Translations under genes and position numbers: made by a program | NCBI RefSeq assembly: GCF_054482595.1 | Contig: NZ_CM137008.1 | Direction: 5' to 3' (one strand) | DNA length: 64,000 nt | Part shown: positions 1 through 64,000 of the stretch, piece after piece | Layout of the letters: each line of letters opens with the position of its first letter | Position numbering within the stretch: the first letter of the stretch is position 1 | The notes under the pieces: model-generated | What the model was told of the DNA's origin: nothing | Databases searched by the model: none | What the model saw: only the letters and a program-made list of their open reading frames with translations

Positions 1-2940
1 GGAGGCGTGTTAGTCGATGAGAACAATAGCGCAGCAGGCTATGGAGATGGTCCTTCCTCTGCGGCGGGTGGCTTTATGTATCTCGGCTTAAGTGAAGTTA
101 CCTTTGATATTGCCGACGGAAAAACGCTGGTTATTGGCAATACAGAGAATGACGGAGCTGTTGACTCTATTGCTGGTACCGGGTTAATCACCAAAACAGG
201 TTCCGGCGATCTGGTACTTAATGCAGATAACAATGACTTTACTGGTGAGATGCAGATTGAAAACGGTGAAGTTATCCTGGGCCGCAGCAACTCCCTGATG
301 AATGTCGGCGATACTCATTGCCAGGACGATCCGCAAGACTGCTACGGTCTGACGATAGGGAGTATTGATAAGTACCAGAATCAGGCAGAGCTAAATGTTG
401 GCTCCACCCAACAAACTTTTGTGCACTCATTGACGGGCTTTCAGAATGGTACTTTAAATATCGATGCTGGTGGCAATGTTACTGTTAATGAAGGCAGTTT
501 TGCTGGCACCATCGAAGGTGCTGGTCAGCTCACCATTGCGCAAAACGGCAGCTATGTGCTGGCGGGAGCGTCGTCGATGGCGCTAACCGGCGATATAGTG
601 GTGGATGCTGGTGCGGTGCTTTCGCTGGAAGGCGACGCGGCAGATCTTGCCGCTCTCCAGGACGATCCGCAGTCGATCGTTTTAAACGGCGGTGTGCTCG
701 ATCTCTCTGATTTCTCCACCTGGCAGAGCGGTACATCATACAAAGATGGCCTTGAAGTCAGCGGCAGCAGCGGAACGGTTATCGGCAGTCAGGATGTGGT
801 AGATCTTGCAGGCGGAAACGATATGCATATCGGCGGTGACGGGAAAGATGGCGTCTACGTGGTGATCGATGCGGGTGACGGGCAGGTCCGCCTGGCAAAT
901 GACAATCAATACCTCGGCACAACGCAAATCGCCTCCGGTACGCTGATGGTGAGCGACAACTCGCAGCTTGGAGATACCCATTACAACCGCCAGGTTATCT
1001 TTACCGATAATCAACAAGAAAGCGTGATGGAGATTACTGCCAATGTCGATACTCGCTCTACAACGACTGAGCATGGGCGTGATATTGAAATGCGCGCCGA
1101 CGGTGAAGTGGCAGTTGATGCGGGGGTAGACACGCAGTGGGGCGCACTGATGGCTGACAGCAGCGGGCAACATCAGGATGAGGGTAGCACATTGACGAAA
1201 ACGGGGGCGGGTACACTGGAGCTGACCGCCAGCGGTACAACGCAGTCAGCGGTGAGAGTAGAAGAGGGCACGCTGCAAGGTGATGTTGCGGATATCTTCC
1301 CTTATGCTTCGTCGCTATGGGTCGGTGACGGGGCAACGTTCGTTACTGGCGCGGATCAGGATATTCAGTCAATTGATGCTACTTCCAGCGGCACTATCGA
1401 CATCAGCAATGGTACGGTTTTGCGCCTGACCGGGCAGGATACTTCCGTCGACCTTGATGCCTCACTGTTTAACGGCGATGGTACGCTGGTGAATGCCACC
1501 GATGGCGTGACATTGACAGGTGAGCTTAATACCAACCTTGAAACTGACAGCCTGACTTATCTTTCCGACGTAACAGTTAATGGCAATCTGACCAATACGA
1601 CCGGTGCGGTCAGCCTGCAAAATGGCGTCGCTGGCGATACGCTGACGGTAAACGGTGATTACACCGGCGGCGGTACGTTACTGTTCGACAGCGAATTAAA
1701 CGGCGATGACTCAGCAAGCGACCAGTTGGTGTTGAACGGTAATACTGCTGGCAACACAACTGTGGTGGTTAACTCCATTACAGGGATTGGTGAGCCGACA
1801 TCGACAGGCATTAAAGTGGTTGATTTCGCAGCTGATCCCACGCAGTTTCAAAACAATGCGCAGTTCAGTCTGGCAGGCAGCGGCTACGTCAACATGGGAG
1901 CGTATGACTACACGCTGGTGGAAGATAACAACGACTGGTATCTGCGATCGCAAGAAGTAACGCCGCCATCGCCACCTGATCCAGACCCGGACCCAACCCC
2001 CGATCCTGACCCAACACCCGATCCAATCCCCGCTTACCAGCCGGTGTTGAATGCCAAAGTTGGCGGTTATCTCAATAACCTGCGGGCGGCAAATCAGGCG
2101 TTTATGATGGAGCGACGCGATCACGCTGGTGGCGATGGTCAGACGCTGAATTTACGTGTTATCGGCGGAGATTATCATTACACAGCGGCAGGGCAACTGG
2201 CTCAGCATGAAGACACTTCTACGGTGCAGCTTAGCGGTGACCTGTTTAGGGGGCGCTGGGGCACGGATGGCGAGTGGATGCTTGGGATTGTTGGTGGCTA
2301 CAGCGATAACCAGGGCGACAGCCGCTCGAGTATGACCGGAACTCGCGCCGATAACCAGAACCACGGTTATGCCGTTGGGCTAACCTCAAGCTGGTTTCAG
2401 CACGGTAATCAGAAGCAGGGGGCCTGGCTGGATAACTGGTTGCAGTACGCGTGGTTTAGCAATGATGTTTCTGAACATGAAGATGGCGTGGATCATTACC
2501 ATTCGTCGGGGATTATCGCCTCGCTGGAAGCGGGGTATCAGTGGTTACCGGGGCGTGGTGTGGTGATTGAACCGCAGGCGCAGGTGATTTATCAGGGCGT
2601 GCAGCAGGATGATTTTACCGCCGCTAACCGTGCGCGCGTGTCACAATCGCAGGGTGATGATATTCAGACGCGGCTGGGTTTACACAGCGAATGGCGTACC
2701 GCTGTTCATGTCATACCAACATTAGATCTGAATTATTATCACGATCCCCATTCGACGGAAATTGAAGAGGATGGCAGCACTATCAGTGACGATGCGGTGA
2801 AGCAACGGGGTGAAATAAAAGTGGGAGTCACGGGCAATATCAGTCAGCGAGTGTCCCTGCGCGGCAGCGTGGCGTGGCAGAAAGGGAGTGATGATTTTGC
2901 CCAGACGGCAGGGTTTTTGTCGATGACGGTGAAATGGTAA
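1..2940 (+). CDS. yfaL: AIDA-type autotransporter adhesin YfaL, C-terminal ~977 aa (5' end outside window)
   Basis: Long ORF in frame from window start; Gly/Thr/Asn-rich passenger repeats, PDPDPTPDPDP linker, C-terminal beta-barrel-like domain ending in W; synteny next to ubiG/gyrA. Confidence 0.85.
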   Translation, partial: GGVLVDENNSAAGYGDGPSSAAGGFMYLGLSEVTFDIADGKTLVIGNTENDGAVDSIAGTGLITKTGSGDLVLNADNNDFTGEMQIENGEVILGRSNSLMNVGDTHCQDDPQDCYGLTIGSIDKYQNQAELNVGSTQQTFVHSLTGFQNGTLNIDAGGNVTVNEGSFAGTIEGAGQLTIAQNGSYVLAGASSMALTGDIVVDAGAVLSLEGDAADLAALQDDPQSIVLNGGVLDLSDFSTWQSGTSYKDGLEVSGSSGTVIGSQDVVDLAGGNDMHIGGDGKDGVYVVIDAGDGQVRLANDNQYLGTTQIASGTLMVSDNSQLGDTHYNRQVIFTDNQQESVMEITANVDTRSTTTEHGRDIEMRADGEVAVDAGVDTQWGALMADSSGQHQDEGSTLTKTGAGTLELTASGTTQSAVRVEEGTLQGDVADIFPYASSLWVGDGATFVTGADQDIQSIDATSSGTIDISNGTVLRLTGQDTSVDLDASLFNGDGTLVNATDGVTLTGELNTNLETDSLTYLSDVTVNGNLTNTTGAVSLQNGVAGDTLTVNGDYTGGGTLLFDSELNGDDSASDQLVLNGNTAGNTTVVVNSITGIGEPTSTGIKVVDFAADPTQFQNNAQFSLAGSGYVNMGAYDYTLVEDNNDWYLRSQEVTPPSPPDPDPDPTPDPDPTPDPIPAYQPVLNAKVGGYLNNLRAANQAFMMERRDHAGGDGQTLNLRVIGGDYHYTAAGQLAQHEDTSTVQLSGDLFRGRWGTDGEWMLGIVGGYSDNQGDSRSSMTGTRADNQNHGYAVGLTSSWFQHGNQKQGAWLDNWLQYAWFSNDVSEHEDGVDHYHSSGIIASLEAGYQWLPGRGVVIEPQAQVIYQGVQQDDFTAANRARVSQSQGDDIQTRLGLHSEWRTAVHVIPTLDLNYYHDPHSTEIEEDGSTISDDAVKQRGEIKVGVTGNISQRVSLRGSVAWQKGSDDFAQTAGFLSMTVKW

Positions 2941-2949
2941 TCGCTGTCT

Positions 2950-3075
2950 GACCATCACTATTGCCGGATGCGGCGTAAACGCCTTATCTGGCCTACGGAG
3001 AGCATTTGTAGGCCTGATAAGACGCGGCAAGCGTCGCATCAGGCATTGGCGCGGTTGCCGGATGAATCCAAACAA
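2950..3075. repeat. REP/BIME palindromic units (GCCGGATGCGGCGTAAACGCCTTATC-type)
   Basis: Characteristic REP consensus read in the yfaL-ubiG intergenic. Confidence 0.8.
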
Positions 3076-3080
3076 CAACC

Positions 3081-3803
3081 TCACTTATTCTGCGTGTGCA
3101 GCATATAGTTCACATCCACGCCGGGGCCGAGTTTAAAAGTATTAGTGATCGGGTTGTAATGTAGCCCGGTTATATGTCGCTCTTTAAGGCTTGTCTGATC
3201 TACCCAGCCAAGCAGCTCTGCCGGTTTAATAAACTTCTTCACATCATGCGTGCCTTTGGGCACCATGCGCAAAATATATTCCGCGCCAACCACCGCCATC
3301 AGCCATGACTTGCCGTTGCGGTTAAGCGTCGAGAAAAAGACATCGCCGCCCGGTTTCACCAGTTGCGCACAGGCTCTGACCACTGACTGCGGATCAGGGA
3401 CGTGCTCCAGCATCTCCATGCAGGTCACCACATCATACTGCCCGGCATGTTTTGCCGCGTGCTCTTCCACGGTTTCCTGCACGTAATCCACCTGAATGCC
3501 GCTTTCCAGCGCGTGCAGCTTTGCCACCTGCAATGGCTCAAAGCCCATATCCAGACCGGTCACCGTCGCGCCTTCGCGCGCCATACTCTCGGCCAGAATG
3601 CCGCCGCCACAACCGACATCGAGCACCTTTTTGCCAAATAAACCGCCAGCACGCTCGGCAATATAGCCCAGACGCAGCGGGTTAATGCGGTGCAGCGGTT
3701 TGAACTCACCTTCCAGATCCCACCAGCGGGAGGCGACGGCTTCAAATTTAGCGATCTCTTCGTGGTCTACGTTATGGTTTACCGGCGATTTTTCGGCATT
3801 CAT
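3081..3803 (-). CDS. ubiG: Ubiquinone biosynthesis O-methyltransferase UbiG (240 aa from MNAEKSP)
   Basis: Translation matches UbiG, SAM-binding VLDVGCGGG motif; ORF-track N-terminal extension trimmed to MNAEK start. Confidence 0.93.
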
Positions 3804-3949
3804 TGGCACTTCTACTCCGTAATTGGCAAGACAAACGAGTATATCAGGCATTGGATGTGAATAAAGCGTATAGGTTTACCTCAATCTGCGCGGCTGTGTT
3901 ATAATTTGCGACCTTTGAATCCGGGATACAGTAGAGGGATAGCGGTTAG

Positions 3950-6577
3950 ATGAGCGACCTTGCGAGAGAAATTACACCGGTCAACATTGAGGAAGAGCTG
4001 AAGAGCTCCTATCTGGATTATGCGATGTCGGTCATTGTTGGCCGTGCGCTGCCAGATGTCCGAGATGGCCTGAAGCCGGTACACCGTCGCGTACTTTACG
4101 CCATGAACGTACTAGGCAATGACTGGAACAAAGCCTATAAAAAATCTGCCCGTGTCGTTGGTGACGTAATCGGTAAATACCATCCCCATGGTGACTTGGC
4201 GGTTTATAACACGATCGTCCGTATGGCGCAGCCATTCTCGCTGCGTTACATGCTGGTAGACGGTCAGGGTAACTTCGGTTCCATCGACGGCGACTCTGCG
4301 GCGGCAATGCGTTATACGGAAATCCGTCTGGCGAAAATTGCCCATGAACTGATGGCCGATCTCGAAAAAGAGACGGTCGATTTCGTTGATAACTATGACG
4401 GCACGGAAAAAATTCCCGACGTCATGCCAACCAAAATTCCTAACCTGCTGGTGAACGGTTCTTCCGGTATCGCCGTAGGTATGGCAACCAACATCCCGCC
4501 GCACAACCTGACGGAAGTCATCAATGGTTGTCTGGCGTATATCGATGATGAGGACATCAGCATTGAAGGGCTGATGGAACACATTCCGGGGCCAGATTTC
4601 CCGACGGCGGCAATCATCAACGGTCGTCGCGGTATCGAAGAAGCTTACCGTACCGGTCGCGGCAAGGTATATATCCGCGCCCGTGCTGAAGTGGAAGTTG
4701 ACGCCAAAACCGGACGTGAAACCATTATCGTCCACGAAATTCCGTATCAGGTGAACAAAGCGCGCCTGATCGAGAAGATTGCGGAACTGGTAAAAGAAAA
4801 ACGCGTGGAAGGCATCAGCGCGCTGCGTGACGAGTCTGACAAAGACGGTATGCGCATCGTGATTGAAGTGAAACGCGATGCGGTCGGTGAAGTGGTACTC
4901 AACAACCTCTACTCCCAGACCCAGTTGCAGGTTTCCTTCGGTATCAACATGGTGGCATTGCACCATGGTCAGCCGAAGATCATGAACCTGAAAGACATCA
5001 TCGCTGCGTTTGTTCGTCACCGCCGCGAAGTAGTGACCCGTCGTACTATTTTCGAACTGCGTAAAGCTCGCGACCGTGCGCATATCCTTGAAGCATTAGC
5101 CGTGGCGCTGGCGAACATCGACCCGATCATCGAACTGATCCGTCATGCGCCTACGCCTGCAGAAGCGAAAACCGCGCTGGTTGCTAATCCGTGGCAGCTG
5201 GGCAACGTTGCCGCGATGCTGGAACGTGCTGGCGACGATGCTGCGCGTCCGGAATGGCTGGAGCCAGAGTTCGGCGTGCGTGATGGTCTGTACTACCTGA
5301 CCGAACAGCAAGCTCAGGCGATTCTGGATCTGCGTTTGCAGAAACTGACCGGCCTTGAGCACGAAAAACTGCTCGACGAATACAAAGAGCTGCTGGATCA
5401 GATCGCGGAACTGTTGCGTATTCTTGGTAGCGCCGATCGTCTGATGGAAGTGATCCGTGAAGAGCTGGAGCTAGTTCGTGAACAGTTCGGTGACAAACGT
5501 CGTACTGAAATCACCGCCAACAGCGCAGACATCAACCTGGAAGATCTGATCACCCAGGAAGATGTGGTCGTGACGCTCTCTCACCAGGGCTACGTTAAAT
5601 ATCAGCCGCTTTCTGAATACGAAGCGCAGCGTCGTGGCGGGAAAGGTAAATCTGCCGCACGTATTAAAGAAGAAGACTTTATCGACCGACTGCTGGTGGC
5701 GAACACGCACGACCATATTCTGTGCTTCTCCAGCCGTGGTCGCGTCTATTCGATGAAAGTTTACCAGTTGCCGGAGGCCACTCGTGGCGCGCGCGGTCGT
5801 CCGATCGTCAACCTGCTGCCGCTGGAGCAGGACGAACGTATCACCGCGATCCTGCCGGTGACCGAGTTTGAAGAAGGAGTGAAAGTCTTCATGGCGACCG
5901 CTAACGGTACTGTGAAGAAAACCGTCCTCACCGAATTCAACCGTCTGCGTACCGCCGGTAAAGTGGCGATCAAACTGGTTGACGGCGATGAGCTGATCGG
6001 CGTTGATCTGACCAGTGGCGAAGATGAAGTAATGCTGTTCTCCGCCGAAGGTAAAGTGGTGCGCTTTAAAGAGTCTTCCGTCCGTGCGATGGGCTGCAAC
6101 ACCACCGGTGTGCGCGGTATCCGTTTAGGCGAAGGCGATAAAGTGGTCTCTCTGATCGTGCCTCGTGGCGATGGCGCAATCCTCACCGCAACGCAGAACG
6201 GTTATGGTAAACGTACCGCAGTGGCGGAATACCCAACCAAGTCGCGTGCGACGAAAGGGGTTATCTCCATCAAGGTTACCGAACGTAACGGTTTAGTGGT
6301 TGGCGCGGTGCAGGTAGATGACTGCGACCAGATCATGATGATCACCGATGCCGGTACGCTGGTACGTACTCGCGTTTCGGAAATCAGCATCGTGGGCCGT
6401 AACACCCAGGGCGTGATCCTCATCCGTACTGCGGAAGATGAAAACGTAGTGGGTCTGCAACGTGTTGCTGAACCGGTTGACGAGGAAGATCTGGATACCA
6501 TCGACGGCAGTGCCGCGGAAGGGGACGATGAAATCGCTCCGGAAGTGGACGTTGACGACGAGCCAGAAGAAGAATAA
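3950..6577 (+). CDS. gyrA: DNA gyrase subunit A
   Basis: 875 aa; N-terminal [51 protein letters not shown] region, acidic C-terminal tail. Confidence 0.98.
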
Positions 6578-6594
6578 TTTTACTTCTTCATGCC

Positions 6595-6619
6595 AAAAGG
6601 GAGCTATCTCCCTTGTTTG
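6595..6619 (+). terminator. Rho-independent terminator after gyrA
   Basis: GGGAG-CTAT-CTCCC hairpin followed by TTGTTTG. Confidence 0.6.
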
Positions 6620-6725
6620 AATTGAAAAGTCCAGGCTGCAAAGTCTGGGCTTTTGTCGTATTAGGGCGCGGTAAAGTTTGGCTGTGCCCGTAAAAAATGG
6701 CTGGCTATACACAAGGAATGTGGCA

Positions 6726-13572
<6,847 letters not shown>

Positions 13573-15222
13573 GTGAACTGGCGCAGAATCGTCTGGCTAT
13601 TGGCGTTGGTTACTCTGCCAACGCTTGCGGAGGAGACGCCGTTACAACTGGCACTGCGCGGTGCGCAGCACGATCAACTGTATCAGCTGTCGTCATCAGG
13701 CGTGACCAAAGCCTCGACATTACCTGACTCGCTCACCACGCCGTTAGGGAGTTTGTGGAAACTGTATGTTTACGCCTGGCTGGAGGATACCCATCAACCG
13801 GAGCAGCCCTACCAGTGTCGCGGAAACTCCCCGGAAGAGGTTTATTGTTGTCAGGCTGGGGAGAGCATAACGCGCGATACCGCGCTGGTACGTTCCTGTG
13901 GGCTCTATTTTGCGCCGCAGCGGTTGCATATTGGCGCAGATGTGTGGGGGCAATACTGGCAACAGCGTCAGGCACCTGCGTGGTTAGCGTCTCTTACTAC
14001 GCTGAAGCCAGAAACCTCGGTAACGGTTAAATCGCTGCTTGATTCATTAGCGACGTTACCTGCGCAAAACAAAGCTCAGGAAGTCTTACTGGATGTGGTG
14101 CTGGACGAGGCGAAAATCGGTGTCGCATCCATGCTCGGTAGTCGGGTACGGGTGAAAACCTGGAGCTGGTTTGCCGATGATAAACAGGAAATCCGTCAGG
14201 GTGGTTTTGCTGGCTGGTTAACCGATGGTACACCGCTGTGGGTTACTGGCAGTGGCACCAGCAAAACGGTACTGACCCGTTATGCGACGGTGCTTAATCG
14301 GGTTTTGCCAGTGCCGACACAAGTTGCCAGTGGGCAATGTGTAGAGGTGGAGCTATTTGCGCGCTATCCGCTGAAGAAAATCACAGCGGAAAAGAGTACG
14401 ACGGCAGTAAAACCCGGCGTACTTAATGGGCGCTATCGTGTGACCTTTACCAATGGTAACCACATTACGTTTGTCAGCCACGGTGAGACGACTTTACTGA
14501 ACGAAAAGGGCAAACTGAAATTGCAGTCGCATCTCGATCGTGAAGAGTACGTTGCCAGAGTTCTGGATCGCGAGGCGAAAAGTACGCCACCTGAGGCAGC
14601 GAAAGCCATGACCGTGGCGATACGCACTTTTTTACAGCAAAACGCCAATCGGGAAGGCGATTGCCTGACCATCCCCGACAGCAGCGCCACGCAGCGTGTT
14701 TCTGCTTCGCCAGCTACCACGGGGGCGCGAACGATGACCGCCTGGACGCAGGATCTCATCTATGCGGGCGATCCGGTTCATTATCACGGCAGTCGCGCTA
14801 CCGAAGGGACGCTTTCCTGGCGGCAAGCCATGGCCCAGGCGGGGCAGGGAGATCGTTACGACCAGATACTCGCGTTTGCTTATCCCGACAACAGCCTTAG
14901 CCGCTGGGGAGCGCCACGCTCAACCTGTCAGTTATTACCCAAAGCGAAAGCCTGGCTGGCGAAAAAAATGCCGCAGTGGCGGCGTATATTACAAGGCGAG
15001 ACGGGGTACAACGAACCAGACGTGTTTGCGGTCTGTCGTTTAGTCTCAGGTTTCCCCTATACCGATCGGCAGCAGAAACGGCTGTTTATTCGTAACTTCT
15101 TTACGCTTCAGGATCGGCTGGATTTAACCCATGAGTATCTGCACCTGGCCTTTGATGGTTATCCCACCGGGCTTGATGAGAACTATATCGAAACGCTGAC
15201 CCGACAATTATTAATGGACTAA
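13573..15222 (+). CDS. yfaQ: YfaQ (DUF2300 family), secreted
   Basis: Adjacent to yfaS stop; GTG start; N-terminal signal peptide. Confidence 0.8.
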   Translation: MNWRRIVWLLALVTLPTLAEETPLQLALRGAQHDQLYQLSSSGVTKASTLPDSLTTPLGSLWKLYVYAWLEDTHQPEQPYQCRGNSPEEVYCCQAGESITRDTALVRSCGLYFAPQRLHIGADVWGQYWQQRQAPAWLASLTTLKPETSVTVKSLLDSLATLPAQNKAQEVLLDVVLDEAKIGVASMLGSRVRVKTWSWFADDKQEIRQGGFAGWLTDGTPLWVTGSGTSKTVLTRYATVLNRVLPVPTQVASGQCVEVELFARYPLKKITAEKSTTAVKPGVLNGRYRVTFTNGNHITFVSHGETTLLNEKGKLKLQSHLDREEYVARVLDREAKSTPPEAAKAMTVAIRTFLQQNANREGDCLTIPDSSATQRVSASPATTGARTMTAWTQDLIYAGDPVHYHGSRATEGTLSWRQAMAQAGQGDRYDQILAFAYPDNSLSRWGAPRSTCQLLPKAKAWLAKKMPQWRRILQGETGYNEPDVFAVCRLVSGFPYTDRQQKRLFIRNFFTLQDRLDLTHEYLHLAFDGYPTGLDENYIETLTRQLLMD

Positions 15223-15226
15223 TGCT

Positions 15227-16003
15227 ATGCGAAAGATTTTTCTTCCGTTGTTACTGGTGGCGCTTTCGCCTGTCGCTCACAGTGAAGGTGTGCAGGAAGT
15301 CGAGATTGACGCACCGCTCTCAGGCTGGCATCCGGCAGAGGGCGAAGATGCCAGTTTTTCACAATCGATCAATTACCCGGCGTCGTCCGTCAACATGGCA
15401 GATGATCAAAATATCTCAGCGCAGATCCACGGCAAAATAAAGAATTATGCTGCGGCGGGTAAAGTTCAGCAGGGCCGGCTGGTGGTCAACGGTGCCAGTA
15501 TGCCGCAGAGAATTGAATCCGATGGTTCATTTGCACGCCCTTATATTTTCACTGAAGGCAGCAACAGCGTGCAGGTCATCAGCCCGGATGGGCAAAGCCG
15601 ACAAAAAATGCAGTTTTACTCAACGCCGGGTACAGGAACGATTCGTGCACGTTTACGGCTGGTTCTCTCGTGGGATACGGACAATACCGATCTCGATCTC
15701 CATGTTGTCACGCCCGATGGCGAACACGCCTGGTACGGTAACACGGTGCTGAAAAACAGTGGTGCACTGGATATGGATGTCACGACGGGGTACGGACCCG
15801 AGATTTTCGCCATGCCAGCGCCAGTTCACGGACGCTATCAGGTGTATATCAACTACTATGGTGGGCGCAGCGAAACGGAATTAACCACCGCCCAACTGAC
15901 GCTGATCACCGATGAAGGATCGGTCAATGAGAAACAGGAAACATTTATTGTACCGATGCGTAATGCTGGCGAGCTGACGCTGGTGAAAAGTTTTGACTGG
16001 TGA
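15227..16003 (+). CDS. yfaP: YfaP (DUF2135 family), secreted
   Basis: Signal peptide MRKIFLPLLLVALSPVAHS; synteny. Confidence 0.8.
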   Translation: MRKIFLPLLLVALSPVAHSEGVQEVEIDAPLSGWHPAEGEDASFSQSINYPASSVNMADDQNISAQIHGKIKNYAAAGKVQQGRLVVNGASMPQRIESDGSFARPYIFTEGSNSVQVISPDGQSRQKMQFYSTPGTGTIRARLRLVLSWDTDNTDLDLHVVTPDGEHAWYGNTVLKNSGALDMDVTTGYGPEIFAMPAPVHGRYQVYINYYGGRSETELTTAQLTLITDEGSVNEKQETFIVPMRNAGELTLVKSFDW

Positions 16004-16277
16004 TCCATCCCTTCACACAACCTGGCTCTTTCTTTTTTCAGATAAGACTGCTGGGCGATTTGCCGACGCCAGGATATAACCATTAACAATCGTCGGCAGA
16101 TTGGTCATTTCTTATTTTTCGTACTGAGAACTGTCCATTTACTCCGGCTTTCCTGGTTAAGGCAATGGTTTCTAAGCGATACGCATTATTGCAATGGTGA
16201 CAGAACATTGCGGTAACACGCTTTTACCGCTACCTTAACCACACTCCATCGGTCACCTGAGGCGGAGCTTCGCCCCT

Positions 16278-19212
<2,935 letters not shown>

Positions 19213-19863
19213 TTAGTCTTTATCTGCCGGACTTAACGTCACTGAAGAGAGATAATTCAGCAGGGCGATATCGTTCTCGACACCCAGCTTCATCATCGCA
19301 GATTTCTTCTGGCTACTGATGGTTTTAATACTGCGGTTTAGCTTTTTAGCGATCTCGGTCACCAGGAAGCCTTCCGCAAACAGGCGCAGAACTTCACTCT
19401 CTTTTGGCGAGAGACGTTTGTCACCGTAACCACCAGCACTGATTTTTTCCAACAGGCGAGAAACGCTTTCCGGGGTAAATTTCTTCCCTTTCTGCAGCGC
19501 GGCGAGAGCTTTCGGCAGATCGGTCGGTGCACCTTGTTTCAGCACGATCCCTTCGATATCCAGATCCAATACCGCACTAAGAATCGCCGGGTTGTTGTTC
19601 ATAGTCAGAACAATGATCGACAGGCTTGGGAAATGGCGCTTGATGTACTTAATTAAGGTAATGCCATCGCCGTACTTATCGCCAGGCATGGAGAGATCGG
19701 TAATCAACACATGCGCATCCAGTTTCGGCAGGTTGTTGATCAGTGCTGTAGAGTCTTCAAATTCGCCGACAACATTCACCCACTCAATTTGCTCAAGTGA
19801 TTTGCGAATACCGAACAAGACTATCGGATGGTCATCGGCAATAATTACGTTCATATTGTTCAT
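19213..19863 (-). CDS. rcsB: Response regulator RcsB (216 aa)
   Basis: MNNMNVIIADDHPIVLFGIRKSL... receiver plus LuxR-type HTH; start trimmed from ORF-track 231 aa. Confidence 0.97.
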   Translation of the reverse strand: MNNMNVIIADDHPIVLFGIRKSLEQIEWVNVVGEFEDSTALINNLPKLDAHVLITDLSMPGDKYGDGITLIKYIKRHFPSLSIIVLTMNNNPAILSAVLDLDIEGIVLKQGAPTDLPKALAALQKGKKFTPESVSRLLEKISAGGYGDKRLSPKESEVLRLFAEGFLVTEIAKKLNRSIKTISSQKKSAMMKLGVENDIALLNYLSSVTLSPADKD

Positions 19864-19879
19864 GTAATAGGCTACCTTG

Positions 19880-22552
19880 CTACAGCAAGCTCTTGACATA
19901 ACTGTCAATGTCGCTGATGTATTTTTCTATTCCTGGAACATCCTTCTCACGAATCAGATGTTCCAGCGTTTCACATAACTGCTTGCCGGGTACCAGATTT
20001 AGCATGGCAAATACGCCTTTAAGACGATGAGCCGTTTGGGCTAACGCAGCAAAGTCACTGGTTGCTGCTTCAGTATACAGCCTCTTAACATCATCCGGTA
20101 CTGTGTCTACAAAGAGCGCATAATAGCCGCTGGCATGGAGTTGCGCATTTTCATCTCCGCCCAGAGGCGATTCTGTCACCTCTTCCTGCGCCAGTTGCAC
20201 TTCAATTAATTGTAAGACCGCTTCCTGCATAGCGTTGCTCATATTGAAGTTGACGCACAATTGACCAGGCCCAATTTCCCGTACGCCAGACTCATCATCG
20301 CTTAAAAGCAAGCCAGAGGCAGTAAGATTAGACGGATTATCCGTTAAAAAGATATCATAATCTTGACTAATTAATCTTTCATCGGGTGTGATACAGGTTG
20401 CACCCCAATTTTCTAACTGGCGAGTGACAATATTCCGAATTTCTGCCGAAGTAACATCCACCATTACGCAGACATCATCCAGTAAACGCTCTTCTTCCTC
20501 TTCAACTTCCGGGTCAGCTGCGAGCATTTTGATATGCACAGAGTAGCGTGTACCAAGCCCATCCCGCGTTTTGATGTTTAAATGACCGCCCAGTTTACGT
20601 GCCAGTTGATCGCTCAGCCAGAATGCCAGCGGGTCCGCCTTGCCATAGCGATCGTTTTGGGTCTGGTTGATAAACGGGAAGTGCAAATTATCCATTTCAT
20701 GAATGCTTACGCCTTCTCCGGTGTCCAGAATGCGGAACGTCAGGCGGTCTTCGGAGGACTCATCCTGATCAACCTCAAGGGTGATTTTTCCCAATTGCGT
20801 TGAGGTCACGGCATATTGCATCAGTAGCAGCAAAATACGTCGTAAGGCATCGCGATCGCCGCGGCGCATATCGTGTGCTTTCAGATGATTGTTAATCAGC
20901 AGTTGCAGACCTTTACGCTTGATGGCAGGCAACACTGAAGGCACAACTTCATCTATTAAATCCTGCACGGAGAACAGCACCGTCTCACTTTTCCAGCTAT
21001 CGTCCGCAAGCATGTTCGCTAACTGTATTTCATCGACCAGCCGCACCAGCACATCTGCCTGATTCGCCAGTTGTTTGCTTTCCGGGGCATTGAGTTTAGC
21101 CGCGCTCTCCGCCAGGGACTGTGCGGGTTCTTTCAGCGCATCGCCAATGTTTTTCATAAAGGTCATCCGCCCCTGCTGGTTTTTCTCATACAGACGCTGC
21201 GCCTGCTTGAGTTTCTTGTTTACCAGCACTTCCCGATCCTGATCGCGAATAATGAAAATTTGTGTGCGCGGCGCGACCTGGCTGCGGAACATGCGGATCT
21301 CATACAGCTCGTTATTGATCGTCGCCTGAATAATCCCCTGATGCTGTTCCGCCATGGTGGTGATGTTTTGCAGATTCAAATGCGGCAGCAAATGATCGGC
21401 AATTTTGTTACTTATGACAGTGCGGTTCGATTCCTGATCGTGAACCAGCAGGCCGAGCGGCAGCAGTGAGACTATCTCTTCATTGATTGCCCGTAAAATG
21501 CGCAATTCGTTATTGACCGCCGTGTTGGGTAGACTTTCTGTACTGCGACTGGAGAAATGGCGAAATGTGGTATAGCCAAATAACGCCAGCGCCAGCAAAC
21601 CGATGTTCAGCAGCAGTGGCAGCAGAATGTTTTGCAACGTATCCAGCAATAAGGTGCCATAAGGAACCTGCCAGACCAGGCGCATATCGGTAGAGTTGAG
21701 TGCCGAGGAGATTTCAATCTTCGTACTGTTAAAGTGGATACTGACGCTATCCGTCCCTTCTTTCTCATTATCATTGTCTCCCGTTGCCGTCGCGTCTGGC
21801 TCAAGGCGGAAACTGTCCAGCGGCATACCCGGTGGGATCAAATCATTAATCGGCAGATCAAAAGCCACGACCGTTGCCAGATGTCCCGGCTGGTTGAACG
21901 TGGTACGCAAGGTAAAGTAATGACCGTTCTGCCAGGCCAGGCGGCGCATGTTAGAAAAACTTTCGCGTTCATCGAGGGCGTTGGCCTGTTGCAACATCTC
22001 TGCACGACGTGAATCAACAATGTCGCTGACGGTCGATTCTTTAAATCCGGAGGTGAGATCTTTAAGGGGTAGGGTTGAGATCAGCACCAGACTGTTATCC
22101 TGACCATTCAGGTAATACATCGACCACGGTACATTTTCTGCGCCCCACAATGTATCCAGATAAGTGGACATCCGCTGAGTCATCTCAAGCGTTGAGTTGT
22201 CGTGAGAGCCAAAGATTAACGCTTCCGTTTTGCGACGCGGTTTTTCCAGATAGTAGACATCCTGTTTCAGGCGCGTCTCTTGTAAACCTTCGCCGGAGGA
22301 GGGGGAGGTCGTCGCGGCAATGTTGTCGTAGATCTGCCAGGTCACGTAACGCCAGGTATCGACGCGCTTTTGGATAGCGTGGGTAATGTCGACAATCTGG
22401 TAACTTTTATCTTTCAGCCAGGCGTTAACGGCGCTTTGTACCATTACACCCATCGTCACCAGTAACACAATGATCAACAGTAAAAAGAAGCGGGTAATGC
22501 TCCCCGGTAGGAGTGAAAAGCGGGTCGTGGCCGTTGTCTCTTTCTGACGCAT
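19880..22552 (-). CDS. rcsD: Phosphotransfer intermediate protein RcsD
   Basis: 890 aa, two N-terminal TM helices, HK-like core, C-terminal HPt; immediately upstream of rcsB. Confidence 0.95.
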   Translation of the reverse strand: MRQKETTATTRFSLLPGSITRFFLLLIIVLLVTMGVMVQSAVNAWLKDKSYQIVDITHAIQKRVDTWRYVTWQIYDNIAATTSPSSGEGLQETRLKQDVYYLEKPRRKTEALIFGSHDNSTLEMTQRMSTYLDTLWGAENVPWSMYYLNGQDNSLVLISTLPLKDLTSGFKESTVSDIVDSRRAEMLQQANALDERESFSNMRRLAWQNGHYFTLRTTFNQPGHLATVVAFDLPINDLIPPGMPLDSFRLEPDATATGDNDNEKEGTDSVSIHFNSTKIEISSALNSTDMRLVWQVPYGTLLLDTLQNILLPLLLNIGLLALALFGYTTFRHFSSRSTESLPNTAVNNELRILRAINEEIVSLLPLGLLVHDQESNRTVISNKIADHLLPHLNLQNITTMAEQHQGIIQATINNELYEIRMFRSQVAPRTQIFIIRDQDREVLVNKKLKQAQRLYEKNQQGRMTFMKNIGDALKEPAQSLAESAAKLNAPESKQLANQADVLVRLVDEIQLANMLADDSWKSETVLFSVQDLIDEVVPSVLPAIKRKGLQLLINNHLKAHDMRRGDRDALRRILLLLMQYAVTSTQLGKITLEVDQDESSEDRLTFRILDTGEGVSIHEMDNLHFPFINQTQNDRYGKADPLAFWLSDQLARKLGGHLNIKTRDGLGTRYSVHIKMLAADPEVEEEEERLLDDVCVMVDVTSAEIRNIVTRQLENWGATCITPDERLISQDYDIFLTDNPSNLTASGLLLSDDESGVREIGPGQLCVNFNMSNAMQEAVLQLIEVQLAQEEVTESPLGGDENAQLHASGYYALFVDTVPDDVKRLYTEAATSDFAALAQTAHRLKGVFAMLNLVPGKQLCETLEHLIREKDVPGIEKYISDIDSYVKSLL

Positions 22553-22863
22553 TCGTGTTTATGACCTGTTAAAACTTCGCGAAGTGATAGGGCAGTATAA
22601 AGGGTACAGTGTGAAATTCCAGACTCTTACCTGATTGATGATTCTCTATTCTCCCGTGATATTTATCATCCTGCATTGGGGGAAATAGATGTACAAGCGC
22701 CATTTTACTGTACAAATAACCTACGAAAAGCCCAACGAAATTAATTGCAAATAAACGAAGATTGCTGGAAATTATGCTGATGTTAATTATTTGTGAAATA
22801 GTTAGCAAGGGTTATAGTTTTTCTGTGGTAGCACAGAATAATGAAAAGTGTGTAAAGAAGGGT

Positions 22864-22957
22864 AAAAAAAAACCGGATGCGAGGCATCCGGTTGAAATAG
22901 GGGTAAACAGACATTCAGAAATGAATGACGGTAATAAATAAAGTTAATGATGATAGC
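22864..22957 (-). ncRNA. micF: micF antisense sRNA (represses ompF)
   Basis: Minus-strand sequence GCTATCATCATTAACTTTATTTATTACCGTCATTCATTTCTGAATGTCTGTTTACCCCTATTTCAACCGGATGCCTCGCATCCGGTTTTTTTT, divergent from ompC. Confidence 0.9.
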
Positions 22958-23276
22958 GGGAGTTATTCTAGTTGCGAGTGAAGGTTTTGTTTTGACATTC
23001 AGTGCTGTCAAATACTTAAGAATAAGTTATTGATTTTAACCTTGAATTATCATTGCTTGATGTTAGGTGCTTATTTCGCCATTCCGCAATAATCTTAAAA
23101 AGTTCCCTTGCATTTACATTTTGAAACATCTATAGCGACAAATGAAACATCTTAAAAGTTTTAGTATCATATTCGTGTTGGATTATTCTGCATTTTTGGG
23201 GAGAATGGACTTGCCGACTGATTAATGAGGGTTAATCAGTATGCAGTGGCATAAAAAAGCAAATAAAGGCATATAA

Positions 23277-24419
<1,143 letters not shown>

Positions 24420-24437
24420 TCTCGATGGATATCGAAC

Positions 24438-24460
24438 AAAGGGCCTGCGGGCCCTTTTTT
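24438..24460 (+). terminator. Rho-independent terminator after ompC
   Basis: AGGGCC-TGCG-GGCCCT hairpin followed by TTTTTT. Confidence 0.7.
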
Positions 24461-24530
24461 CATTGTTTTCAGCGTACAAACTCAGTTTTTTGGTGTACTC
24501 TTGCGACCGTTCGCATGAGGATAATCACGT

Positions 24531-25586
24531 ATGGAAATAAGCTTTACCCGCGTGGCACTGCTGGCTGCCGCGCTCTTCTTTGTTGGTTGCGATCAAAAAC
24601 CACAACCCGCCAAAACCCACGCTACTGAAGTTACCGTTCTTGAAGGCAAAACCATGGGTACCTTCTGGCGTGCCAGCATCCCGGGCATTGACGCCAAACG
24701 CAGCGCCGAACTTAAAGAAAAGATTCAGACCCAGCTGGACGCCGACGATCAGCTGCTTTCGACCTATAAAAAAGATTCTGCGCTGATGCGCTTTAACGAC
24801 TCGCAAAGTTTGTCGCCGTGGCCGGTAAGTGAAGCGATGGCCGATATCGTCACCACCTCGCTGCGCATTGGCGCAAGGACCGATGGTGCGATGGATATAA
24901 CCGTCGGGCCGCTGGTGAATCTGTGGGGCTTTGGCCCGGAACAACAGCCGGTTCAAATTCCGAGCCAGGAACAGATCGATGCGATGAAAGCCAAAACCGG
25001 CTTACTGCACCTGACGGTCATTAATCAGTCGCATCAGCAATATCTGCAAAAAGACCTGCCGGATTTATATGTCGATCTCTCCACCGTCGGTGAAGGTTAT
25101 GCGGCGGATCACCTGGCACGCTTGATGGAGCAGGAAGGGATTTCCCGCTATCTGGTGTCGGTGGGCGGCGCGCTGAACAGCCGTGGTATGAACGGTGAAG
25201 GCCAGCCGTGGCGGGTAGCGATTCAAAAACCAACCGATAAAGAAAATGCGGTTCAGGCCGTGGTGGATATCAACGGTCATGGCATTAGCACCTCTGGCAG
25301 CTACCGTAACTATTACGAACTGGACGGCAAACGCCTTTCCCATGTTATCGATCCGCAAACCGGGCGTCCCATCGAACACAATCTGGTATCCGTGACGGTG
25401 ATTGCTCCGACGGCGCTGGAAGCCGATGCCTGGGATACTGGCTTGATGGTACTCGGGCCGGAGAAAGCCAAAGAGGTTGTTCGCCGGGAAGGGCTGGCGG
25501 TTTATATGATCACCAAAGAAGGCGATAGCTTTAAAACCTGGATGTCACCACAGTTTAAAAGCTTCCTTGTCAGCGAAAAAAATTAA
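24531..25586 (+). CDS. apbE: FAD:protein FMN transferase ApbE (lipoprotein)
   Basis: 351 aa; lipobox LLAAALFFVGC; ApbE family; synteny. Confidence 0.93.
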   Translation: MEISFTRVALLAAALFFVGCDQKPQPAKTHATEVTVLEGKTMGTFWRASIPGIDAKRSAELKEKIQTQLDADDQLLSTYKKDSALMRFNDSQSLSPWPVSEAMADIVTTSLRIGARTDGAMDITVGPLVNLWGFGPEQQPVQIPSQEQIDAMKAKTGLLHLTVINQSHQQYLQKDLPDLYVDLSTVGEGYAADHLARLMEQEGISRYLVSVGGALNSRGMNGEGQPWRVAIQKPTDKENAVQAVVDINGHGISTSGSYRNYYELDGKRLSHVIDPQTGRPIEHNLVSVTVIAPTALEADAWDTGLMVLGPEKAKEVVRREGLAVYMITKEGDSFKTWMSPQFKSFLVSEKN

Positions 25587-25659
25587 AGCGCAAGATTGTT
25601 GGTTTTTGCGTGATGGTGACCGGGCAGACTAAAGGCTATCCTTAACCAGGGAGCTGATT

Positions 25660-26724
25660 ATGAAAAACGCCACATGCTTAACTGACGATCAACGCTGGCA
25701 ATCTGTCTTAGCCCGCGACCCGAATGCCGACGGCGAATTCGTTTTCGCCGTGCGCACCACAGGCATCTTTTGCCGTCCGTCTTGCCGCGCCAGACATGCC
25801 TTGCGGGAAAATGTCTCCTTCTACGCAAATGCCAGCGAGGCACTCGCCGCCGGATTTCGCCCCTGCAAACGTTGTCAGCCAGACAAAGCCAATGCCCAGC
25901 AACATCGGTTGGATAAAATCACCCACGCGTGTCGACTGCTGGAACAGGAAACGCCTGTAACGTTGGAAGCCTTAGCCGACCAGGTGGCGATGAGTCCATT
26001 TTATCTACATCGGTTGTTTAAAGCGACTACCGGAATGACGCCTAAAGCCTGGCAACAGGCCTGGCGCGCTCGCCGTTTGCGCGAATCGCTGGCGAAAGGG
26101 GAGAGCGTGACGACGTCTATTCTTAACGCCGGATTCCCCGACAGCAGCAGTTACTACCGCAAAGCCGATGAAACGCTGGGCATGACGGCTAAACAATTCC
26201 GTCACGGTGGCGAAAATCTGGCGGTGCGTTACGCGCTGGCTGATTGTGCGCTGGGGCGTTGCCTGGTGGCAGAAAGCGAGCGGGGGATTTGCGCGATATT
26301 GCTGGGCGATGATGACGCGACACTAATCAGCGAGTTGCAGCAGATGTTTCCCGCTGCCGACAACGCGCCTGCCGATCTGACGTTTCAGCAACATGTGCGT
26401 GAAGTGATCGCCAGCCTCAATCAACGCGATACGCCGCTGACGTTACCGCTGGATATTCGCGGCACTGCTTTTCAGCAACAAGTCTGGCAGGCACTGCGCA
26501 CGATACCTTGCGGTGAAACCGTCAGTTATCAGCAACTGGCTAACGCCATCGGCAAACCGAAAGCGGTACGGGCCGTTGCAAGTGCCTGTGCCGCCAACAA
26601 GCTGGCTATCGTTATACCCTGTCATCGGGTAGTACGCGATGATGGATCGCTTTCAGGTTACCGCTGGGGCGCGTCGCGCAAAGCGCAACTGCTGCGCCGC
26701 GAAGCTGAGAATGAGGAGAGGTAA
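25660..26724 (+). CDS. ada: Bifunctional regulator / O6-methylguanine-DNA methyltransferase Ada
   Basis: 354 aa; N-terminal Cys4 (CRPSCRARHA...CKRC), AraC-type HTH, C-terminal PCHRV active site. Confidence 0.96.
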   Translation: MKNATCLTDDQRWQSVLARDPNADGEFVFAVRTTGIFCRPSCRARHALRENVSFYANASEALAAGFRPCKRCQPDKANAQQHRLDKITHACRLLEQETPVTLEALADQVAMSPFYLHRLFKATTGMTPKAWQQAWRARRLRESLAKGESVTTSILNAGFPDSSSYYRKADETLGMTAKQFRHGGENLAVRYALADCALGRCLVAESERGICAILLGDDDATLISELQQMFPAADNAPADLTFQQHVREVIASLNQRDTPLTLPLDIRGTAFQQQVWQALRTIPCGETVSYQQLANAIGKPKAVRAVASACAANKLAIVIPCHRVVRDDGSLSGYRWGASRKAQLLRREAENEER

Positions 26725-27374
26725 TGTTGGATCTGTTTGCCGATGCTGAACCGTGGCAAGAGCCACTGGCGGCTGGTGCGGTAATTTTACGGCGTTTTGC
26801 TTTTAATGCTGCGGAGCAACTGATCCGCGATATTAATGACGTTGCCAGCCAGTCGCCGTTTCGCCAGATGGTCACCCCCGGGGGATATACCATGTCGGTG
26901 GCGATGACCAACTGTGGGCATCTGGGCTGGACGACTCATCGGCAAGGTTATCTCTATTCGCCCATTGATCCGCAAACAAATAAACCGTGGCCCGCCATGC
27001 CGCAGAGTTTTCATAATTTATGTCAACGTGCGGCTACGGCGGCGGGCTATCCAGATTTCCAGCCAGATGCTTGTCTTATTAACCGCTACGCTCCTGGCGC
27101 GAAACTGTCGCTGCATCAGGATAAAGACGAACCGGATCTGCGCGCGCCAATTGTTTCTGTTTCTCTGGGCTTACCCGCGATTTTTCAATTTGGTGGCCTG
27201 AAACGTAATGATCCGCTCAAACGTTTGTTGTTGGAACATGGCGATGTGGTGGTATGGGGCGGTGAATCGCGGCTGTTTTATCACGGTATTCAACCGTTGA
27301 AAGCGGGGTTTCATCCACTCACCACCGACTGCCGCTACAACCTGACATTCCGTCAGGCAGGTAAAAAAGAATAA
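26724..27374 (+). CDS. alkB: Alpha-ketoglutarate-dependent dioxygenase AlkB
   Basis: 216 aa; start overlaps ada stop; LHQDKDE Fe-binding HxD motif. Confidence 0.96.
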   Translation: MLDLFADAEPWQEPLAAGAVILRRFAFNAAEQLIRDINDVASQSPFRQMVTPGGYTMSVAMTNCGHLGWTTHRQGYLYSPIDPQTNKPWPAMPQSFHNLCQRAATAAGYPDFQPDACLINRYAPGAKLSLHQDKDEPDLRAPIVSVSLGLPAIFQFGGLKRNDPLKRLLLEHGDVVVWGGESRLFYHGIQPLKAGFHPLTTDCRYNLTFRQAGKKE

Positions 27375-27449
27375 AAATAAGAATTATTATTGCTGTGCGC
27401 GCGAAGATGTTTAAACTGCGGGCTGTAATTCATTGTCCGGGTTTTCTGC

Positions 27450-29093
27450 ATGGAACTTCTTGTACTTGTCTGGCGGCAGTATCGCTGGCCATTTATCAGT
27501 GTGATGGCGCTAAGCCTCGCCAGTGCGGCTTTAGGCATTGGCTTAATTGCTTTTATCAATCAGCGCCTTATCGAAACGGCGGATACCAGTCTGCTGGTGT
27601 TGCCGGAGTTTCTGGGATTATTGCTGCTGTTGATGGCAGTCACTCTCGGATCGCAACTGGCGCTCACCACTTTGGGGCATCACTTCGTTTACCGACTGCG
27701 TAGTGAATTTATCAAGCGGATTCTGGATACCCACGTCGAGCGCATTGAACAACTCGGTAGCGCCTCGTTGCTGGCGGGATTAACCAGCGATGTGCGCAAT
27801 ATCACCATTGCTTTTGTGCGTCTGCCGGAACTTGTGCAGGGGATCATTCTCACTATCGGTTCCGCGGCGTATCTGTGGATGCTGTCGGGCAAAATGTTGC
27901 TGGTAACGGCTATCTGGATGGCGATCACCATCTGGGGCGGTTTTTTGCTGGTGGCGCGGGTGTACAAACATATGGCGACCCTGCGTGAAACCGAAGACAA
28001 GCTGTACACGGATTTTCAAACTGTACTTGAAGGGCGCAAAGAGCTGACTCTGAACCGGGAACGCGCCGAGTATGTGTTTAACAACCTCTACATTCCTGAT
28101 GCGCAAGAGTATCGCCATCATATTATCCGCGCAGACACCTTCCATCTTAGTGCCGTGAACTGGTCAAACATCATGATGCTGGGCGCTATCGGCCTGGTGT
28201 TCTGGATGGCGAACAGTCTCGGTTGGGCTGATACCAACGTTGCTGCGACCTATTCGTTGACGCTTTTATTCCTGCGTACGCCGCTGCTTTCGGCGGTTGG
28301 CGCATTGCCGACGCTGCTGACGGCGCAGGTGGCGTTTAACAAGCTGAACAAATTCGCGCTCGCGCCTTTCAAAGCAGAGTTTCCGCGCCCGCAGGCGTTT
28401 CCCAACTGGCAAACGCTGGAGCTGCGTAACGTGACGTTTGCTTATCAGGATAACGCGTTTTCCGTTGGTCCGATTAATCTCACCATCAAACGTGGCGAGC
28501 TGCTGTTTCTGATTGGCGGCAACGGTAGCGGAAAATCGACGCTGGCGATGTTGTTGACGGGCTTGTATCAGCCACAAAGCGGCGAAATCTTGCTGGATGG
28601 CAAACCTGTCAGCGGCGAACAACCGGAAGATTATCGCAAACTGTTTTCGGCAGTGTTTACCGATGTCTGGCTGTTTGATCAACTGCTGGGGCCGGAGGGT
28701 AAACCCGCTAACCCGCAACTGGTTGAGAAGTGGCTGGCGCAGCTGAAAATGGCTCATAAGCTTGAGTTAAGCAACGGGCGTATTGTTAACCTGAAGTTAT
28801 CAAAAGGGCAGAAAAAACGCGTGGCGCTGTTGCTGGCGCTGGCAGAAGAACGCGATATTATCCTGCTGGATGAATGGGCGGCGGATCAGGATCCACACTT
28901 CCGTCGTGAGTTTTATCAGGTGTTGCTGCCGCTGATGCAGGAGATGGGTAAAACTATTTTCGCTATCAGTCATGATGATCATTACTTTATCCACGCCGAC
29001 CGCCTGCTGGAAATGCGCAACGGGCAACTTAGCGAGCTGACGGGCGAAGAGCGCGATGCCGCTTCGCGTGATGCCGTTGCCCGGACGGCATAA
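27450..29093 (+). CDS. yojI: ABC transporter YojI (peptide/microcin J25 efflux)
   Basis: 547 aa; N-terminal TM domain, Walker [10 protein letters not shown], signature LSKGQKKR, Walker B ILLLDE. Confidence 0.93.
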
Positions 29094-29298
29094 TATTACG
29101 ACGCTGACCTGGCGGACTGCTGCCGCCAGGTCAATATGCTAAAAATCCCTTCATTTCTAATAACCCTATAATTAATCAACGAAATTATAATGTTTCTAAA
29201 ATTAGAATATAATTTATAAACATTATTTAAATGTTGTTACTTAAGTGTTACCGTTGATGCCGCGCAAATCTCACCTGCAATAAAGCGACTAAAAGTAA

Positions 29299-30957
<1,659 letters not shown>

Positions 30958-31330
30958 TGATGTGCCACATCCGGCATGGTATGCCGGATGTGGCGTATGC
31001 TGATAAGACGCGCCAGCGTCGCATCAGGCAACCGGCTTGGGTGTTAGATGTCGGATGCGGCGTAACCGACTTATTCGACCTACGGAGTGGAGCACTTCAC
31101 AGCGGTGTAGGCCTGATAAGACGCGTCAGCGTCGCATCAGGCAACCGGCTCGGACGTTGGATGTCGGATGCGGCGTAACCGCCTTATCCGACCTATGGGG
31201 TGGAGCACTTCACAGCGGTGTAGGCCTGATAAGACGCGCCAGCGTCGCATCAGGCAACCGGCTCGGGCGTTAGATGTCGGATGCGGTGTAACCGCCTTAT
31301 CCAACCTATGGGGTGCCGCACTTCACGGCA
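30958..31330. repeat. BIME cluster: about three tandem ~125-bp units of REP palindromes
   Basis: Repeated TGATAAGACGCGCCAGCGTCGCATCAGGCAACCGGCT...GATGTCGGATGCGGCGTAACCGCCTTATCCGACCTA units read directly. Confidence 0.85.
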
Positions 31331-31332
31331 GT

Positions 31333-31821
31333 TTAGCGAACTACCGCGTTGTCAATTTTCTCTTCCGCCTTCCAGACGCGGTACTTCACATCTACATTGT
31401 CTGGCGTATACACCACGATCGGCAGCTTGCTGTTGTAACGCAGCATTCCAGCATCGCCCAGATACGCGGTGACAAATTTCTTCTCTTTCTTGCCATCCGG
31501 GCAGGCCATCATCGTGGAAACCGGCGAGCTAACTTTATCAAAGACATAATAATCATAGCCCCAGCCTTCCAGCGTTTTGCTTTCCAGCTTCCCGCCGAGA
31601 CGATGCAAATTGCAATCGACTTCCAGCGTCTGACCGATTAACAGTTCTACTTTCAGGGTAGATTCATCTTCTTGCGGGGTTAACTGAATCACCTGACGCT
31701 TCATGCCTTTTTCAGCTTGTGGATAAGGCGCGATTTTTTCCAGTGGCTGGACGCTCTCTGCCGCCCAGGCGGAAGTGGTGGCGAAAGCGGCAAACAATAC
31801 TGCAGGTAGAATGGTCTTCAT
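31333..31821 (-). CDS. eco: Serine protease inhibitor ecotin (162 aa)
   Basis: [20 protein letters not shown] signal then [14 protein letters not shown]...; trimmed from 197-aa ORF. Confidence 0.95.
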
Positions 31822-32227
31822 TTTTTGCTTTCCTTCTTCATTTATAGGTTTGCACCGATGATGTCGCTGAAGGTTAACATATTCATCAGATTTATTAATT
31901 TGCTTTATGAATAACTTAAAGAACATTCAGACAATTTTACCTGCTCTTTTAGTGTTAAATTCTGGCGAGAGAACAAGCCAGCAGAAATATCTCTGGTGAA
32001 TTAATCGCTATATAAATATGTTTATAACCATTTGAAATGTGAGCGAAAGCCCGTTTTTGCCACGCTTCCCGCCACTCTTTTGATCCTGCTACAGGTTTTA
32101 CCCCGATCGGGGTATGCATCTTTGACACATCCTTTAATATCTTAGCGGCTATAAAAATGGCTTATTAATTATGCGGTTTATTTGGTCGCTCTCAATTTTC
32201 AGAGCGCGTTAATGATGGAAGGTCAAT

Positions 32228-32722
32228 GTGAAGATTGATGCATCCCGTCGGGGCATACTCACTGGTCGCTGGCGCAAAGCCAGTAACGGTATCCGTCCGC
32301 CCTGGTCCGGTGATGAATCTCATTTTCTGACCCATTGCACCCGCTGCGATGCCTGTATTAATGCTTGTGAAAACAACATTCTGCAACGCGGCGCGGGCGG
32401 CTATCCGAGCGTTAATTTCAAAAACAACGAGTGCAGCTTCTGTTACGCCTGCGCGCAGGCTTGCCCCGAATCGCTATTTTCTCCGCGCCACACCAGGGCC
32501 TGGGATTTGCAGTTCACCATTGGGGACGCGTGCCTGGCGTATCAGTCAGTTGAATGCCGCCGCTGTCAGGATAGCTGTGAGCCAATGGCAATTATCTTTC
32601 GCCCGACGCTCTCCGGGATCTACCAGCCGCAACTTAATAGCCAACTTTGCAACGGATGTGGAGCATGTGCAGCCAGCTGTCCGGTATCAGCCATAACTGC
32701 GGAGTATCTCCATGCACACTAA
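32228..32722 (+). CDS. napF: Ferredoxin-type protein NapF
   Basis: 164 aa, multiple CxxCxxCxxxCP 4Fe-4S motifs. Confidence 0.93.
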   Translation: MKIDASRRGILTGRWRKASNGIRPPWSGDESHFLTHCTRCDACINACENNILQRGAGGYPSVNFKNNECSFCYACAQACPESLFSPRHTRAWDLQFTIGDACLAYQSVECRRCQDSCEPMAIIFRPTLSGIYQPQLNSQLCNGCGACAASCPVSAITAEYLHAH

Positions 32723-32975
32723 CTGGCAAGTTTGCAGCCTGGTCGTGCAGGCCAAAAGCGAACGAATTTCAGACATCAGCACCCAACTGAACGCCTTTCC
32801 CGGCTGTGAAGTTGCTGTCAGCGACGCGCCGAGCGGTCAGTTGATTGTGGTGGTGGAAGCAGAAGACAGCGAAACGCTGATCCAAACCATTGAGTCAGTA
32901 CGCAACGTAGAGGGCGTGCTGGCGGTGTCGCTGGTTTATCACCAGCAGGAAGAGCAAGGTGAGGAAACACCATGA
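32712..32975 (+). CDS. napD: NapA chaperone NapD
   Basis: 87 aa, [17 protein letters not shown]...; overlaps napF and napA. Confidence 0.92.
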
Positions 32976-35458
32976 AACTCAGTCGTCGTAGCTTTATGAA
33001 AGCTAACGCCGTTGCGGCCGCTGCGGCGGCTGCCGGTCTCAGCGTGCCGGGCGTTGCCCGCGCCGTTGTTGGTCAGCAGGAAGCCATTAAATGGGATAAA
33101 GCGCCGTGCCGTTTCTGCGGTACTGGTTGCGGCGTTCTGGTCGGAACGCAGCAGGGGCGTGTGGTGGCCTGTCAGGGCGACCCGGACGCACCGGTTAACC
33201 GTGGCCTGAACTGCATTAAGGGCTATTTCCTGCCCAAGATCATGTACGGTAAAGACCGTTTGACGCAGCCGCTGCTGCGTATGAAAAACGGTAAATATGA
33301 CAAAGAAGGCGAATTTACCCCAATCACCTGGGATCAGGCCTTCGATGTGATGGAAGAGAAATTCAAAACCGCCCTGAAAGAAAAAGGGCCGGAATCGATC
33401 GGTATGTTCGGTTCTGGTCAGTGGACTATCTGGGAAGGTTATGCCGCGTCCAAACTGTTTAAAGCGGGCTTCCGTTCGAACAACATCGACCCGAACGCGC
33501 GTCACTGTATGGCGTCGGCAGTAGTTGGCTTTATGCGTACCTTTGGTATGGATGAGCCGATGGGCTGCTATGACGACATCGAGCAGGCTGACGCGTTTGT
33601 GCTGTGGGGCGCAAACATGGCGGAAATGCACCCGATCCTCTGGTCGCGCATCACTAACCGTCGTCTCTCTAACCAGAACGTCACCGTGGCGGTGCTTTCT
33701 ACCTACCAGCATCGTAGCTTCGAGCTGGCGGATAACGGCATCATCTTTACGCCGCAATCTGACCTGGTGATCCTGAACTACATCGCCAACTATATCATTC
33801 AAAACAATGCGATAAATCAGGACTTCTTTAGCAAACACGTTAACCTGCGCAAAGGTGCGACGGACATCGGCTACGGTTTACGTCCGACCCATCCGCTGGA
33901 AAAAGCAGCGAAGAATCCGGGTTCTGATGCTTCCGAACCGATGAGCTTTGAAGATTACAAAGCCTTCGTTGCTGAGTATACGCTGGAAAAAACCGCTGAA
34001 ATGACCGGCGTGCCGAAAGACCAGTTAGAACAACTGGCGCAGCTGTATGCCGATCCGAACAAGAAAGTCATCTCCTACTGGACGATGGGCTTCAACCAGC
34101 ATACCCGTGGTGTATGGGCCAACAACCTGGTCTACAACCTGCACCTGCTGACCGGCAAAATTTCCCAGCCGGGTTGCGGTCCGTTCTCCCTGACCGGGCA
34201 GCCTTCTGCGTGTGGTACTGCGCGTGAAGTGGGCACCTTTGCTCACCGTCTGCCTGCGGACATGGTGGTGACTAACGAGAAACATCGTGATATCTGCGAG
34301 AAGAAGTGGAATATCCCGAGTGGCACCATTCCGGCAAAAATCGGTCTGCACGCGGTGGCACAAGACCGTGCGCTGAAAGACGGCAAGCTGAATGTTTACT
34401 GGACCATGTGTACCAACAACATGCAGGCCGGGCCGAACATCAATGAAGAGCGTATGCCGGGCTGGCGCGATCCGCGCAACTTCATCATCGTCTCCGATCC
34501 GTATCCGACAGTCAGTGCGCTGGCCGCCGACTTGATCCTGCCGACCGCAATGTGGGTAGAAAAAGAGGGCGCTTACGGTAACGCCGAACGCCGTACTCAG
34601 TTCTGGCGTCAGCAAGTACAGGCACCTGGTGAAGCGAAATCGGATCTCTGGCAGTTAGTTCAGTTCTCCCGTCGCTTCAAAACCGAAGAAGTATGGCCGG
34701 AAGAGCTGCTGGCGAAGAAACCGGAACTGCGTGGCAAAACGTTGTACGAGGTTCTGTATGCCACCCCGGAAGTGAGCAAATTCCCGGTATCCGAACTGGC
34801 GGAAGATCAGCTGAACGATGAATCCCGCGAGCTGGGCTTCTATCTGCAAAAAGGGCTGTTCGAAGAGTACGCATGGTTTGGTCGTGGTCACGGTCACGAT
34901 CTGGCACCGTTCGATGACTACCATAAAGCGCGCGGTCTGCGCTGGCCGGTGGTGAACGGTAAAGAAACTCAGTGGCGTTACAGCGAAGGTAACGACCCGT
35001 ACGTGAAAGCGGGCGAAGGCTACAAGTTCTACGGTAAACCGGATGGCAAAGCGGTGATCTTCGCACTGCCGTTCGAACCAGCGGCGGAAGCACCGGATGA
35101 AGAGTACGACCTGTGGCTCTCTACCGGACGCGTCCTGGAGCACTGGCACACCGGCAGTATGACTCGCCGTGTACCGGAACTGCACCGCGCCTTCCCGGAA
35201 GCGGTCCTGTTTATTCACCCGCTGGATGCGAAAGCGCGCGATCTGCGTCGTGGCGACAAAGTGAAAGTGGTTTCTCGCCGTGGCGAAGTGATCTCGATTG
35301 TCGAAACGCGCGGTCGTAACCGTCCGCCGCAGGGCCTGGTGTACATGCCGTTCTTCGACGCCGCACAGCTGGTTAACAAACTAACGCTGGACGCGACCGA
35401 TCCGCTCTCGAAAGAGACGGACTTCAAGAAGTGCGCGGTCAAACTGGAGAAGGTGTAA
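32972..35458 (+). CDS. napA: Periplasmic nitrate reductase catalytic subunit NapA
   Basis: 828 aa, Tat signal SRRSFMK, N-terminal Cys cluster [10 protein letters not shown], molybdopterin oxidoreductase. Confidence 0.97.
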
Positions 35459-35464
35459 GCCATT

Positions 35465-36160
35465 ATGTCCCGGTCAGCGAAACCTCAAAATGGTCGCCGC
35501 CGCTTTCTGCGCGATGTTGTTCGCACAGCAGGCGGGCTGGCTGCCGTGGGTGTGGCGCTGGGGTTACAACAGCAAACCGCACGCGCATCTGGCGTGCGGT
35601 TGCGCCCGCCCGGAGCCATAAACGAGAACGCCTTTGCCAGTGCCTGTGTGCGTTGTGGTCAGTGTGTTCAGGCTTGCCCTTACGACACCTTAAAACTGGC
35701 GACGCTGGCCTCTGGTCTGTCGGCGGGCACGCCATATTTTGTCGCACGGGATATTCCTTGCGAAATGTGTGAGGACATTCCGTGCGCCAAAGTGTGCCCG
35801 AGCGGTGCGCTGGATCGTGAGATCGAATCGATCGACGACGCGCGGATGGGGCTGGCGGTGCTGGTAGACCAGGAAAACTGTCTCAACTTTCAGGGGCTGC
35901 GCTGCGATGTTTGTTATCGCGAATGCCCGAAAATTGATGAGGCCATCACCCTGGAGCTGGAGCGCAACACGCGTACCGGTAAGCACGCCCGCTTTCTGCC
36001 GACGGTTCACAGCGACGCCTGTACCGGCTGCGGTAAGTGCGAAAAAGTGTGCGTGCTGGAACAACCGGCAATCAAGGTGTTACCGCTGTCACTGGCGAAA
36101 GGGGAGTTAGGTCACCATTACCGCTTCGGCTGGCTGGAGGGGAACAATGGCAAATCGTAA
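35465..36160 (+). CDS. napG: Ferredoxin-type protein NapG
   Basis: 231 aa, Tat motif RRRFLR, four 4Fe-4S Cys clusters. Confidence 0.93.
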
Positions 36161-37010
36161 ACGTGACGCCGGGCGCGAGGCGCTGGAGAAAAAAGGCTGG
36201 TGGCGCAGTCACCGTTGGCTGGTGTTACGTCGCCTTTGTCAGTTCTTCGTGCTGGGGATGTTTTTGAGCGGTCCGTGGTTTGGTGTGTGGATCTTGCACG
36301 GCAACTACAGCAGTAGCCTGTTATTCGACACCGTTCCGCTGACCGATCCGCTGATGACGCTGCAAAGTCTTGCCAGTGGTCATCTGCCTGCCACGGTGGC
36401 GTTGACCGGTGCGGTGATTATCACCGTGCTCTACGCCCTGGCGGGAAAGCGATTATTTTGCAGCTGGGTCTGCCCGCTGAACCCGATTACCGACTTAGCG
36501 AACTGGTTACGCAGGCGCTTTGACCTCAATCAGTCTGCGACGATCCCTCGCCACATTCGCTACGTGCTGTTGGTGGTCATTCTGGTGGGATCAGCCTTAA
36601 CCGGCACGCTCATCTGGGAATGGATCAACCCCGTTTCCCTGATGGGGCGTAGCCTGGTAATGGGCTTCGGCAGCGGCGCGCTGCTTATTCTCGCGCTGTT
36701 TTTATTTGATCTACTGGTCGTTGAACACGGCTGGTGCGGGCACATTTGTCCGGTTGGCGCGCTTTATGGCGTGCTGGGTAGCAAAGGTGTGATTACCGTT
36801 GCGGCCAGCGATCGGCAGAAATGTAACCGCTGTATGGATTGTTTTCATGTTTGCCCGGAACCGCATGTGCTACGTGCCCCGGTGCTGGATGAACAAAGCC
36901 CGGTGCAGGTCACCAGCCGCGATTGCATGACGTGCGGTCGCTGCGTGGATGTCTGTTCTGAGGATGTATTTACAATAACTACACGATGGAGTTCGGGAGC
37001 GAAATCATGA
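36147..37010 (+). CDS. napH: Membrane ferredoxin NapH
   Basis: 287 aa, TM helices plus C-terminal Cys clusters. Confidence 0.93.
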
Positions 37011-37456
37011 AAAGCCATGACCTGAAGAAAGCGCTGTGTCAATGGACGGCGATGCTGGCCCTGGTGGTAAGCGGCGCGGTTTGGGCGGCTAATGGCGTCG
37101 ATTTTAGCCAGTCGCCGGAAGTATCCGGGACGCAGGAAGGGGCCATTCGGATGCCAAAAGAGCAGGATCGGATGCCGCTGAACTATGTGAATCAGCCGCC
37201 AATGATCCCGCATAGCGTTGAAGGTTATCAGGTAACGACCAATACCAACCGCTGCTTGCAGTGCCACGGTGTCGAAAGCTATCGCACCACTGGCGCGCCG
37301 CGTATCAGTCCTACTCACTTTATGGACAGCGACGGCAAAGTGGGCGCGGAAGTGGCTCCGCGTCGTTATTTCTGTCTGCAATGTCACGTACCGCAGGCCG
37401 ATACCGCGCCAATCGTGGGGAATACCTTTACCCCATCAAAAGGTTACGGGAAATAA
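37007..37456 (+). CDS. napB: Diheme cytochrome c NapB (149 aa)
   Basis: MKSHDLKK..., two CxxCH motifs (CLQCH, CLQCH). Confidence 0.93.
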   Translation: MKSHDLKKALCQWTAMLALVVSGAVWAANGVDFSQSPEVSGTQEGAIRMPKEQDRMPLNYVNQPPMIPHSVEGYQVTTNTNRCLQCHGVESYRTTGAPRISPTHFMDSDGKVGAEVAPRRYFCLQCHVPQADTAPIVGNTFTPSKGYGK

Positions 37457-37465
37457 GAGGTTATT

Positions 37466-38068
37466 ATGGGAAATTCTGACCGTAAGCCTGGTCTGATTAA
37501 GCGCCTGTGGAAATGGTGGCGTACCCCCAGCCGTCTGGCGCTGGGGACGCTGCTGTTGATCGGTTTTGTCGGCGGCATCGTCTTCTGGGGCGGCTTTAAC
37601 ACCGGGATGGAAAAAGCCAATACCGAAGAGTTCTGCATTAGCTGCCACGAAATGCGTAACACGGTGTATCAGGAATACATGGATTCCGTGCACTACAACA
37701 ACCGTAGCGGCGTCCGTGCGACCTGTCCGGATTGTCACGTTCCGCACGAGTTTGTGCCGAAGATGATACGCAAGCTCAAAGCAAGTAAAGAGCTGTATGG
37801 TAAAATTTTTGGCGTTATTGACACGCCGCAGAAATTTGAAGCTCATCGTCTGACGATGGCACAGAATGAGTGGCGGCGCATGAAGGACAATAACTCGCAG
37901 GAGTGCCGTAACTGTCACAACTTCGAGTATATGGATACAACCGCCCAGAAATCGGTTGCCGCGAAGATGCATGACCAGGCGGTGAAAGATGGGCAAACCT
38001 GTATTGATTGCCATAAAGGGATAGCGCACAAGCTGCCCGATATGCGTGAAGTCGAGCCAGGTTTTTAA
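37466..38068 (+). CDS. napC: Tetraheme cytochrome c NapC
   Basis: 200 aa, N-terminal TM, four CxxCH motifs. Confidence 0.95.
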   Translation: MGNSDRKPGLIKRLWKWWRTPSRLALGTLLLIGFVGGIVFWGGFNTGMEKANTEEFCISCHEMRNTVYQEYMDSVHYNNRSGVRATCPDCHVPHEFVPKMIRKLKASKELYGKIFGVIDTPQKFEAHRLTMAQNEWRRMKDNNSQECRNCHNFEYMDTTAQKSVAAKMHDQAVKDGQTCIDCHKGIAHKLPDMREVEPGF

Positions 38069-38080
38069 CAAGGTTATTGC

Positions 38081-38704
38081 GTGGGTATGCTTGAAGCCAG
38101 AGAGTTACTTTGTGAGCGGGATGAACGAACCTTATTTAGTGGCTTGTCATTTACGCTGAACGCAGGAGAGTGGGTACAAATCACCGGTAGCAACGGCGCG
38201 GGGAAGACAACGCTTCTCCGTTTGCTGACGGGGTTGTCTCGCCCTGACGCAGGCGAGGTTCTCTGGCAAGGGCAGCCCTTGCATCAGGTACGTGACAGCT
38301 ACCATCAAAACCTGTTATGGATAGGCCATCAGCCGGGGATCAAAACCCGGCTGACGGCGTTAGAAAATCTGCACTTTTATCATCGCGATGGCGATACCGC
38401 ACAATGTCTGGAAGCCCTGGCGCAGGCCGGGCTTGCCGGATTCGAAGATATTCCGGTAAATCAACTTTCTGCCGGGCAACAACGCCGCGTCGCTTTAGCG
38501 CGTCTGTGGCTGACCCGTGCCACGTTATGGATCCTCGACGAGCCTTTTACCGCGATTGACGTCAACGGCGTCGATCGTCTGACCCAGCGTATGGCGCAGC
38601 ATACGGAGCAGGGGGGGATTGTGATTCTGACTACCCACCAGCCGCTCAACGTTGCTGAAAGTAAAATTCGCCGCATTTCACTGACGCAAACGAGGGCTGC
38701 ATGA
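38081..38704 (+). CDS. ccmA: Heme exporter ATPase CcmA
   Basis: 207 aa, Walker [10 protein letters not shown]. Confidence 0.95.
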
Positions 38705-39363
38705 TGTTCTGGCGCATTTTCCGTCTTGAGCTGCGCGTAGCGTTTCGCCATAGCGCCGAAATCGCCAACCCGCTGTGGTTCTTCCTGATTGTAATTACCC
38801 TTTTTCCGCTCAGTATCGGTCCGGAGCCGCAACTGCTGGCGCGTATTGCACCGGGCATTATCTGGGTTGCTGCGCTGCTTTCATCCTTGCTGGCGCTGGA
38901 ACGACTGTTCCGTGACGATTTGCAGGACGGCAGTCTTGAACAATTGATGTTGTTGCCGTTACCCTTGCCCGCCGTTGTGCTGGCGAAGGTGATGGCGCAC
39001 TGGATGGTAACCGGTCTGCCGTTACTCATCCTTTCGCCACTGGTAGCAATGCTACTGGGAATGGATGTTTATGGCTGGCAAGTGATGGCGCTGACGCTGC
39101 TGCTGGGAACGCCTACGCTTGGCTTTCTCGGTGCACCGGGCGTGGCGCTGACAGTGGGACTTAAGCGCGGTGGTGTGCTGCTCAGCATACTGGTGTTACC
39201 GCTGACTATCCCATTACTCATCTTTGCCACCGCCGCGATGGACGCGGCTTCTATGCATTTGCCCGTTGACGGGTATCTGGCAATTTTAGGCGCGTTGCTG
39301 GCAGGCACCGCGACATTAAGTCCTTTTGCGACGGCGGCAGCGTTACGAATCAGCATTCAATAA
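38701..39363 (+). CDS. ccmB: Heme exporter permease CcmB
   Basis: 220 aa polytopic membrane protein; overlaps ccmA stop. Confidence 0.94.
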
Positions 39364-39404
39364 CGCTGGATTACTGATTTTTGTTCGAGTCTGGTATCGA
39401 AACT

Positions 39405-40142
39405 ATGTGGAAAACACTGCATCAACTGGCGATCCCACCACGGCTGTATCAAATCTGTGGCTGGTTTATACCGTGGCTGGCAATTGCCAGTGTGGTCGTG
39501 CTTACCGTTGGCTGGATCTGGGGATTCGGCTTTGCTCCGGCTGATTATCAGCAGGGAAATAGCTACCGCATTATCTACTTGCATGTACCTGCGGCGATCT
39601 GGTCGATGGGCATTTATGCATCAATGGCGGTGGCAGCGTTTATTGGCCTTGTCTGGCAGATGAAAATGGCCAACCTGGCGGTGGCGGCGATGGCCCCCAT
39701 TGGTGCCGTGTTTACCTTTATTGCCCTGGTTACCGGCTCTGCATGGGGAAAACCGATGTGGGGCACCTGGTGGGTATGGGATGCACGTCTGACTTCTGAA
39801 CTGGTGCTGCTGTTTCTGTATGTTGGTGTCATTGCCCTGTGGCACGCCTTCGATGACCGCCGTCTGGCGGGCCGTGCGGCAGGTATCCTGGTGCTGATTG
39901 GCGTGGTGAATCTGCCGATTATTCATTACTCCGTGGAGTGGTGGAACACCCTGCATCAGGGATCAACGCGGATGCAGCAAAGTATCGATCCGGCGATGCG
40001 TTCGCCGCTGCGCTGGTCGATTTTTGGCTTCCTGCTCCTGTCTGCCACGCTGACGCTGATGCGGATGCGGAATTTGATTTTGCTGATGGAAAAACGCCGT
40101 CCGTGGGTGAGTGAACTGATACTGAAAAGAGGCCGTAAATGA
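39405..40142 (+). CDS. ccmC: Heme exporter protein CcmC (245 aa)
   Basis: MWKTLHQLAIPPRLYQ..., WGxxWxWD tryptophan-rich motif. Confidence 0.94.
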   Translation: MWKTLHQLAIPPRLYQICGWFIPWLAIASVVVLTVGWIWGFGFAPADYQQGNSYRIIYLHVPAAIWSMGIYASMAVAAFIGLVWQMKMANLAVAAMAPIGAVFTFIALVTGSAWGKPMWGTWWVWDARLTSELVLLFLYVGVIALWHAFDDRRLAGRAAGILVLIGVVNLPIIHYSVEWWNTLHQGSTRMQQSIDPAMRSPLRWSIFGFLLLSATLTLMRMRNLILLMEKRRPWVSELILKRGRK

Positions 40143-40348
40143 CCCCTGCATTTGCTTCCTGGAATGAATTTTTCGCAATGGGCGGTTACGCCTTTTTTGT
40201 CTGGCTGGCGGTGGTGATGACCGTTATTCCGCTGGTGGTTTTGGTCGTGCACTCGGTGATGCAACATCGCGCAATTCTGCGTGGCGTGGCGCAACAGCGG
40301 GCGCGTGAGGCGCGTTTACGTGCTGCGCAACAGCAGGAGGCTGCATGA
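40139..40348 (+). CDS. ccmD: Heme exporter protein CcmD
   Basis: 69 aa single-TM, overlapping ccmC/ccmE. Confidence 0.9.
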
Positions 40349-40824
40349 ATATTCGCCGTAAAAACCGCTTGTGGATTGTCTGTGCCGTGTTGGCAGGGCT
40401 GGCGCTGACTATCGGTCTGGTGCTATATGCGCTGCGCTCGAATATCGATCTCTTTTATACGCCGGGGGAAATTCTCTACGGCAAGCGTGAAACTCAGCAA
40501 ATGCCGGAAGTCGGTCAGCGTCTGCGCGTTGGCGGGATGGTGATGCCGGGTAGTGTGCAGCGCGATCCCAATTCGCTGAAAGTGACCTTCACCATTTACG
40601 ACGCTGAAGGCTCAGTGGATGTCTCTTACGAAGGCATTTTGCCGGATCTGTTCCGTGAAGGGCAGGGCGTTGTGGTGCAGGGCGAGCTGGAAAAAGGCAA
40701 TCATATCCTCGCGAAAGAAGTGCTGGCGAAACACGACGAAAACTACACGCCGCCAGAAGTTGAGAAAGCGATGGAAGCTAACCACCGTCGCCCGGCGAGT
40801 GTTTATAAGGACCCAGCATCATGA
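40345..40824 (+). CDS. ccmE: Heme chaperone CcmE
   Basis: 159 aa, membrane anchor, conserved region around [10 protein letters not shown]. Confidence 0.95.
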
Positions 40825-42764
40825 TGCCGGAAATTGGTAACGGGCTGCTGTGCCTGGCGTTAGGGATTGCGCTGCTGCTGTCCGTGTATCCGCTATGGGG
40901 CGTGGCGCGCGGAGATGCGCGCATGATGGCGTCTTCCCGCTTGTTTGCCTGGCTGCTGTTTATGTCTGTGGCTGGCGCATTTCTGGTGCTGGTCAATGCT
41001 TTCGTGGTCAACGACTTTACCGTCACCTATGTTGCCAGCAACTCCAATACCCAGCTTCCGGTGTGGTATCGCGTGGCGGCTACCTGGGGCGCACATGAAG
41101 GCTCACTGCTGCTGTGGGTGCTGCTGATGAGCGGCTGGACCTTTGCGGTGGCGATTTTTAGTCAGCGTATTCCGCTGGATATTGTGGCCCGCGTACTGGC
41201 GATAATGGGGATGGTCAGTGTCGGCTTTTTGCTGTTCATTCTCTTTACTTCTAACCCGTTCTCACGCACGTTGCCGAATTTCCCGATTGAAGGTCGCGAT
41301 CTTAACCCGCTATTGCAGGATCCGGGGCTGATCTTCCATCCGCCTCTGCTTTATATGGGGTACGTGGGTTTCTCGGTGGCGTTTGCTTTTGCCATTGCTT
41401 CTTTGCTGAGCGGGCGTCTGGACAGCACTTATGCGCGTTTTACTCGTCCGTGGACGCTGGCAGCGTGGATCTTCCTGACGCTCGGCATCGTGCTCGGTTC
41501 CGCATGGGCCTATTACGAACTCGGCTGGGGTGGCTGGTGGTTCTGGGATCCGGTAGAAAACGCCTCGTTTATGCCGTGGCTGGTGGGGACTGCGCTGATG
41601 CACTCGCTGGCGGTGACTGAACAGCGTGCCAGCTTCAAAGCGTGGACATTACTGCTGGCAATCAGTGCCTTCTCGTTGTGTCTGTTGGGGACTTTCCTCG
41701 TGCGTTCCGGCGTGCTGGTATCGGTACACGCGTTTGCGTCTGATCCGGCGCGCGGTATGTTTATCCTCGCCTTTATGGTGCTGGTGATTGGCGGTTCGCT
41801 GCTGCTGTTTGCCGCGCGTGGACACAAAGTTCGCTCACGCGTAAACAATGCGCTGTGGTCGCGGGAATCTCTGCTGTTAGCGAACAACGTTTTGCTGGTC
41901 GCCGCGATGCTGGTGGTGTTGCTGGGGACGCTGCTGCCGCTGGTGCACAAGCAACTGGGACTGGGCAGTATTTCGATTGGCGAACCGTTCTTCAACACCA
42001 TGTTTACCTGGCTGATGGTGCCGTTTGCGCTACTGCTGGGTGTCGGTCCTCTGGTGCGCTGGGGGCGCGATCGCCCACGTAAAATCCGCAATTTATTGAT
42101 TATCGCCTTCATCTCTACGCTGGTGCTGTCTCTGCTGTTGCCGTGGCTGTTCGAAAGCAAAGTGGTGGCGATGACGGTGCTCGGCCTGGCAATGGCCTGC
42201 TGGATTGCGGTGCTGGCAATTGCGGAAGCTGCGCTACGTATTTCACGCGGCACGAAAACCACCTTCAGTTATTGGGGGATGGTGGCGGCTCACCTGGGGC
42301 TGGCAGTGACAATTGTTGGCATTGCCTTTAGCCAGAACTATAGCGTTGAGCGTGATGTGCGCATGAAGTCCGGCGATAGCGTCGATATTCATGAATATCG
42401 CTTCACCTTCCGTGATGTCAAAGAGGTGACTGGCCCGAACTGGCGTGGCGGTGTGGCGACTATCGGCGTAACGCGAGAGGGTAAACCGGAAACGGTGCTG
42501 TATGCGGAAAAACGTTATTACAACACTGCCGGGTCGATGATGACCGAAGCGGCAATTGACGGCGGCATCACGCGTGACCTGTACGCGGCCCTCGGTGAAG
42601 AGCTGGAAAACGGCGCGTGGGCCGTGCGTCTTTACTACAAACCATTTGTTCGCTGGATTTGGGCGGGCGGGCTGATGATGGCGTTGGGCGGACTGCTGTG
42701 TCTGTTTGATCCTCGCTATCGTAAGCGCGTGAGCCCGCAAAAAACTGCGCCGGAGGCTGTATGA
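40821..42764 (+). CDS. ccmF: Cytochrome c heme lyase subunit CcmF
   Basis: 647 aa polytopic, [12 protein letters not shown] motif. Confidence 0.96.
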
Positions 42765-43318
42765 AGCGCAAAGTATTGTTAATTCCGTTGATTATCTTCC
42801 TGGCGATTGCCGCGGCGCTGCTGTGGCAGCTGGCGCGTAATGCCGAAGGGGATGATCCGACCAATCTGGAATCGGCGCTCATTGGCAAGCCAGTGCCGAA
42901 GTTTCGTCTCGAATCACTGGACAATCCGGGGCAGTTTTATCAGGCGGATGTGCTGACTCAGGGCAAACCAGTGCTGCTTAACGTCTGGGCGACCTGGTGT
43001 CCGACCTGCCGTGCGGAACATCAATATCTGAATCAGCTTTCTGCGCAGGGCATCCGCGTGGTCGGCATGAACTATAAAGACGATCGCCAGAAGGCAATCA
43101 GCTGGCTGAAAGAACTGGGCAATCCTTACGCGCTAAGCCTGTTTGATGGCGACGGCATGTTAGGGCTGGATCTCGGTGTCTATGGCGCGCCAGAAACGTT
43201 TCTTATTGACGGCAACGGCATCATTCGCTATCGCCATGCGGGCGATCTCAATCCTCGCGTCTGGGAAGAAGAGATCAAGCCGCTGTGGGAGAAATACAGT
43301 AAGGAGGCCGCACAATGA
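42761..43318 (+). CDS. ccmG: Thiol:disulfide interchange protein CcmG/DsbE
   Basis: 185 aa, thioredoxin motif WCPTC. Confidence 0.95.
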   Translation: MKRKVLLIPLIIFLAIAAALLWQLARNAEGDDPTNLESALIGKPVPKFRLESLDNPGQFYQADVLTQGKPVLLNVWATWCPTCRAEHQYLNQLSAQGIRVVGMNYKDDRQKAISWLKELGNPYALSLFDGDGMLGLDLGVYGAPETFLIDGNGIIRYRHAGDLNPRVWEEEIKPLWEKYSKEAAQ

Positions 43319-44367
43319 GGTTTTTATTGGGCGTGCTGATGCTGATGATCTCCGGCTCAGCGCTGGCGACCATCGATGTGTTGCAGTTTAAAGATGAAGC
43401 ACAGGAACAACAGTTCCGTCAGCTCACTGAAGAACTGCGTTGCCCGAAATGCCAGAACAACAGCATTGCCGATTCCAACTCGATGATTGCCACCGACCTG
43501 CGCCAGAAAGTGTATGAACTGATGCAGGAAGGTAAAAGTAAGAAAGAGATTGTCGATTATATGGTGGCGCGTTACGGCAACTTCGTCACTTACGATCCGC
43601 CGTTAACGCCGCTGACCGTGCTGCTGTGGGTGCTGCCAGTAGTGGCTATTGGCATTGGCGGTTGGGTCATTTACGCCCGCTCGCGGCGTCGGGTACGCGT
43701 GGTGCTGGAAGCGTTTCCTGAACAAAGCGTGCCGGAAGGTAAGCGTGCCGGATATGTTGTTTATCTGCCGGGTATTGTGGTGGCGTTAATTGTGGCTGGC
43801 GTCAGCTACTACCAGACTGGCAATTATCAGCAGGTGAAAATCTGGCAGCAGGCCACGGCACAGGCTCCGGCGTTGCTGGACAGGGCGCTGGATCCGAAAG
43901 CCGATCCGCTCAACGAAGAAGAGATGTCGCGCCTTGCGCTGGGGATGCGTACTCAACTGCAAAAAAATCCGGGAGATATAGAAGGTTGGATTATGTTGGG
44001 TCGCGTTGGCATGGCGCTGGGTAACGCCAGTATCGCCACCGATGCATACGCTACTGCGTATCGCCTCGATCCGAAAAACAGCGATGCCGCACTGGGTTAT
44101 GCTGAAGCGTTGACACGTTCATCTGATCCCAACGACAACCGCCTCGGCGGCGAACTGCTGCGCCAGTTGGTGAGAACGGACCATAGCAATATTCGTGTGT
44201 TAAGCATGTATGCGTTTAATGCCTTTGAGCAGCAGCGATTTGGCGAAGCCGTTGCCGCGTGGGAGATGATGTTGAAACTCTTACCTGCCAACGATACTCG
44301 CCGTGCGGTGATTGAACGTAGTATCGCGCAGGCGATGCAACATTTGTCGCCGCAGGAGAGTAAATAA
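43315..44367 (+). CDS. ccmH: Cytochrome c maturation protein CcmH (fused CcmH/CcmI, TPR C-terminus)
   Basis: 350 aa, LRCPKCQN motif, TM, TPR-like C-terminal half. Confidence 0.94.
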   Translation: MRFLLGVLMLMISGSALATIDVLQFKDEAQEQQFRQLTEELRCPKCQNNSIADSNSMIATDLRQKVYELMQEGKSKKEIVDYMVARYGNFVTYDPPLTPLTVLLWVLPVVAIGIGGWVIYARSRRRVRVVLEAFPEQSVPEGKRAGYVVYLPGIVVALIVAGVSYYQTGNYQQVKIWQQATAQAPALLDRALDPKADPLNEEEMSRLALGMRTQLQKNPGDIEGWIMLGRVGMALGNASIATDAYATAYRLDPKNSDAALGYAEALTRSSDPNDNRLGGELLRQLVRTDHSNIRVLSMYAFNAFEQQRFGEAVAAWEMMLKLLPANDTRRAVIERSIAQAMQHLSPQESK

Positions 44368-44394
44368 AAAGAGGCCCGATGGTGATTCCATCAG

Positions 44395-44535
44395 GCCAGA
44401 CTGATGACAAAGTGCGCTTAGTTTATGCCGGATGCGGCGTGAACGCCTTATCCGGCCTACACAATCGTGTGAATTCAATAAATTGATCGATCCGCGTAGG
44501 CCTGATAAGCGTAGCGCATCAGGCAGTTTTGCGTT
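44395..44535. repeat. REP/BIME element between ccmH and narP
   Basis: GCCGGATGCGGCGTGAACGCCTTATCCGGCCTAC... and CGTAGGCCTGATAAGCGTAGCGCATCAGGC units. Confidence 0.8.
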
Positions 44536-44577
44536 TGTCATAAATCTCAGCCCGATGATAAATCCATCGGGCTATTT

Positions 44578-45225
44578 TTATTGTGCCCCGCGTTGTTGCA
44601 GGAACAGAATGGTGGCTGCCACGCGTGAGCGGACATTGAGTTTGCGCAGCAGATTGCGAATATGTACTTTTACTGTCTGCTCGGAAATATTCAACACCGA
44701 GGCAATCTGTTTATTTGACAGCCCCTGTGCCAGCTCGTGCAGAACATCCAGCTCGCGCTCCGTCAGCACGCTGAAGGGATCTTCTTCCGCGCCAAACATT
44801 TCACGTTCATGTAAGTACTGATTGACGCGTTCGCTAAAGACTTTGCTGCCTTTCGCTCCGGCACGAATCGCTTCCAGCAAAACTTCCGGGTCGCTGTCTT
44901 TCAACAGATAACCGTCTGCGCCTGCGTCTATCAGCGCAAAGACATCGCTGGAGGCATCTGATACGGTCAGGATAATAATTTGCGCGGTAACGCCATCCCT
45001 GCGCAAGGCATTGAGGGTATCCAGGCCACTCATACCTTTCATATTGAGATCCAGCAAGATCACGTCGATATCCAGTCTATTAGCCAGATCGATCGCGCTC
45101 GCGCCGTCGCCTGCTTCGGCGACCACTTCAAAGCCAGGATCAAGCTCCAGTAACTGACGAACACCGCGTCGCATAAGTGGATGATCATCCACAATCATCA
45201 CCTGAAAAGGCGTTGCTTCAGGCAT
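44578..45225 (-). CDS. narP: Nitrate/nitrite response regulator NarP (215 aa)
   Basis: MPEATPFQVMIVDDHPLMRRG receiver plus LuxR HTH; trimmed from 225-aa ORF. Confidence 0.95.
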   Translation of the reverse strand: MPEATPFQVMIVDDHPLMRRGVRQLLELDPGFEVVAEAGDGASAIDLANRLDIDVILLDLNMKGMSGLDTLNALRRDGVTAQIIILTVSDASSDVFALIDAGADGYLLKDSDPEVLLEAIRAGAKGSKVFSERVNQYLHEREMFGAEEDPFSVLTERELDVLHELAQGLSNKQIASVLNISEQTVKVHIRNLLRKLNVRSRVAATILFLQQRGAQ

Positions 45226-45544
45226 AGTAGTCTCCTGAGGTTTTATTAGAATCATTATGTTTGAGCGTAGCGTTGGTATCGCTACCAGGCGCGTGAATGT
45301 TACCCCATTTTATGTATGGACATGTAGTGAAAACTACAACCTTGTCGTTCGTTTTGGCATCATTTTCATTATAAAGACGGAATTTTGCATCAGCTTCTCA
45401 TCAAGAAAAACAACTAAAAAATCAATCACAATACTTGTGCATTTCTTTAAACAGTTTTTAAAAACTGATTCCGGGTATGGAGCTATGGGTATTTTCTGTA
45501 CCCAATGCTTTTAACAGCAATTAATTTCATAGGATGAAAGCTCA

Positions 45545-48136
45545 ATGCATCAATCTGGTTCTGTTTCTCTTTGTCGTTCCGCAATATCTGTTCTGGTGGC
45601 TACAGCGTTATATTCACCCATAGCATTGGCATCAACAGTTGAGTATGGTGAGACAGTTGATGGTGTTGTCCTGGAAAAAGATATCCAGCTGGTTTATGGG
45701 ACCGCCAATAATACGAAAATCAATCCTGGCGGAGAACAGCATATTAAAGAATTTGGTATAAGTAGTAATACTGAAATTAACGGCGGGTATCAGTACATTG
45801 AAATGAATGGCACCGCAGAATACTCCGTATTAAATGATGGTTATCAAATTGTTCAAATGGGTGGCGCGGCAAACCAGACTACCCTCAATAATGGTGTGCT
45901 ACAGGTTTATGGCGCAGCGAATGATCCCACGATTAAAGGCGGGCGCTTAATCGTTGAAAAAGATGGGATTACCGTCCTTGCCGCTATCGAAAAGGGAGGA
46001 TTACTGGAGGTTAAAGAGGGGGGATTAGCGATTGCGGTAGATCAGAAAGCAGGCGGTGCTATTAAAGCAACCACGCGGGTCATGGAGGTATTCGGAACAA
46101 ACCGTCTCGGTCAGTTCGATATCAAGAATGGAATTGCAAACAATATGCTGTTGGAAAACGGCGGAAGTTTGCGAGTTGAAGAAAATGACTTCGCTTATAA
46201 TACTACTGTAGATAGTGGCGGCTTACTGGAGGTTATGGATGGCGGGACTGCAACTGGCGTTGATAAAAAAGCAGGCGGAAAATTAATTGTCTCAACGAAT
46301 GCGCTGGAAGTGAGTGGTACAAACAGTAAAGGCCAATTTAGTATAAAAGATGGTGTGTCAAAAAATTATGAACTGGATGATGGTTCCGGGCTTATTGTTA
46401 TGGAGGACACGCAGGCCATTGACACTATCCTTGATGAGCATGCCACTATGCAATCGCTGGGAAAGGATACTGGTACGAGAGTGCAGGCAAATGCGGTATA
46501 TGATCTCGGTCGATCAGATCAGAATGGAAGTATAACGTATTCCTCTAAAGCCATCTCTGAAAATATGGTTATCAACAATGGCCGCGCTAACGTCTGGGCT
46601 GGCACAATGGTTAACGTTTCAGTCAGAGGGAATGATGGCATTCTTGAGGTCATGAAGCCGCAAATAAATTATGCACCCGCAATGTTGGTGGGTAAGGTAG
46701 TGGTTTCTGAGGGCGCTTCTTTTAGAACGCATGGTGCCGTGGATACCAGCAAAGCGGACGTTTCGCTCGAAAATAGCGTATGGACCATCATTGCCGATAT
46801 CACTACGACGAACCAAAACACCCTCCTCAACTTAGCCAACCTTGCGATGTCTGACGCAAATGTGATTATGATGGATGAGCCAGTGACTCGTTCATCAGTG
46901 ACGGCAAGTGCGGAAAATTTCATTACGTTGACCACCAATACCCTGTCGGGAAACGGCAATTTTTATATGCGTACCGATATGGCTAATCATCAGAGCGATC
47001 AGCTCAACGTCACCGGTCAGGCAACAGGTGATTTCAAAATATTCGTGACGGACACCGGTGCCAGCCCGGCAGCAGGAGATAGCCTTACACTGGTAACAAC
47101 GGGCGGCGGTGATGCTGCATTTACGTTGGGCAATGCCGGAGGCGTTGTTGATATCGGTACGTATGAATATACCTTGCTGGATAATGGTAACCATAGCTGG
47201 AGTCTGGCAGAGAATCGCGCGCAAATTACCCCTTCAACCACTGATGTGCTGAATATGGCGGCCGCACAACCGCTGGTATTTGATGCAGAACTGGACACCG
47301 TGCGTGAGCGTCTTGGTAGCGTAAAAGGCGTTAGTTACGATACGGCGATGTGGAGTTCGGCAATTAACACCCGCAACAACGTGACCACTGATGCGGGAGC
47401 TGGTTTTGAGCAAACATTGACGGGCCTGACGCTCGGTATCGATAGCCGTTTCTCCCGTGAAGAAAGCAGCACAATTCGCGGCTTGTTCTTTGGTTACTCT
47501 CATTCTGATATTGGTTTTGATCGCGGCGGAAAAGGTAATATCGATAGCTATACCCTGGGGGCTTATGCCGGTTGGGAGCATCAGAACGGTGCCTATGTTG
47601 ATGGGGTGGTGAAAGTTGACCGTTTTGCCAACACCATCCATGGCAAGATGAGTAATGGGACAACAGCGTTTGGCGATTACAATAGTAACGGCGCGGGTGC
47701 TCATGTTGAGAGCGGGTTCCGTTGGGTTGACGGATTGTGGAGTGTTAGACCCTATCTGGCCTTTACCGGCTTTACCACAGATGGTCAGGACTACACGTTA
47801 TCAAACGGCATGCGCGCGGACGTGGGAAATACCCGGATATTACGCGCTGAAGCGGGAACGGCGGTAAGCTATCACATGGACCTGCAAAACGGTACGACGC
47901 TGGAACCCTGGCTGAAAGCCGCCGTACGTCAGGAATACGCCGATTCTAACCAGGTGAAAGTTAATGACGATGGCAAATTTAATAATGATGTGGCTGGAAC
48001 CCGTGGCGTTTATCAGGCTGGGATAAGGTCATCGTTTACCCCGACGTTAAGCGGTCATTTGTCAGTCAGCTATGGCAATGGCGCAGGGGTAGAATCGCCG
48101 TGGAATACTCAGGCGGGTGTGGTCTGGACGTTCTGA
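45545..48136 (+). CDS. yejO: Autotransporter YejO, apparently intact
   Basis: 863 aa, signal peptide, passenger repeats, C-terminal beta-barrel ending WTF. Confidence 0.9.
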   Translation: MHQSGSVSLCRSAISVLVATALYSPIALASTVEYGETVDGVVLEKDIQLVYGTANNTKINPGGEQHIKEFGISSNTEINGGYQYIEMNGTAEYSVLNDGYQIVQMGGAANQTTLNNGVLQVYGAANDPTIKGGRLIVEKDGITVLAAIEKGGLLEVKEGGLAIAVDQKAGGAIKATTRVMEVFGTNRLGQFDIKNGIANNMLLENGGSLRVEENDFAYNTTVDSGGLLEVMDGGTATGVDKKAGGKLIVSTNALEVSGTNSKGQFSIKDGVSKNYELDDGSGLIVMEDTQAIDTILDEHATMQSLGKDTGTRVQANAVYDLGRSDQNGSITYSSKAISENMVINNGRANVWAGTMVNVSVRGNDGILEVMKPQINYAPAMLVGKVVVSEGASFRTHGAVDTSKADVSLENSVWTIIADITTTNQNTLLNLANLAMSDANVIMMDEPVTRSSVTASAENFITLTTNTLSGNGNFYMRTDMANHQSDQLNVTGQATGDFKIFVTDTGASPAAGDSLTLVTTGGGDAAFTLGNAGGVVDIGTYEYTLLDNGNHSWSLAENRAQITPSTTDVLNMAAAQPLVFDAELDTVRERLGSVKGVSYDTAMWSSAINTRNNVTTDAGAGFEQTLTGLTLGIDSRFSREESSTIRGLFFGYSHSDIGFDRGGKGNIDSYTLGAYAGWEHQNGAYVDGVVKVDRFANTIHGKMSNGTTAFGDYNSNGAGAHVESGFRWVDGLWSVRPYLAFTGFTTDGQDYTLSNGMRADVGNTRILRAEAGTAVSYHMDLQNGTTLEPWLKAAVRQEYADSNQVKVNDDGKFNNDVAGTRGVYQAGIRSSFTPTLSGHLSVSYGNGAGVESPWNTQAGVVWTF

Positions 48137-48197
48137 TAACAGAAAATAAACAGGCTGTGATGTGTCACGGTCTGTTTATCGAATTAATTGCAGATAT

Positions 48198-48228
48198 AAA
48201 AAAACCAACCGTAAGGGTTGGTTTTTTT
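48198..48228. terminator. Bidirectional hairpin (A-run/CCAACC-GTAAG-GGTTGG/T-run) between yejO and the tRNA-derived core
   Basis: Inverted repeat flanked by A7 and T7 runs. Confidence 0.65.
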
Positions 48229-48236
48229 GGGATTTT

Positions 48237-48285
48237 TGGTCGGCACGAGAGGATTTGAACCTCCGACCCCCGACACCCCATGACG
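48237..48285 (-). other. Prophage attachment core: 3'-terminal ~49 nt of tRNA-Pro (proL-type), not a complete tRNA
   Basis: Minus strand reads CGTCATGGGGTGTCGGGGGTCGGAGGTTCAAATCCTCTCGTGCCGACCA (anticodon-stem to CCA end) but the expected 5' half (CGGCACG acceptor arm) is absent; sequence diverges into AT-rich phage DNA. Confidence 0.8.
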
Positions 48286-48654
48286 CCGCTTGAAAAATGC
48301 TGAGAACCGCGCAATCGCTGGTGGTAGGTACTATTCGCATGTATAAACAAACAGTGCTTTTTTAGCAAAATCCGTTCTATATACATCAATGACTTAGGTG
48401 GTGGTTTCTCCCCATGCCACAAGTAGTGTTGAGCTTTACTGAAGCCACTCCATTGGCCTCTACATGGAAACTAACAAGAAAATGTCAGTTGAAGGAGTTT
48501 TATAAATTCATGTTTTCTTCTTCAGGACAACCCATCACCCGCAGGCACCGCCTGCGGGAATTTTGCGACTGTGTTCGTTTTAAATTATAGATGCATCACC
48601 TGATATTCGTGACATACAAACTATGCATTAGCCAGATCTATACTGGATAAGTAT

Positions 48655-50406
48655 TCATTCTAATGCCTTCTCAATGTTTGTATTTATTTCTGATAAACTA
48701 TTAATTACACCGTCAAATACAAAATCAAGAGCGTTACTATAACCAATTGCTAAAGTAGCTGAATCAAATCCTAGTTTTGCTAAATGCTCAATTGATTTGT
48801 TTACTGCTTCATGAGCTTCAGCATTTCTTAAATCATTATTTATAAAAAACGATGCCACTTTTTTATTTTGAGTTTTAAAATCTGCAAATTCTGTGGCGTG
48901 CTTAAGTACAGATGAGTCTTCATTCTGTTCAATAATTGGCTCGATAAGGTTAAGTAATGATTGAAGTAGTTTCAGAGTTTGGAATTTTTCGATGTCTGAT
49001 TTATTAACACCCATTGCAATTAATAATTTTTTTAAAGAGCCTGATTTAATCTTATTTAAAATCTCATTAATAGTCTTACATCTATTCAAAAAATCCGGTT
49101 CTTGCATGTCATTTGGCGCAACAAATGCTAGCTTCTGCAATACTGGATAGTTAGAGATTCCTTCTGATTCTAACTCTGTGCGATTAATTTCTAAAATGTC
49201 TGCATTGGATAAAGTAACACCAATACTTCTACCAAGTGCTACAAGATTATCGCTAAGTCTTGCTAGTTCTCTAGCGAATTTAAATGTTTTAGATACAATA
49301 TGTTCTCCGCTTAAATCATTTTCAGTGATTTGGTTTGGATCCTTAGCATAATCAAAAACATGATAAACCTCCTCTTCAGGAATTCCTCGATACAGCTCAT
49401 AAAACGGAATTCTGACTAAGTTTCTTCCAACCCTGATGCAATCCCTAAAGGACCATTGTCCACCGTAGCTTGGAGCAACCCTATAAGAATAGCCGTCATA
49501 AAATGGAATAGCATCATATGAAGAATCTTTTTCATATTTAGTAAGGAAAGAGTCATTAACCAAGACATATTCATTGTTTCTGATGTCTTTGGCTCTTGAA
49601 CTCGTCATAGGAGTATCATATCCCGGCCATATTAATTCATCTATATTTAATTTTTTACAAAGTTCAGGCTGAACAGATTGTACACTTCCCCATGCTTGCA
49701 ATAATATATTGTCCCCATTATCTACTATCTCAAAATCTATCCAAGGCAAATCAAACTTGAAATGTTTTGACCCAGACAATAAGTTAATTACTTCCGTCGT
49801 TCTTTGAATACGTGCTTCATAGTAAAAAACACGTACACCAACATAATTTCTCATCCAGAGGTATTTTCTTAGATAATCATTACGCATTGTCCATTTTACA
49901 TCTTTATTACTTCTAAAGTAATACTCGCTTGACACATCCCCTTGTGCGACTCCATAATCGGGCAAGCTTACCTCATCGAAAATGACTTTTTGCTCAGTGT
50001 CACCTATAAGTCTGGGTTTTAGACCAAGCATCATCCATACATCTTCAGCTAAAAAAAATGAAAAGTGAGAACTATCACCCCAAGAAGCTACAATATACTT
50101 ATAACCTGAAATTGATAAACTATAATCTCTTGCTCCGCCTTTAGACCTACAGTCAGGAGTCGAAAATGAAACTAAACCATTAGTAGACTCCTGGAGAACT
50201 TTGATATTATTGATATCTTCTTGTGGTACGGTAGCCATTGTCATATGAGCACACTCATGATTATCTTTAAAAAGATTTTTTTCGTATCTATGTGTGACAA
50301 TGACCTCTTTCTGTGGATTAGTAATATCCTCTATAGATAATAAATCTTTAAGACCTTGAGGGATCTGATCTACTGGTAAAGGTAATTGTGATATATAGTC
50401 AATCAT
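48655..50406 (-). CDS. Hypothetical 583-aa cargo protein (no TM, no recognised NTPase motif), C-terminal Rx4H (HEPN-like) motif; candidate defence/abortive-infection gene
   Basis: Long clean ORF, visibly AT-rich, own ~320-bp AT-rich upstream region, located between att core and int. Confidence 0.7.
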   Translation of the reverse strand: MIDYISQLPLPVDQIPQGLKDLLSIEDITNPQKEVIVTHRYEKNLFKDNHECAHMTMATVPQEDINNIKVLQESTNGLVSFSTPDCRSKGGARDYSLSISGYKYIVASWGDSSHFSFFLAEDVWMMLGLKPRLIGDTEQKVIFDEVSLPDYGVAQGDVSSEYYFRSNKDVKWTMRNDYLRKYLWMRNYVGVRVFYYEARIQRTTEVINLLSGSKHFKFDLPWIDFEIVDNGDNILLQAWGSVQSVQPELCKKLNIDELIWPGYDTPMTSSRAKDIRNNEYVLVNDSFLTKYEKDSSYDAIPFYDGYSYRVAPSYGGQWSFRDCIRVGRNLVRIPFYELYRGIPEEEVYHVFDYAKDPNQITENDLSGEHIVSKTFKFARELARLSDNLVALGRSIGVTLSNADILEINRTELESEGISNYPVLQKLAFVAPNDMQEPDFLNRCKTINEILNKIKSGSLKKLLIAMGVNKSDIEKFQTLKLLQSLLNLIEPIIEQNEDSSVLKHATEFADFKTQNKKVASFFINNDLRNAEAHEAVNKSIEHLAKLGFDSATLAIGYSNALDFVFDGVINSLSEINTNIEKALE

Positions 50407-50728
50407 TATAATTTATGCCTTCTATGCTCAGTATTAAATTAAATATTAAATCGAAGTCATCCCCTTGGCAACCTAAATCGTTTGCTGCTAGTACTTCAGT
50501 GTAAGATTAATTATGCAATAGTTTGCAATTGAAATATCTTAAGCTGTAGAAAAATCAATCATACTGATACCTTTTACTTAAGTTTCACTCCTAGGCATGA
50601 TGAACGCTTCCTCAAGATACAGTATTACGCTATGCCTGCAACTTTCACTTGTGGCATAGTAAACCTTTCAATTTAGGTTTAGCCCTGTATAGTAGTAATG
50701 CACGCTTCAAATCTGAGCTAATAAAATT

Positions 50729-51913
50729 TTAACTGGCTTTAATTTCTCCATGTGGTACGACAACCCAATCAATATGGTTTTGCGTATAAATCTTGGTTGA
50801 CTTGGAGTCGCTGTGCGCCATTCGTGCTTGCGGATCGATACCTTGCTGATCGAAAAGATACGCTGCTAATGCTCTAATTTCGTGAAAGGTTGGTCTTTCA
50901 TCTATCGGTAGATTGTCGCATAAACCTAGCTTGTCACGTGTGGCTGAAAACGACCGGCTCAAATAGTCCGGTGCAACTTGAGTAGGGTGTGAAACCTCTT
51001 TGCTGCGTTTAACCTGCCGTTCAGGGATCCTGTGAACGACAAACGGACTGGCCACATTATCTCGGCTATCATCAATTATTCGTTTCAACTCTTCACCAAT
51101 CGGTATTGCAACGTGTGATGCCTCTTTTTTTTGCACTTTTTGCCTGTGGATGTAAAGCGTCCCATATATGCCATTTTGTGGTTGTTCGAACCAGACACAT
51201 CCACATATACCGTCTTTAGGTTCGCGAATTGAGTAACGGATTCGCGATACTTCGAGTCGTGCATGTGTAGTCTGCAATGCTAGGTCCATTGCTGTTCTTA
51301 ACCATGGTGCAGCGGCCTGCCTGATAGCTATAAAATGCTCGAGTGACAGGCGCCGTCTTTTCTTCTCATCAGTCCTACGCATTTTTTTTCTGATGGCCGG
51401 GTTATCCAGCATTAGTGATTCATCGACCGCATAAGAGAACAACTTTTTAAGGAAGCTGACCTTTCTGTTCTGCACATTTGCGGATGCGCAGGCATGATAT
51501 TTATTGATGTAGGTATTAACGTGTTCAAGTGCAATATCGCATGCTGGAACATTTACGAAAAACGCTTTTACGCGTAGAGCGTCATTTTTCCAGTCATCTA
51601 AGGTGCTCTGGGAAGGACGTTCGTCTTCGATAATCCGGGTCATTATGTGATCAACATGTTCAGCAAATGGTTTTGCTTCTCCGATAACACCGCCAGATTC
51701 TCTAATAAGATTATCTACTGATGGAGATAATTCTGGTCGCATCCTCAGGTTGTACTCTCTGGCGATTGCAATGGCTATTGCCCTATCCTTACCTATATTT
51801 TTCTTCTTTCCGGTAATAAGTGTGAATTTATAAACACCTCGATCTTTATCAAAAATCAGATAATCAGGAAGATGTCTGTATTCTTTTTTACGTGGCCTTG
51901 CCGCCATGGTCAC
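50729..51913 (-). CDS. int: Phage integrase, tyrosine recombinase
   Basis: 394 aa; C-terminal catalytic region with HEIRALAAYL (HxxR) and STKIYTQ (Tyr); overlaps xis. Confidence 0.92.
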   Translation of the reverse strand: MTMAARPRKKEYRHLPDYLIFDKDRGVYKFTLITGKKKNIGKDRAIAIAIAREYNLRMRPELSPSVDNLIRESGGVIGEAKPFAEHVDHIMTRIIEDERPSQSTLDDWKNDALRVKAFFVNVPACDIALEHVNTYINKYHACASANVQNRKVSFLKKLFSYAVDESLMLDNPAIRKKMRRTDEKKRRRLSLEHFIAIRQAAAPWLRTAMDLALQTTHARLEVSRIRYSIREPKDGICGCVWFEQPQNGIYGTLYIHRQKVQKKEASHVAIPIGEELKRIIDDSRDNVASPFVVHRIPERQVKRSKEVSHPTQVAPDYLSRSFSATRDKLGLCDNLPIDERPTFHEIRALAAYLFDQQGIDPQARMAHSDSKSTKIYTQNHIDWVVVPHGEIKAS

Positions 51914-52119
51914 CCCTCATTTATTAACTTGCGAACAGCTTGACTAACCATTGAGTCGACTCCCCATTTTTCTGTTTCGCAGACAAAAACAGAACCGTCC
52001 ACGATGCGTCCCATGAGTAGACCGTTCTCGACCCAACGTTTTATCGTTCGGTTGTCAGGAATTGAGCCATTAGAGAATTCACGGCGTCCCCATTGGCTCG
52101 CTTTCATTAGTTTTGCCAT
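51910..52119 (-). CDS. xis: Excisionase (Xis-like)
   Basis: Small ORF overlapping int start by 4 nt; ...RTIKRWVENG... winged-helix excisionase motif; start at MAKLMK chosen (ORF-track start 52164 possible). Confidence 0.75.
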   Translation of the reverse strand: MAKLMKASQWGRREFSNGSIPDNRTIKRWVENGLLMGRIVDGSVFVCETEKWGVDSMVSQAVRKLINEG

Positions 52120-52180
52120 GGCTGTTTCTCCACTTAGCCCGCTGCACACGGGTAGTAATATCAAATTCCAGTCCTGATAA

Positions 52181-52396
52181 TTAATTTTGTTCTCTGGTTG
52201 CTACTTGTTTTATTGGCCTGATGCTGTCCAGGAGCAGACGGCGGCGCATGTTTGGCGCGCCCCAACGGTAACCAGTCTTTTTGTCGTAGGATTCACAACG
52301 TCCGACAACCCAGGAGGTTTCAGTGGAATGTAATTTCATCCGCTTTTCACCGTCTCGGGTGATAACAATTCCTGTATGAGTTTTTATCACGCTCAT
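52181..52396 (-). CDS. Hypothetical small phage protein (71 aa)
   Basis: ORF upstream of xis with RBS GGAGAATAAAAAATG; function unknown. Confidence 0.55.
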   Translation of the reverse strand: MSVIKTHTGIVITRDGEKRMKLHSTETSWVVGRCESYDKKTGYRWGAPNMRRRLLLDSIRPIKQVATREQN

Positions 52397-52920
52397 TTTT
52401 TATTCTCCGGTGCTTTCGGCATTACTGCCCAGTGGGTAATATTGACGTTTTCAAGGTCCCCGACCTGAAATGTCCACTGCCATTCTCCGGTTTCTTTTTG
52501 CCCCCAATGTGTACCAGAGAGAACGCCAGCCAATCAGCCAGCCTTCTCCATTAGCATCAAATAACAGAACACTTTCATGTCTGTTTTGTAAAAAGGACGG
52601 TACCAGCCGGAAGCAAGGGTACAAGCTGGTACCTCCAAGACTACACACAGCATAAAGTTGTGGTGCCGGGTGCCTCCCGGTGCCTGGCGAAGGTTGCACA
52701 CCAGGCGGGTGGGTATCCACAGAAGGTCGACTGTCAGCCTCAACCTTTACCCGCGTGCGCTGAGCCGCATTCACCACAACGCTAAGGATTCTCTCTGGTT
52801 GAAAATACTTAGCTGTTATGTGCCTGCTTTTAGCCACATCAGGCGAGGTGGACCTAGTTATTCCCCAACAACAAGGATTTGGTTATTATGTAACCCTCCC
52901 CAACAACGATAAGGATTTAT

Positions 52921-53010
52921 ATGGAACGATGTGTAGATAAGTATGAGGAGAGGCATGTGCCGTTAAGGCAAAAGCCTCCAGTTCCTCCAAAACCACCCAA
53001 GGAAAACTGA
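52921..53010 (+). CDS. Putative 29-aa proline-rich leader peptide (MERCVDKYEERHVPLRQKPPVPPKPPKEN)
   Basis: AGGA RBS 5 nt upstream of ATG; stop 7 nt before the 164-aa ORF start; see findings. Confidence 0.35.
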   Translation: MERCVDKYEERHVPLRQKPPVPPKPPKEN

Positions 53011-53017
53011 GACTAAT

Positions 53018-53512
53018 ATGACCAGAGACGATTATAAATTTTATATTCACTACTCTTATGTATTGGAGAAGATGAATTACACGTTGTTAACTCGTATTGA
53101 TAAATTAATAACGTTGATGTTAATCGTTCTCGGTTTTTCAGTTTTCGCCCCGTACAGTAATTTATTTATTTTCGGTTTGTTTGTTGCCGTACTTTCGGTT
53201 CTTCAGTTGGTCTATCAGTTCGGCCAGGAGGCTGGGATGTCTAAAGAACAAGCGAGGCATTACAAAAGACTGCTGATTGAGTCTGATACTCTTTCTGAAG
53301 ATCAGTTGCAAGCTAGGTATTTAAAAATCCAAGATACCGATAGTAATCCATGGAAATCACTTGAACGAGCGGCTTTCATTCGGGCCTGCATTTTTGCTGG
53401 TGTTCCAACTAAGTACGATCTAACAACCAAAGAAAAATTTATTGCTTGGTGTGCGGGAGATCTACCTCTAGAGAATGAACTAACGGATATTAATGATGAC
53501 CAACAAGCATAA
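53018..53512 (+). CDS. Small membrane protein with two N-terminal TM helices; SieB-like position (superinfection exclusion candidate)
   Basis: 164 aa, AT-rich, hydrophobic segments LITLMLIVLGFSVFAPY and LFIFGLFVAVLSVLQLVY; sits between early-left region and cI on opposite strand. Confidence 0.65.
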   Translation: MTRDDYKFYIHYSYVLEKMNYTLLTRIDKLITLMLIVLGFSVFAPYSNLFIFGLFVAVLSVLQLVYQFGQEAGMSKEQARHYKRLLIESDTLSEDQLQARYLKIQDTDSNPWKSLERAAFIRACIFAGVPTKYDLTTKEKFIAWCAGDLPLENELTDINDDQQA

Positions 53513-53567
53513 TCCAGTTCACGGACATGTACCTCCGAAGCCGAAACCACCGAAACCGAAGAAATGA
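53496..53567 (+). CDS. Putative 23-aa proline-rich micro-ORF (MTNKHNPVHGHVPPKPKPPKPKK)
   Basis: ATG overlapping the 3' end of the 164-aa ORF; see findings. Confidence 0.3.
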   Translation: MTNKHNPVHGHVPPKPKPPKPKK

Positions 53568-53586
53568 GACATAATAGGATTGGATA

Positions 53587-53655
53587 ATGAGTCGACCAAT
53601 AGAGCCTTTTCATATTCCACCTCGTCCCAGGCCACCAGATCCAGGCCCAAAGTGA
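53587..53655 (+). CDS. Putative 22-aa proline-rich micro-ORF (MSRPIEPFHIPPRPRPPDPGPK)
   Basis: AGGA RBS 7 nt upstream; followed by terminator hairpin. Confidence 0.3.
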   Translation: MSRPIEPFHIPPRPRPPDPGPK

Positions 53656-53678
53656 GGGTTACTGATTTTTAAAGAGCG

Positions 53679-53703
53679 AAGCGTCCGGTAGGGCGCTTTT
53701 TTG
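53679..53703 (+). terminator. Rho-independent terminator closing the membrane-protein/micro-ORF unit
   Basis: AAGCGTCC-GGTA-GGGCGCTT hairpin (one G-U pair) followed by TTTTTT. Confidence 0.6.
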
Positions 53704-53817
53704 TTGCTAACGAATCATCTTGGACTTCATATGCCCCAGGCGGCTACTTCGTGAGCGTCCTGCCTGTTTGTTGTTTCTCTTGGGTACATTATGTATCTCA
53801 AAGGTACATTGTCAAGC

Positions 53818-53842
53818 ATAAAAAAACCTGCCGAAGCAGGTT
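53818..53842 (-). terminator. Rho-independent terminator downstream of cI
   Basis: Minus strand AACCTGC-TTCG-GCAGGTT followed by U-run. Confidence 0.65.
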
Positions 53843-53854
53843 CATAAACATTGA

Positions 53855-54529
53855 TTAGGCTTTGATTTTGTATCTTCTTGGTTTTCCTGAGAAAATCACA
53901 GTACCAATTATAGAGCAATTACCGTTGATCTTAATGTAAGGCTCAGGCCAGTTTGGGTTTAACGCTTTGAGATAACGCTGTGTCCCATCTTCTATCAACC
54001 TTTTGAAGGTGGTTTCACCTGTATCGTGCATCAATGCAATAACGTCGTCACCGTGGCAGGCAGGTACTTCAGGATCGACAAAAATCATGTCTCCCGGGCG
54101 GTACTCATCAATCATTGAATCACCTATCACCCGCAAGATATAAGTCATTTCCCCACAGGGTACAGGGCAGGGATACGTTTCTGCTGTGCTCAAATCAACC
54201 TCAGAATATCCAACTTCTTTCCATGCTCCGGCCTGTACCCATGATATGACAGGGACTAATGTGATTTGTTTATTAGTGATTGAAACATCAGGTTTTTTTG
54301 TGATGTTCGTTGTCTGGTGTTCTTGATCGAGCCATCCGACAGGCAGGTCGAAACATTTTTCGATGTGTCGTGCCATGCTGTCACCGATATTTTTAGTAGC
54401 ACCATCTCCCATAAACCTGCTGGTTTGGGTTGGCTCGCGATCAATCATAGTGGCAAAGGAAGAATTCCCGCCAACACCATCTCTCAGTTTTCTGGCGTTA
54501 GACCGCCGGATGTCATGGATTGTTTTCAT
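53855..54529 (-). CDS. Phage repressor CI-like (HTH plus S24 LexA-type autopeptidase domain)
   Basis: 224 aa; C-terminal ...VIGDSMIDEYRPGDMIFVDPE... S24 Ser/Lys peptidase signature; divergent from cro-like gene. Confidence 0.88.
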   Translation of the reverse strand: MKTIHDIRRSNARKLRDGVGGNSSFATMIDREPTQTSRFMGDGATKNIGDSMARHIEKCFDLPVGWLDQEHQTTNITKKPDVSITNKQITLVPVISWVQAGAWKEVGYSEVDLSTAETYPCPVPCGEMTYILRVIGDSMIDEYRPGDMIFVDPEVPACHGDDVIALMHDTGETTFKRLIEDGTQRYLKALNPNWPEPYIKINGNCSIIGTVIFSGKPRRYKIKA

Positions 54530-54544
54530 AACGAAATTAAAACC

Positions 54545-54565
54545 CTTGTACCGTTAAGGTACAAG
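54545..54565. promoter_or_regulatory. Operator-like perfect palindrome CTTGTACC-GTTAA-GGTACAAG in cI/cro intergenic
   Basis: Read directly; GGTAC(A) half-sites recur near 54607, 53776, 53800 and 52617. Confidence 0.6.
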
Positions 54566-54569
54566 TATC

Positions 54570-54597
54570 TTGAAGGTTCATTTTAATCATGTAATAT
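54570..54597 (+). promoter_or_regulatory. Candidate pR-like sigma70 promoter (TTGAAG-N16-TAATAT) for cro-like gene
   Basis: -35/-10 hexamers adjacent to operator palindrome, GGAGG RBS downstream. Confidence 0.5.
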
Positions 54598-54619
54598 GTA
54601 TACCGGAGGTACATATTGT

Positions 54620-54820
54620 ATGAAAGCGTATTGGGACTCTTTAACCAAAGAACAGCAGGGCGAGTTGGCCGGAAAAGTTGGCTCAACACCTGGCTACTTA
54701 CGGCTGGTTTTCAATGGCTATAAAAAAGCCAGTTTTGTGCTGGCTAAAAAACTTGAGCAATGCACGTCAGGTGCAATTACGAAATCTGACTTAAGACCGG
54801 ATATCTATCCGAAAGATTAG
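54620..54820 (+). CDS. Cro/YdaS-like small HTH regulator
   Basis: 66 aa from MKAYWDSL; position and size; ORF-track start 54596 lies upstream of predicted -10. Confidence 0.75.
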   Translation: MKAYWDSLTKEQQGELAGKVGSTPGYLRLVFNGYKKASFVLAKKLEQCTSGAITKSDLRPDIYPKD

Positions 54821-54851
54821 CAGAACACTTTCAATTTTTAACCACAGAACG

Positions 54852-55415
54852 ATGAGGCTAATCGTGGGTAAGCATCACTGGAAAATAGAAAAACAGCCTG
54901 AGTGGTACATGAAAGCTGTCAGAAAAACTATCGCGGCGTTGCCGGGTGGTTACGCTGAAGCCGCTGACTGGCTGGATGTAACAGAGAACGCATTATTTAA
55001 CCGCCTTCGTGCCGATGGCGATCAGATTTTCCCGCTGGGATGGGCAATGATTTTGCAACGTGCTGGTGGAACTCACTTCATTGCTGATGCTGTGGCGCAG
55101 TCTGCAAATGGCGTCTTTGTGTCTCTTCCTGACGTCGAGGATGTGGACAACGCCGATATTAACCAGCGTCTGCTGGAAGTCATTGAACAGATTGGCAGTT
55201 ATTCAAAACAGATTCGTTCAGCAATCGAAGACGGTGTAGTGGAACCGCATGAGAAGACAGCAATTAATGACGAGCTGTACCTCTCAATTTCGAAGCTGCA
55301 GGAGCATGCAGCACTGGTCTACAAAATTTTTTGCATTTCAGAAAGTAATGACGCCCGCGAGTGTGCAGCTCCGGGCGCCGTGGCGTGTCGTGACTGTGGA
55401 GAAACTAACGCATGA
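54852..55415 (+). CDS. Hypothetical early protein in CII/YdaT position (possibly CP76-type CII-like regulator)
   Basis: 187 aa ORF directly after cro-like gene; family assignment tentative. Confidence 0.6.
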
Positions 55416-55750
55416 ACAGTTTAACAACACATTACCGTCGCTCGCAACTGATTGCACTTCCTGTACCGGGTGGAAAAGCGAAGGTGGAGTATTGCTATGC
55501 AGTGAATGTACCAGGTGACAGGGAAATTGTAACCCACAGCTTTGCAGAGTGGGCTGTGGGCGATTTCAACCGGCAAAAGGAGACAGTCCTTTGCGACAAG
55601 TTAACCGCTGGTTCAAAGATCACTACGGAGTGCCCGTCAGAGTCATTCGTTGGGAGCCGGAAACACAACGGGTTATCTACCTCCGCGAAGGCTATGAGCA
55701 TGAGTGCTTCAGCCCGCTCGAACAGTTTCGTCGTAAATTCAGGGAAATAG
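55412..55750 (+). CDS. Hypothetical protein; overlaps alternative frame 55549..55770 (possible frameshift or overlapping genes)
   Basis: ATGA-coupled to upstream gene; second frame is ATGA-coupled to downstream replication gene. Confidence 0.4.
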
Positions 55751-55759
55751 AGGTCGGTC

Positions 55760-56701
55760 ATGAGCACTAAATTAACCGGCTATGTATGGGATGGTTGCGC
55801 TGCGTCAGGCATGAAGTTATCCAGCGTGGCAATTATGGCCCGCCTGGCTGATTTCAGTAATGACGAAGGTGTGTGCTGGCCATCAATTGAAACCATTGCC
55901 CGCCAGATTGGCGCGGGGATGAGCACCGTCAGAACGGCTATCGCACGGCTGGAAGCAGAAGGCTGGTTAACTCGTAAGGCGCGTCGCCAGGGTAACCGCA
56001 ATGCGTCGAATGTTTATCAGCTTAACGTTGCGAAGCTTCAGGCAGCGGCATTTTCTCAACTGTCAGATTCTGACCCGTCAAAATCTGACGCATCAAAATC
56101 TGACCCGTCAAAATTTGATGCGTCGAAATCTGGCAAAAAAGCGGGTTTTCACCCGTCAGAATCTGGCGGGGATCCGTCAGTAAAATCAAAACATGATCCG
56201 TCAGATAAAAAAAACTCTCGTCCGGACGCTTCGCAACCGGACACGCAGATGGATGAACAGGATTTTTTAACTCGCCATCCTGATGCGGTTGTATTCAGCC
56301 CTAAAAAGCGCCAGTGGGGGACGCAGGATGATTTGACCTGCGCACAGTGGCTCTGGAAAAAAATCATCGCCCTGTACGAGCAGGCTGCCGAATGTGACGG
56401 CGAGGTGGTTCGTCCCAAAGAACCGAACTGGACAGCCTGGGCAAACGAAATTCGCCTGATGTGTGTGCAGGATGGTCGTACTCACAAACAAATCTGCGAG
56501 ATGTACAGCCGCGTCAGCCGCGATCCGTTCTGGTGCCGTAACGTGCTCAGCCCGTCGAAGCTGCGGGAAAAATGGGATGAGCTTTCCCTGCGCTTATCGC
56601 CGTCCGTAAGCACGTACACCGAAAAACGCGAAGACCCGTACTTCAAATCCAGTTACGACAACGTGGACTACAGCCAGATCCCGGCAGGATTCAGGGGGTG
56701 A
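55760..56701 (+). CDS. Phage replication initiator (O-like, N-terminal winged-helix DNA-binding domain) containing iteron array
   Basis: 313 aa; N-terminal HTH-like region; internal SDSDPSKSDASKSDPSKFDASKSG repeats encoded by DNA direct repeats. Confidence 0.7.
   Translation: MSTKLTGYVWDGCAASGMKLSSVAIMARLADFSNDEGVCWPSIETIARQIGAGMSTVRTAIARLEAEGWLTRKARRQGNRNASNVYQLNVAKLQAAAFSQLSDSDPSKSDASKSDPSKFDASKSGKKAGFHPSESGGDPSVKSKHDPSDKKNSRPDASQPDTQMDEQDFLTRHPDAVVFSPKKRQWGTQDDLTCAQWLWKKIIALYEQAAECDGEVVRPKEPNWTAWANEIRLMCVQDGRTHKQICEMYSRVSRDPFWCRNVLSPSKLREKWDELSLRLSPSVSTYTEKREDPYFKSSYDNVDYSQIPAGFRG
56062..56215. repeat. Iteron-like direct repeats (~15-nt CGTCA(A/G)AATCTGAC units, about 8 copies): candidate phage replication origin
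   Basis: Tandem near-identical units read directly inside replication gene, as in lambda O/ori. Confidence 0.6.
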
Positions 56702-57192
56702 TCATGAGTCTTTTGAATGACGTTCAGAAATTCATTGAAGCCCATCCGGGGTGTACTTCCGGAGACATTGCGGATGCTTTTGCTGGTTACTCACGGCAGC
56801 GCGTTCTGCAGTCAGCAAGCAAGTTACGTCAGAGTGGGCGTGTGGCTCACCGTTGTGAAGGGGATACACGCAGACATTTCCCGCGCCTGACTGAGAGAGC
56901 GCAGGAACTGGAACCACAACCAGTTCGAGAAACCAGATCTGTGCGCAATTTCTATGTCGGCACTAACGATCCCCGGGTGATTTTGTGCCTGACCCGCCAG
57001 GCTGAAAAACTGGAGTCCAGGGGCTTATACCGTCGTGCTGCAACGGTGTGGATGGCGGCATTCCGTGAAAGCCACTCCCAGCCAGAACGAAACAATTTTC
57101 TGGCGCGTCGTGAGCAGTGTTTACGGAAAAGCAGCAAGCGCGCTGTATCGAGTGATGAGTGGTATCTGTCAGGGAATTACGTGGGGGCGTAA
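56698..57192 (+). CDS. Hypothetical phage protein (tentative PerC/ANR-like C-terminal motif)
   Basis: 164 aa ORF coupled to neighbours; motif LESRGLYRRAATVWMAAF; no Walker motif so not a DnaC-type loader. Confidence 0.55.
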   Translation: MIMSLLNDVQKFIEAHPGCTSGDIADAFAGYSRQRVLQSASKLRQSGRVAHRCEGDTRRHFPRLTERAQELEPQPVRETRSVRNFYVGTNDPRVILCLTRQAEKLESRGLYRRAATVWMAAFRESHSQPERNNFLARREQCLRKSSKRAVSSDEWYLSGNYVGA

Positions 57193-57518
57193 TGACGACG
57201 TTAACTCAATGCCAGCAGCAGGTGCTGGATATGCTGATTTCTTATCAGAAAGAGCGTGGCTTTCCGCCAACCAATCAGGAGGTGGCAACCATGCTGGGAT
57301 ACCGTTCAGTGAATGCAGCGGTAGAGCATCTTCGCGCACTGGAGAAAAAAGGCGTCATCACGATAAAGCGTGGCGTGGCCCGGGGGATAACGCTTCATAC
57401 CGCGGTGAAGGACGACGACAGCGAGGCGGTCGGGATTATCCGCGCACTGCTTGCCGGTGAGGAAAACGCAAGGCTGCGTGCAACCCACTGGTTACATGAG
57501 AGGGGCCTGAAAGTATGA
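57192..57518 (+). CDS. LexA N-terminal DNA-binding domain protein (no peptidase domain)
   Basis: QQQVLDMLISYQKERGFPPTNQEVATMLGYRSVNAAVEHLRALEKKGVI parallels LexA N-terminal winged helix (QQEVFDLI...GMPPTRAEIA...[21 protein letters not shown]). Confidence 0.75.
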   Translation: MTTLTQCQQQVLDMLISYQKERGFPPTNQEVATMLGYRSVNAAVEHLRALEKKGVITIKRGVARGITLHTAVKDDDSEAVGIIRALLAGEENARLRATHWLHERGLKV

Positions 57519-57904
57519 AGCTGATCCTGCCTTTTCCGCCCAGCGTGAACACGTACTGGCGACACCCCAACAAAGGGGCGTTTGCTGGTAAGAGCCTGAT
57601 AAGCGCGGCGGGGCGAAAATTCCAGAGCGCGGCGTGTGCAGCAATAGTTGAGCAGTTACGTCGTCTGCCGAAACCAACGTCGGCACCTGCTTCAGTGGAG
57701 ATCGTGTTGTTTCCTCCGGATAACCGGATCCGCGATCTGGACAACTATAACAAGGCGCTGTTTGACGCCCTGACCCACGCGGGTGTGTGGGAAGACGACA
57801 GCCAGGTGAAAAGAATGTTGGTGGAGTGGGGACCGGTTATCCCGGAAGGGAAGGTCGAGATCACTATCAGTAAGTACGAGAAAACGGCGGGTGCAGCCGC
57901 CTGA
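57515..57904 (+). CDS. rusA: Holliday junction resolvase RusA
   Basis: 129 aa; LPFPPSVNTYWRH...DLDNYNKALFDALT motif typical of RusA. Confidence 0.88.
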   Translation: MKLILPFPPSVNTYWRHPNKGAFAGKSLISAAGRKFQSAACAAIVEQLRRLPKPTSAPASVEIVLFPPDNRIRDLDNYNKALFDALTHAGVWEDDSQVKRMLVEWGPVIPEGKVEITISKYEKTAGAAA

Positions 57905-57923
57905 TCAAGAGGAGAAACGAAGT

Positions 57924-58721
57924 ATGAATAATCTGATGGTCATTGATGGTATTGAAGTTCGTCGTGATGCTTATGGGCGTTACAGCCTGAACGATCTGCA
58001 CAGGGCTGCCGGTTCTCTGGATAAGCATAAGCCTGCATTCTGGCTCCGCAATGAGCAAACTGAACGTTTAATAAGCGAGTTGCAGATTTGCAACTCGGTC
58101 AATATAGAGCCAGTTAACGTTATTCGCGGCGGAAATAATCAGGGGACGTATGTCTGTAAGGAACTGGTGTATGCCTATGCAATGTGGATCAGCCCGTCAT
58201 TCCATCTGAAGGTGATCCGTACTTTCGACATGGTAACCAGCGCACCGGAAAAATTATCCGGACAGGCTGCTGACAAGATGCAGGCTGGAGTGATTCTGCT
58301 GGACTTTATGCGTCGGGAGTTAAACCTGTCTAACTCATCTGTGCTTGGGGCCTGTCAAAAACTCCAGGAGGCTGTTGGCTTACCGAATCTGGCACCGCGC
58401 TATGCCATTGATGCTCCTGCTGATGCACACGATGGCTCAAGTCGCCCCACGCTGTCGCTGAGTGCACTGCTGAAGCAGTATGGTATCCGCCTGACGGCTA
58501 ATCAGGCATATCACCAGATGGTGAAGCTGGGGATCGTTGAACAACGCGAACGATACAGCCGTACCGCGATTAACAACATCAAAAAATTCTGGTCGCTGAC
58601 AGCGAAAGGCTGCATGTTCGGCAAGAACATCACCAGTCCCGCAAATCCGCGCGAGACGCAGCCGCATTTCTTCGAATCCCGATTCCCTGAGCTGTTAAAG
58701 CTGCTCGATACCGTTCATTGA
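57924..58721 (+). CDS. KilA-N domain protein (antirepressor-like)
   Basis: MNNLMVIDGIEVRRDAYGRYSLNDLHRAAG...KPAFWLRNEQT N-terminal KilA-N signature. Confidence 0.75.
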   Translation: MNNLMVIDGIEVRRDAYGRYSLNDLHRAAGSLDKHKPAFWLRNEQTERLISELQICNSVNIEPVNVIRGGNNQGTYVCKELVYAYAMWISPSFHLKVIRTFDMVTSAPEKLSGQAADKMQAGVILLDFMRRELNLSNSSVLGACQKLQEAVGLPNLAPRYAIDAPADAHDGSSRPTLSLSALLKQYGIRLTANQAYHQMVKLGIVEQRERYSRTAINNIKKFWSLTAKGCMFGKNITSPANPRETQPHFFESRFPELLKLLDTVH

Positions 58722-58722
58722 G

Positions 58723-59718
58723 GTGACCGTGAGAGCACTACTGACCCCTGAAATTGCCCCGCGTATGGGGATCGTATTGTTCAGACCAGGTTCAGAACTG
58801 ATGCCCCTGTTTATGCAGGGGCGTGTCCTGCTGGAGCCTGAGCCGGAACGTTATTCATCTTTCGCCAGTGGTGCCGTTCCGGCAGCATCACAACCGCTGG
58901 CGGATGATCCTGCCGTTCGGGCCGTGTTCCGCAATGAGGCAGTGATCCGTCGTGCTGGTGGCGTGGAATGTCTTGAAAGCTGGTTACTTCGTGAAAAAGG
59001 CTGTCAGTGGCCTCACTCCGACTGGCACAGCGAAAACATGACCACAACGCGCCATGCGCCGGGCGCAATCCGTCTGTGCTGGCACTGCGATAACCAGTTG
59101 CGTGACCAGTTCACGGAACGGCTGGAATCAATGGCAACGGATAACTGTGCCCGCTGGGTGTTATCTGTTGTGCGCCGTGATCTCGGTTTTGATGATAGTC
59201 ACGTTGTGACAATGCCGGAACTGTGCTGGTGGCTGGTTCGTAATGACCTGGCGGATGCCTTACCGGAAAGTGCAGCCCGTAAGGCACTGAGATTACCGAA
59301 GCCTGTTGTGCCGTCTGTCACCCGGGAAAGTGACCTTGTTCCTTCGGTTCCTGCCACCAGCATCATCCAGGATAAGGCGAAAAAGGTGCTGGCGCTGAAA
59401 GTGGATCCGGAGTCACCGGAGTCTTTTATGTTACGCCCAAAACGTCGCCGCTGGGTTAATGAAAAGTACACGCGCTGGGTTAAGACACAGCCGTGTGCAT
59501 GTTGTGGAAAGCCCGCTGATGATCCCCACCACCTGATAGGCCATGGTCAGGGTGGAATGGGGACAAAAGCGCATGACCTCTTTGTGTTGCCTTTGTGCAG
59601 AAAGCATCACGACGAGCTGCATGCGGATACCGTGGCATTTGAAGAGATGTATGGCTCCCAGCTGGAGCTGATATTTCGTTTTATCGATCGTGCGCTGGCA
59701 ATTGGTGTGCTGGCCTGA
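58723..59718 (+). CDS. DUF968-family phage protein (YdfU-like)
   Basis: 331 aa; C-terminal Cys/His-rich CACCGKPADDPHHLIGHGQGGMGTKAHDLFVLPLCRKHHDELH. Confidence 0.7.
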   Translation: MTVRALLTPEIAPRMGIVLFRPGSELMPLFMQGRVLLEPEPERYSSFASGAVPAASQPLADDPAVRAVFRNEAVIRRAGGVECLESWLLREKGCQWPHSDWHSENMTTTRHAPGAIRLCWHCDNQLRDQFTERLESMATDNCARWVLSVVRRDLGFDDSHVVTMPELCWWLVRNDLADALPESAARKALRLPKPVVPSVTRESDLVPSVPATSIIQDKAKKVLALKVDPESPESFMLRPKRRRWVNEKYTRWVKTQPCACCGKPADDPHHLIGHGQGGMGTKAHDLFVLPLCRKHHDELHADTVAFEEMYGSQLELIFRFIDRALAIGVLA

Positions 59719-59720
59719 TT

Positions 59721-60083
59721 TTGTGGAGAAAGTTGATGCGTGATATGTATGAAGTAATGGATCGTTGGGGAGCTTGGGCTGCTTCAGACAATAGCGGAGT
59801 GGACTGGCAACCGGTAGCCGCTGGCTTCAAGGGACTTTTACCTCATGGCAAAAAGTCCCGGATTCAGTGTGATGATGACGAAGGCATTATGATAGACAGT
59901 TGTGTGGCTCGGTTGCGTAAATATAGGCCTGAAGAATATGAGCTAATCATTGCTCACTTTGTTATCGGTATCTCATTACGCACTATTGCGAAGAAGAGAA
60001 AATGCTCTGATGGGACTATAAGAAAAAAGTTGCAAGCTGCATTGGGATTTATTGATGCAGTTATATATATAATACATGGGTAA
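59721..60083 (+). CDS. Late-gene antiterminator Q (QuuD-type)
   Basis: 120 aa; DRWGAWAA...AAGFKGLL...KSR.QCDDD...CSDG... closely parallels QuuD-family Q proteins. Confidence 0.85.
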   Translation: MWRKLMRDMYEVMDRWGAWAASDNSGVDWQPVAAGFKGLLPHGKKSRIQCDDDEGIMIDSCVARLRKYRPEEYELIIAHFVIGISLRTIAKKRKCSDGTIRKKLQAALGFIDAVIYIIHG

Positions 60084-60090
60084 TTTATTA

Positions 60091-60109
60091 GACGGCCATA
60101 TTGGCCGTC
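60091..60109. terminator. Palindromic hairpin GACGGCC-ATATT-GGCCGTC between convergent Q and the antisense cassette
   Basis: Perfect 7-bp inverted repeat overlapping the cassette stop codon; no strong U-run. Confidence 0.4.
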
Positions 60110-61295
60110 AGCTAAATAAATATGTAATAGCATAAGGTGTAAGTAAAAAGTAGAATCTAAATGTAAGATATAAGCCACATAAAACTATAATTCCTAATGA
60201 GGCAAAAACAACTTTCTGAACAAGCAATCTTGTGGTTAAACTATCAAATGTATCCTTTATATCTTCGTAAATAGCCTTGAAGTTATATTCTGCTTGTTGT
60301 TTTTTATGATTTAACTCATCATTTATTGCTGTTAAAGTTTGCCATTGATTAAATAGAACAAATATAATCATAATAGTGAAGAACAATGCACCCAACACTA
60401 CAGCTGTGTTTATTAATGCTTGACTATCCCAACCATTAGCCTGCTTCATTTGAGTCGCAACGATAATTGTTGCGACGGGGATACCTAATATCTGATTTTG
60501 TATGTCACTGAATACTTTATGTATTTTCCCCATCTCTTCTATTTTGGCTACTCGTAACTGATCTAGTATTTTCTCGTAAGAAAAACCAGAAACGAATACT
60601 TTGTATCCTTTTTGATAACTTTCATAAAGTTGTCCTAAATCCCTTAACATGAAGGAAAAAGAGGTTTCTTTAGTTTTAGATTCACATGATGATTTTATAC
60701 TACTTGCTAAAATAGTAAGTTTTTGATCTTTATGCGTATCTTCTGCAAAGTTTGCGATCAAATTATGAATCAGATCTCCATTAACATTCATAAGATCATC
60801 GCTAGAATAATTTACTGGAATTTTTAGTACGTTGGATTCGACGAATACCAATTCAAAATTTGTTTCATCTAAATAAGCAGAACAATCTTTGAATAAAGTA
60901 ATTAAGCTCAAAACATCTCTGTACTTGGATATAATAGCAGGCGACTTTTTATCCCTGTTGTGATAATTAAGTTCGATTATAAAGAAGTTACTGGCTTCCT
61001 TTATCCTATTTTTAGGATTTTTTAAATACTCATTAAAAGAGAAATGTAGCTGCCCCAATCGTAATTTGGGGGGGGTTATATGTAAGGTTATAGTTTGGCC
61101 TAACTCAATGTTGCCAGATTCAAGGGTGATGCCAAAATCATGGGGATTCTCTGTGATATCGTTGATGATGTCACAGAGCTCCTCGTTTGAAAGAATGAGT
61201 GATGCTTCAGATAGGGTACCTGCAAATGTAGCGGCCTTGTAAATAGTCACTAAGTCTTTGAAGGTTCTCTGGTTTTTACTGCTCATCCTCTTCAC
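60108..61295 (-). CDS. Hypothetical 395-aa protein with two C-terminal TM helices; downstream gene of antisense two-gene moron
   Basis: Clean AT-rich ORF; hydrophobic segments ALINTAVVLGALFFTIMIIFVLF and VVFASLGIIVLCGLYLTFRFYFLL; overlaps upstream gene by 20 nt. Confidence 0.75.
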   Translation of the reverse strand: MKRMSSKNQRTFKDLVTIYKAATFAGTLSEASLILSNEELCDIINDITENPHDFGITLESGNIELGQTITLHITPPKLRLGQLHFSFNEYLKNPKNRIKEASNFFIIELNYHNRDKKSPAIISKYRDVLSLITLFKDCSAYLDETNFELVFVESNVLKIPVNYSSDDLMNVNGDLIHNLIANFAEDTHKDQKLTILASSIKSSCESKTKETSFSFMLRDLGQLYESYQKGYKVFVSGFSYEKILDQLRVAKIEEMGKIHKVFSDIQNQILGIPVATIIVATQMKQANGWDSQALINTAVVLGALFFTIMIIFVLFNQWQTLTAINDELNHKKQQAEYNFKAIYEDIKDTFDSLTTRLLVQKVVFASLGIIVLCGLYLTFRFYFLLTPYAITYLFS

Positions 61296-62310
61296 CTAAT
61301 TCTGATAAAATCTCTGATCTTAGCGTATCCGGAATCTCGGTAAGTATCAATTTATCGTTTTCTGAATCATAAAGAACGCTGCCATCATGCAAGGCCGCAC
61401 GCTCGAATTTCAGAGACCAATGTTTGGACTTTCCTTTGAAACTAACAAGCCCACGTATAACGTTGCCATCAGGCACGAACCCATCAGAGAACTCCAGATC
61501 GTCATTGGTTAACTTTTCAACTAACAACTCAGGAGCAGTTGGCCATATCTCGTTTGCAAAAATTTGAGTGTCGAAAGTTTCACCAGAACGATTTAAATTT
61601 TTTAATTTTTCATGAGCCTTATTTAGGAACTCTTCACGTGCCTCTGGTTCAAAACCTCTTTCAGTAGCAAATTCTAAAAGTGCATTCCGTAATTTTGTTG
61701 TTTCTTGTTTGGCAATTAGAATATCGTTGCAACCTAAAAACTTTTTGAAATAACCTGCTACTGAATTTTGCCCCTTTAGAAAGCTAATATATCTCTCTTT
61801 GCCATTCTGGCGCCCAGTTAAGTCAATTCGTCCCGCTACTCGAAGTTTAGCAATGTCTAGATATTCACTTTCTTGAATTTCAAAATCGTGGACTGAAGAG
61901 CCAACTGCTGAAGTTAGGATTGCAACCATCAAATAATGATTTCCATTTACCTCATTATGGGCAATTATTACATAACCACCAGTAGACATTGATTCATCAT
62001 CGGCTCTGGCTTTTAAATGATTGATCATTCGGATACTAGTATCATAAAAACTATGTGTTTTATTTACGAAATAATCATCAACGATATTACCCATAGGGTA
62101 ACTATCGCGGTCATCTTCAAATTTCCCATATCCTTTACCTGCTCTCCCAGAGTACCTTTCAGTAAGTGCGTTAGAGAGGTCTTTTGATGCTTGCTGAACA
62201 GGTTTTTCTGAAGGACAAGGAATAATGGTGGCTAACCCCTGTTGTTCCTTGTTCATAATGTGAACAATAAACTTATGAGTGATATTAGTGGGGGTCGCTG
62301 ATGCAGTCAT
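61276..62310 (-). CDS. Divergent NdpA/YejK-family (NA37) nucleoid-associated-like protein, prophage-encoded
   Basis: 344 aa; blocks GGYVIIAHNEV..YLMVAIL, GRIDLTGRQNGKERYISFLKGQ..VAGYFKKFLG parallel host YejK ([51 protein letters not shown]); RBS AGGA upstream. Confidence 0.75.
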   Translation of the reverse strand: MTASATPTNITHKFIVHIMNKEQQGLATIIPCPSEKPVQQASKDLSNALTERYSGRAGKGYGKFEDDRDSYPMGNIVDDYFVNKTHSFYDTSIRMINHLKARADDESMSTGGYVIIAHNEVNGNHYLMVAILTSAVGSSVHDFEIQESEYLDIAKLRVAGRIDLTGRQNGKERYISFLKGQNSVAGYFKKFLGCNDILIAKQETTKLRNALLEFATERGFEPEAREEFLNKAHEKLKNLNRSGETFDTQIFANEIWPTAPELLVEKLTNDDLEFSDGFVPDGNVIRGLVSFKGKSKHWSLKFERAALHDGSVLYDSENDKLILTEIPDTLRSEILSELGEEDEQ

Positions 62311-62426
62311 AACAACATCCTTTTAATGGTTTTGAACAATTGGTGTTGATAATACTTCAAAAAATACTAATGCGTACGCAAAAAATACAGTACTCTGTTA
62401 AGAGTGGTTACTTCGCCACACAGCTT

Positions 62427-62456
62427 AAACCCGCCGTTGAGCGGGTTTTGTCGTTT
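62427..62456 (+). terminator. tR'-like Rho-independent terminator upstream of lysis genes
   Basis: AACCCGC-CGTTGA-GCGGGTT hairpin followed by TTGTCGTTT. Confidence 0.6.
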
Positions 62457-62600
62457 CTGGGGCTGGGGATTCGTTGGTCCTGGTCTATTCCGCAGTTATC
62501 CATTGGTTCGGCTTCTTTGACGTTTCCGCTTCTAATTTGCTGTACATGATGTTCCCTCAATTTGCACCTGCTGTATCAGCGAGGTGAGAGATAACTACAA

Positions 62601-62927
62601 ATGCCTCATAACCCAAATACCTGGCTGGAGTTGGTCCAGAGCTGGTGGCGTGGAGACACACCACTGGGCGCAGTGATTATGTCGATCGTTATGGCTGGCT
62701 TGCGCATTGCCTATTTTGGCGGTGGTGGTGGCTGGAAGCGAAAAACGCTTGAGATTTTACTCTGTGGCGCTCTGACGCTGACATTTGCATCCGCGCTTGA
62801 GTATGTCGGATGGCCTAAATCACTATCTGTTGCCATTGGTGGTGGGGTGGGGCTGATCGGTGTCGATGCTATTCGTGGGGCTGCAATGCGAGTAATCGGT
62901 AACAAGTTTGGTGGCTCTAAGGAGTAA
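62601..62927 (+). CDS. Holin (class I, S-like)
   Basis: 108 aa, three hydrophobic segments, Gly-rich, immediately upstream of endolysin. Confidence 0.8.
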   Translation: MPHNPNTWLELVQSWWRGDTPLGAVIMSIVMAGLRIAYFGGGGGWKRKTLEILLCGALTLTFASALEYVGWPKSLSVAIGGGVGLIGVDAIRGAAMRVIGNKFGGSKE

Positions 62928-62930
62928 TTT

Positions 62931-63407
62931 ATGCAGGTACTAAATTCCCAGCGTAAAGCTTTTCTCGATATGTTGGCGTGGTCAGAAGGAACGGATAACG
63001 GGCGACAGCCAACCCGCAATCACGGCTACGACGTTATTGTAGGTGGTGAGCTATTCACGGATTACTCCGATCATCCTCGCAAACTTGTCACGCTAAACCC
63101 GCAACTTAAATCAACCGCAGCTGGACGTTACCAGCTTCTTTCCCGTTGGTGGGATGCCTACCGCAAGCAGCTTGGCCTGAAAGACTTCTCTCCGAAAAAC
63201 CAGGACGCTGTTGCACTGCAGCAGATTAAGGAGCGTGGCGCTTTACCGATGATTGATCGCGGTGATATCCGTCAGGCTATCGACCGTTGCAGCAATATCT
63301 GGGCTTCACTGCCGGGCGCTGGTTATGGCCAGTTCGAGCATAAGGCTGACAGCCTGATTGCAAAATTCAAAGAAGCAGGCGGAACGGTCAGAGAGATTGA
63401 GGTATGA
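62931..63407 (+). CDS. R: Endolysin R (lambda-type lytic transglycosylase)
   Basis: 158 aa near-identical to lambda R as recalled ([48 protein letters not shown]...). Confidence 0.95.
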
Positions 63408-63865
63408 GCAGATTAACCGCGATTATCTCCGCTCTGCTCATCTGCATCATCGTCTGCATGTCATTGGCTGTTAATCATTATCGTGATAACGCCATTACCT
63501 ACAAAGCCCAGCGCGACAAAAATGCCAGAGAACTGAAGCTGGCGAACGCGGCAATTACTGACATGCAGGTGCGCCAACGTGATGTCGCTGCGCTCGATGC
63601 AAAATACACGAAGGAGTTAGCTGATGCGAAAGCTGAAAATGATGCTCTGCGTGATGATGTTGCCGCTGGTCGTCGTCGGTTGCACATCAAAGCAGTCTGT
63701 CAGTCAGTGCGTGAAGCCACCACCGCCTCCGGCATGGATAATGCAGCCTCCCCCCGACTGGCAGACACCGCTGAACGGGATTATTTCACTCTCAGAGAGA
63801 GGCTGATCACTATGCAAAAACAACTGGAAGGAACCCAGAAGTATATTAATGAGCAGTGCAGATAG
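63404..63865 (+). CDS. Rz: i-spanin Rz
   Basis: 153 aa near-identical to lambda Rz; N-terminal TM. Confidence 0.95.
63624..63806 (+). CDS. Rz1: o-spanin Rz1 (embedded in Rz, +1 frame)
   Basis: 60 aa lipoprotein [22 protein letters not shown]... with PPPPP tract, nested in Rz. Confidence 0.9.
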
Positions 63866-64000
63866 AGCTGCCCATATCGATGGGCAACTCATGCAATTAT
63901 TGTGAGCAATACACCCGCGCTTCCAGCGGAGTATAAATGCCTAAAGTAATAAAACCGAGCAATCCATTTACGAATGTTTGCTGGGTTTCTGTTTTAACAA

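Follow-up and report, generated by a model that had tools for sequence, protein, structure and literature searches.

The yfaP-rcsC spacer of an Escherichia coli strain as a probable deletion scar of the atoSC-atoDAEB locus

Gene content of the window and differences from K-12

The window analysed here is a 64,000-nt stretch of contig NZ_CM137008.1 (NCBI RefSeq assembly GCF_054482595.1). It runs in the orientation opposite to the K-12 map, with the gene order yfaL, ubiG, gyrA, yfaA, yfaT, yfaS, yfaQ, yfaP, rcsC, rcsB, rcsD, ompC. An earlier note on this DNA had claimed that the strain differs from K-12 at ato, yfaS and yejO, and comparison with the K-12 annotation together with alignment confirmed the difference at all three loci. 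The genes concerned are as follows.

8968-13572, + strand: intact yfaS, alpha-2-macroglobulin family (ORF, domains, K-12 comparison)
15227-16003, + strand: yfaP CDS, DUF2135 protein, left flank of the spacer (ORF list; Pfam DUF2135)
16278-19127, + strand: rcsC CDS, TTG start, 949 aa, right flank of the spacer (ORF list, sequence)
45545-48136, + strand: intact yejO autotransporter, 863 aa (ORF; annotated intact in XH990)

The yfaP gene, the last of the yfaA-T-S-Q-P cluster, ends with a TGA stop codon at 16001-16003, and the TTG start of rcsC lies at 16278, which leaves the gap of 274 bp that had been reported. The two genes are adjacent and co-oriented, and no ato gene lies between them. Their products are close to those of K-12, with 99.2% amino acid identity for YfaP and 99.7% for RcsC. 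The window aligns to K-12 without a gap over 12,635 nt from ubiG to the yfaP stop codon (98.0% identity), and the alignment resumes at ~16155 and continues through rcsC-rcsB-rcsD-ompC. The junction sequence is 100% identical to that of E. coli strain XH990. In a tblastn search of the 64-kb window, no Ato homologue was detected beyond generic kinase/regulator paralogy, and the window contains no LAA-like island.

In K-12 MG1655 the yfaP-rcsC interval holds the 7.37-kb ato locus (b2219-b2224). The earlier note had put ato between rcsC and yfaP, with a K-12 adjacency of yfaP and rcsC named as the finding that would overturn it; the MG1655 annotation places atoS, atoC, atoD, atoA, atoE and atoB in the interval, and no such adjacency exists in K-12.

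The yfaS gene of K-12 (b4500) is annotated as a pseudogene, as the earlier note had stated, with a premature TGA at codon 1368 (K-12 locus L001, 20300-20302). The window has TGG at this codon (13069-13071), and its only stop lies at the end of the ORF. The two copies otherwise differ by 20 amino acid replacements and no indel, and the inactivation of K-12 yfaS is thus due to a single nonsense change and involves neither an indel nor an insertion. The window YfaS has the MG2, A2M_BRD (A2M bait region), A2M and bMG10 domains of an alpha-2-macroglobulin, and the K-12 stop falls upstream of bMG10. A 41-mer containing the TGA was found in 364 of 5,426 complete E. coli genomes, and all of those among the matches listed are K-12 laboratory derivatives; intact yfaS is therefore the norm. 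The yejO gene is full length in the window, as claimed, whereas that of K-12 is split by IS5K, and its product has AIDA and pertactin passenger domains followed by a C-terminal autotransporter beta-barrel domain. At yfaS and yejO it is K-12 that is exceptional, whereas at ato either state is frequent.

The yfaA-T-S-Q-P (alpha-2-macroglobulin) block is conserved in Superficieibacter, Citrobacter youngae and Enterobacillus. Lysobacterales, Pseudoduganella and Desulfobulbus have the cluster too, and Azoarcus loci contain a yfaP homologue. Beyond the genus Escherichia, the block lies beside neither rcsC nor ato (loci L006, L007, L008, L009, L011-L019).

Composition of the yfaP-rcsC spacer

The spacer can be divided into the following parts.

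16004-16277, no strand assigned: the complete yfaP-rcsC spacer, exactly 274 bp, interpreted below as the ato deletion scar
16004-16028, no strand assigned: junction filler beside the yfaP stop codon, with no detectable K-12 homologue
16029-16108, - strand: decayed atoS 5' relic, aligning to nt 67-147 of K-12 atoS (~codons 23-49)
16109-16202, - strand: decayed atoS start and atoS-proximal half of the rcsC-atoS divergent promoter region
16203-16277, + strand: rcsC-proximal 75 bp, the 5' region of rcsC, found in both haplotypes

By megablast, 16005 to ~16198 has no K-12 counterpart, and it was at first taken for unique sequence; this was overturned by a short-word search, in which a 20-nt exact match and a 10-nt match emerged on one diagonal within the first 150 nt of K-12 atoS. 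The local alignment between the relic and atoS covers 80 nt and is near-ungapped, and its score (z = 17.5) was reached by 0 of 1,000 dinucleotide shuffles. Over 16034-16118, 61 of 85 alignment columns are identical to K-12 atoS (72%). The relic is collinear with K-12 atoS, in the position and orientation that synteny beside rcsC predicts. A residual ORF of 31 codons (16013-16108) reads MTNLPTIVNGYILASANRPAVLSEKRKSQVV* and aligns to AtoS ..VPTLTIGYIVETEGRSAVLSEKEKKLSAVV.. Among 18,950 NCBIfam models, the only match to this translation is AtoS (NF008468, positions 23-49), with an E-value of 0.03 and 12.7 bits that would be marginal on its own. The relic does not encode a functional AtoS, as its 31 codons and 12.7 bits compare with ~608 aa, including kinase domains, and a curated cut-off of 646 bits; K-12 AtoS scores 997 bits against the same model. 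In some genomes the NCBI PGAP annotation of the scar includes a minus-strand 'hypothetical protein' of 41 aa (DETEC-P61, L030 409-534; window 16013-16138). This is the atoS relic ORF and not a real gene.

Relative to atoS, the relic frame has been damaged by truncation, by a 52-nt internal gap and by a 1-nt indel. Its differences from K-12 are spread over codon positions 1, 2 and 3 as 9/26, 8/26 and 7/26, whereas functional K-12 atoS and a divergent orthologue (locus L027, assembly GCA_028883695.1) differ at 2/26, 0/26 and 10/26; the even spread in the relic therefore indicates neutral decay. The IGYIVETEGRSA motif, conserved in most of the AtoS N-terminal fragments retrieved, is altered in the relic, whereas the most divergent of these fragments have just mild variants of it, such as IGYVVETEGRAA. 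Where K-12 and L027 differ, the relic sides six times with K-12, twice with L027 and four times with neither, and descent from an Escherichia-type atoS is therefore indicated. Two other sources for the relic were considered. Origin from a foreign orthologue is ruled out by the flat codon-position pattern and the 6:2 sharing with K-12, and origin from a second extant E. coli ato type was dropped, as complete E. coli genomes contain no divergent full-length atoS and none has the L027 type. A search with AtoS residues 1-150 returned short fragments alone (≤237 aa), which supplied the N-terminal diversity and a stub in E. albertii, and no intact relative of the relic was found by it.

On the rcsC side of the relic, 16109-16202 carries 52-nt and 11-nt deletions relative to K-12, with which it shares ~55% identity, compared with 84% for the spacer of E. 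whittamii. Of 65 sites at which K-12 and L027 agree, it has a different base at 27. Identity to K-12 switches sharply at 16202/16203, and 16203-16277 matches K-12 at 75/75 positions, Escherichia sp. MOD1-EC7003 at 74/75 and E. whittamii at 72/75. In K-12 (L001 9954-10025) and L027 (~7910-7985), ~72 nt of the atoS-proximal half of the rcsC-atoS spacer are identical, while the genes flanking this identity are saturated at four-fold sites. This suggests that the element may be a strongly constrained atoS regulatory sequence, and it is the very part that is decayed in the scar.

At the other end, the junction filler is hypervariable between scar copies. The sequence at 16005-16033 is 38% identical to K-12 and 52% identical to the E. 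whittamii scar, and the filler of E. coli BS-04 differs yet again. A possible TTAATCA microhomology, shared by atoS codons 58-60 and the yfaP stop region, was inspected by eye; the filler has diverged too far to back it. Because homology in the outer parts (16004-16028 and much of 16109-16202) is weak, the deletion cannot be given exact endpoints.

Origin, distribution and age of the spacer

Whether the junction marks an ancestral state or a deletion scar had been left open in the earlier note. The spacer holds a decayed atoS 5' relic and ato lies ancestrally beside rcsC, which together with independent ato deletions elsewhere in Escherichia identifies it as a scar; we consider it very likely that a deletion removed almost the whole of atoSC-atoDAEB from a lineage that originally had ato beside rcsC. 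Evidence for the ancestral arrangement comes from L027, an enterobacterial genome, which has the order ompC-rcsDBC-atoSCDAEB-gyrA at a four-fold-site divergence from K-12 of ~0.8-1.7 in rcsDBC and atoSC. Synteny at such divergence means that the position of ato beside rcsC is much older than E. coli. The deletion would have begun near atoS codon 55 and ended no more than a few bases from the stop codon of yfaP. What remained at 16029-16202 (- strand) would be a short, frameshifted and heavily mutated atoS 5' stub with its former promoter side, adjoining the 75 bp before rcsC that are unchanged in both haplotypes. The resulting allele would have arisen once, and would be old, common in E. coli and common to E. 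whittamii.

The L027 segment (1-16705) lacks the yfa cluster, and its gyrA and atoB are close to those of K-12 (four-fold-site distance K4 0.10 and 0.25). In a metagenome contig, L028 (1-16705), the same divergent rcs-ato segment is joined, within atoB, to an E. coli-type yfaP (K4 0.016). This arrangement reflects either a mosaic, which would be striking, or chimeric assembly, and in both L027 and L028 atoS is split into ORFs of 234 and 370 aa.

Two further, independent ato deletions are found in other Escherichia. In E. albertii B156, rcsC is followed by a 96-aa ORF with 61 K-12-type AtoS codons and then by yfaP, and in MOD1-EC7003, 90 atoS codons are fused to the 3' end of atoB. Counting the scar, the genus has lost ato from the rcsC-yfaP site on at least three separate occasions. 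In the YfaP scan of genome contigs, E. fergusonii, E. marmotae and E. ruysiae were not represented, and the contig of the E. albertii type strain stops 64 bp past yfaP.

An empty ancestral site, at which the original yfaP-rcsC adjacency was kept while ato was inserted later in K-12-type lineages, would agree with the short spacer of E. whittamii, with the abrupt haplotype switch at both ends and with the demonstrable mobility of ato in E. coli, where it occurs on the pheV-integrated LAA island of O91:H21 (PMC5539235). We nevertheless regard it as highly improbable, because the spacer contains the atoS relic and the decayed atoS promoter side and the outgroups are not uniformly empty: rcsC-ato synteny is seen at the much greater divergence of L027, and partial ato deletions at the same site in E. 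albertii and MOD1-EC7003. Nor are there signs of insertion, as no integrase, transposase or IS end is annotated around K-12 ato, no integrase, IS end or target duplication lies at the junction and no target duplication flanks K-12 ato, and the only repeats in 15800-16500 are short and at chance level. The argument depends on the atoS resemblance, which might be thought accidental or due to another sensor-kinase paralogue, given the short region, the protein E-value of just 0.03 and the ~55% identity outside the core. The probability of this is close to negligible in view of the score against shuffled sequences, the match at the one position and orientation that synteny predicts, the recovery of AtoS alone among all models at the corresponding N-terminal coordinates, and the preference for K-12 over the divergent orthologue at differing sites.

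We also give little credence to conservation of the spacer for a newly acquired function, be it that of a small protein, of a small RNA or of novel regulatory DNA for rcsC. Such a function could account for the relic core being just ~8% diverged between E. coli and E. whittamii, compared with 30-40% at flanking four-fold sites, and would suit the PGAP ORF call in some genomes and a position immediately before rcsC in which no terminator follows yfaP. It is made unlikely by the state of the relic ORF, which is broken by an in-frame TAG in E. whittamii and partly deleted in BS-04. The flat codon-position pattern is also against it, as are the spacer's lack of any Rfam match at E ≤ 1 and of a sigma-70-like promoter in a promoter scan, and K-12 rcsC works with just the 75 bp in common.

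The distribution of the scar was determined in 5,426 complete E. coli genomes, of which 1,537 share the yfaP-rcsC adjacency, so that it is not an effect of chance or assembly. The 198 bp at 16005-16202 were matched in 1,541 genomes, with ≥95% identity in 1,540 of them, and were covered to at least 80% in 1,536, essentially all at ≥95% identity; the other 3,885 complete genomes gave no match. A full atoS, in every case ≥95% identical to that of K-12, is present in 3,924 genomes. Since the scar and full-atoS counts together exceed the genome total, ~38 genomes must have both. Carriers of the scar include O157:H7, O145:H28, O103, O104:H4 and O111:H8, which belong to phylogroups E and B1. K-12 (phylogroup A) has ato, and so does UTI89 (B2) (PMC10986536). 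The scars of XH990, O157:H7, O104:H4 and DETEC-P61 align base for base with that of the window, without gaps and with ~1-4% differences, and the allele therefore has a single origin.

Some genomes depart from these two states. E. coli BS-04 (L020 5988-6186) has a derived scar of 199 bp, shortened by further small deletions that flank the relic core on either side. In E. coli E69 (L010 7912-10419), a GTDB representative, K4 relative to K-12 is 0.53 for rcsC, 0.10 for yfaP and 0.05-0.31 for the ato genes; rcsC seems to have deep haplotypes and the interval seems to be a recombination mosaic. O91:H21 strain FWSEC0008 (L021 9030-16280) has a complete atoSC-atoDAEB (K4 0.01-0.12 relative to K-12) beside a tyrosine integrase on a pheV-integrated island, which is the LAA pathogenicity island of LEE-negative STEC (PMC5539235, PMC6174562, PMC9729726), and keeps the ato scar at the native site. 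The island therefore restores a pathway that the lineage had lost.

The age of the scar is harder to judge. At sites where K-12 and L027 agree, the window differs at 18 of 66 coding positions (~27%) and, as stated above, at 42% of promoter-side positions, and 35 of 45 derived states are also present in the E. whittamii scar. The scar lineage has thus accumulated ~0.3 substitutions per site (over ~130 sites). This value is at or above the per-lineage distance for E. coli and E. albertii at four-fold sites (total K4 ~0.5 in the yfa genes), and it does not sit easily with the idea that a simple deletion took place within E. coli. By these sequence comparisons the age of the relic appears close to that of the genus Escherichia, yet E. 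coli is still polymorphic for it. Several observations are at odds with great age: the window flanks differ from K-12 by K4 values of just 0.04-0.05, and the E. coli and E. whittamii scars are 8-16% diverged, less than their flanking four-fold sites. The E. albertii stub (L024 6001-6291) is also awkward, as it differs from K-12 at 1 of 29 four-fold sites, compared with 38-39% in E. albertii rcsC and yfaP. Either both alleles have long been exchanged among Escherichia species, or the scar went through a mutation burst or evolves unusually fast.

Two forms of exchange can be set against the simple descent of the scar. In one, the scar is the older resident state, of about genus age, and the K-12-type ato now present in most E. 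coli returned to its site when homologous recombination brought it back from a putative donor, a relative in which it had never been lost; since then ato has travelled between Escherichia species. The spacer would still be a deletion scar in this account, but the allele that counts as 'native' to E. coli is reversed. The amount of change in the scar and its sharing with E. whittamii are in its favour, as are the presence of ato on a pathogenicity island in strains that retain the scar and the sharp identity switches at 16004 and 16203 within flanks that are otherwise 98% identical. The low four-fold divergence of the E. albertii stub also fits and suggests a recent interspecies exchange of K-12-type ato before its deletion there, although low divergence in 5' atoS is weak evidence of transfer because the region is unusually conserved even at synonymous sites. 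The sample of sites is tiny and allows no proper clock, and a mutation burst at the deletion or a locally raised mutation rate would mimic age, so that we think this course of events quite possible but lean against it. In the other, put forward tentatively and as rather unlikely, a genus-old scar and ato have been kept as a long-lived presence/absence polymorphism, with alleles recombined between species through the rcsC and yfaP flanks and ato also carried on the LAA island. If true, such a history would mean that selection on short-chain fatty-acid catabolism had been alternating or niche-dependent over long periods.

Consequences and comparison with known ato loci

Unless ato is present elsewhere in the genome, the strain lacks the AtoS/AtoC sensor-regulator, the AtoDA CoA-transferase, the AtoE transporter and the AtoB thiolase. 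It should then be without an acetoacetate-inducible route for acetoacetate and short-chain fatty acids (for background on this route and on ato, see PMC9329746, PMC6174562). From the absence of ato, and with the same proviso, we infer that the strain would not grow on acetoacetate, butyrate or other short-chain fatty acids by the ato route. The bidirectional terminator between atoB and yfaP of K-12 (AAAACACCCGATAGCGAAAGTTATCGGGTGTTTT; L001 17295-17367) is absent from the scar, and no + strand terminator was found in the spacer between yfaP and rcsC. As neither such a terminator nor a promoter was detected there, read-through of the yfa operon into rcsC is predicted to be possible.

Variable ato content has been documented in meat-plant E. 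coli (PMC9602453), in Shigella (PMC9496106) and for the LAA island (PMC5539235), and the present case is thus ordinary strain variation. In the literature searched, no published description of the relic was found, while ato variability and LAA-borne ato were. What is added here is that the gap is the scar of a single deletion, in which an atoS stub can still be recognised, that ato has been lost at the site at least three times in the genus, and that the scar looks surprisingly old. At the native site, AtoSC and the acetoacetate/short-chain fatty-acid pathway are missing from about one in four sequenced E. coli, O157:H7 and the main non-O157 Shiga-toxin lineages among them. This has consequences for metabolic models, for the use of K-12 as a reference and for the reading of ato on the LAA island. 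The scar findings open no new mechanism or long-standing question, and the one modest curiosity is the apparent antiquity of the scar and its sharing across species.

The scar allele and the K-12 ato locus occupy the same interval between the same flanks (K4 0.04 for yfaP and 0.05 for rcsC), with complete identity over the 75 bp upstream of rcsC and a relic homologous to the first ~55 atoS codons and the promoter side. They differ in that all 7.37 kb of functional genes are gone from the scar, together with the atoB/yfaP bidirectional terminator. The same deletion allele is present in O157:H7, O104:H4, O103, O111, O145 and ~1,500 other genomes, at 95-100% identity over 198 bp; the E. coli copies differ from the window by 1-4% point differences alone, except for the further shortening in BS-04.

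The closest counterpart outside E. coli is that of E. whittamii (cryptic clade II). It has a 276-bp spacer with the same 52-nt and 11-nt internal gaps and has 35 of 45 derived substitutions in common with the window, but its relic and spacer are 8-16% diverged, its leftmost 25-30 nt are ~48% diverged, and its relic ORF contains an in-frame TAG. E. albertii B156 and MOD1-EC7003 resemble the window in having lost ato from the same interval and in keeping an atoS 5' stub beside rcsC. Unlike the relic, their stubs are of K-12 type (97% and 91% amino acid identity, respectively), undecayed and longer (61 and 90 codons), and their deletion endpoints differ from that of the window, MOD1-EC7003 keeping the atoB 3' end and REP-like sequence. 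The ato copy of the LAA island is placed differently from the native locus, at pheV beside an integrase and not at rcsC; like the scar locus, it is an instance of variable ato content, by which scar-bearing strains can regain ato.

Follow-up and report, generated by a model that had tools for sequence, protein, structure and literature searches.

A three-unit BIME-2 repeat array between the convergent mqo and eco genes of Escherichia coli

Between the genes mqo (malate:quinone oxidoreductase) and eco (ecotin) lies a 375-bp spacer (30958-31332) that holds a tandem repeat array. Coordinates refer to the window, the whole 64,000-nucleotide stretch that was analysed (contig NZ_CM137008.1 of NCBI RefSeq assembly GCF_054482595.1). 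According to both the list of open reading frames (ORFs) and the RefSeq annotation, the two genes are convergent and the array sits wholly between their stop codons. Gene names follow those that RefSeq assigns in E. coli XH990 (NZ_CP019359.1), which is 100% identical to the window; the eco frame in the ORF list (31333-31926) is longer than the annotated coding sequence (Table 1). RefSeq gives eco as 489 nt for some strains and as 510 nt for others (UTI89, 1303, C41), which suggests a different choice of start codon, and records differ on a small ORF adjoining eco, naming it either yojO or 'hypothetical protein'.

Tandem Repeats Finder reported one array at 31000-31326, with a period of 113, 2.9 copies, 92% matches, no indels and a score of 563, and a repeat search found in-register 113-nt copies beginning at 31000, 31113 and 31226. 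A preliminary description of this DNA had recognised a BIME cluster of 'about three tandem ~125-bp units' at 30958-31330. Its unit count holds, whereas the period is 113 bp (125 being 375 divided by three), and its interval spans essentially the whole spacer, of which the first 42 nt lie outside the array. Each unit is composed, in order, of a Z2 REP in minus orientation, a 20-nt head-to-head linker (S), a Y REP in plus orientation and a 23-nt tail-to-tail linker. Read on the plus strand, the Z2 REP of the unit is GTAGGCCTGATAAGACGCGnCAGCGTCGCATCAGGC and the Y REP is GTCGGATGCGGCGTAACCGCCTTATCCGACCTAy. Degenerate patterns for the two REP types, built on consensus strings quoted in PMC11208160, each matched three times in the spacer (Z2 at 31111, 31224 and 30998 with 0, 0 and 2 mismatches; Y at 31163, 31050 and 31276 with 0, 2 and 2 mismatches), against 0.00 matches for either pattern in shuffles of the window.

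Table 1. Features of the mqo-eco locus, in window coordinates.
Feature	Position	Strand	Details
mqo CDS, malate:quinone oxidoreductase	29311-30957	+	stop TAA 30955-30957; ORF list and NZ_CP019359.1 annotation
P0 perfect palindrome	30964-30994		arms 30964-30977 / 30981-30994, 14 bp, 3-nt loop
Z2 REP no. 1	30995-31029	-	degenerate foot GTATGC vs GTAGGCC; 2 mismatches; hairpin z = -3.1
S linker, head-to-head, unit 1	31030-31049		20 nt; unit dissection
Y REP no. 1	31050-31083	+	degraded hairpin CCGAC/ATTCGAC, ends CTAC; 2 mismatches; hairpin z = -0.38
Tail-to-tail linker, unit 1	31084-31106		GGAGTGGAGCACTTCACAGCGGT; unit dissection
Z2 REP no. 2	31107-31142	-	exact consensus match with GTAG; hairpin z = -5.89
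Z2-S-Y pair, unit 2	31110-31193	-	Rfam naRNA4 (RF02564), 75.3 bits; gathering score 59.5
S linker, unit 2	31143-31162		unit dissection
Y REP no. 2	31163-31196	+	GTCGGAT...ATCCGAC, ends CTAT not CTAC; 0 mismatches; hairpin z = -4.44
Tail-to-tail linker, unit 2	31197-31219		unit dissection
Z2 REP no. 3	31220-31255	-	exact consensus match; hairpin z = -5.18
Z2-S-Y pair, unit 3	31223-31306	-	Rfam naRNA4 (RF02564), 68.4 bits
S linker, unit 3	31256-31275		unit dissection
Y REP no. 3	31276-31309	+	one-sided change GTCGGAT...ATCCAAC, ends CTAT; 2 mismatches; hairpin z = -2.51
Terminal linker variant	31310-31332		abuts eco stop; 5-bp hairpin 31314-31330, weak, z = -1.96
eco CDS, ecotin	31333-31821	-	NZ_CP019359.1 annotation mapped to window

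The whole spacer folds far better than its shuffles on either strand (z = -5.6 on the plus strand and -5.2 on the minus strand). As single strands, the hairpins of all three Z2 REPs and of Y REPs nos. 2 and 3 are significant, and that of Y no. 1 is not. A REP is an imperfect palindrome that folds into a bulged hairpin with a GTAG/CTAC tetranucleotide at its foot. The GTAG foot is intact in Z2 nos. 2 and 3 and in Y no. 1, reads GTAT in Z2 no. 1 and is replaced by CTAT in Y nos. 2 and 3; the decayed hairpin of Y no. 1, together with the two CTAT-ending Y REPs, suggests weak constraint on individual units. Across 19 distinct units, REP hairpin pairing held in 97% of cells, whereas slid controls gave 24-44%. 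Covariation within the hairpins of these 19 units was no better than in shuffles, the units being too similar for the test to be informative.

Ahead of the array, beginning 6 nt past the mqo stop codon, stands a perfect palindrome, P0, whose DNA fold reaches -18.6 kcal/mol (z = -6.95). P0 is not a canonical REP, although its right arm is similar to a Y REP's 5′ half. It is single-copy, found in one place per genome in 4083 genomes; it occurs in every one of the 13 E. coli alleles compared and also in Escherichia sp. E1V33, and is absent from E. albertii. P0 is followed by GTATGCTGATAAG, and a search of both strands from 30700 to 31600 for intrinsic-terminator-like sites, defined as a G+C-rich hairpin followed by a U run, returned none. 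REP hairpins within 15 nt of a stop codon have been reported to stall terminating ribosomes and reduce translation (Liang et al. 2015, as summarised in PMC12306157), and P0, at 6 nt, falls inside that range. P0 might down-regulate Mqo translation, which we treat only as a lead because P0 is not a canonical REP.

The BIME-2 family has been described since the 1990s. As defined by Ton-Hoang et al. (PMC3333891), a BIME-2 pairs a Z2 REP with an inverted Y REP across a short S linker, in multiple tandem copies whose number varies among strains. Flanking linkers of the s, l or r types belong to the BIME-2 pattern as well. In the mqo-eco spacer, minus-oriented Z2 and plus-oriented Y REPs alternate three times, the S linker is 20 nt long and carries no IHF site (the consensus WATCARNNNNTTR has no match in 30958-31332), and three units stand in tandem, their number differing among strains. 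The individual elements match the published Y and Z2 consensus sequences, are extragenic and lie at the 3′ ends of genes, as REPs typically do. The cluster named in the preliminary description is real, and it is specifically of the BIME-2 type. BIME-1 elements (RIB/RIP) resemble the array in placing inverted REP pairs in extragenic 3′ regions, but they join Z1 to Y, in single copy, through a conserved long linker that binds IHF; a BIME-1 reading was rejected, the partner here being Z2 and not Z1, the 20-nt linker lacking the IHF consensus and the unit being tandemly repeated. Replication Risk Sequences were likewise set aside: a 226-bp double unit is about the size of the 222-bp RRS (Pham et al., PMC10592627), but these lie near dusC and lysO, not between mqo and eco.

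The feature is very probably a BIME-2 array of three tandem 113-bp Z2/Y units between convergent mqo and eco with the palindrome P0 ahead, representing a three-unit allele of the K-12 eco-mqo BIME-2; this explanation also takes in the likely gyrase and RNA roles and the mode of copy change set out below. The K-12 array occupies the same locus between the same flanks and shares the 42-nt head, the 113-bp unit and the terminal 107-nt unit, with units 93-97% identical, and differs in having six units (MG1655) against three in the window. The window's units are also more diverged, differing mutually at 9-12 of 107 positions against 0-4 among U1-U4 of K-12, and two of its Y REPs end in CTAT rather than the CTAC of K-12. 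At these two places (31193-31196 and 31306-31309, in Y nos. 2 and 3), every other unit compared from E. coli and from Escherichia sp. E1V33 carries C. A link between the K-12 array and the EcoCyc name REP161, mentioned in bioRxiv 10.1101/2024.07.17.603846, was sought, but that work lists no positions for REP161 and the name is left unassigned. The array is already known, having been used in the original gyrase-cleavage work and being present in recent genome-wide maps, and copy-number variation of BIMEs between strains is already published (PMC3333891). To this we add locus-specific numbers, evidence from a chimeric unit for homologous contraction, the array of E. albertii and an example of IS621 insertion; the mqo-eco array is otherwise an ordinary, already described feature that matters little beyond correct annotation.

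Copy number at the locus was compared across 5,426 complete genomes. One query consisted of the two flanks alone (600 nt each from mqo and eco), and another spanned the unit junction. The locus was found in 5,421 of the 5,426 genomes, with both flanks joined in one place in 5,373. Among 60 evenly spaced genomes, 39 had a one-unit spacer (149 bp), 4 a three-unit spacer (~375 bp), 2 a four-unit spacer (~490 bp), 4 a five-unit spacer (~602 bp) and 10 a six-unit spacer (~715 bp), the flanks being split in the remaining 1. Fifteen alleles were read unit by unit, and every E. coli allele so read follows one plan: a head of 42-44 nt, then n repeats of 113 bp, and last a 107-nt unit that finishes exactly at the eco stop. 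Direct reading gave one unit in O157 H2495, UTI89 and EC2; three in XH990, 33E, IAL7255 and 1303; four in C600 and T28R; five in CFSAN061772 and 203740; six in MG1655 (714-bp spacer) and CE0032f; and seven in C41(DE3), whose spacer is 829 bp long.

A 64-nt unit-junction probe, applied at a minimum coverage of 80%, extended these counts to the full set. The number of places it matches equals the number of units minus one, a rule checked in CH4784 (6 units, 5 places) and C41(DE3) (7 units, 6 places). The probe matched 2,007 of the 5,426 genomes (37%, carrying at least two units). A matched genome had 5 such places in the median and 11 at most, and alleles of up to twelve units may exist. In 53 sampled multi-unit genomes, two units were counted in 1, three in 7, four in 5, five in 7, six in 25 and seven in 8. 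One unit is thus the state of ~63% of genomes and three units that of ~5-7%, with six the commonest expanded state; because ~63% carry only one unit, the extra units are dispensable. The expectation in the preliminary description that the cluster would vary among strains is borne out by these alleles of 1-7 units, and its phrase 'unusually extended' applies on one scale and not on the other. Compared with BIMEs generally the array is long, only 7 of 263 K-12 BIME-2 intervals exceeding 300 bp (Sutormin et al. table), and the other REP loci in the window (~2963-3018, 19127-19203 and ~44427-44506) hold at most a REP pair. For the mqo-eco locus itself the array is intermediate, with six units in K-12 and more than three in roughly a quarter or more of genomes. 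Differences in spacer length among strains, from 149 bp to more than 800 bp, are to be read as whole-unit repeat polymorphism and not as insertion of foreign DNA.

A small class of alleles departs from this series. In ~49 of the 5,426 genomes (0.9%) the flanks were too far apart to join, and the one inspected, strain 2017-02-2CC (NZ_AP027764.1, 2233-4000), has a 1,768-bp mqo-eco spacer with IS621 inside the array. The insertion point is GTAG^GCCTGAT within a Z2 REP, and the AG core flanks the element at either end. IS621 belongs to the IS110 family and is a 'bridge RNA' recombinase. Its natural target is ATCAGGCCTAC (PMC11208160), and in the window the target 11-mer occurs at 31107-31117 (Z2 no. 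2), 31220-31230 (Z2 no. 3), 3008-3018 and 44496-44506. The further properties first ascribed to such clusters, as terminators, mRNA stabilisers and targets of REP-directed mobile elements, are general ones supported by the literature (PMC3333891; bioRxiv 10.64898/2026.03.23.713779), the last of them exemplified by IS621 in the array of this one genome.

Each of the window's units has a counterpart in another strain at 96.3-99.1% identity. Because its units are diverged from one another and each nearly identical to units elsewhere, the array is not a recent amplification in this strain. A scan of species-representative genomes with a 29-mer from the unit junction revealed arrays between mqo and eco in two further species. 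In E. albertii NBRC 107761 the mqo-eco spacer (9848-10619 in its own coordinates) is 772 bp long and contains ~6.5 diverged units of 112-115 bp without P0; in the cryptic-clade Escherichia sp. E1V33 the spacer (415-790, likewise) is 376 bp long and contains P0 and three units. An array of several units at this locus is therefore older than E. coli, and alleles with a single unit probably arose by contraction. One such contraction can be traced: the single unit of O157 is a perfect chimera, equal to U1 of 33E over positions 1-64 and to U3 of 33E over positions 54-107, which places the exchange point inside the 11-nt stretch GGATGCGGCGT. This stretch lacks the C|T dinucleotide that TnpA-REP requires (PMC3333891), which favours homologous exchange or slippage over cleavage of the RAYT type for the O157 contraction. 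Within K-12, U2 of MG1655 equals U4, while U5 matches U6 apart from having an internal-type 3′ end. C600 is exactly 226 bp shorter than MG1655 (four units against six), both being K-12 derivatives, and the end points of the deletion lie in identical units (U2 = U4); either the copy number changed on a laboratory time scale, or the assembly has collapsed. Such comparisons of alleles indicate that copy number changes in whole 113-bp units, by homologous exchange or slippage between units.

At the DNA level, the best-documented activity at mqo-eco is cleavage by DNA gyrase, in K-12. The K-12 'eco>-<mqo' BIME-2 is, at 654 bp, the longest of 263 intervals in supplementary table DS3 of Sutormin et al. 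2019 (PMC6379681), where Topo-Seq assigned it 11 gyrase cleavage sites with ciprofloxacin (Cfx), 7 with rifampicin plus ciprofloxacin (Rif+Cfx), 2 with microcin B17 and 5 with oxolinic acid; for ciprofloxacin, its count is exceeded by tldD-yhdP alone. A note in the same table row reads 'Espeli, Boccard 1997: 6 cuts', which is one per K-12 unit. The K-12 array is the longest and among the most gyrase-active of the K-12 BIME-2 sites. Cleavage fell on Y REPs far more often than on Z2 REPs, and the cleavage signal at BIME-2 was higher when transcription was blocked with rifampicin (Sutormin et al. 2019, PMC6379681); BIME-2 elements have also been proposed as topological barriers (PMC10592627). By orthology with K-12, the three Y REPs of the window are likely gyrase sites. 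They would act as strong, transcription-independent sites of gyrase binding and cleavage, with roughly one cut per unit, placed where the positive supercoils of two converging transcription units would meet.

At the RNA level, REPs are palindromic, and from what is known of the family both the mqo (plus-strand) and the eco (minus-strand) transcripts would end in runs of stable hairpins. Such terminal hairpins would block 3′-5′ exonucleases and partly attenuate read-through, making the array a candidate two-way 3′-end structure. The model for this role is REP325, a 12-hairpin BIME-2 that acts as a partly Rho-dependent attenuator and stabilises the upstream mRNA (bioRxiv 10.64898/2026.03.23.713779). 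A comparable attenuator and stabiliser role for the mqo and eco transcripts is plausible, because the spacer has no intrinsic terminator and forms strong hairpins on both strands. The same study found that convergent genes separated by a REP are more highly expressed, but that mRNA half-life is not generally longer when a REP follows the gene.

A different view of the array is that it is mainly a selfish or neutral repeat of the REPIN type, spread and amplified by RAYT/TnpA-REP, with a copy number that drifts and no host function dependent on unit number. Like REPINs, REP doublets mobilised by a domesticated Y1 transposase, the array consists of inverted REP doublets of ~80-110 bp, and Z2 nos. 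2 and 3 and Y no. 1 retain the GTAG foot recognised by TnpA-REP. Unit counts run from 1 to at least 7 without obvious cost, individual hairpins have decayed in the window, and TnpA-REP cleaves and recombines BIMEs in vitro, an activity its authors propose as a means of making tandem copies (PMC3333891). Yet at least one unit stands at mqo-eco in every genome examined, the array is also found in E. albertii and Escherichia sp. E1V33, and the K-12 allele is among the strongest BIME-2 gyrase sites. The copy changes reconstructed at this locus differ from C|T cleavage and resemble homologous exchange between units; at least the O157 event, with no C|T in its exchange stretch, is not of the RAYT type, and Y REPs nos. 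2 and 3 of the window lack the GTAG/CTAC needed for RAYT recognition (PMC3333891). On this balance we consider an essentially selfish or neutral array somewhat unlikely, and prefer a BIME-2 with the gyrase and RNA roles proposed above.

Two further readings would turn the units into genes. In one, they encode naRNA4-like RNAs, processed from the eco-sense transcript, that act with HU to bridge cruciform DNA and condense the chromosome, a nucleoid role proposed for REP325 (yjdM-yjdN), which has the same architecture (Qian et al. 2015, PMC4550694). The likeness is considerable: both arrays are made of tandem Z2/Y pairs in a 3′ UTR context, and on the minus strand two mqo-eco units exceed the Rfam threshold for naRNA4 (Table 1), the remaining unit scoring 49.1 bits, below the gathering score. 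REP325 nevertheless lies at another locus, with other linkers, and between tandem genes of an operon rather than convergent genes. The RF02564 model was built from the REP325 BIME-2 unit, so a hit means 'BIME-2 pair' and not 'sRNA gene'; the model is in effect a Z2-S-Y pair that any BIME-2 pair will match. A single REP pair elsewhere in the window, at 19127-19203 (plus strand), scores 76 bits as naRNA4, and RF02564 therefore matches generic BIME-2 pairs. Moreover, no promoter-like site was found in the spacer, and REP325 and naRNA4 are reported to cause no measurable nucleoid compaction and no REP-REP contacts (Harris et al. 2026, bioRxiv 10.64898/2026.03.23.713779). Genes for naRNA4-like RNAs are thus very unlikely here, and the Rfam hits are best read as 'BIME-2 unit', being no evidence for an sRNA gene. 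In the other reading, the region would encode small proteins of 55-157 aa from ORFs that overlap the repeats (30957-31178, 31037-31273 and 31168-31641 on the plus strand; 31137-31304 on the minus strand). The four overlapping ORFs, which had been called spurious products of the repeats from the beginning, match no Pfam family, and the RefSeq annotations of XH990 and MG1655 include none of them. Since 113 bp is not a multiple of three, gain or loss of a unit shifts their frame between alleles, and REPs and linkers account fully for the sequence of the spacer. A protein-coding reading was rejected as almost certainly wrong, and short ORFs across the mqo-eco spacer are to be ignored in annotation.

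Beyond the BIME-2 identity and the roles proposed with it, unit number (1 to at least 7, possibly 12) could serve as a heritable, reversible dial on gyrase sites, on a two-way 3′-end barrier, or on both, with P0 separately lowering Mqo translation; we regard this extension as quite improbable. If it were true, expression of mqo or ecotin, or else local supercoiling, would not be the same in lineages with one, three or six units. The locus in any case offers a clean natural allele series, from one to seven units, in which unit number can be set against gyrase recruitment or the expression of convergent genes. Elsewhere in the window, the MicF antisense RNA was recognised on the minus strand at 22865-22958 (Rfam RF00033, 116.8 bits), an ordinary feature expected beside ompC.

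Follow-up and report, generated by a model that had tools for sequence, protein, structure and literature searches.

Temperate phages of the SfV, SfII and SfIV type, with their HK97-type head and contractile tail of the Mu type, have a modular layout, and the map of SfV reads tail-fibre genes, gtrV, gtrB, gtrA, int, xis, orf28, orf29, a yfdR homologue, a yfdQ homologue, orf32, orf33 and cI, with the lysogenic-conversion genes gtrABV occupying the slot between attP and int. For S. flexneri serotype 1c, phage integration at the tRNA-Pro gene proL has been published, the element there being a gtrIC prophage remnant that lies between yejM and yejO and is bounded by tRNA-Pro and yejO (PMC4924310). 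In lambda and HK022, whose integrases carry an arm-binding domain, int and xis end a leftward operon that starts at a repressor-controlled promoter beside cI. HepS of Gifsy-1 and Tha of S. aureus phages are abortive-infection systems that consist of one HEPN protein encoded by a prophage. The STnc100/PasD group of small RNAs is described in bioRxiv 10.64898/2026.05.13.724894.

We compared these systems with a window of 64,000 nucleotides (contig NZ_CM137008.1), the whole stretch of DNA that was analyzed. The region considered here is very probably the int-proximal junction and the integration module of a temperate E. coli prophage of the SfV/SfII/SfIV type, about 41 kb long, located in proL between yejO and yejM. 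From 52405 on, the window matches the SfV-type phages PhiR29_1, SfIV, SfII and SfV at 94-97% nucleotide identity, which covers their immunity, replication and Q region, and the matches span 50-59% of window 51900..64000. Similarity to SfV, SfII and SfIV starts at query position 506, that is at window 52405, and the mosaic boundary with SfV-like DNA is near this point. Two strains, 50EVA and LP50-1, carry prophage DNA that is 99-100% identical to that of the window; for 50EVA the identity is 99.94% over 48229..59000 and 100% over 58277..64000. Past the point that corresponds to the window end, both sister copies have the head module of HK97 type as well as genes for a contractile tail and baseplate of Mu type. 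The order of genes in the left arm is the same as in SfV. The window prophage differs from the SfV-type phages in that its whole integration module (att arm, int, xis candidate and orf71) is unrelated to theirs, its target is proL and not the SfV site, and homologues of yfdR, yfdQ and yfdP are absent.

The integrase gene (50729..51907, minus strand) encodes a tyrosine recombinase of the lambda Int type with an arm-binding domain, according to the matches to PF09003 (26.7 bits, cut-off 22) and phrog_1 (E 1e-29); PF00589 gave 21.2 bits, under its cut-off of 27.1. When the protein is aligned with HK022 Int, the catalytic HxxR and H prove to be conserved, and R and Y fall within one column. Members of this int family are found in 108 of 5,426 complete E. 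coli genomes, as one copy each and chromosomal in all of them. The protein search of phages led to Eeyore and Flotzy (PP925821, PP925827), the integrase of the free phage Eeyore being 77% identical to that of the window, and no SfV-type phage was among the best 20 integrase matches listed for the phage collection. The nucleotide search of sequenced phages with int returned short matches only, at the orf71 end. Directly upstream of int and on the same strand, a 69-aa ORF (51910..52119) is a candidate for Xis, on the basis of its position and one weak match to the excisionase family phrog_629 (E 0.0046). The same protein, WP_001096409, is found in all E. coli relatives examined but one, which has a different accession at the same position. 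The candidate is not similar to HK022 Xis, and WD40 hits in the PDB are artefacts of repeats. The integration module ends with a 71-aa ORF (52181..52396, minus strand; phrog_1226, E 3e-34), termed orf71 here.

Eeyore also resembles the window in its attP, which follows int at a distance of approximately 140 bp and contains, in the orientation seen in the window, 49 nt of proL identity and a terminator hairpin. The identity to proL consists there of 46 nt of the tRNA and 3 nt downstream, whereas in the window it is 49 and 8 nt. In contrast to the window, Eeyore and Flotzy have no cargo between int and attP, and their left arm of 5.2 kb holds genes for an exonuclease, a queuine tRNA-ribosyltransferase and a DksA-like protein. 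Compared with lambda and HK022, the window integrase belongs to the same family, and int and the xis candidate would likewise end a leftward operon beginning beside cI. The differences are an att core of 57 bp inside a tRNA gene instead of a short intergenic core, the lack of homologues of N, exo, bet, gam, kil and cIII, and a repressor of the S24 YmfK type.

This repressor gene, a cI of YmfK/LexA-like type with an S24 peptidase domain (53855..54529, minus strand; PF00717, E 1.5e-26; phrog_4), is the right limit of the early-left arm. Between int and cI are the 69-aa Xis candidate, the 71-aa ORF, a structured region and a 164-aa ORF on the opposite strand. An earlier note on this DNA, which was made without database searches, had listed the 71-aa ORF, the structured region and the membrane gene as the only contents of the arm; all of them are present, and two pseudogene remnants and a deletion junction were missed. 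Its statement that N, exo/bet/gam and kil are missing between int/xis and cI agrees with our searches, since Pfam, PHROGs and NCBIfam gave no match to N, Exo, Bet, Gam or Kil for any ORF between 51913 and 53855. The annotations of SfV and of seven E. coli prophage relatives likewise name no N, Red or kil/cIII gene. The note had suggested that the element may be compacted or defective. The missing genes do not point to a defect, because the viable phages SfIV, SfII and SfV are also without N, Red and Kil, so that their absence is the normal layout. In SfV-like arms, int is followed by xis and small ORFs, next by yfdR, to which yfdQ and yfdP may be added, and then by an STnc100-like RNA, a moron and cI.

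The description of the arm as minimal or compacted is correct as far as length is concerned. The distance from int to cI is 1.9 kb in the window and 2.9-5.2 kb in eight relatives, which makes it the shortest of the nine compared. The reason is specific, because a deletion of 908 bp relative to LP50-1 shortened an arm that is already small in SfV-like phages. The junction of the deletion is located at 52578..52580, as determined by blastn and by the junction sequences; window 52578 aligns to position 25080 and window 52580 to position 25989 of LP50-1 L001. Lost in the deletion were the 5′ part of an orf29-like gene, the complete yfdR gene and the spacer that leads to the RNA element, and the two neighbours of yfdR are truncated. 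What is left of the first gene is a pseudogene remnant (52397..52578, minus strand) corresponding to the C-terminal part of the 120-aa SfV orf29/phrog_583 gene, which was recognized by tblastn and by alignment to LP50-1; a 1-nt insertion has put the remnant out of frame, and the deletion has truncated it. RefSeq marks partial pseudogenes at the equivalent place in 50EVA. The short arm has two causes, the first being that SfV-like phages are without N, Red and Kil genes altogether, and the second that the window copy lost 908 bp including yfdR, with truncation of its neighbours.

The structured region (52587..52810, minus strand) matches Rfam RF02076 over the full model length of 1-206 with 39.9 bits (E 3e-6), under the gathering score of 47, and its fold z-score is -4.25. 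The same element is present in three relatives with 39.6-44.6 bits, beneath annotations reading 'frameshifted hypothetical protein'. The element probably encodes a divergent STnc100/PasD sRNA. A put-like cis-antiterminator replacing N was considered and, on the Rfam comparison, dropped, since the full-length match is to a family of trans-acting sRNAs (STnc100) and takes in the 3′ hairpin. The 164-aa ORF (53018..53512, plus strand; phrog_6315, E 9e-64) is predicted from its hydropathy to form a two-helix membrane hairpin, and the terminator scan placed its terminator at 53678..53699. LP50-1 and LH09-a have other genes in its place, and the ORF is a moron in a variable slot. The promoter scan found a PL-like early-left promoter, TTGACA-16-CATAAT, at 53783..53815 on the minus strand (11 of 12 matches), which is conserved in LP50-1. 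An operator-like palindrome, GGTACATTATGTATC, overlaps this predicted promoter, and a related palindrome is located beside cro at 54608, with 0.13 chance matches expected in the window.

The position of the deletion raises the question of whether the prophage is a cryptic one that is defective in excision, since the 908-bp deletion and further decay might have cut xis and int off from the PL-like promoter or taken away a function that is needed, in which case the element would now be fixed in the chromosome. Both the deletion and the frameshift lie between this promoter and xis/int, therefore excision could be impaired. No promoter was found in the LP50-1 counterpart of the missing 908 bp, and no promoter-like site occurs downstream of the RNA element even in this undeleted relative, therefore the arm seems to depend on PL. 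In addition, an IS3 insertion, the pseudogene of a truncated invertase and tail-fibre pseudogenes are present in the 50EVA copy. Nevertheless, int, the xis candidate, cI, cro, cII, the replication genes, Q and the lysis genes are all intact ORFs in the window, and the deleted yfdR and orf29-like gene are accessory, with frameshifted yfdR already occurring in other relatives. As orf71, xis and int still follow the deletion in the same orientation, read-through from PL is possible. We regard an excision defect as a minority possibility, and the prophage may be competent for excision.

The variable slots of this family are filled with cargo, as had been proposed earlier. Among seven relatives, the gene in the slot between attP and int differs from one to the next. 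Variation is also seen in the slot that separates cI from the early-left genes, and a remote DS1-like pair is found in the slot between Q and holin. For the window, gtrA, gtrB and a type-specific gtr gene were sought in the att-int slot with Pfam, PHROG and NCBIfam and were absent; in contrast to gtrABV of SfV, the slot is occupied by a 583-aa ORF for a predicted HEPN protein. The module has a low GC content of 33-34% (48416..50728, minus strand), with the ORF at 48655..50406 and a promoter-like site at 50471..50443. This ORF lies in the part of the sequence that the earlier note described and is not mentioned there.

The gene is rare, being present in 2 of the 5,426 E. coli genomes, and it is horizontally acquired. 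The protein has 333 homologues, all of about 585 aa and none of them named, and a set of 1.84 billion proteins yielded 428 cluster representatives of the family, of which almost all are full-length. Its members are found as cargo of an ICE, as a moron in a prophage and at the end of a P4-like satellite, and in a Shewanella island the neighbours are RT-SLATT, HNH and methyltransferase genes. The C-terminal part contains an Rx4H motif of the HEPN type, and R527 and H532, within the motif NNDLR[N/I]A[E/D]AHE, are invariant in 41 diverse homologues. For the N-terminal domain of 355 aa, SeAvs3 is the only structural relative. Searches for a curated HEPN or defence match in Pfam, PADLOC, NCBIfam, PHROGs and PDB sequences were negative, and so was the Pfam scan of the 41 homologues.

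From these features the cargo is probably an anti-phage RNase acting by abortive infection. As a single-protein abortive-infection or exclusion RNase, it would use the Avs3-like N-terminal domain as sensor or regulator and the C-terminal HEPN-type Rx4H domain as effector. We further propose, with slightly less than even confidence, that the gene is the first representative of a single-protein anti-phage system not described before, in which the SeAvs3-like domain would sense a phage component and activate the HEPN-type RNase, and that the att-int slot of proL-integrating SfV-like prophages would be a defence hotspot like those of P2 and P4. It resembles HepS and Tha in that one gene, placed in an accessory slot of a lambdoid prophage, encodes a protein with the canonical Rx4H motif. 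HepS, however, is described as one HEPN domain, whereas the present protein has 583 aa including the Avs3-like domain of 355 aa. It also differs from HepS and Tha in having no sequence-profile link to curated HEPN families, and its activity is a prediction from sequence. A function outside phage defence, for example in toxicity or addiction, in virulence or fitness, or against plasmids or ICEs, would agree with the lack of matches to the defence models of PADLOC, NCBIfam and Pfam and with the occurrence of the family on an ICE as well as in phages. We consider such a function less likely, for the gene is always solitary and sits at positions of defence cargo (att-int slot, end of the P4-like satellite, and the island with RT-SLATT, HNH and methyltransferase genes), the Rx4H motif is typical of abortive-infection RNases, and the N-terminal domain resembles only an anti-phage pattern-recognition protein.

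The att site itself follows the rules of integration into tRNA genes. Using the annotated tRNA-Pro(GGG) of LP50-1 and K-12 as the proL reference, 48237..48285 on the minus strand is exactly the 3′ 49 nt of proL, a stretch that begins with the anticodon stem (5′ strand) and ends with CCA. The window contains this fragment a single time, and 100 shuffles gave no match. The earlier proposal that these 49 nt are the attachment core was correct in identifying the 3′ part of tRNA-Pro, and that only this part is present also proved true. The duplicated core is longer, namely 57 bp (48229..48285, minus strand), consisting of the 49 nt and 8 nt downstream of CCA (48229..48236), and it forms an exact direct repeat with the intact proL in LP50-1 and 50EVA. 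The match of 50EVA to the window in blastn begins at 48229.

The left flank is native chromosome, made up of yejO and the proL terminator. A hairpin terminator between yejO and proL (48197..48229) was found by the terminator scan; the identical sequence lies downstream of K-12 proL, so it is chromosomal DNA and present also at the K-12 empty site. The order at this empty site is proL, AAAATCCC, terminator and yejO, in agreement with the left flank of the window. A second att copy was sought within the window and was absent; the far end lies beyond 64000. In 50EVA and LP50-1 the far junction has an intact proL beside yejM, approximately 41-42 kb away, as the earlier note had presumed for the far end of the prophage; in 50EVA, intact proL and yejM close the element at 40.9 kb with the same 57 bp. 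The direct repeat at the prophage ends is thus 57 bp in both of these two-ended relatives, and from them a second copy is expected for the window prophage past position 64000, where the window stops.

Adjacent to the core, a phage arm of about 130 bp (48286..48415) is conserved at 84-90% in 39 E. coli genomes, and the conservation among them ends beyond this arm. A homologous sequence sits between int and the tRNA-like core in phage Eeyore, and the arm likely holds the arm-binding sites for Int and accessory sites. A complete tRNA-Pro at 48237..48313, which would make the fragment a misreading, can be dismissed almost with certainty: RefSeq places a 78-nt 'tRNA-Pro' over the equivalent junction in the relative CFIAFB20180540, an annotation that we judge spurious, but ARAGORN found no tRNA in that relative nor anywhere in the window, Rfam gave no tRNA match at the junction, the identity to proL ends exactly at 48285, and the 28 nt needed to complete the tRNA (48286..48313) are phage DNA unable to pair with the acceptor 3′ strand or to form acceptor or D arms with the proL fragment.

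Integration into proL would proceed as follows. The attP would carry a copy of the 3′ 49 nt of proL, the 8 nt downstream and its own terminator hairpin, and because it brings all three, insertion by the lambda-type tyrosine integrase would rebuild a complete and terminated proL at the far junction, the native 3′ fragment being displaced and remaining beside yejO. The gtrIC remnant of S. flexneri 1c, although in the same tRNA-Pro site, differs in that a CP4-57-type integrase lies beside the intact tRNA, while the window int is at the yejO end beside the displaced fragment, and in that the remnant is strongly decayed by IS elements. No new biology is needed for the att site and the short arm, which correspond to tRNA-gene integration as in textbooks and to the modular SfV-like layout.

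For the family, these results mean that a swap of the integration module redirects otherwise near-identical SfV-like phages between tRNA genes. Since the content of the att-int slot differs in almost every strain, the slot of the proL-integrating group is an inexpensive place to search for new lysogenic-conversion or defence genes, and the 583-aa protein, which belongs to a compact family unnamed in every library searched, is a concrete candidate from it.

The left part of the window carries the nap, ccm, narP and yejO genes of the E. coli chromosome, and the right part, from 48286 to past 64000, is prophage. In K-12, where the site is empty, the gene order is yejM (lapC), proL, yejO. Comparison with K-12 and with the annotation of strain LP50-1 showed that the minus strand of 48237..48285 reproduces the final 49 nt of proL without a mismatch, spanning the 5′ strand of the anticodon stem to the CCA of tRNA-Pro(GGG); the fragment occurs once in the window and was absent from shuffled sequences. 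The flank to its left is native, because its sequence is the one that follows proL in K-12 (AAAATCCC, a hairpin terminator and the stop codon of the autotransporter gene yejO, ORF 45545..48136). To its right, identity with proL ends at 48285 and the following 28 nt cannot complete the tRNA. ARAGORN, with which we checked for a whole tRNA over the junction, found no tRNA anywhere in the 64-kb window, in agreement with the earlier note, which had seen only the 3′ part of tRNA-Pro here. A 78-nt tRNA-Pro annotated by RefSeq over the att fragment and the adjoining phage DNA in strain CFIAFB20180540 (3739..3816 of that locus) was supported by neither ARAGORN nor Rfam. Phage integration at proL has already been reported from S. 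flexneri serotype 1c (PMC4924310).

The far end of this copy lies beyond the window, and the far junction was inferred from two complete genomes with nearly the same element: 50EVA (99.94% identity to the window over 48229..59000 and 100% over 58277..64000) and LP50-1 (99% over 48000..52578). In both, an intact tRNA-Pro adjoining yejM, confirmed by ARAGORN or annotated, closes the prophage, at a distance of 40.9 kb in 50EVA and about 42 kb in LP50-1; an intact tRNA at the far end had been presumed from the window alone. The sequence common to both junctions in these relatives is 57 bp (window 48229..48285), made up of the 49 nt of proL and 8 nt downstream of the CCA, so that the proposed att core is correctly placed in the 3′ part of tRNA-Pro but is longer than the 49 nt first assigned to it. 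Downstream of the rebuilt tRNA the relatives have phage DNA with its own terminator hairpin, and therefore the phage replaces both the 3′ part of proL and its terminator. Judged from these sequences, integration is shown to have occurred by recombination of the 57-bp attP core with the 3′ end of proL, which left the native 3′ fragment beside yejO and restored proL, beside yejM, with sequence brought by the phage. A second element was observed in 50EVA (NZ_CP138412.1, 14780..33960), where a 19-kb mobilisable island carrying integrases, a relaxase and genes of an ABC-three-component system sits in tandem with the prophage, separating it from yejO. Its repeat comprises only the last 19 nt of proL (TGGTCGGCACGAGAGGATT), so proL is common to two unrelated elements whose cores differ in length.

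The approximately 130 bp adjoining the core (48286..48415) represent the phage arm of attP, since their conservation extends over 39 E. coli genomes and Escherichia phage Eeyore, a river-water isolate. In Eeyore, whose integrase is 77% identical to that of the window, a 49-nt stretch of identity to proL lies about 140 bp downstream of the integrase gene and precedes a hairpin terminator. Of 5,426 complete E. coli genomes, 108 have a member of the family of this integrase (window 50729..51907, minus strand), one copy each. The protein scores above cut-off for PF09003, the lambda-type arm-binding domain, and its alignment with HK022 Int spans its length, with HxxR and H conserved and R and Y within one alignment column. 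The 69-aa ORF abutting int (51910..52119, minus strand) is a candidate excisionase by its position and a weak PHROG match; no similarity to HK022 Xis was found.

From 52405 rightwards the window is 94-97% identical at the DNA level to E. coli PhiR29_1 and to Shigella SfIV, SfII and SfV, and the sister copies in 50EVA and LP50-1 have an HK97-type head module with Mu-type sheath, tube and baseplate. The DNA left of 52405 (att arm, cargo, int, xis candidate and orf71, a 71-aa ORF at 52181..52396, minus strand) has no counterpart in these four phages, a pattern that marks this segment as a swapped integration module. The right-hand coordinate of the earlier note, 52400, coincides with this mosaic boundary.

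In the early-left arm, between int and cI (53855..54529, minus strand), the xis candidate and orf71 (phrog_1226, unassigned function) are followed by a C-terminal, frameshifted remnant of SfV orf29 (phrog_583), a deletion junction at 52578/52580, a 224-nt structured element (52587..52810, minus strand) and a 164-aa ORF (53018..53512, plus strand; phrog_6315) predicted to encode a two-helix membrane hairpin and having its own terminator. A strong promoter-like site, TTGACA-16-CATAAT, lies just downstream of the cI terminator, and the palindrome overlapping it recurs beside cro. The 164-aa ORF is transcribed against the early-left operon and may be an exclusion or abortive-infection moron; in LP50-1 its slot is taken by the gene of a 159-aa protein, in LH09-a by that of an ECs1072-family protein.

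No ORF of the window's arm matched N, Exo, Bet, Gam, Kil or cIII, as the earlier note had observed for most of these, and it had suggested that the element may be compacted or defective. SfV, a viable phage, shows that the lack is no sign of decay: its arm (int, xis, orf28, orf29, a dNMP phosphatase homologous to yfdR, YfdQ, orf32, orf33, cI) is without any of the lambda functions, and seven related E. coli prophages share the core of this arm, with the lambda gene names absent from their annotation, indicating a family trait. Compaction, the other suggestion, is borne out. The int-cI distance is 1.9 kb in the window; SfV has 3.9 kb and Eeyore 5.2 kb, and in six related E. coli prophages it ranges over 2.9-4.1 kb. 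The window differs from LP50-1 by a clean 908-bp deletion, with loss of yfdR and parts of both neighbours, that shortened this distance, and by an insertion of 1 nt in what is left of orf29. For this stretch in 50EVA the RefSeq annotation gives two partial pseudogenes. By this comparison, the arm owes its extra shortness to a recent deletion, in a phage family whose layout is compact to begin with.

The structured element matched the full Rfam STnc100 model at 39.9 bits (E 3e-6), below the gathering score of 47, and its fold z-score against shuffles was -4.25. Elements at the same place in three relatives scored 39.6-44.6 bits (L004 8068..8291, L005 9161..9383, L018 7765..7988), and the RefSeq label over them, 'frameshifted hypothetical protein', probably reflects an sRNA gene mistaken for a coding sequence. 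STnc100 and PasD have been described as related sRNAs borne by prophages (bioRxiv 10.64898/2026.05.13.724894), and the element is a probable divergent member of this group.

By analogy with lambda and SfV, the S24 repressor would cleave itself upon SOS induction and open the PL-like promoter, from which leftward transcription would reach orf71, xis and int, and Int and Xis would then excise the element. The deletion or other decay may block this route; the 50EVA copy of the prophage contains an IS3 insertion, and its tail-fibre and invertase genes include pseudogenes.

Two overlapping ORFs of 395 aa and 344 aa at 60108..62310 (minus strand), flanked by the Q antiterminator and the holin, remotely match the NCBIfam anti-phage models DS1_2 and DS1_1 (70 and 56 bits, cut-offs above 300); the 344-aa ORF also matches the nucleoid-associated protein YejK, and in LP50-1 another gene takes the place of the pair. 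The pair may be a divergent two-gene defence cargo. Past the point where the window ends, 50EVA has further cargo slots, with the serum-survival lipoprotein gene iss after the lysis genes (L006 5621..5914) and a DUF262 gene beside an IS3 near the proL end (L006 26705..28513).

The slot between the att arm and int is empty in Eeyore and differs in content in nearly every proL-integrating relative (a 289-aa protein, a 66-aa and 283-aa pair, a DUF2971 protein, a DUF4760 protein, a 239-aa protein); SfV has the O-antigen genes gtrA, gtrB and gtrV between int and the tail-fibre genes, that is, on the attP side of int. In EC554, the att-int region of another proL-associated element has a DUF4760 gene with a clear isrN sRNA match next to it (3396..3522; 61.7 bits against a gathering score of 44). 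What fills the slot in the window, 50EVA and LP50-1 is a segment of 2.3 kb at 33-34% GC, containing a single 583-aa ORF (48655..50406, minus strand) and a promoter-like site upstream; this segment is carried by 2 of 5,426 E. coli genomes and was found in no sequenced phage. A candidate 58-aa ORF (48414..48590, plus strand) at the boundary of att arm and cargo module ends at a GC-rich hairpin with a T-run (about 48541..48570).

The 583-aa protein belongs to a compact family (about 585 aa each, no member named) scattered over Enterobacterales, Vibrio, Shewanella, Pseudomonas and Paracoccus, with 333 matches in a word-indexed search and 428 cluster representatives at 50% identity in an exhaustive search of 1.84 billion proteins. 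Its homologues stand alone as single genes, one on an ICE, one at the terminus of a P4-like satellite and one on a Shewanella island that also carries RT-SLATT, HNH and methyltransferase genes; in a Paracoccus prophage the homologue separates the tail from the head genes and is inserted on the opposite strand. No curated profile matched the protein or any of 41 homologues. In a confident AlphaFold model (pLDDT 87.6), residues 1 to about 355 form a beta-rich N-terminal domain, and the C-terminal domain is all-helical. Single-protein HEPN abortive-infection systems are carried by prophages, as for HepS (PMC13043305), and Avs sensor domains are reused with other effectors, HEPN included (bioRxiv 10.64898/2026.01.04.697583). 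From its HEPN-type Rx4H motif (R527, H532), fold hints and genomic context, we tentatively read the protein, with not quite even confidence, as a putative sensor-plus-HEPN abortive-infection protein. The feature as a whole is ordinary and was correctly observed; its sole part with discovery potential is this cargo gene, which lies within the stretch covered by the earlier note and was not discussed there.

What the first reader, a model, noticed from the sequence alone, without database searches (positions are those of the whole stretch)
48655..50406. AT-rich 583-aa orphan gene between the att core and integrase; C-terminal Rx4H motif suggests possible HEPN-type RNase
The att-to-int interval is a classic cargo/defence hotspot in tRNA-integrated elements. 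The ORF has its own long AT-rich upstream region and no TM helix or Walker motif. It contains DLRNAEAHEA (R-x4-H) near the C-terminus, the minimal HEPN catalytic signature found in Abi and toxin RNases. The motif is short and could occur by chance.
Basis: partly seen in the sequence, partly recalled or inferred. Interest (0 to 1): 0.65.

Follow-up and report, generated by a model that had tools for sequence, protein, structure and literature searches.

The report
Prophage cargo: candidate HEPN antiphage protein
The gene is real but not an orphan: it belongs to a large uncharacterised family (published only as the 'quorum-quenching lactonase' BpiB05) that looks like a one-protein anti-phage system, with an Avs3-like sensor part fused to a probable HEPN RNase.

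Summary
The ORF (48655-50406, minus strand, 583 aa, ~34% GC) lies between the tRNA-Pro att core (48237-48282) and the prophage integrase, as described. It is not an orphan. Hundreds of full-length homologues (~585 aa) occur in Gamma-, Beta- and Alphaproteobacteria and beyond. None matches Pfam, PADLOC, NCBIfam or PHROGs.

The R-x4-H is not chance. R527 and H532 are two of nine invariant residues across 83 sequences down to ~20% identity, and the motif is present in 358 of 362 members.

The gene stands alone, with no conserved neighbour. It sits in mobile elements and defence hotspots, beside Gabija, DRT, AbiTii and NsnA. Two depositors named family members after BpiB05, a reported AHL lactonase; that reading fits the contexts poorly.

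Most likely it is a single-protein abortive-infection system with a sensor and a HEPN-type nuclease. No experiment supports this yet.

The parts
48655..50406 (-). Complete ORF, 583 aa plus stop. It is a stand-alone member of a ~585-aa protein family, referred to here as the BpiB05-like family.
   Evidence: ORF list. Identical or near-identical gene annotated 'hypothetical protein' WP_192954900.1 in E. coli 50EVA and LP50-1. Family shown.
50107..50406 (-). Residues 1-100: the least conserved segment, a beta-hairpin plus loops. It is largely unalignable in the distant clade.
   Evidence: Column conservation is 0.34, against 0.41-0.51 elsewhere. Profile matches to the distant clade start at about position 100. 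Secondary structure.
49324..50106 (-). Residues 101-361: beta-rich region and putative sensor/regulatory module. It contains the invariant residues L129, W260, D285, L288, W318 and R325, and the nearly invariant E292 and R328. This is the part that resembles SeAvs3.
48658..49323 (-). Residues 362-583: all-helical C-terminal domain and putative HEPN-type nuclease effector. It contains the invariant R442, R527 and H532, and the nearly invariant D561 and D565.
48811..48828 (-). R527-N-A-E-A-H532, the R-x4-H motif.
   Evidence: Translation. R and H invariant in 83/83 sequences. Motif present in 358/362 members.
50407..50728 (-). AT-rich spacer of 322 bp upstream of the ORF, presumed to hold its own promoter. 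A weak sigma-70-like match lies at 50471-50442.
   Evidence: Composition. The promoter scan found no more sites than shuffled sequence gives, so this is not evidence of function.
48237..48282 (-). att core: the 3'-terminal ~46 nt of tRNA-Pro, at the left prophage junction next to the yejO terminator.
   Evidence: Sequence. Unique in the window. Identical in three lysogens up to this point, after which they diverge. tRNA-Pro is annotated at the same place in strain GZM7. ARAGORN finds no complete tRNA.
50729..51913 (-). Prophage tyrosine integrase with an Arm-DNA-binding N-terminus. The xis-like ORF at 51910-52164 follows.
   Evidence: ORF list. RefSeq annotation of the identical gene. Weak recombinase NCBIfam hits. 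The gene order int - ORF583 - yejO holds in all six places shown for the exact protein.

Best explanation
The ORF encodes a self-contained, single-protein anti-phage (abortive-infection type) system carried as cargo in the att-int slot of a lambdoid prophage.

Shown:
- It belongs to a large, horizontally mobile family with a fixed two-part architecture.
- It has no conserved partner gene.
- It sits in defence hotspots and mobile elements.
- Its C-terminal helical domain carries an invariant R-x4-H.
- Its N-terminal beta-rich region resembles part of the phage-protein sensor SeAvs3.

Inferred:
- The N-terminal region holds the protein inactive until it binds an infection cue, most plausibly a conserved phage protein.
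- Binding then changes the conformation or oligomeric state so that two C-terminal domains pair their R527/H532 motifs into a HEPN-type, metal-independent RNase site.
- The RNase cleaves host and/or phage RNA (tRNA, rRNA or mRNA) and stops phage production.
- The prophage benefits by excluding competing phages.
For: Family and constraint:
- There are 333-736 clusters and 428 representatives at 50% identity, nearly all 575-600 aa.
- R527 and H532 are 2 of 9 invariant residues in 83 sequences. The motif is present in 358/362 members.

Structure:
- The AF2 models are confident: pLDDT 90.6 for the full length and 94.0 for the C-terminal domain.

Context:
- No neighbour is conserved within +/-3 kb in 14 loci.
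- Immediate neighbours include Gabija GajA/GajB plus type I R-M on an ICE, DRT UG17 RT plus SLATT plus an AbiZ-like protein, AbiTii plus HipBA plus Fic, and an NsnA/PD-T4-2-like protein in the P2 gpA-portal slot.
- Other copies are a reverse-strand gene inside a prophage structural module beside a PIN gene, cargo at the end of a P4/PICI-like satellite, and plasmid-borne.
- The same att-int slot holds unrelated cargo in related prophages.
- The exact allele is always int-linked, while the prophage interior varies.

Precedents:
- Avs sensor domains are reused without STAND NTPases, including in a HEPN-like protein (bioRxiv 10.64898/2026.01.04.697583).
Against: - No HEPN or defence HMM matches any member in Pfam, NCBIfam, PADLOC v2 or PHROGs.
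- The tools did not show residue-level superpositions. Neither the equivalence of R527/H532 to catalytic HEPN residues nor the SeAvs3 region matched was seen directly.
- The nearly invariant D561 and D565 near the motif could indicate metal-dependent chemistry, which is not typical of HEPN.
- The only published work on a family member (BpiB05) reports AHL hydrolysis, not defence.
- There is no match in 50,697 deposited phage genomes.
- No experiment has been done.
Confidence: 0.5

Rival explanations
1. It is a defence or toxin protein, but the C-terminal domain is not a HEPN RNase. The invariant R442/R527/H532 and the nearly invariant D561/D565 would form a different active or binding site, for example a metal-dependent hydrolase or phosphodiesterase, or a nucleotide-binding site. 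Alternatively the effector is the conserved 251-361 segment (W260, D285, E292, W318, R325, R328).
For: - The defence-type contexts are the same as for the main explanation.
- The most conserved stretch of the protein is 251-361, not the helical domain.
- D561 and D565 are nearly invariant.
Against: - The spacing and invariance of R-x4-H in an all-helical domain are what define catalytic HEPN domains.
- No alternative enzyme fold was detected for either part.
Confidence: 0.2
2. It is a quorum-quenching enzyme of the BpiB05 type: a hydrolase that opens the lactone ring of N-acyl-homoserine lactones, carried by mobile elements to interfere with neighbours' signalling.
For: - Two independent depositors named family members after BpiB05: Pectobacterium parmentieri AFI89596.1, and Paraburkholderia fungorum AJZ56144.1 'putative bpiB05' with UniRef name 'BpiB05'.
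- The Paraburkholderia protein has exactly BpiB05's published length of 587 aa. It is 38% identical to this ORF over the full length, E 5e-158.
- BpiB05 (ABU51109.1) is reported to degrade 3-oxo-C8-HSL and to reduce motility, pyocyanin and biofilm in P. aeruginosa (reviews PMC3355433, PMC3794736, PMC4942472).
Against: - The BpiB05 sequence itself could not be retrieved, so homology rests on annotation transfer and length. The primary paper is not held.
- No lactonase signature is present: HxHxDH occurs in 0/362 members, GxSxG is not conserved, and there is no dienelactone-hydrolase or other hydrolase Pfam hit despite the reviews' classification.
- The structural relatives are an antiviral sensor and HEPN-like bundles, not hydrolase folds.
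- The genomic contexts are defence islands and phage hotspots, not signalling or catabolic loci.
- By inference, the pleiotropic phenotypes on heterologous expression could also arise from a leaky toxin.
Confidence: 0.1
3. It is a prophage accessory gene with a non-defence role, such as lysogenic conversion, regulation of the host or prophage, or an addiction/stabilisation toxin. The resemblance to Avs3 and HEPN would then be a fold-level coincidence.
For: - Moron-like features: low GC, its own AT-rich upstream region, and a position at the prophage end.
- No validated defence HMM hit.
- Some loci have antitoxin-like neighbours: MazE-like in L017 and MNT-like in L015.
Against: - The family is as common on ICEs, plasmids and chromosomal islands as in prophages, and it repeatedly abuts verified defence genes.
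- No antitoxin-like neighbour recurs.
- Strict conservation of the two-domain architecture across phyla argues for an autonomous function.
Confidence: 0.1

Closest known systems
BpiB05 (ABU51109.1), a soil-metagenome 'AHL lactonase' (Bijtenhoorn et al. 2011, J Biotechnol 155:86)
   Same: Probably the same protein family. Family members in Pectobacterium and Paraburkholderia are named after it. The Paraburkholderia protein has the identical length of 587 aa and is 38% identical to this ORF end to end. [quoted passage not shown]
   Different: The published function, lactone hydrolysis and quorum quenching, has no support in the fold, the motifs or the genomic context found here. Direct sequence comparison with ABU51109.1 was not possible.
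HepS, the Gifsy-1 prophage 'HEPN solo' abortive-infection protein (Sargen et al., Nature 2026, PMC13043305)
   Different: HepS is 218 aa and consists of the HEPN domain alone, sensing the tail-tip protein J with it. This protein is 583 aa with a separate ~360-aa beta-rich N-terminal region. No sequence similarity was detected, and no PADLOC or Pfam hit.
Avs3/Avs2 antiviral STAND NTPases, which sense the phage large terminase (Gao et al. 2022; Evans et al. 2026, bioRxiv 10.64898/2026.04.30.721860)
   Different: This protein has no STAND NTPase, no TPR array and no Cap4 nuclease. The effector is C-terminal and HEPN-like rather than an N-terminal DNase. Which SeAvs3 residues align was not visible. 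The sensor assignment is by elimination: no Cap4, P-loop or TPR structures appear among the hits.
Non-STAND proteins that reuse Avs sensor domains: Dsr1 and a Streptomyces HEPN-like protein sharing the Avs7 capsid sensor (bioRxiv 10.64898/2026.01.04.697583)
   Same: The architectural principle is the same: an Avs-type sensor fused directly to an effector, without the NTPase switch.
   Different: The sensor there is a different one, the bilobed helical Avs7/Dsr1 sensor that recognises the major capsid protein. No homology to it was tested or seen here.
HEPN toxins of HEPN-MNT (HepT/MntA) modules and other HEPN Abi proteins (AbiJ, AbiU2, AbiV, RnlA/LsoA)
   Different: There is no cognate antitoxin in general. 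There is no RX4HXY signature: residue 534 is not Y. The protein is much larger and has an extra N-terminal module. No HMM match.

Membership tests
HEPN superfamily (catalytic versions; Anantharaman et al. 2013) | All-alpha helical bundle domain | tested here: met
   Residues 362-583 are modelled as 13 helices with no strands, pLDDT 94.0 and pTM 0.90.
HEPN superfamily (catalytic versions; Anantharaman et al. 2013) | Conserved R-x(4-6)-H motif | tested here: met
   R527 and H532 are invariant in 83/83 sequences down to ~20% identity. The motif is present in 358/362 full-length members.
HEPN superfamily (catalytic versions; Anantharaman et al. 2013) | Specific structural similarity to solved HEPN domains, with the motif at the equivalent position | tested here: inconclusive
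HEPN superfamily (catalytic versions; Anantharaman et al. 2013) | Match to a HEPN sequence profile (Pfam, NCBIfam or PADLOC) | tested here: not met
   No HEPN family matched the query or any of 83 members. The only traces are a Cas13d HEPN-region hit (E 0.014) in one member and an MtlR hit (E 0.045) in another. An HH-type profile-profile search against Pfam/PDB was not available.
HEPN superfamily (catalytic versions; Anantharaman et al. 2013) | Metal-independent RNase activity from a dimeric composite active site | not testable with these tools
   This needs biochemistry or a multimer model.
BpiB05-type AHL hydrolase | Sequence homology to BpiB05 (ABU51109.1) | tested here: inconclusive
   The link is indirect. 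The query is 38% identical, E 5e-158, to the P. fungorum 'putative bpiB05' protein, which has the same 587-aa length as published for BpiB05. ABU51109.1 itself was not found in the clusters read.
BpiB05-type AHL hydrolase | Recognisable hydrolase/lactonase fold or catalytic motif | tested here: not met
BpiB05-type AHL hydrolase | AHL-degrading activity | not testable with these tools
   Only secondary literature was readable. The primary paper is not held.
Avs (antiviral STAND NTPase) family | Central STAND NTPase with Walker A/B motifs | tested here: not met
Avs (antiviral STAND NTPase) family | Sensor domain structurally related to an Avs sensor | tested here: inconclusive
Catalogued anti-phage defence systems (PADLOC-DB v2.0.0) | HMM match to a catalogued system protein | tested here: not met
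   Zero families matched the query and 9 of 10 distant members at E<=1.
Prophage att-int cargo (moron) gene | Located between the attachment core and the integrase, with atypical composition, in a slot whose content varies among related prophages | tested here: met
   Position and GC. Four related lysogens carry unrelated genes in the slot. The ORF is in 2 of 5,426 genomes and the integrase in 108.

The most novel reading that the evidence does not exclude
The family is a STAND-less pattern-recognition immune protein. An Avs2/Avs3-type beta-rich sensor, which in Avs proteins binds the ATPase domain of the phage large terminase, is fused directly to a HEPN RNase. Binding of a conserved phage protein, possibly the terminase, would then switch on RNA cleavage without any NTPase oligomerisation switch. 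As a corollary, BpiB05, cited for 15 years as a novel class of quorum-quenching lactonase, is a misassigned member of an anti-phage family.
Probability: 0.2. Interest if true: 0.8.

Novelty: new variant of a known kind. Interest (0 to 1): 0.62.

Why it matters
- If confirmed, this adds a widespread single-gene defence family that current defence-finding catalogues miss. It spans hundreds of clusters in Gamma-, Beta- and Alphaproteobacteria and a distant clade, on prophages, satellites, ICEs and plasmids.
- It would show that an Avs3-like sensor module can work without the STAND NTPase, extending the idea that bacterial pattern-recognition sensors are shuffled between effectors.
- It would give a small (583 aa), tractable model for how a sensor gates a HEPN nuclease.
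- It would prompt re-examination of BpiB05, which is widely listed as a distinct class of AHL lactonase.
- For this genome, it identifies the att-int slot of the yejO/tRNA-Pro prophage as a defence-cargo slot.

Tried and rejected
- Sequence-profile identification failed. PADLOC, NCBIfam, PHROGs, Pfam (query plus 83 members) and PDB sequence searches with single sequences and profiles (A3, A4) gave only noise.
- Retrieval of BpiB05 (ABU51109.1) failed. I looked in ten 587-aa clusters, searched from a distant-clade member, and read the P0328 cluster. The accession was not seen. The primary paper and Schipper 2009 are not held.
- A literature search for family accessions found no papers. A search for HEPN plus terminase plus Avs3 found only the STAND survey.
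- Upx, a terminase sensor with a PD-(D/E)xK nuclease, was considered as the identity and rejected. It is >1,100 aa, has a different effector, and is stated to lack structural homology to Avs.
- I tried to obtain the HepS sequence from Gifsy-1 (NC_010392) for a profile comparison. The LT2 Gifsy-1 record has no HepS-like gene, and the 200-aa candidate has no PDB match, so I abandoned this.
- A conserved partner gene (antitoxin or immunity) was searched for and not found.
- Rfam and tRNA scans of the region found nothing relevant.
- The promoter/terminator scan gave no more sites than shuffled sequence.
- There is no homologue in 50,697 deposited phage genomes.

Full report
**1. The observation**

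Its GC content is 0.34-0.35, against 0.46-0.57 in the adjacent host genes ccmH, narP and yejO.

To its left, just after the yejO terminator hairpin, lies the 3'-terminal part of a tRNA-Pro gene on the minus strand (48237-48285). Alignment with two related lysogens shows the shared core ends at about 48282, after which the arms diverge. ARAGORN finds no complete tRNA in the window, as expected for the displaced 3' fragment at one prophage junction. To the right lie a 322-bp AT-rich spacer, a tyrosine integrase (50729-51913), an xis-like ORF and lambdoid/e14-type regulators. So 'between the att core and the integrase' is correct.

The motif DLRNAEAH is present, with RNAEAH at nt 48811-48828. In a single sequence of this composition one R-x4-H is expected 0.42 times.

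**2. Not an orphan**

A search of 5.8 billion proteins gave 333 clusters from this query and 736 from a Paraburkholderia homologue. Almost all are full-length proteins of 575-600 aa, at 40-69% identity in the following genera:
- Enterobacter, Pectobacterium, Yersinia and Serratia;
- Vibrio, Shewanella, Ferrimonas and Pseudomonas;
- Burkholderia, Bordetella and Xanthomonas;
- Paracoccus, Sneathiella and Bradyrhizobium.

An exhaustive profile search of 1.84 billion representatives found 428 at E<=1e-3. These include a distant clade at ~20-25% identity with the same length, alignable from about residue 100 onward. None has a Pfam domain on record. The query and 83 members give no significant hit in Pfam, PADLOC, NCBIfam, PHROGs or PDB sequences.

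In E. coli the gene is rare. Only 2 of 5,426 complete genomes carry it, although 108 carry the associated integrase at >=80% query coverage. The exact protein is nevertheless listed in 191 blocks of the assembly index. In all six places shown its order is int - ORF - yejO - narP, while the prophage interior differs.

**3. What is conserved**

Across 83 sequences down to ~20% identity only nine positions are invariant: L129, W260, D285, L288, W318, R325, R442, R527 and H532. The pattern [LFIM]-R-x4-H occurs in the last 120 residues of 358 of 362 full-length members held. D561 and D565 on the last helix are nearly invariant. The motif is therefore under strong purifying selection. That is the real statistical support for it.

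**4. Structure**

AlphaFold2 on a 93-sequence alignment gives a confident model (pLDDT 90.6, pTM 0.75). It has a beta-rich N-terminal region (about residues 1-361) and an all-helical C-terminal domain (362-583). Modelled alone, the C-terminal domain reaches pLDDT 94.0 and pTM 0.90.

The HEPN assignment therefore rests on three things: an all-alpha domain, an invariant R-x4-H, and recurrent but weak structural hits. This is the same kind of evidence that first identified HepS. It is not proof.

**5. Which part of SeAvs3?**

The tool output does not list aligned residues. [quoted passage not shown] It shares the last with Avs2, and that part contacts the terminase ATPase domain.

**6. Genomic context**

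I compared 14 independent loci. No neighbouring ORF within +/-3 kb recurs, so the gene is autonomous. The settings are consistently mobile or defence-related:
- Enterobacter: the cargo end of a P4/PICI-like satellite with AlpA, Bro-N, a D5 primase and an integrase.
- Shewanella: beside a DRT UG17 reverse transcriptase plus SLATT (PADLOC E 4e-165 and 6e-56), an AbiZ-like protein and HNH genes.
- Pseudomonas: beside AbiTii (E 2e-45), HipBA and Fic.
- Paracoccus: a reverse-strand gene inside a prophage structural module, next to a PIN gene.
- Serratia: in a P2-like prophage between gpA and the portal gene, next to an NsnA/PD-T4-2-like protein (E 8e-75). From my own knowledge of Rousset et al. 2022, not from text read here, this slot corresponds to a P2 defence hotspot. 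The passages I read cover the P4 psu-int hotspot.
- Burkholderia pseudomallei: on an ICE, between type I R-M plus Gabija GajA/GajB (E 4e-70 and 1e-54) and a Schlafen/AlbA_2 gene.
- Pseudomonas aeruginosa: ICE cargo with zeta and HigB toxins.
- Paraburkholderia, Sphingomonas and other genera: on plasmids, near repA or integrases.

In the window's own slot, four related prophages at the same att site carry unrelated cargo:
- a 239-aa hypothetical protein;
- a 66-aa plus 283-aa pair;
- a DUF2971 protein with IS debris;
- an AAA ATPase pair plus a DUF4760 protein.

**7. The BpiB05 link**

A truncated Pectobacterium parmentieri member is deposited as 'BpiB05'. The Paraburkholderia fungorum plasmid member is deposited as 'putative bpiB05', and UniRef names it BpiB05. 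It is 587 aa, exactly the length tabulated for BpiB05. It is 38% identical to this ORF over the whole length, with E 5e-158.

BpiB05 (ABU51109.1) is a soil-metagenome protein. It is reported as a novel AHL lactonase that reduces motility, pyocyanin and biofilm in P. aeruginosa. I could not obtain its sequence or the primary paper, so family membership is very likely but indirect.

Nothing found here supports a lactonase:
- There is no HxHxDH motif (0/362) and no conserved GxSxG.
- There is no hydrolase profile or fold hit. Two reviews nevertheless file BpiB05 under 'dienelactone hydrolase'.
- The genomic contexts are typical of immunity genes.

By inference, a leaky RNase toxin expressed heterologously could produce the reported pleiotropic phenotypes. 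The reported in-vitro hydrolysis cannot be assessed here.

**8. Most likely mechanism**

I propose a single-polypeptide sensor-effector of the abortive-infection type. The N-terminal beta-rich region would keep the protein off and recognise an infection cue. That region comprises a variable first ~100 residues and a conserved 101-361 core with W260, D285, E292, W318, R325 and R328. Activation would bring the R527/H532 motifs of two C-terminal domains together into a HEPN RNase site, as in other HEPN enzymes, and RNA cleavage would halt the infection. By analogy with Avs3, a conserved phage protein such as the large terminase is a candidate trigger, but that step is speculative.

I estimate about 0.75 that the family is a defence or toxin system, about 0.5 that it is one with a HEPN-type nuclease effector, and about 0.2 for the Avs-like phage-protein-sensing version.

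**9. Comparison with known systems and novelty**

It works like HepS and other solo HEPN Abi proteins, and like Avs proteins in its sensor-effector logic. It is not a member of any catalogued family:
- It fails the HMM tests for every PADLOC, Pfam and NCBIfam family.
- It lacks the STAND NTPase that defines Avs.
- Its HEPN membership is met on motif and secondary structure, but is inconclusive on fold specificity and negative on profiles.

I rate it a new variant of a known kind: a prophage-borne single-protein nuclease defence with a new domain combination. It is of moderate-to-high interest because it is widespread, uncatalogued, and apparently misannotated in the literature.

Noticed in passing
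window 60108-62310 (minus strand): This is a second low-GC block (0.31-0.40) in the same prophage. Two overlapping ORFs (344 aa and 395 aa) weakly match NCBIfam DS1_1_antiphage (a YejK-like nucleoid-associated protein, E 2.8e-15; also YejK PRK00378, E 2.9e-48) and DS1_2_antiphage (E 1.5e-19). Both are far below the curated cut-offs, and there is no PADLOC hit. It is probably a diverged two-gene DS-1-type defence module.
   Followed up: partly
window 53018-53512 (plus strand): A 164-aa ORF at 38% GC, with a hydrophobic central segment (two putative membrane helices), lies between the xis region and the ymfK-like repressor. It has no PADLOC or NCBIfam hit. It is another moron-like gene of unknown function.
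   Followed up: partly
window 48283-48654: The 370-bp spacer between the att core and the ORF's stop codon holds a 26-aa ORF (48511-48591, plus strand; MFSSSGQPITRRHRLREFCDCVRFKL) preceded by AAGGAG. It also holds a GC-rich inverted repeat, CCCGCAGGCACCGCCTGCGGG, at about 48538-48560.
   Followed up: no
L001 (E. coli 50EVA) 1-5400: In strain 50EVA a second integrase-bearing island with four large hypothetical genes sits on the att side of the ORF. This is a tandem integration at the same site. In the window the ORF abuts yejO directly.
   Followed up: no
L012 3137-3214 (E. coli GZM7) versus window 48237-48285: PGAP annotates a full-length 78-nt tRNA-Pro at the left junction of a related lysogen, although only the 3' ~46 nt are shared with the window's junction. 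ARAGORN calls no tRNA in the window. The 5' half in GZM7 appears to be supplied by phage DNA.
   Followed up: partly
L015 9925-10245; L017 7542-7847; L002 7277-7783: Individual family members have toxin-antitoxin-flavoured neighbours on the same strand. L015 has an orphan MNT-type nucleotidyltransferase 200 bp downstream. L017 has a MazE-like gene about 150 bp upstream. L002 has a 168-aa MtlR-like (HEPN-fold) gene about 220 bp upstream. None recurs across loci.
   Followed up: partly
L019 (Burkholderia glumae plasmid) 6001-7698; Pectobacterium parmentieri SCC3193 (P0284, P0285): Some copies are broken. The B. glumae copy matches in four pieces and is not annotated as one CDS. The SCC3193 copy is split into 459-aa and 124-aa ORFs. 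This is consistent with a gene that is costly or dispensable.
   Followed up: no
L014 (E. coli isolate 362) 807-4107: In this related prophage the same att-int slot carries an AAA-family ATPase plus a small ORF, and a DUF4760 protein. These look like other candidate defence cargo.
   Followed up: no

Follow-up and report, generated by a model that had tools for sequence, protein, structure and literature searches.

On their minus strand, positions 52590-52820 of the window, as we call the whole 64,000-nucleotide stretch that was analysed, very probably carry an intact gene for a structured RNA, a conserved member of the STnc100/EcOnc27/PasD superfamily. The element is composed of an anti-P1 segment, a hairpin P0, a core, a linker and a terminator, and its 5' end could lie as far upstream as about 52877. 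The window copy is of a sub-type that we name class II here, and that neither Rfam nor the genome pipelines recognise. Our preferred overall explanation, to which we give a probability of about 0.5, is that this class II gene makes a trans-acting sRNA, as its homology to EcOnc27 and PasD suggests; that the element itself works as a trans-acting sRNA is a proposal that we hold tentatively, at slightly less than even odds.

A sequence-only reading had flagged 480 bp at this locus as GC-rich and full of hairpins, and perhaps coding for structured RNA. The flagged stretch is a composite: the stump of a gene, the structured RNA, and partial copies of the 5' edge of this RNA. The G+C content is indeed high over about 52600-52800 (0.585), but the flanks are at 0.33-0.49, and the part from 52440 to 52580 is a gene remnant and not structured RNA. 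That a structured RNA lies in the early-left region of the prophage holds: homology, fold and covariation agree on it. Among the three candidates that had been named, an antitermination RNA of the HK022 put type, a phage sRNA and a regulator-binding array, the phage sRNA is the best fit, as the element is related to STnc100/EcOnc27/PasD, though below the threshold.

The covariance models of Rfam, suggested as a check, yield a match to STnc100 (RF02076) at 52587-52810(-), with 39.9 bits and an E-value of 2.1e-6, over model positions 1-206, which is the full length. The score misses the gathering threshold of 47 bits, and this counts against family membership; class II relatives score between 30 and 41 bits against the same model. 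When all 64 kb are searched, the E-value is 3.4e-5, and this is the sole such match in the window. STnc100 is the only family of Rfam 15 that matches, and alternative pairings are present in the element. Homologues of the RNA are found in SfV, SfIV, Kati, ST64B and phiES15, and since the window copy shares 99-100% identity with those of isolated phages and of other strains, we consider it intact; homology to intact phages stops at 52580. Compared with shuffled sequences, the fold of the minus strand has z = -4.5 (0 of 200 shuffles), and the fold of the plus strand is weaker, with z = -2.4.

Read from 5' to 3' on the minus strand, the element begins with an extension (52782..52820), an inverted repeat that comprises CAUAAC (52820-15) and hairpin P0 (52812-01 / 52793-82). 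The core domain (52657..52780) is closed by helix P1, GUUGUGGUG (52780-52772) with CACCACAAC (52665-52657). The corresponding long-range inverted repeat, GTTGTGGTG at 52657-65 with CACCACAAC at 52772-80, had been missed by the sequence-only reading; it encloses the inner hairpins. Inside P1 come the invariant junction AAU (52771-52769), then helix a (52753..52768), which has the form GCGG / C-A-CGC with a bulged A and the conserved loop CUNNGCG, then helix P2 (GGGU 52752-49 / ACCC 52710-07), which encloses the 5' strand of a pseudoknot, AAGGUUG (52741..52747). The partner of this strand is CAACCUU (52696-52690), in the loop of hairpin H3 (GCCUGGUG/CGCCAGGC, 52682..52706); the latter had been noticed as GCCTGG...CCAGGC, and is real, but its stem has 8 bp. 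Hairpin H4, CCGGG-AGGCA-CCCGG (CCGGGAGGCACCCGG, 52666..52680), is invariant wherever it can be assessed, and was correctly read on the other strand as CCGGG-TGCCT-CCCGG. The linker UUUAUGCUGUGUGUAGUCUU (52637..52656), about 20 nt that are unpaired in the predicted fold, is a candidate seed, and is followed by an intrinsic terminator (52590..52636) with stem GGAGGUACCAGC...GCUGGUACCGUCC and then U5 (52594-52590). The 9-bp hairpin GGTACCAGC-N17-GCTGGTACC exists as well, at 52599-52633 rather than at 52609-52643.

The cores of class I and class II were compared directly, over 59 viral and 117 genomic unique domains. What the window element has in common with STnc100 is P1 with its GGUG/CACC, the AAU, helix a with its bulged A and CUNNGCG loop, H3, the invariant H4, and the topology of the pseudoknot, which is not represented in the Rfam STnc100 model; in both, a variable linker and then an intrinsic terminator follow. 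STnc100, which is the same as EcOnc27 and sRNA103, is an sRNA that binds Hfq and is carried by lambdoid prophages, Stx prophages among them, and the window element is likewise prophage-borne. The two differ in helix a, CCCC.. in STnc100 and GCGG.. in the window, and in P2, an additional helix around the pseudoknot strand that canonical STnc100 does not have. The 5' edge is also different, with the extra P0 and anti-P1 in the window where canonical STnc100 has a promoter abutting P1, and so is the location: STnc100 lies between Q or stx and the lysis genes, the window element downstream of cI at the early-left head.

PasD1 and PasD2, prophage sRNAs of EPEC that come from RIL-seq, have the superfamily core in common with the window. 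The core copy that the H4 pattern retrieves from E2348/69 is taken to be PasD; if it is, PasD belongs to class I, has a short insert, resides in a late region linked to Q and lpxR, and has a linker, or seed, unrelated to the window's. The kinship of PasD and STnc100 was proposed in a preprint on Pas sRNAs (bioRxiv 10.64898/2026.05.13.724894, of 2026), in which the conserved pseudoknot and the invariant loops are not mentioned.

Compensatory changes in homologous prophages, which the sequence-only reading had proposed to look for, are numerous, and affect P1, helix a, P2, H3 and the pseudoknot. In an alignment of 19 class II sequences, 42 pairs are 99% paired, against 37-48% in slid-register controls, and 19 pairs have double changes; the percentage paired is inflated by construction, because the register of P2, H3 and the pseudoknot was fitted by us, with anchors and N-padding. 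P1 is kept in 19 homologues, with exchanges between G-C, A-U and G-U and with strand-specific G-U pairs. Helix a has the same architecture as the CCCC/G-A-GGG of canonical STnc100, and its stem covaries between the classes. With P2 anchored on its flanking features, six sequence versions retain its complementarity, and H3 has double changes at 6 of 8 pairs. For the pseudoknot, the class II alignment contains double changes at 8 of 9 pairs, and complementarity extends over at least 12 unrelated sequence versions from both classes. A loop-shuffle control of the pseudoknot discriminates weakly (p<=0.05 in 20% of sequences) and was replaced by a test of cognate versus non-cognate strands, in which the cognate strands pair better (p = 1e-4). 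A simple MAFFT alignment of 20 class II sequences, folded with RNAalifold, misaligns the variable middle and therefore yields P1, helix a and H4 alone. Every class II copy and almost every class I copy has the identical H4, an invariance partly conditioned by retrieval, since H4 belonged to the search pattern. A search for the H4 motif with the 3' strand of P1 retrieves at least 120 genomic stretches, almost exclusively from Enterobacterales.

About one third of the complete E. coli genomes (1829 of 5426) have the core, which is also present in several other genera of Enterobacterales. Relatives are found in prophages of Escherichia, Salmonella, Cronobacter, Pantoea and Buttiauxella. Except in P1-like phages, they lie a short way downstream of the gene for a cI-type repressor, where the early-left genes begin. 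In the window, the element lies between cI (53855-54529, with a phrog_4 match) and xis/int, co-oriented with cI, xis and int, and not in the late region. Like the sequence-only reading, we noticed no N-like gene on inspection; a Q-like antiterminator is present at 59721-60083.

A few related loci were considered and set aside. K-12 CPS-53 has yfdP-yfdT in common with the relatives, and upstream of yfdP it carries iteron-like repeats and no copy of the element. The idea that DicF fills an "sRNA slot" in phages that have the terminator only was rejected, as mEp460 has no Rfam match there; this phage is a deletion derivative, since it retains only ...CACCGGUCACCACAAC and the terminator. In Pantoea and Buttiauxella, candidate short leader peptides after the domain were dropped, because their frames are inconsistent. 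The "transcription-termination immunity" RNA of SfV, which we suspected to be this element, differs from it, because the Rfam matches to C4 and isrK, inside SfV orf37, lie on the other side of cI. A literature search with the invariant sequence found nothing, and nothing in the literature on sRNAs of ST64B and e14 maps to this locus.

The proposed function is drawn from relatives. EcOnc27/sRNA103 is a Northern-verified, Hfq-bound sRNA (PMC7873438), PasD is a Northern-verified, Hfq-dependent sRNA (PMC8550237), and canonical STnc100 copies bring a promoter and a terminator of their own. It is for class I relatives that Hfq binding and accumulation, as an RNA of roughly 200 nt, are known. In K-12, the e14 copy, known as "ymfH", is strongly induced by DNA damage (PMC11228462). 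By analogy, the RNA would be transcribed in this strain either from its own weak promoter or, once SOS is induced, as part of leftward early transcription; transcription would end at the terminator and release a discrete RNA of about 230-290 nt. This RNA would bind Hfq, like its experimentally studied relatives, and act in trans, its exposed linker base-pairing with mRNAs while the pseudoknotted core would serve as a constant scaffold. The linker is conserved across lineages whose terminators and P0 differ: UGCUGUGUG(U/A)AGUCUU is kept in ST64B and phiES15 despite unlike terminators, and relatives have a terminator of unlike sequence at the matching position. In one class II copy, L115, a TTGACA-18-TACATT stands immediately before P1, which points to independent transcription in a relative.

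Several observations count against the sRNA reading. The U-tail has 5 U only, which is short for a typical Hfq-binding 3' end. Directly upstream of the element in the window, the best sigma-70 candidate matches 8 of 12 positions, and none is convincing; the terminator is present, and next to P1 stand P0 and anti-P1 instead of a promoter. A candidate PL, TTGACA-16-CATAAT (53788..53815, minus strand, 11 of 12 matches), comes just after cI and the cI terminator and is identical in sequence in SfV; it is about 900 nt from the element, with a convergent gene and a bidirectional terminator between them. Finally, the conserved anti-P1 has no obvious role in a simple trans-acting sRNA.

DicF offers a point of comparison. 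It is an sRNA of the Qin prophage, located in the repressor-controlled dicB early operon by the immunity region, and its 3' end is an intrinsic terminator; it measures 53 nt and lacks a structured core. A weak DicF match, of 28.5 bits, comes from the terminator module of the sister copy in e14; the window copy gives none.

The rival that survives best holds that the element is a cis-acting early-left leader, in which the domain, with its anti-P1/P1, would govern the passage of transcription or translation beyond the adjacent terminator. We regard this as possible, if rather unlikely, and say the same of its corollary, that a read-through, attenuation or sensor element stands here in place of nutL/N or putL, the short RNA being a by-product. 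We examined 11 lambdoid contexts, which come from Escherichia, Shigella, Salmonella, Cronobacter, Pantoea and Buttiauxella, and in each of them class II lies downstream of a same-strand cI-type gene and before the early-left genes. In several genera the domain leads directly, without a terminator, to the Shine-Dalgarno and AUG of the first gene: copies of Pantoea, Erwinia and Buttiauxella have the domain, then hairpins, then the Shine-Dalgarno and the start of the first early-left gene, which is the layout of a cis-acting 5' leader and thus counts against the sRNA reading.

The 5' edge speaks for a leader too, as it conserves mutually exclusive pairings with compensatory changes. CAUAAC (52820-15) is able to pair with the 5' strand of P1, GUUGUG, which forms the anti-P1 alternative; the predicted fold of a longer transcript has anti-P1 in place of P1, and in the window copy the two compete in energy. 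Among relatives, both P0 and anti-P1 show covariation, with CACAAU/AUUGUG in copy L270 and a 14-bp version in copy L033. No N-like gene was noticed in these phages, and the viable SfV, SfIV and Kati require expression past this terminator. In e14 of K-12, ymfH is induced together with xisE and intE, and the three have been described as a single operon. Invariant unpaired nucleotides with a pseudoknot are, moreover, what RNAs with a specific binding partner typically have.

Against the leader, the nearest relatives that have been characterised are free-standing sRNA genes, each with its own promoter and terminator, whose short RNAs accumulate; this argues against constitutive antitermination by the shared core. 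No alternative pairing of P1 with the terminator emerged: a search by eye for an antiterminator that would pair the 3' strand of P1, or H3, with the terminator gave nothing longer than 5 bp. There is no second copy on the PR side, in the rightward early operon; the downstream target genes are deleted in the window, and the element is not known to have a ligand or partner. Lambda nutL (boxA-boxB) with its N is another point of comparison. Both are placed as leaders in the leftward early operon, and in several relatives the 3' strand of P0 is boxA-like, (U/C)GCUCUU; however, this segment is base-paired, and it is degenerate in the window (AUCCUUAG). H4 has the dimensions of boxB (5 bp and a 5-nt loop), but its loop is not GNRA-like, and where nutL has its cognate N, no N-like ORF was noticed on inspection of the window.

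A bolder version, which we judge unlikely, makes class II a self-contained pseudoknotted switch leader, built on anti-P1/P1, that would bind RNA polymerase, a Nus factor or a small molecule. It is equally doubtful that the binding of such a partner licenses early-left read-through in N-less lambdoid phages. If true, the switch leader would be a new class of RNA-based antitermination or sensor element, and the STnc100/PasD core a partner-binding module that free-standing sRNAs have reused.

There is a slim chance that the gene is a functionless relic here, an RNA gene that looks intact but has lost its operon to a deletion. The downstream early-left genes have indeed been deleted: the event took yfdP-, yfdQ- and yfdR-like genes together with the 5' part of eae, and left the 3' stump of an Eae/YfdS-like gene at 52393..52582 on the minus strand. 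The convergent gene and terminator separate the candidate PL from the element, and the e14 sister copy, the "ymfH" of K-12, is visibly decaying. In the window, however, all invariant positions, the pseudoknot and the terminator are intact, and the identity of 99-100% to the copies of isolated phages and other strains does not suggest a relic.

A similarly small chance goes to the view that the direct repeats (52863-52917 and 52774-90) are a regulator-binding DNA array at divergent promoters, the hairpins being incidental. The two tandem copies already reported are present, at 52863-79 and 52901-17, and an additional one, at 52774-90 inside the RNA, had escaped notice. The three copies of this motif of about 17 bp are spaced by 38 and 89 bp; the 64 kb contain the pattern CAACRN{1,4}AAGGATT 3 times, where chance would give 0.02, and the repeats lie between the minus-strand RNA gene and a plus-strand gene at 53018-53512. 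However, the copies at 52863-79 and 52901-17, AAUCCUUAKCGUUGUKG on the minus strand, are partial copies of the P0-3'/P1-5' edge, that is, of the 5' edge of the RNA itself; this points to scars left by duplication or recombination, and weakens the case for an array. These two copies are common to close relatives only, such as SfIV and Kati, whereas SfV, ST64B and phiES15 have the RNA without them, and no similar motif is found at the cI/cro operator region or elsewhere in the window. Between the two partial copies lies a weak promoter-like TTATCG-16-CATAAT (-).

It is very improbable that the element belongs to the HK022 put family of polymerase-binding antiterminator RNAs, whose antitermination needs no factor and goes through the beta' zinc-binding domain. 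Like putL and putR, it is a strongly structured RNA at an early-left site in an N-less lambdoid prophage, with a terminator immediately after it. But put has about 70 nt and two stem-loops (PMC9378689), whereas the core of the element has about 125 nt, with five helices and a pseudoknot, and sequence, size and fold are all unlike; nor does the window element abut PL, being about 900 nt from the candidate, and it is a single copy, its PR-side counterpart being absent. Blastn with word size 7 and a motif search over HK022 27.5-33.5 kb gave chance matches only, 9-14-mers in the immunity/PL/PR region, and no invariant motif of the element. Functional analogy with put is possible, and the element may have a put-like job, namely RNA-based control of read-through.

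As little credit is due to a protein-coding gene or its degraded remnant, whether as the 128-aa ORF, as YmfH or as the "frameshifted hypothetical protein" of PGAP. In its favour, PGAP calls a pseudogene over 52581-52777 in the near-identical strain 50EVA, SfIV_34 and K-12 ymfH are annotated on homologous sequence, and the frame is open in the window. Yet two nucleotide-invariant blocks are 88-111 nt apart, with the three residues mod 3 all seen, and the lengths of the domain among homologues (115-138 nt) also take all residues mod 3; substitutions track base-pairing rather than codons. Among 20 homologues, 11 interrupt the frame of the 128-aa ORF by stop codons, and on neither strand is there a frame that stays open in every one of them. 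This ORF (52451..52837, minus strand), rightly called implausible before, is a chimera of the RNA and the unrelated Eae stump: its sole protein-family match, to phrog_583, is at residues 83-115, in the stump, and the remainder crosses the RNA. The stump, with its phrog_583 match, is 96% identical to the Eae gene of phage 1720a-02, and is a PGAP pseudogene in 50EVA (99.8% identical). A degraded gene, which the sequence-only reading had named as what would speak against an RNA, is thus found in the left third only, and the RNA part is unaffected. Because no reading frame is conserved, the 128-aa ORF is spurious and, judging from the homologues, K-12 ymfH as a protein gene probably is so too; the second pseudogene call of PGAP, over the RNA, is contradicted for the same reason.

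The RNA is widespread, yet it is annotated as "hypothetical protein", as a pseudogene or as YmfH, and annotation overlooks it because its score is under the Rfam threshold. The findings on ymfH, namely its SOS induction, its intE-xisE-ymfH operon and its triggering of a retron toxin, may concern the RNA and not a protein. A "ymfH" clone was reported as a trigger of the retron-Sen2 toxin, and it is a lead worth naming that this clone may act through the RNA rather than through the protein. The STnc100/PasD superfamily is more structured than described, and its conserved pseudoknot and invariant loops suggest that the core binds a specific partner. Since the element heads the early-left operon in N-less phages, it is a concrete candidate for the means by which they pass early terminators.

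Positions 52440-52920 contain a conserved pseudoknotted RNA gene with its own terminator, intact in the window prophage and read from the minus strand, as the comparisons that follow show. A covariance-model search returned a single Rfam match, STnc100 (RF02076), over the full model: it spans 52587-52810 (minus strand) with 39.9 bits (E = 2.1e-6), short of the gathering score of 47, and the 64-kb window has no further STnc100 match. The folding z-score is -4.5 on the minus strand versus -2.4 on the plus strand, and helices P1 and H3 and the pseudoknot have G-U pairs only when read as minus strand. On that strand a 9-bp hairpin with flanking pairs is followed by U5, and is therefore an intrinsic terminator; relatives have terminators in the same place that are unrelated in sequence, such as GCCCGC..GCGGGC-U7 in phiES15 and GUCGGCGUC..GACGCCGAC-CU5 in ST64B. 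What the sequence-only reading observed is largely confirmed after a correction of coordinates, and its proposal of a structured RNA is right. All the hairpins and repeats that it described are found, but the position of the 9-bp hairpin is 52599-52633, ten bases further left than it said, and of the 480 bp or so called GC-rich only about 52600-52800 is high (0.585).

Homologues were collected from annotated phages, 120 IMG/VR loci, 120 loci with the canonical STnc100 5' motif, and at least 120 genomic stretches with the invariant hairpin, H4 being part of the search pattern. Among the genera of the genomic set are Citrobacter, Enterobacter, Pantoea, Erwinia, Rahnella, Klebsiella, Buttiauxella and Superficieibacter; two or three copies about 250 nt apart are frequent. 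The homologues fall into two classes. Class I, the canonical STnc100, has a conserved promoter-like TTGAC... immediately upstream of P1, followed after P1 by AAU, helix a (CCCC / G-A-GGG, loop CUNNGCG), a variable insert, H3, the invariant H4 (CCGGGAGGCACCCGG), the 3' strand of P1, a variable linker and the terminator. Some class I copies form tandem arrays (L257, L285, L178 and other loci) of two or three, about 200 bp to 2 kb apart, with one core and differing linkers, which fits a constant scaffold with a variable seed. Class II, our label for the sub-type of the window, retains P1, AAU, H3, H4 and the architecture of helix a, here GCGG / C-A-CGC with the same loop; helix P2 and, 5' of P1, helix P0 are additional.

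A pseudoknot forms in both classes between the H3 loop and the segment that directly follows helix a, which are complementary. Wholly different sequence pairs maintain their complementarity, among them AAGGUUG/CAACCUU in the window, and elsewhere AAGGCUGG/UCAGCCUU, UGGUUAU/AUAACCA, UUGGUUUUA/UAAAGCCAG, CUGACAA/UUGUCAG, GGCAAA/UUUGCC, AUCAGCA/UGCUGAU, CUGGUG/CACCAG, ACUGGAUA/UAUCCAGU and UCAGUUGA/UUAACUGA. Pairing is longer between cognate strands, with a mean of 6.1 nt, than between non-cognate ones, with 4.6 nt (p = 1.3e-4). The class II alignment of 19 sequences has 42 pairs, 99% paired, a percentage inflated because the register of P2, H3 and the pseudoknot was set by anchors and complementarity; slid-register controls give 37-48%. 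The diversity of pair types is not inflated in this way, and compensatory changes, which the sequence-only reading had suggested looking for in homologous prophages, were found: double changes affect 2 of 9 pairs in P1, 3 of 7 in P2, 6 of 8 in H3 and 8 of 9 in the pseudoknot. The Rfam STnc100 model is drawn without a pseudoknot, and the word is absent from the 2026 preprint that links PasD with STnc100 (bioRxiv 10.64898/2026.05.13.724894).

The element is not protein-coding. The spacing between the nucleotide-invariant blocks (GGUGAAUGCGG... and ACCGGGAGGCACCCGGCACC) varies from 88 to 111 nt, and the whole domain from 115 to 138 nt, both through all three residues modulo 3; on either strand, no frame is open in all 20 homologues. 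The 128-aa ORF (52451-52837, minus strand) was rightly thought implausible: its frame is stopped in 11 of the 20. Its single protein-family match, to phrog_583 at residues 83-115, is due to the stump of an Eae/YfdS-like gene. This stump, at 52393-52582 (minus strand), shares 96% identity with the 3' portion of the gene in phages 1720a-02 and mEp460. E. coli strain 50EVA, 99.8% identical, has two "frameshifted, incomplete" pseudogenes annotated at the stretch, of which the left one (52393-52582) is genuine; a degraded gene thus makes up the left third, while the RNA part has no conserved frame. Between the element and eae, SfV, SfIV, Kati and mEp460 have a 120-aa gene (phrog_204), a yfdQ-like and a yfdR-like gene, all deleted in the window, where homology to intact phages ends at 52580, a few bases past the element's terminator.

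The window consists of a chromosomal part, then a lambdoid prophage. The former contains MicF (22865-22958), several naRNA4 (REP-type) repeats and a partial Rev24 antisense-RNA match (113 bits versus 246), the last two jointly at 17081-17535 (minus strand), 19127-19203 and 30998-31306. At the prophage edge, a 583-aa ORF (48655-50406, minus strand; hypothetical in RefSeq) adjoins the integrase; it has no PHROG, NCBIfam or PADLOC match and is possibly cargo. On the minus strand, the left end of the prophage carries the integrase (50729-51913), a small ORF at the xis position (51910-52164) and a 71-aa phage ORF (52181-52396), then the flagged stretch and, to the right of it, a cI-type repressor gene (53855-54529). 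Plus-strand genes resembling cro, cII, O and Q come next. A two-gene cassette (60108-62310, minus strand), lying between the Q-like gene and the lysis genes, encodes a YejK-like nucleoid-associated protein and a 395-aa partner. Both have weak NCBIfam "DS1_1/DS1_2 anti-phage" matches, 56 and 70 bits, far below cut-off, and PADLOC has no match; the cassette is a candidate defence moron.

A bidirectional terminator and a convergent plus-strand gene lie between the element and a candidate PL (TTGACA-16-CATAAT, 53815-53788, minus strand). The terminator hairpin (53676-53699, minus strand) comes about 100 nt downstream of this candidate promoter and is lacking at the corresponding place in SfV. Its minus-strand tail, CGCUCUUUAAAAAUC, is very similar to the boxA and spacer of lambda nutL (CGCUCUUAAAAAUUAA); this could be a chance resemblance or a nut-like site. 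Inserted where a lysogen-expressed moron would be found, with the candidate PL on one side and the RNA on the other, the convergent gene (53018-53512, plus strand) encodes a product of 164 aa that seems to have hydrophobic helices; PGAP annotates its last 91 aa only. The protein belongs to phrog_6315 (function unknown) and has no NCBIfam or PADLOC match. The sole promoter-like site near the element, TTATCG-16-CATAAT, is weak and lies between the direct repeats.

These repeats are three on the minus strand: AAUCCUUAUCGUUGUUG, AAUCCUUGUUGUUGGGG and AAUCCUUAGCGUUGUGG. The third is the RNA's own junction of P0 3' and P1 5' strands, so that the other two copies duplicate part of the element's 5' edge; present in close relatives only, they may be a scar of recombination, partners for alternative pairing or DNA sites. 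Helix P0 (AGAGCAYUG/CAGUGCUCU), common to class II copies upstream of P1, has a 3' strand boxA-like in appearance. A CACAAC segment 5' of P0 can pair with the 5' strand of P1 (anti-P1), with compensatory versions such as CACAAU/AUUGUG and a 14-bp version in the class II relative L033; with a longer 5' end, the window copy is predicted to fold into the anti-P1 hairpin, P1 not being formed.

The 11 lambdoid class II contexts examined all share one arrangement: upstream of the element is a same-strand cI/LexA-type repressor gene, and beyond it come the first early-left genes, which are phrog_204 and yfdQ-like in SfV and a Buttiauxella prophage, and kil/gam in phiES15. The exception is P1-like phages, where the element is preceded by tRNA genes and followed by an SPFH gene and ban. 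The domain is followed by a terminator in Escherichia coli, Salmonella and Cronobacter copies; in those of Pantoea, Erwinia and Buttiauxella, by non-terminator hairpins whose loop is UUGCAG, then GUGUGGAG and the AUG of the first gene. A leader module of UGUGGAG and a UUGCAG-loop hairpin, conserved across Escherichia, Pantoea and Buttiauxella and deleted in the window, stands just before the Shine-Dalgarno and AUG of the first early-left gene, which is phrog_204 in SfV and L308; it is seen in SfV (L004 3373-3480) and, downstream of the domain, in L296, L343, L308 and L359. In mEp460 (L374 2470-2560) and many Stx2c and cdtI phages, only ...CACCGGUCACCACAAC, the H4/P1 3' edge, is left with the same terminator; the core appears to have been lost by recombination.

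By homology, the element belongs to the STnc100/PasD superfamily. The window copy misses the curated Rfam threshold and is set apart by its flanks, its helix content and its place in the genome; we therefore treat it as a separate variant, class II. No other Rfam 15 family covers the element, distant genera included, and a full-text literature search turned up no paper with the invariant motif. Membership of the HK022 put type, one suggestion of the sequence-only reading, is rejected on sequence and architecture (put RNA is described in PMC9378689). The element is also distinct from the C4/isrK immunity RNA of SfV. The isrK and C4 antisense families do score above threshold inside SfV orf37, the "immunity region" (L004 6360-6548), and in its counterparts in ST64B and sal3 (L005, L008); the window prophage has no match to either.

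Two members of the superfamily, EcOnc27/sRNA103 (PMC7873438) and PasD (PMC8550237), are sRNAs that are bound by Hfq, have been verified by Northern blot and have many partners in RIL-seq. We infer, with a probability of about 0.45, that the window RNA would end at its own terminator and act in trans through the conserved unpaired linker, the core serving as a constant scaffold. In the main rival, which we hold to be less likely, the RNA is a cis-acting leader through which read-through or translation of the early-left operon would be controlled. This accounts better for the constant position after cI, the copies without terminator and the anti-P1 switch; the class I relatives, free-standing and terminated, speak against it. 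The trans-acting sRNA and the cis-acting leader are compatible, since termination in a leader can yield an sRNA as well.

The K-12 gene ymfH (b1142, a "putative protein") in prophage e14 overlies a slightly decayed copy of the RNA (29.2 bits; L373 5070-5414, NC_000913.3 about 1201069-1201413). Compared with window 52587-52810, this e14 copy has an A of the H4 loop deleted and one stem G changed to A. As no frame is conserved, ymfH is probably a mis-annotation. The e14 terminator module (L373 5201-5254, minus strand) has a DicF match below threshold (28.5 bits versus 48), which hints that prophage sRNAs swap terminator modules between elements. Of 5426 complete E. coli genomes, 1829 carry the core with a coverage of at least 80%, and its annotation there is always "hypothetical protein" or ymfH. 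The latter, which has been described as forming an operon with xisE and intE, is induced together with them upon DNA damage (PMC11228462), and a ymfH clone was reported as a trigger of RcaT, the retron-Sen2 toxin (bioRxiv 10.1101/2020.06.22.160242); the active agent behind these effects could be the RNA, not a protein. The element is a widespread, unannotated and unusually structured prophage RNA, of a kind already known and with a putative function in the window prophage; it offers testable links to the ymfH phenotypes of K-12 and to early antitermination in N-less phages.

Follow-up and report, generated by a model that had tools for sequence, protein, structure and literature searches.

Proline-rich micropeptide genes flanking a SLATT-like two-TM membrane protein gene in a prophage cassette

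What are three very short proline-rich open reading frames doing around a membrane protein gene in a prophage? In the 64-kb stretch of DNA analysed here (the window), three micro-ORFs, named U, D1 and D2, flank a gene for a 164-aa protein with two TM segments (2TM), and a terminator ends the unit. The locus was examined for whether these micro-ORFs are genes at all, what the membrane protein resembles, and whether the peptides are best understood as translational leaders, as antimicrobial-like effectors or as partners of the membrane protein.

Layout of the cassette and its prophage slot

The coordinates of the cassette are collected in Table 1. The three proline-rich micro-ORFs are present as reported in the preliminary description, with two candidate starts for D1. 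U carries an AGGA 6 nt ahead of its ATG and stops 7 nt short of the ATG with which the 164-aa gene begins. D1 is read in the +1 frame with respect to the 2TM gene, whose last 20 nt it overlaps. Of the ribosome-binding sites, the AGGA attributed to two of the micro-ORFs was found for U and D2, whereas D1 has just a weak GGA. The terminator is formed by a 9-bp stem with 5 G-C pairs, a 4-nt loop and then TTTTGTTG, and its hairpin appears in the centroid fold. Spacing, translational coupling and this hairpin bear out the operon-like unit with membrane gene and terminator that had been proposed. Translation of the micro-ORFs in a coupled chain with the membrane gene would be the best explanation of this arrangement. 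No sigma-70 promoter for the cassette was identified on the + strand upstream of U, leader included.

Table 1. Features of the cassette (positions in the window)
Feature	Position	Strand	Remarks
Leader of the prophage 'SieB slot', ~110 nt	52811..52920	+	conserved upstream of U
U, upstream proline-rich micropeptide gene, 29 aa, MERCVDKYEERHVPLRQKPPVPPKPPKEN	52921..53010	+	ATG and AGGA
2TM gene, 164-aa two-TM membrane protein, presumed effector	53018..53512	+	SLATT-like fold
D1, downstream proline-rich micropeptide gene, 24 or 23 aa, M(M)TNKHNPVHGHVPPKPKPPKPKK	53493/53496..53567	+	
D2, second downstream proline-rich micropeptide gene, 22 aa, MSRPIEPFHIPPRPRPPDPGPK	53587..53655	+	ATG, AGGA/GGAT upstream
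Intrinsic terminator at the cassette end	53678..53706	+	hairpin and T-run at 53678-53699

Two copies of a CCCCAACAAC-AAGGA motif lie in the leader, and the AAGGA of the second copy serves the first cargo gene, here U, as Shine-Dalgarno sequence. Every cassette locus keeps the leader ahead of U, including loci whose more distal upstream DNA is unrelated. The same leader stands directly before a different cargo gene in SfIV and before sieB in Hafnia phage Pocitis76, and phage DNA matches to the locus cover the leader flank only. The earlier label 'SieB-positioned' is therefore apt: the 2TM gene lies between the early-left operon and the repressor, behind a leader that is shared with sieB. The 2TM protein itself was rejected as a SieB (BLASTP E 0.51 against the annotated SieB of Pocitis76). 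At distant loci the cassette likewise adjoins a Peptidase_S24 repressor. The best explanation of the region is a compact 'moron' operon of the prophage that occupies the slot separating the early-left genes from the cI repressor.

The membrane protein and the distribution of the cassette

The 164-aa protein is annotated just as 'hypothetical protein' in E. coli genomes. Hydrophobic segments, read from the sequence, lie at about residues 30-46 and 49-68, and the AF2 model (pLDDT 73.5) shows long helices at residues 3-41 and 47-90 with a short APYSN turn. A Foldseek search of AFDB50 with this model returned 52 matches at E<=1e-3 with TM-scores of 0.75-0.82, including many 150-175-aa proteins labelled SLATT; the UniRef names of two homologues (P0022 and P0045) are the same as names of these matches. 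On the strength of the model, the protein is predicted to form a SLATT-like helical hairpin followed by a helical cytoplasmic C-terminal domain.

Profile searches were also performed. The 2TM protein and 27 homologues gave no match in Pfam, the SLATT profiles (SLATT_1-6) included. Of the NCBIfam SLATT profiles (SLATT_1, 3, 4 and 5), SLATT_4 was reached, below threshold (12.8-23.1 bits against a cut-off of 55), in one of five close and six of ten distant relatives, a weak signal that recurs and is located over their TM region. PADLOC gave no match for the 2TM gene, and the PHROG matches of the protein were to families 6315 and 23697, both of unknown function. The neighbours of the gene are phage regulatory, recombination and structural genes only, and no SMODS, SLOG, reverse transcriptase or other enzymatic partner was found near it at the examined loci. 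SLATT proteins are predicted to act in defence systems as effectors that form pores, and how such effectors are controlled is stated as an open question in the DRT10 preprint (10.64898/2026.04.29.721553).

Some 60 homologous prophage loci, with 2TM identities from 100% down to about 31%, were compared. A U-type ORF is present at nearly all of them, down to 2TM identities of about 31-36%, and ends 2-20 nt before the 2TM ATG; it was also found in phage Fels-2 and in a Providencia phage. The number of downstream micro-ORF copies ranges from 0 to 3 per locus. At every locus with a 2TM identity of about 55% or more, a D1-position ORF starts inside the 3' end of the 2TM gene or just past it, and the 'PIEPFH[VI]PP[RK]PRPP' type of D2 recurs across many loci. 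The linkage is obligatory: in an IMG/VR scan with a degenerate DNA pattern for D-type peptides, all 32 of 32 micro-ORF-type matches fell within 114 nt of a 2TM homologue. A few loci depart from the common form of U, which is reduced to a 14-aa remnant at L049, while at L111 and L112 the SD-ATG opens a different frame from the conserved one; L118 is a weak case and L119 is without U.

A search of 1.84e9 representative proteins yielded 213 clusters of 2TM proteins at 50% identity. A profile scan of representative genome contigs with the 2TM alignment gave 85 pattern matches and 0 confirmed ones, which is probably accounted for by representative genomes that do not carry the prophage. The cassette is hosted by lambdoid and P2-like phages, and the peptide family is widespread in such prophages of Enterobacterales, including Fels-2 of Salmonella LT2. 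It is almost entirely unannotated, and the 2TM gene fares no better in Fels-2 and a Yersinia phage, where it is either missing from the annotation or assigned to the wrong strand. The peptides had no match in PADLOC, PHROGs, NCBIfam or Pfam, and a sequence search of the PDB with D2 gave none. Literature on SLATT together with proline-rich or small proteins or antitoxins, on phage-encoded PrAMPs, and on polyproline in prophages did not describe the cassette. The peptide family is thus undescribed in the databases and papers searched.

Coding selection on the micro-ORFs

The core H-[VMIL]-P-x-x-x-[RK]-P-P-x-P is common to all the peptides. A six-frame scan of the window with a regular expression derived from the family, H[VILMA]P[PLIV].[PQK][RK]P[PE], returned exactly three matches, U, D1 and D2, and the same expression found 0 matches in 100 first-order Markov simulations; a chance origin is thereby excluded. 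The cores of D1 and D2 differ at 14 of 33 nucleotides, yet the encoded peptides read HVPPKPKPPKP and HIPPRPRPPDP.

This pattern extends across the family. In 46 unique core blocks the prolines at +2 and +7 are invariant and all four Pro codons occur at the invariant positions; the core His is present in 44 blocks (CAT in 27, CAC in 17), and AGR as well as CGN codons encode the Arg at +6. In pairwise comparison, codon positions 1, 2 and 3 differ by 0.43, 0.37 and 0.69, so that the third position is near saturation while the first two are conserved. The pN/pS ratio is ~0.20 for U (three cleanly aligned pairs), 0.13 for D1 and 0.23 for D2 (both pooled), next to 0.14 for the 2TM gene. Conservation also reaches beyond the prolines, to YEERH and PIEPFH, and H12, P19 and P23 of U are invariant in the U/2TM fusion alignment. 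Some micro-ORFs carry two motifs in tandem. Diprolyl motifs number one to three in every peptide, and U peptides are acidic at both ends.

The low pN/pS and the codon-level variation behind conserved residues uphold the coding selection that had been claimed for the micro-ORFs. Frame conservation had been proposed as a check on that claim; the micro-ORFs proved intact in homologous prophage regions, and the finding survived. As far as comparative sequence analysis can speak, the micro-ORFs are confirmed as real protein-coding genes of one paralogous family, kept by selection.

This outcome bears on two accounts in which the micro-ORFs would not be genes of their own. In one, they are chance ORFs whose Pro codons reflect an RNA or DNA element such as a CCUCC anti-Shine-Dalgarno. 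CCU-CCN codons do yield anti-SD-like CCUCC strings, but the use of all four Pro codons, the simulations and the pN/pS values effectively refute this account, and no significant RNA structure was found. In the other, which is very improbable, the proline-rich stretches are the C-terminal tail of 2TM or a piece of a decayed larger gene, reached via frameshifting or broken by mutation. D1 does overlap the 2TM stop in the +1 frame, and in P0002 and L014 the reading continues through the D1 DNA in another frame. In Pectobacterium the 2TM protein continues in frame, at its C-terminus, into a D1-homologous peptide; this fusion retains an internal SD-ATG and could be mere stop-codon loss. However, the frames of the micro-ORFs relative to the 2TM gene vary among loci (0, 1 and 2), and each micro-ORF has its own ATG, Shine-Dalgarno sequence and stop; since frames vary and every ORF has its own start, a single frameshifted gene was rejected. 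Moreover, U lies upstream of 2TM rather than downstream, purifying selection acts on the ORFs as separate units, and a proline-rich tail occurred in 0 of the 21 length-outlier relatives retrieved.

Accepting the micro-ORFs as genes, a rather unlikely account of them is that they serve as polyproline, EF-P-dependent pause sites, so that a ribosome that pauses or terminates on U would cover the Shine-Dalgarno and start of 2TM and set 2TM translation, and the D ORFs would modulate the stability of the mRNA 3' end. The position of the U stop, 2-20 nt from the 2TM ATG and with the 2TM Shine-Dalgarno at or just past it, agrees with such a role, as do the diprolyl motifs of each peptide and the rank of U as the most widely conserved copy; EF-P dependence of the micro-ORFs is plausible from these motifs. 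Precedents are known in mgtP, the polyproline leader of Salmonella mgtCBR, and in RAPP-type arrest peptides, whose ORFs precede the genes under their control (PMC7897499, PMC10951233). Yet D1, D2 (and D3) precede no gene and are followed by the terminator, so a purely cis role is insufficient: 'regulatory leaders', as the micro-ORFs had been called, suits U immediately upstream of 2TM and fails for the downstream copies. The cores (RPPAPP, KRPEPP, PRPPxP) contain no RAPP or RAGP motif, the distance from motif to stop is not fixed (9 to 17 codons, counted from the conserved His), and the invariant His and the acidic or PIEPFH N-terminal parts are hard to derive from diprolyl pausing alone. The mRNA folds of the U and D regions are also no more stable than shuffles (z -1.36 and +0.37). 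It is improbable, in turn, that the peptides work like PrAMPs, as cationic proline-rich inhibitors of a target in the host or in a competitor (the ribosome exit tunnel or DnaK, for instance), with 2TM as their release channel or immunity factor. They are short and cationic with a PRPxPP-type core, and on the family PSSM insect-type PrAMPs slightly beat their own shuffles: the fraction of shuffles scoring at least as high as the real sequence was 0.013-0.12 (pyrrhocoricin 0.013, Onc112 0.053). In contrast, it exceeded 0.8 for Bac7 and PR-39, which fell below their shuffles, and PrAMP scores of 2-8 bits compare with a family median of 34 bits. The resemblance serves as a lead only; the likeness to proline-rich antimicrobial peptides that had been noted is weak, marginally above composition-matched shuffles. 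A signal peptide is absent, U is acidic at both ends, no PDB sequence match and no paper on natural phage-encoded PrAMPs were found, and a constitutive translation inhibitor would be costly in a lysogen. Resemblance to TonB spacers was likewise judged, with that to PrAMPs, to be mostly compositional by PSSM against shuffles.

Proposed function and relation to known systems

The peptides most likely regulate or partner the membrane effector. Action in trans rather than in cis is indicated by the D copies, which have no gene downstream before the terminator, and by the conserved non-Pro residues, the copy number of 0-3, the tandem motifs and the Pectobacterium fusion. A cis role of U and a trans role of the peptides are mutually compatible. 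The preferred reading, to which we give a probability of about 50%, is that the cassette is a prophage module for exclusion or abortive infection, translationally coupled, whose micropeptides act on the 2TM effector in trans.

In this module the order would be leader, U, SLATT-like 2TM effector, D1 and D2, and terminator. The peptides would bind 2TM as stoichiometric partners and, in the favoured version, work like an antitoxin or gatekeeper that keeps a toxic pore-former inactive; the cassette as a whole may then serve as a superinfection-exclusion or abortive-infection device against phage. With U placed upstream and extra copies downstream, the peptide would be in excess, and its supply would respond to the translation state through the diprolyl-rich sequence. 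The canonical antitoxin-toxin layout has the small gene first, and the membrane gene 2-20 nt later fits it. As a counter-point, proline-rich peptides are not obviously labile, a property that the classical antitoxin model demands. A U-(GGS)7-2TM fusion modelled with AF2 on a paired 21-sequence alignment had pLDDT <50 in most of U (residues 1-18 and 24-49); no docking is therefore predicted, and the model is uninformative on binding.

A wider proposal can be put forward tentatively: unrecognised phage micropeptides of 20-35 aa with the core H-Phi-P-P-x-P-R-P-P-x-P might gate a SLATT-like pore and so make up a minimal immunity or exclusion system of peptide and pore, whose arming would depend on polyproline translation capacity (EF-P, translation status). 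Stand-alone SLATT-like proteins are common in temperate phages, as the number of clusters indicates, and the sole conserved partners of the SLATT-like 2TM protein are tiny proline-rich peptides that annotation pipelines overlook. Should the peptides gate the effector, the cassette would offer a very small, tractable model for SLATT activation and for micropeptide control of membrane proteins, and the few conserved micropeptide families of bacteria and phages would be joined by a new one. At <800 bp, it can feasibly be cloned and mutated directly.

Arrest leaders such as mgtP, ApdA/ApdP and SecM share with U a small ORF directly upstream of a membrane-related gene and consecutive prolines near the 3' end. 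Unlike them, the cassette has no RAPP or RAGP and no Sec or YidC association, and it has paralogous copies downstream; its micro-ORFs also differ in their conserved His and N-terminal residues and in the variable distance from motif to stop. Oncocin, pyrrhocoricin, apidaecin and Bac7 are, like the peptides, short and cationic with PRP/PP-rich cores (HVPPRPRPP in D peptides, YLPRPRPP in oncocin), whereas the peptides described here are cytoplasmic, prophage-encoded, free of a secretion signal and always found with a membrane gene, and the U class is partly acidic.

The 2TM protein resembles SLATT effectors in size (~150-175 aa, within ~150-180 aa), in its two-TM helical hairpin and fold, in its location on mobile elements in defence-type slots, and in tight coupling to a partner gene. 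It differs from them in having no significant Pfam or NCBIfam SLATT match and no enzymatic partner, its sole conserved partners being the 20-35-aa proline-rich peptides. Type II-style toxin-antitoxin and abortive-infection pairs likewise place the small gene first and the effector a few nucleotides on, reside on mobile elements and vary the dosage of the small partner; the putative antitoxin here is, in contrast, a 20-35-aa proline-rich peptide with no DNA-binding domain and with extra copies downstream.

Superinfection exclusion by SieB/Esc of P22 and lambda was reportedly described by Ranade and Poteete in 1993. Esc is an internal in-frame product of sieB, unlike the separate proline-rich micro-ORFs of the cassette. 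The two systems nevertheless share the same prophage slot and conserved leader, and both encode a membrane protein on the strand opposite the early-left genes. As a small co-encoded restrainer of a membrane effector, Esc offers a functional analogy for the micropeptides.

Proline-rich micro-ORFs and their membrane gene

Three proline-rich micro-ORFs, U, D1 and D2, flank the gene for a 164-aa two-transmembrane protein (2TM), exactly as a preliminary description had given them. Its further claims, a U stop codon 7 nt before the 2TM ATG and an operon-like layout closed by a terminator, were borne out by the coupled spacing and a hairpin with a T-run. A family-derived motif regex applied to all six frames of the 64-kb window matched at U, D1 and D2 only, and gave zero matches in 100 Markov-simulated windows.

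Positions of the cassette (U-2TM-D1-D2) and other features of the window
Feature	Coordinates	Strand	Remarks
Proline-rich stretch	~1954-2030	+	outside the peptide family; PDPDPTPDP linker within a large ORF
Integrase	50729-51913	-	
STnc100-like sRNA	52587-52810	-	Rfam RF02076, 39.9 bits, E 1e-6, below gathering score 47; hairpin at end; between early-left genes and cassette; frameshifted hypothetical CDS in UMNK88
Slot leader	52811-52920		~110 nt; directly 5' of U
U	52921-53010		29 aa
2TM gene	53018-53512		164 aa
D1	53493/53496-53567		24 or 23 aa; +1 frame; overlaps 2TM gene end, ATG 20 nt inside
D2	53587-53655		22 aa
Terminator-like hairpin, T-run	53678-53699		3' of D2
Strong sigma-70-like promoter	53788-53815	-	TTGACA-16-CATAAT, 11/12 matches; immediately left of repressor gene; with repeated GGTACAT boxes
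LexA/cI-type repressor	53855-54529	-	
cro- and cII-like genes		+	after repressor gene
Proline-rich stretch	~63714	+	outside the peptide family; resembles Rz1-type o-spanin embedded in lysis region

Peptide alignment anchored at a conserved His yielded 46 unique nucleotide blocks. Pro +2 and +7 are invariant, with CCT, CCA, CCG and CCC all used; Arg +6 draws on AGR as well as CGN codons, and the His is present in 44 of the 46 blocks (CAT 27, CAC 17). The coding selection proposed in the preliminary description is upheld, mean pairwise differences being highest at codon position 3 (0.43/0.37/0.69 for positions 1/2/3). All four products are under purifying selection: Nei-Gojobori pN/pS for orthologous pairs was 0.13 for D1, 0.23 for D2, about 0.20 for U (one indel-misaligned pair left out) and 0.14 for the 2TM gene. 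mRNA folding revealed no unusual structure. Because the micro-ORF frame relative to the 2TM gene varies among loci (0, 1 or 2) and every micro-ORF retains its own start and stop, a single frameshifted gene is essentially excluded. Chance ORFs are essentially excluded as well. With high confidence, the micro-ORFs are genuine genes and their micropeptides make up a single paralogous family.

The 2TM protein had no significant match in Pfam, NCBIfam or PADLOC. In its AF2 model (pLDDT 73.5), helices 3-41 and 47-90 pair into a long hairpin that bears both hydrophobic segments, and the C-terminal domain is helical. Foldseek matched this model to many stand-alone proteins of 150-175 aa (TM-scores 0.75-0.82) with SLATT labels, UniRef applies SLATT names to two homologues, and consistent sub-threshold SLATT_4 matches cross the TM region in one close and six distant relatives. 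The protein is therefore called SLATT-like rather than a demonstrated SLATT member.

Homologous loci and linkage to the 2TM gene

2TM homologues comprised 72 proteins from a 5.8-billion-sequence set, 213 clusters from a 1.84-billion representative set and 51 IMG/VR loci, together with contigs of individual distant relatives and cultured phages. Six-frame scans found a proline-rich micro-ORF with ATG and Shine-Dalgarno (SD) sequence directly 5' of the 2TM gene, stopping 2-20 nt before it, uniformly apart from the exceptions below. The U consensus is ..[DE]YEE[RK]-H-[MVL]-P-x-x-[QK]-[RK]-P-[PE]-x-P-P-K-P.. and then a short, often acidic tail. The gene was detected at 2TM identities from 100% to about 31-36%; examples come from a metagenomic phage of 32% GC (MNAPKPDAHKPINERPVPPPKPQRKS), a P2-like contig (MIRQNNEERGHILRKPTPPPRPPKK), Salmonella phage Fels-2 (MSDSDNFHVLPRPAPAPKPEPGQDKK) and Providencia phage PSTNGR2lys, whose annotation lists U as a hypothetical CDS of 38 aa. 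Where 2TM identity reaches about 55% or more, the gene is followed on its 3' side by one to three additional micro-ORFs, of two recurring types: MS[RK]PIEPFH[VI]PP[RK]PRPPxPGK (variant MSxPIIPNH[AV]PPFPRPPAPQPKPK), and ..DRHxH[VL]PxxPRPPAPPxK or ..GPRPDS[HQ][VI]PP[RK]PRPxPRP[KR]. Two tandem motifs per ORF occur in D1 of loci L035 and L026 and in U of L034 and L039.

Frame conservation in homologous prophage regions, on which the preliminary description had staked its claim, was found, with intact micro-ORFs kept at all but a few loci. L049 has upstream only a 14-aa MPPEPK... remnant, U is weak at L118, and the six-frame scan found none at L119 (near sopE). In metagenomic L111/L112 a single-base offset separates the frame of the SD-ATG from the conserved frame of U (DSYEDRHMPNKQKPKEPPKP). 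This offset lies ~100 nt 5' of 2TM beside an A-run (caaaaaac) and is identical in two independent samples; a pseudogene, slippage and a sequencing artefact are all conceivable.

A degenerate DNA pattern specifying P-[FN..]-H-x-P-P-x-P-x-P-P matched IMG/VR 54 times, at 32 micro-ORFs and 22 unrelated poly-proline stretches. All 32 micro-ORFs lie at most 114 nt from a 2TM homologue, and the peptides are obligatorily linked to this gene. They matched no family in Pfam, NCBIfam, PHROG or PADLOC and no PDB sequence, and no paper in the library searched describes proline-rich micro-ORFs, either beside SLATT-like genes or at this prophage position.

Annotation at some loci is irregular. In Fels-2 (L120, NC_010463, about 30.2-30.8 kb) and Yersinia phage vB_YenM_42.18 (L121) the 2TM gene is unannotated and an opposite-strand ORF is called instead (STM2733.1 and vBYenM4218_008, respectively); both have a U-type micro-ORF 5' of it, the Yersinia copy being proline-poor (..FHILHKPAPPEEKK..). 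The 2TM ORFs of homologue P0002 (Enterobacter cloacae, 186 aa) and L014 (622-1191) lack the usual stop and continue through D1 DNA in a non-proline frame (…SEAETTETKE…); in L014 the D1 ORF is still intact in its own frame. A 2TM alignment against 100,044 species-representative genomes gave 85 pattern matches and no confirmed homologue, in contrast to many matches in NCBI assemblies by other routes. This suggests prophage cargo that varies among strains and that representative genomes rarely contain.

The prophage cargo slot

The cassette belongs to an SfV/SfIV/KpLE1-like temperate prophage (~50.7-55.4 kb), a segment that adjoins tRNA-Thr/proA in E. coli UMNK88, and has the early-left genes on one side and the repressor on the other. 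In DNA searches both flanks of this interval were common to many phages (SfIV, SfV, SfII, Kati and others) and the interior was divergent, which identifies a cargo ('moron') slot. The complete 961-bp interval occurs in 46 of 5426 complete E. coli genomes, with 'hypothetical protein' as its sole annotated feature.

The slot leader is kept in all cassette loci (e.g. L002 2520-2620, L123 1200-1300) and is common to phages with differing cargo, lying immediately 5' of SfIV_36 in SfIV and of sieB in Hafnia phage Pocitis76. Because it immediately precedes other cargo genes too, U occupies the position of the slot's first translated gene. The term 'SieB-positioned' in the preliminary description therefore holds for the slot; the 2TM protein itself is unrelated to SieB. 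No promoter was recognised in the leader; its twin CCCCAACAAC-AAGGA motifs look like CsrA-type A(N)GGA sites, and a compensatory change in L110/L111 turns a small hairpin from CCAC...GTGG into CTAC...GTAG. The sigma-70-like promoter beside the repressor gene is probably pL/oL and would run antisense across the whole cassette upon induction, which recalls sieB/sas of P22.

A candidate micropeptide-gated effector

The four genes are predicted to form one transcription unit up to the terminator-like hairpin, with gaps and overlaps typical of translational coupling, in a slot otherwise serving superinfection exclusion. It is very probable that the micro-ORFs are genuine genes and share a conserved operon with the gene of a SLATT-like protein.

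The role of the peptides is less firmly assigned. Regulatory leaders, as first suggested, would suit the position of U but not the D copies; a cis-acting polyproline leader is accordingly unlikely, and may coexist with a role in trans. The proposed resemblance to proline-rich antimicrobial peptides proved mostly compositional, making independent effector peptides of that kind more doubtful still. We infer instead that the peptides work in trans, on the 2TM effector, since the D copies have no gene behind them to control in cis, conservation reaches past the prolines (the invariant His, YEERH and PIEPFH segments), and variable copy number suggests a dosage requirement. Furthermore, Pectobacterium aroidearum has a 2TM protein whose cytoplasmic C-terminus continues in frame into a D-type peptide (GHIPPRPRPPAPPKAQN). 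An AF2 model of a U-2TM fusion speaks neither for nor against binding, as the pLDDT of U stayed below 50.

In the preferred model, the micropeptides would gate the 2TM membrane effector, which would serve exclusion or abortive infection, and their diprolyl-rich sequences may render gatekeeper supply sensitive to translation status; we give this composite a probability of about 0.5. Classical antitoxin-toxin pairs place the small gene ahead of the effector, and the cassette is alike in order, with U before 2TM. The model rests on this layout and on SLATT proteins being regarded as pore-forming effectors that require a partner for control (10.64898/2026.04.29.721553). Relative to known systems, the cassette is classified with the familiar prophage modules that pair a membrane effector with a small partner; here the partner is a new micropeptide family.
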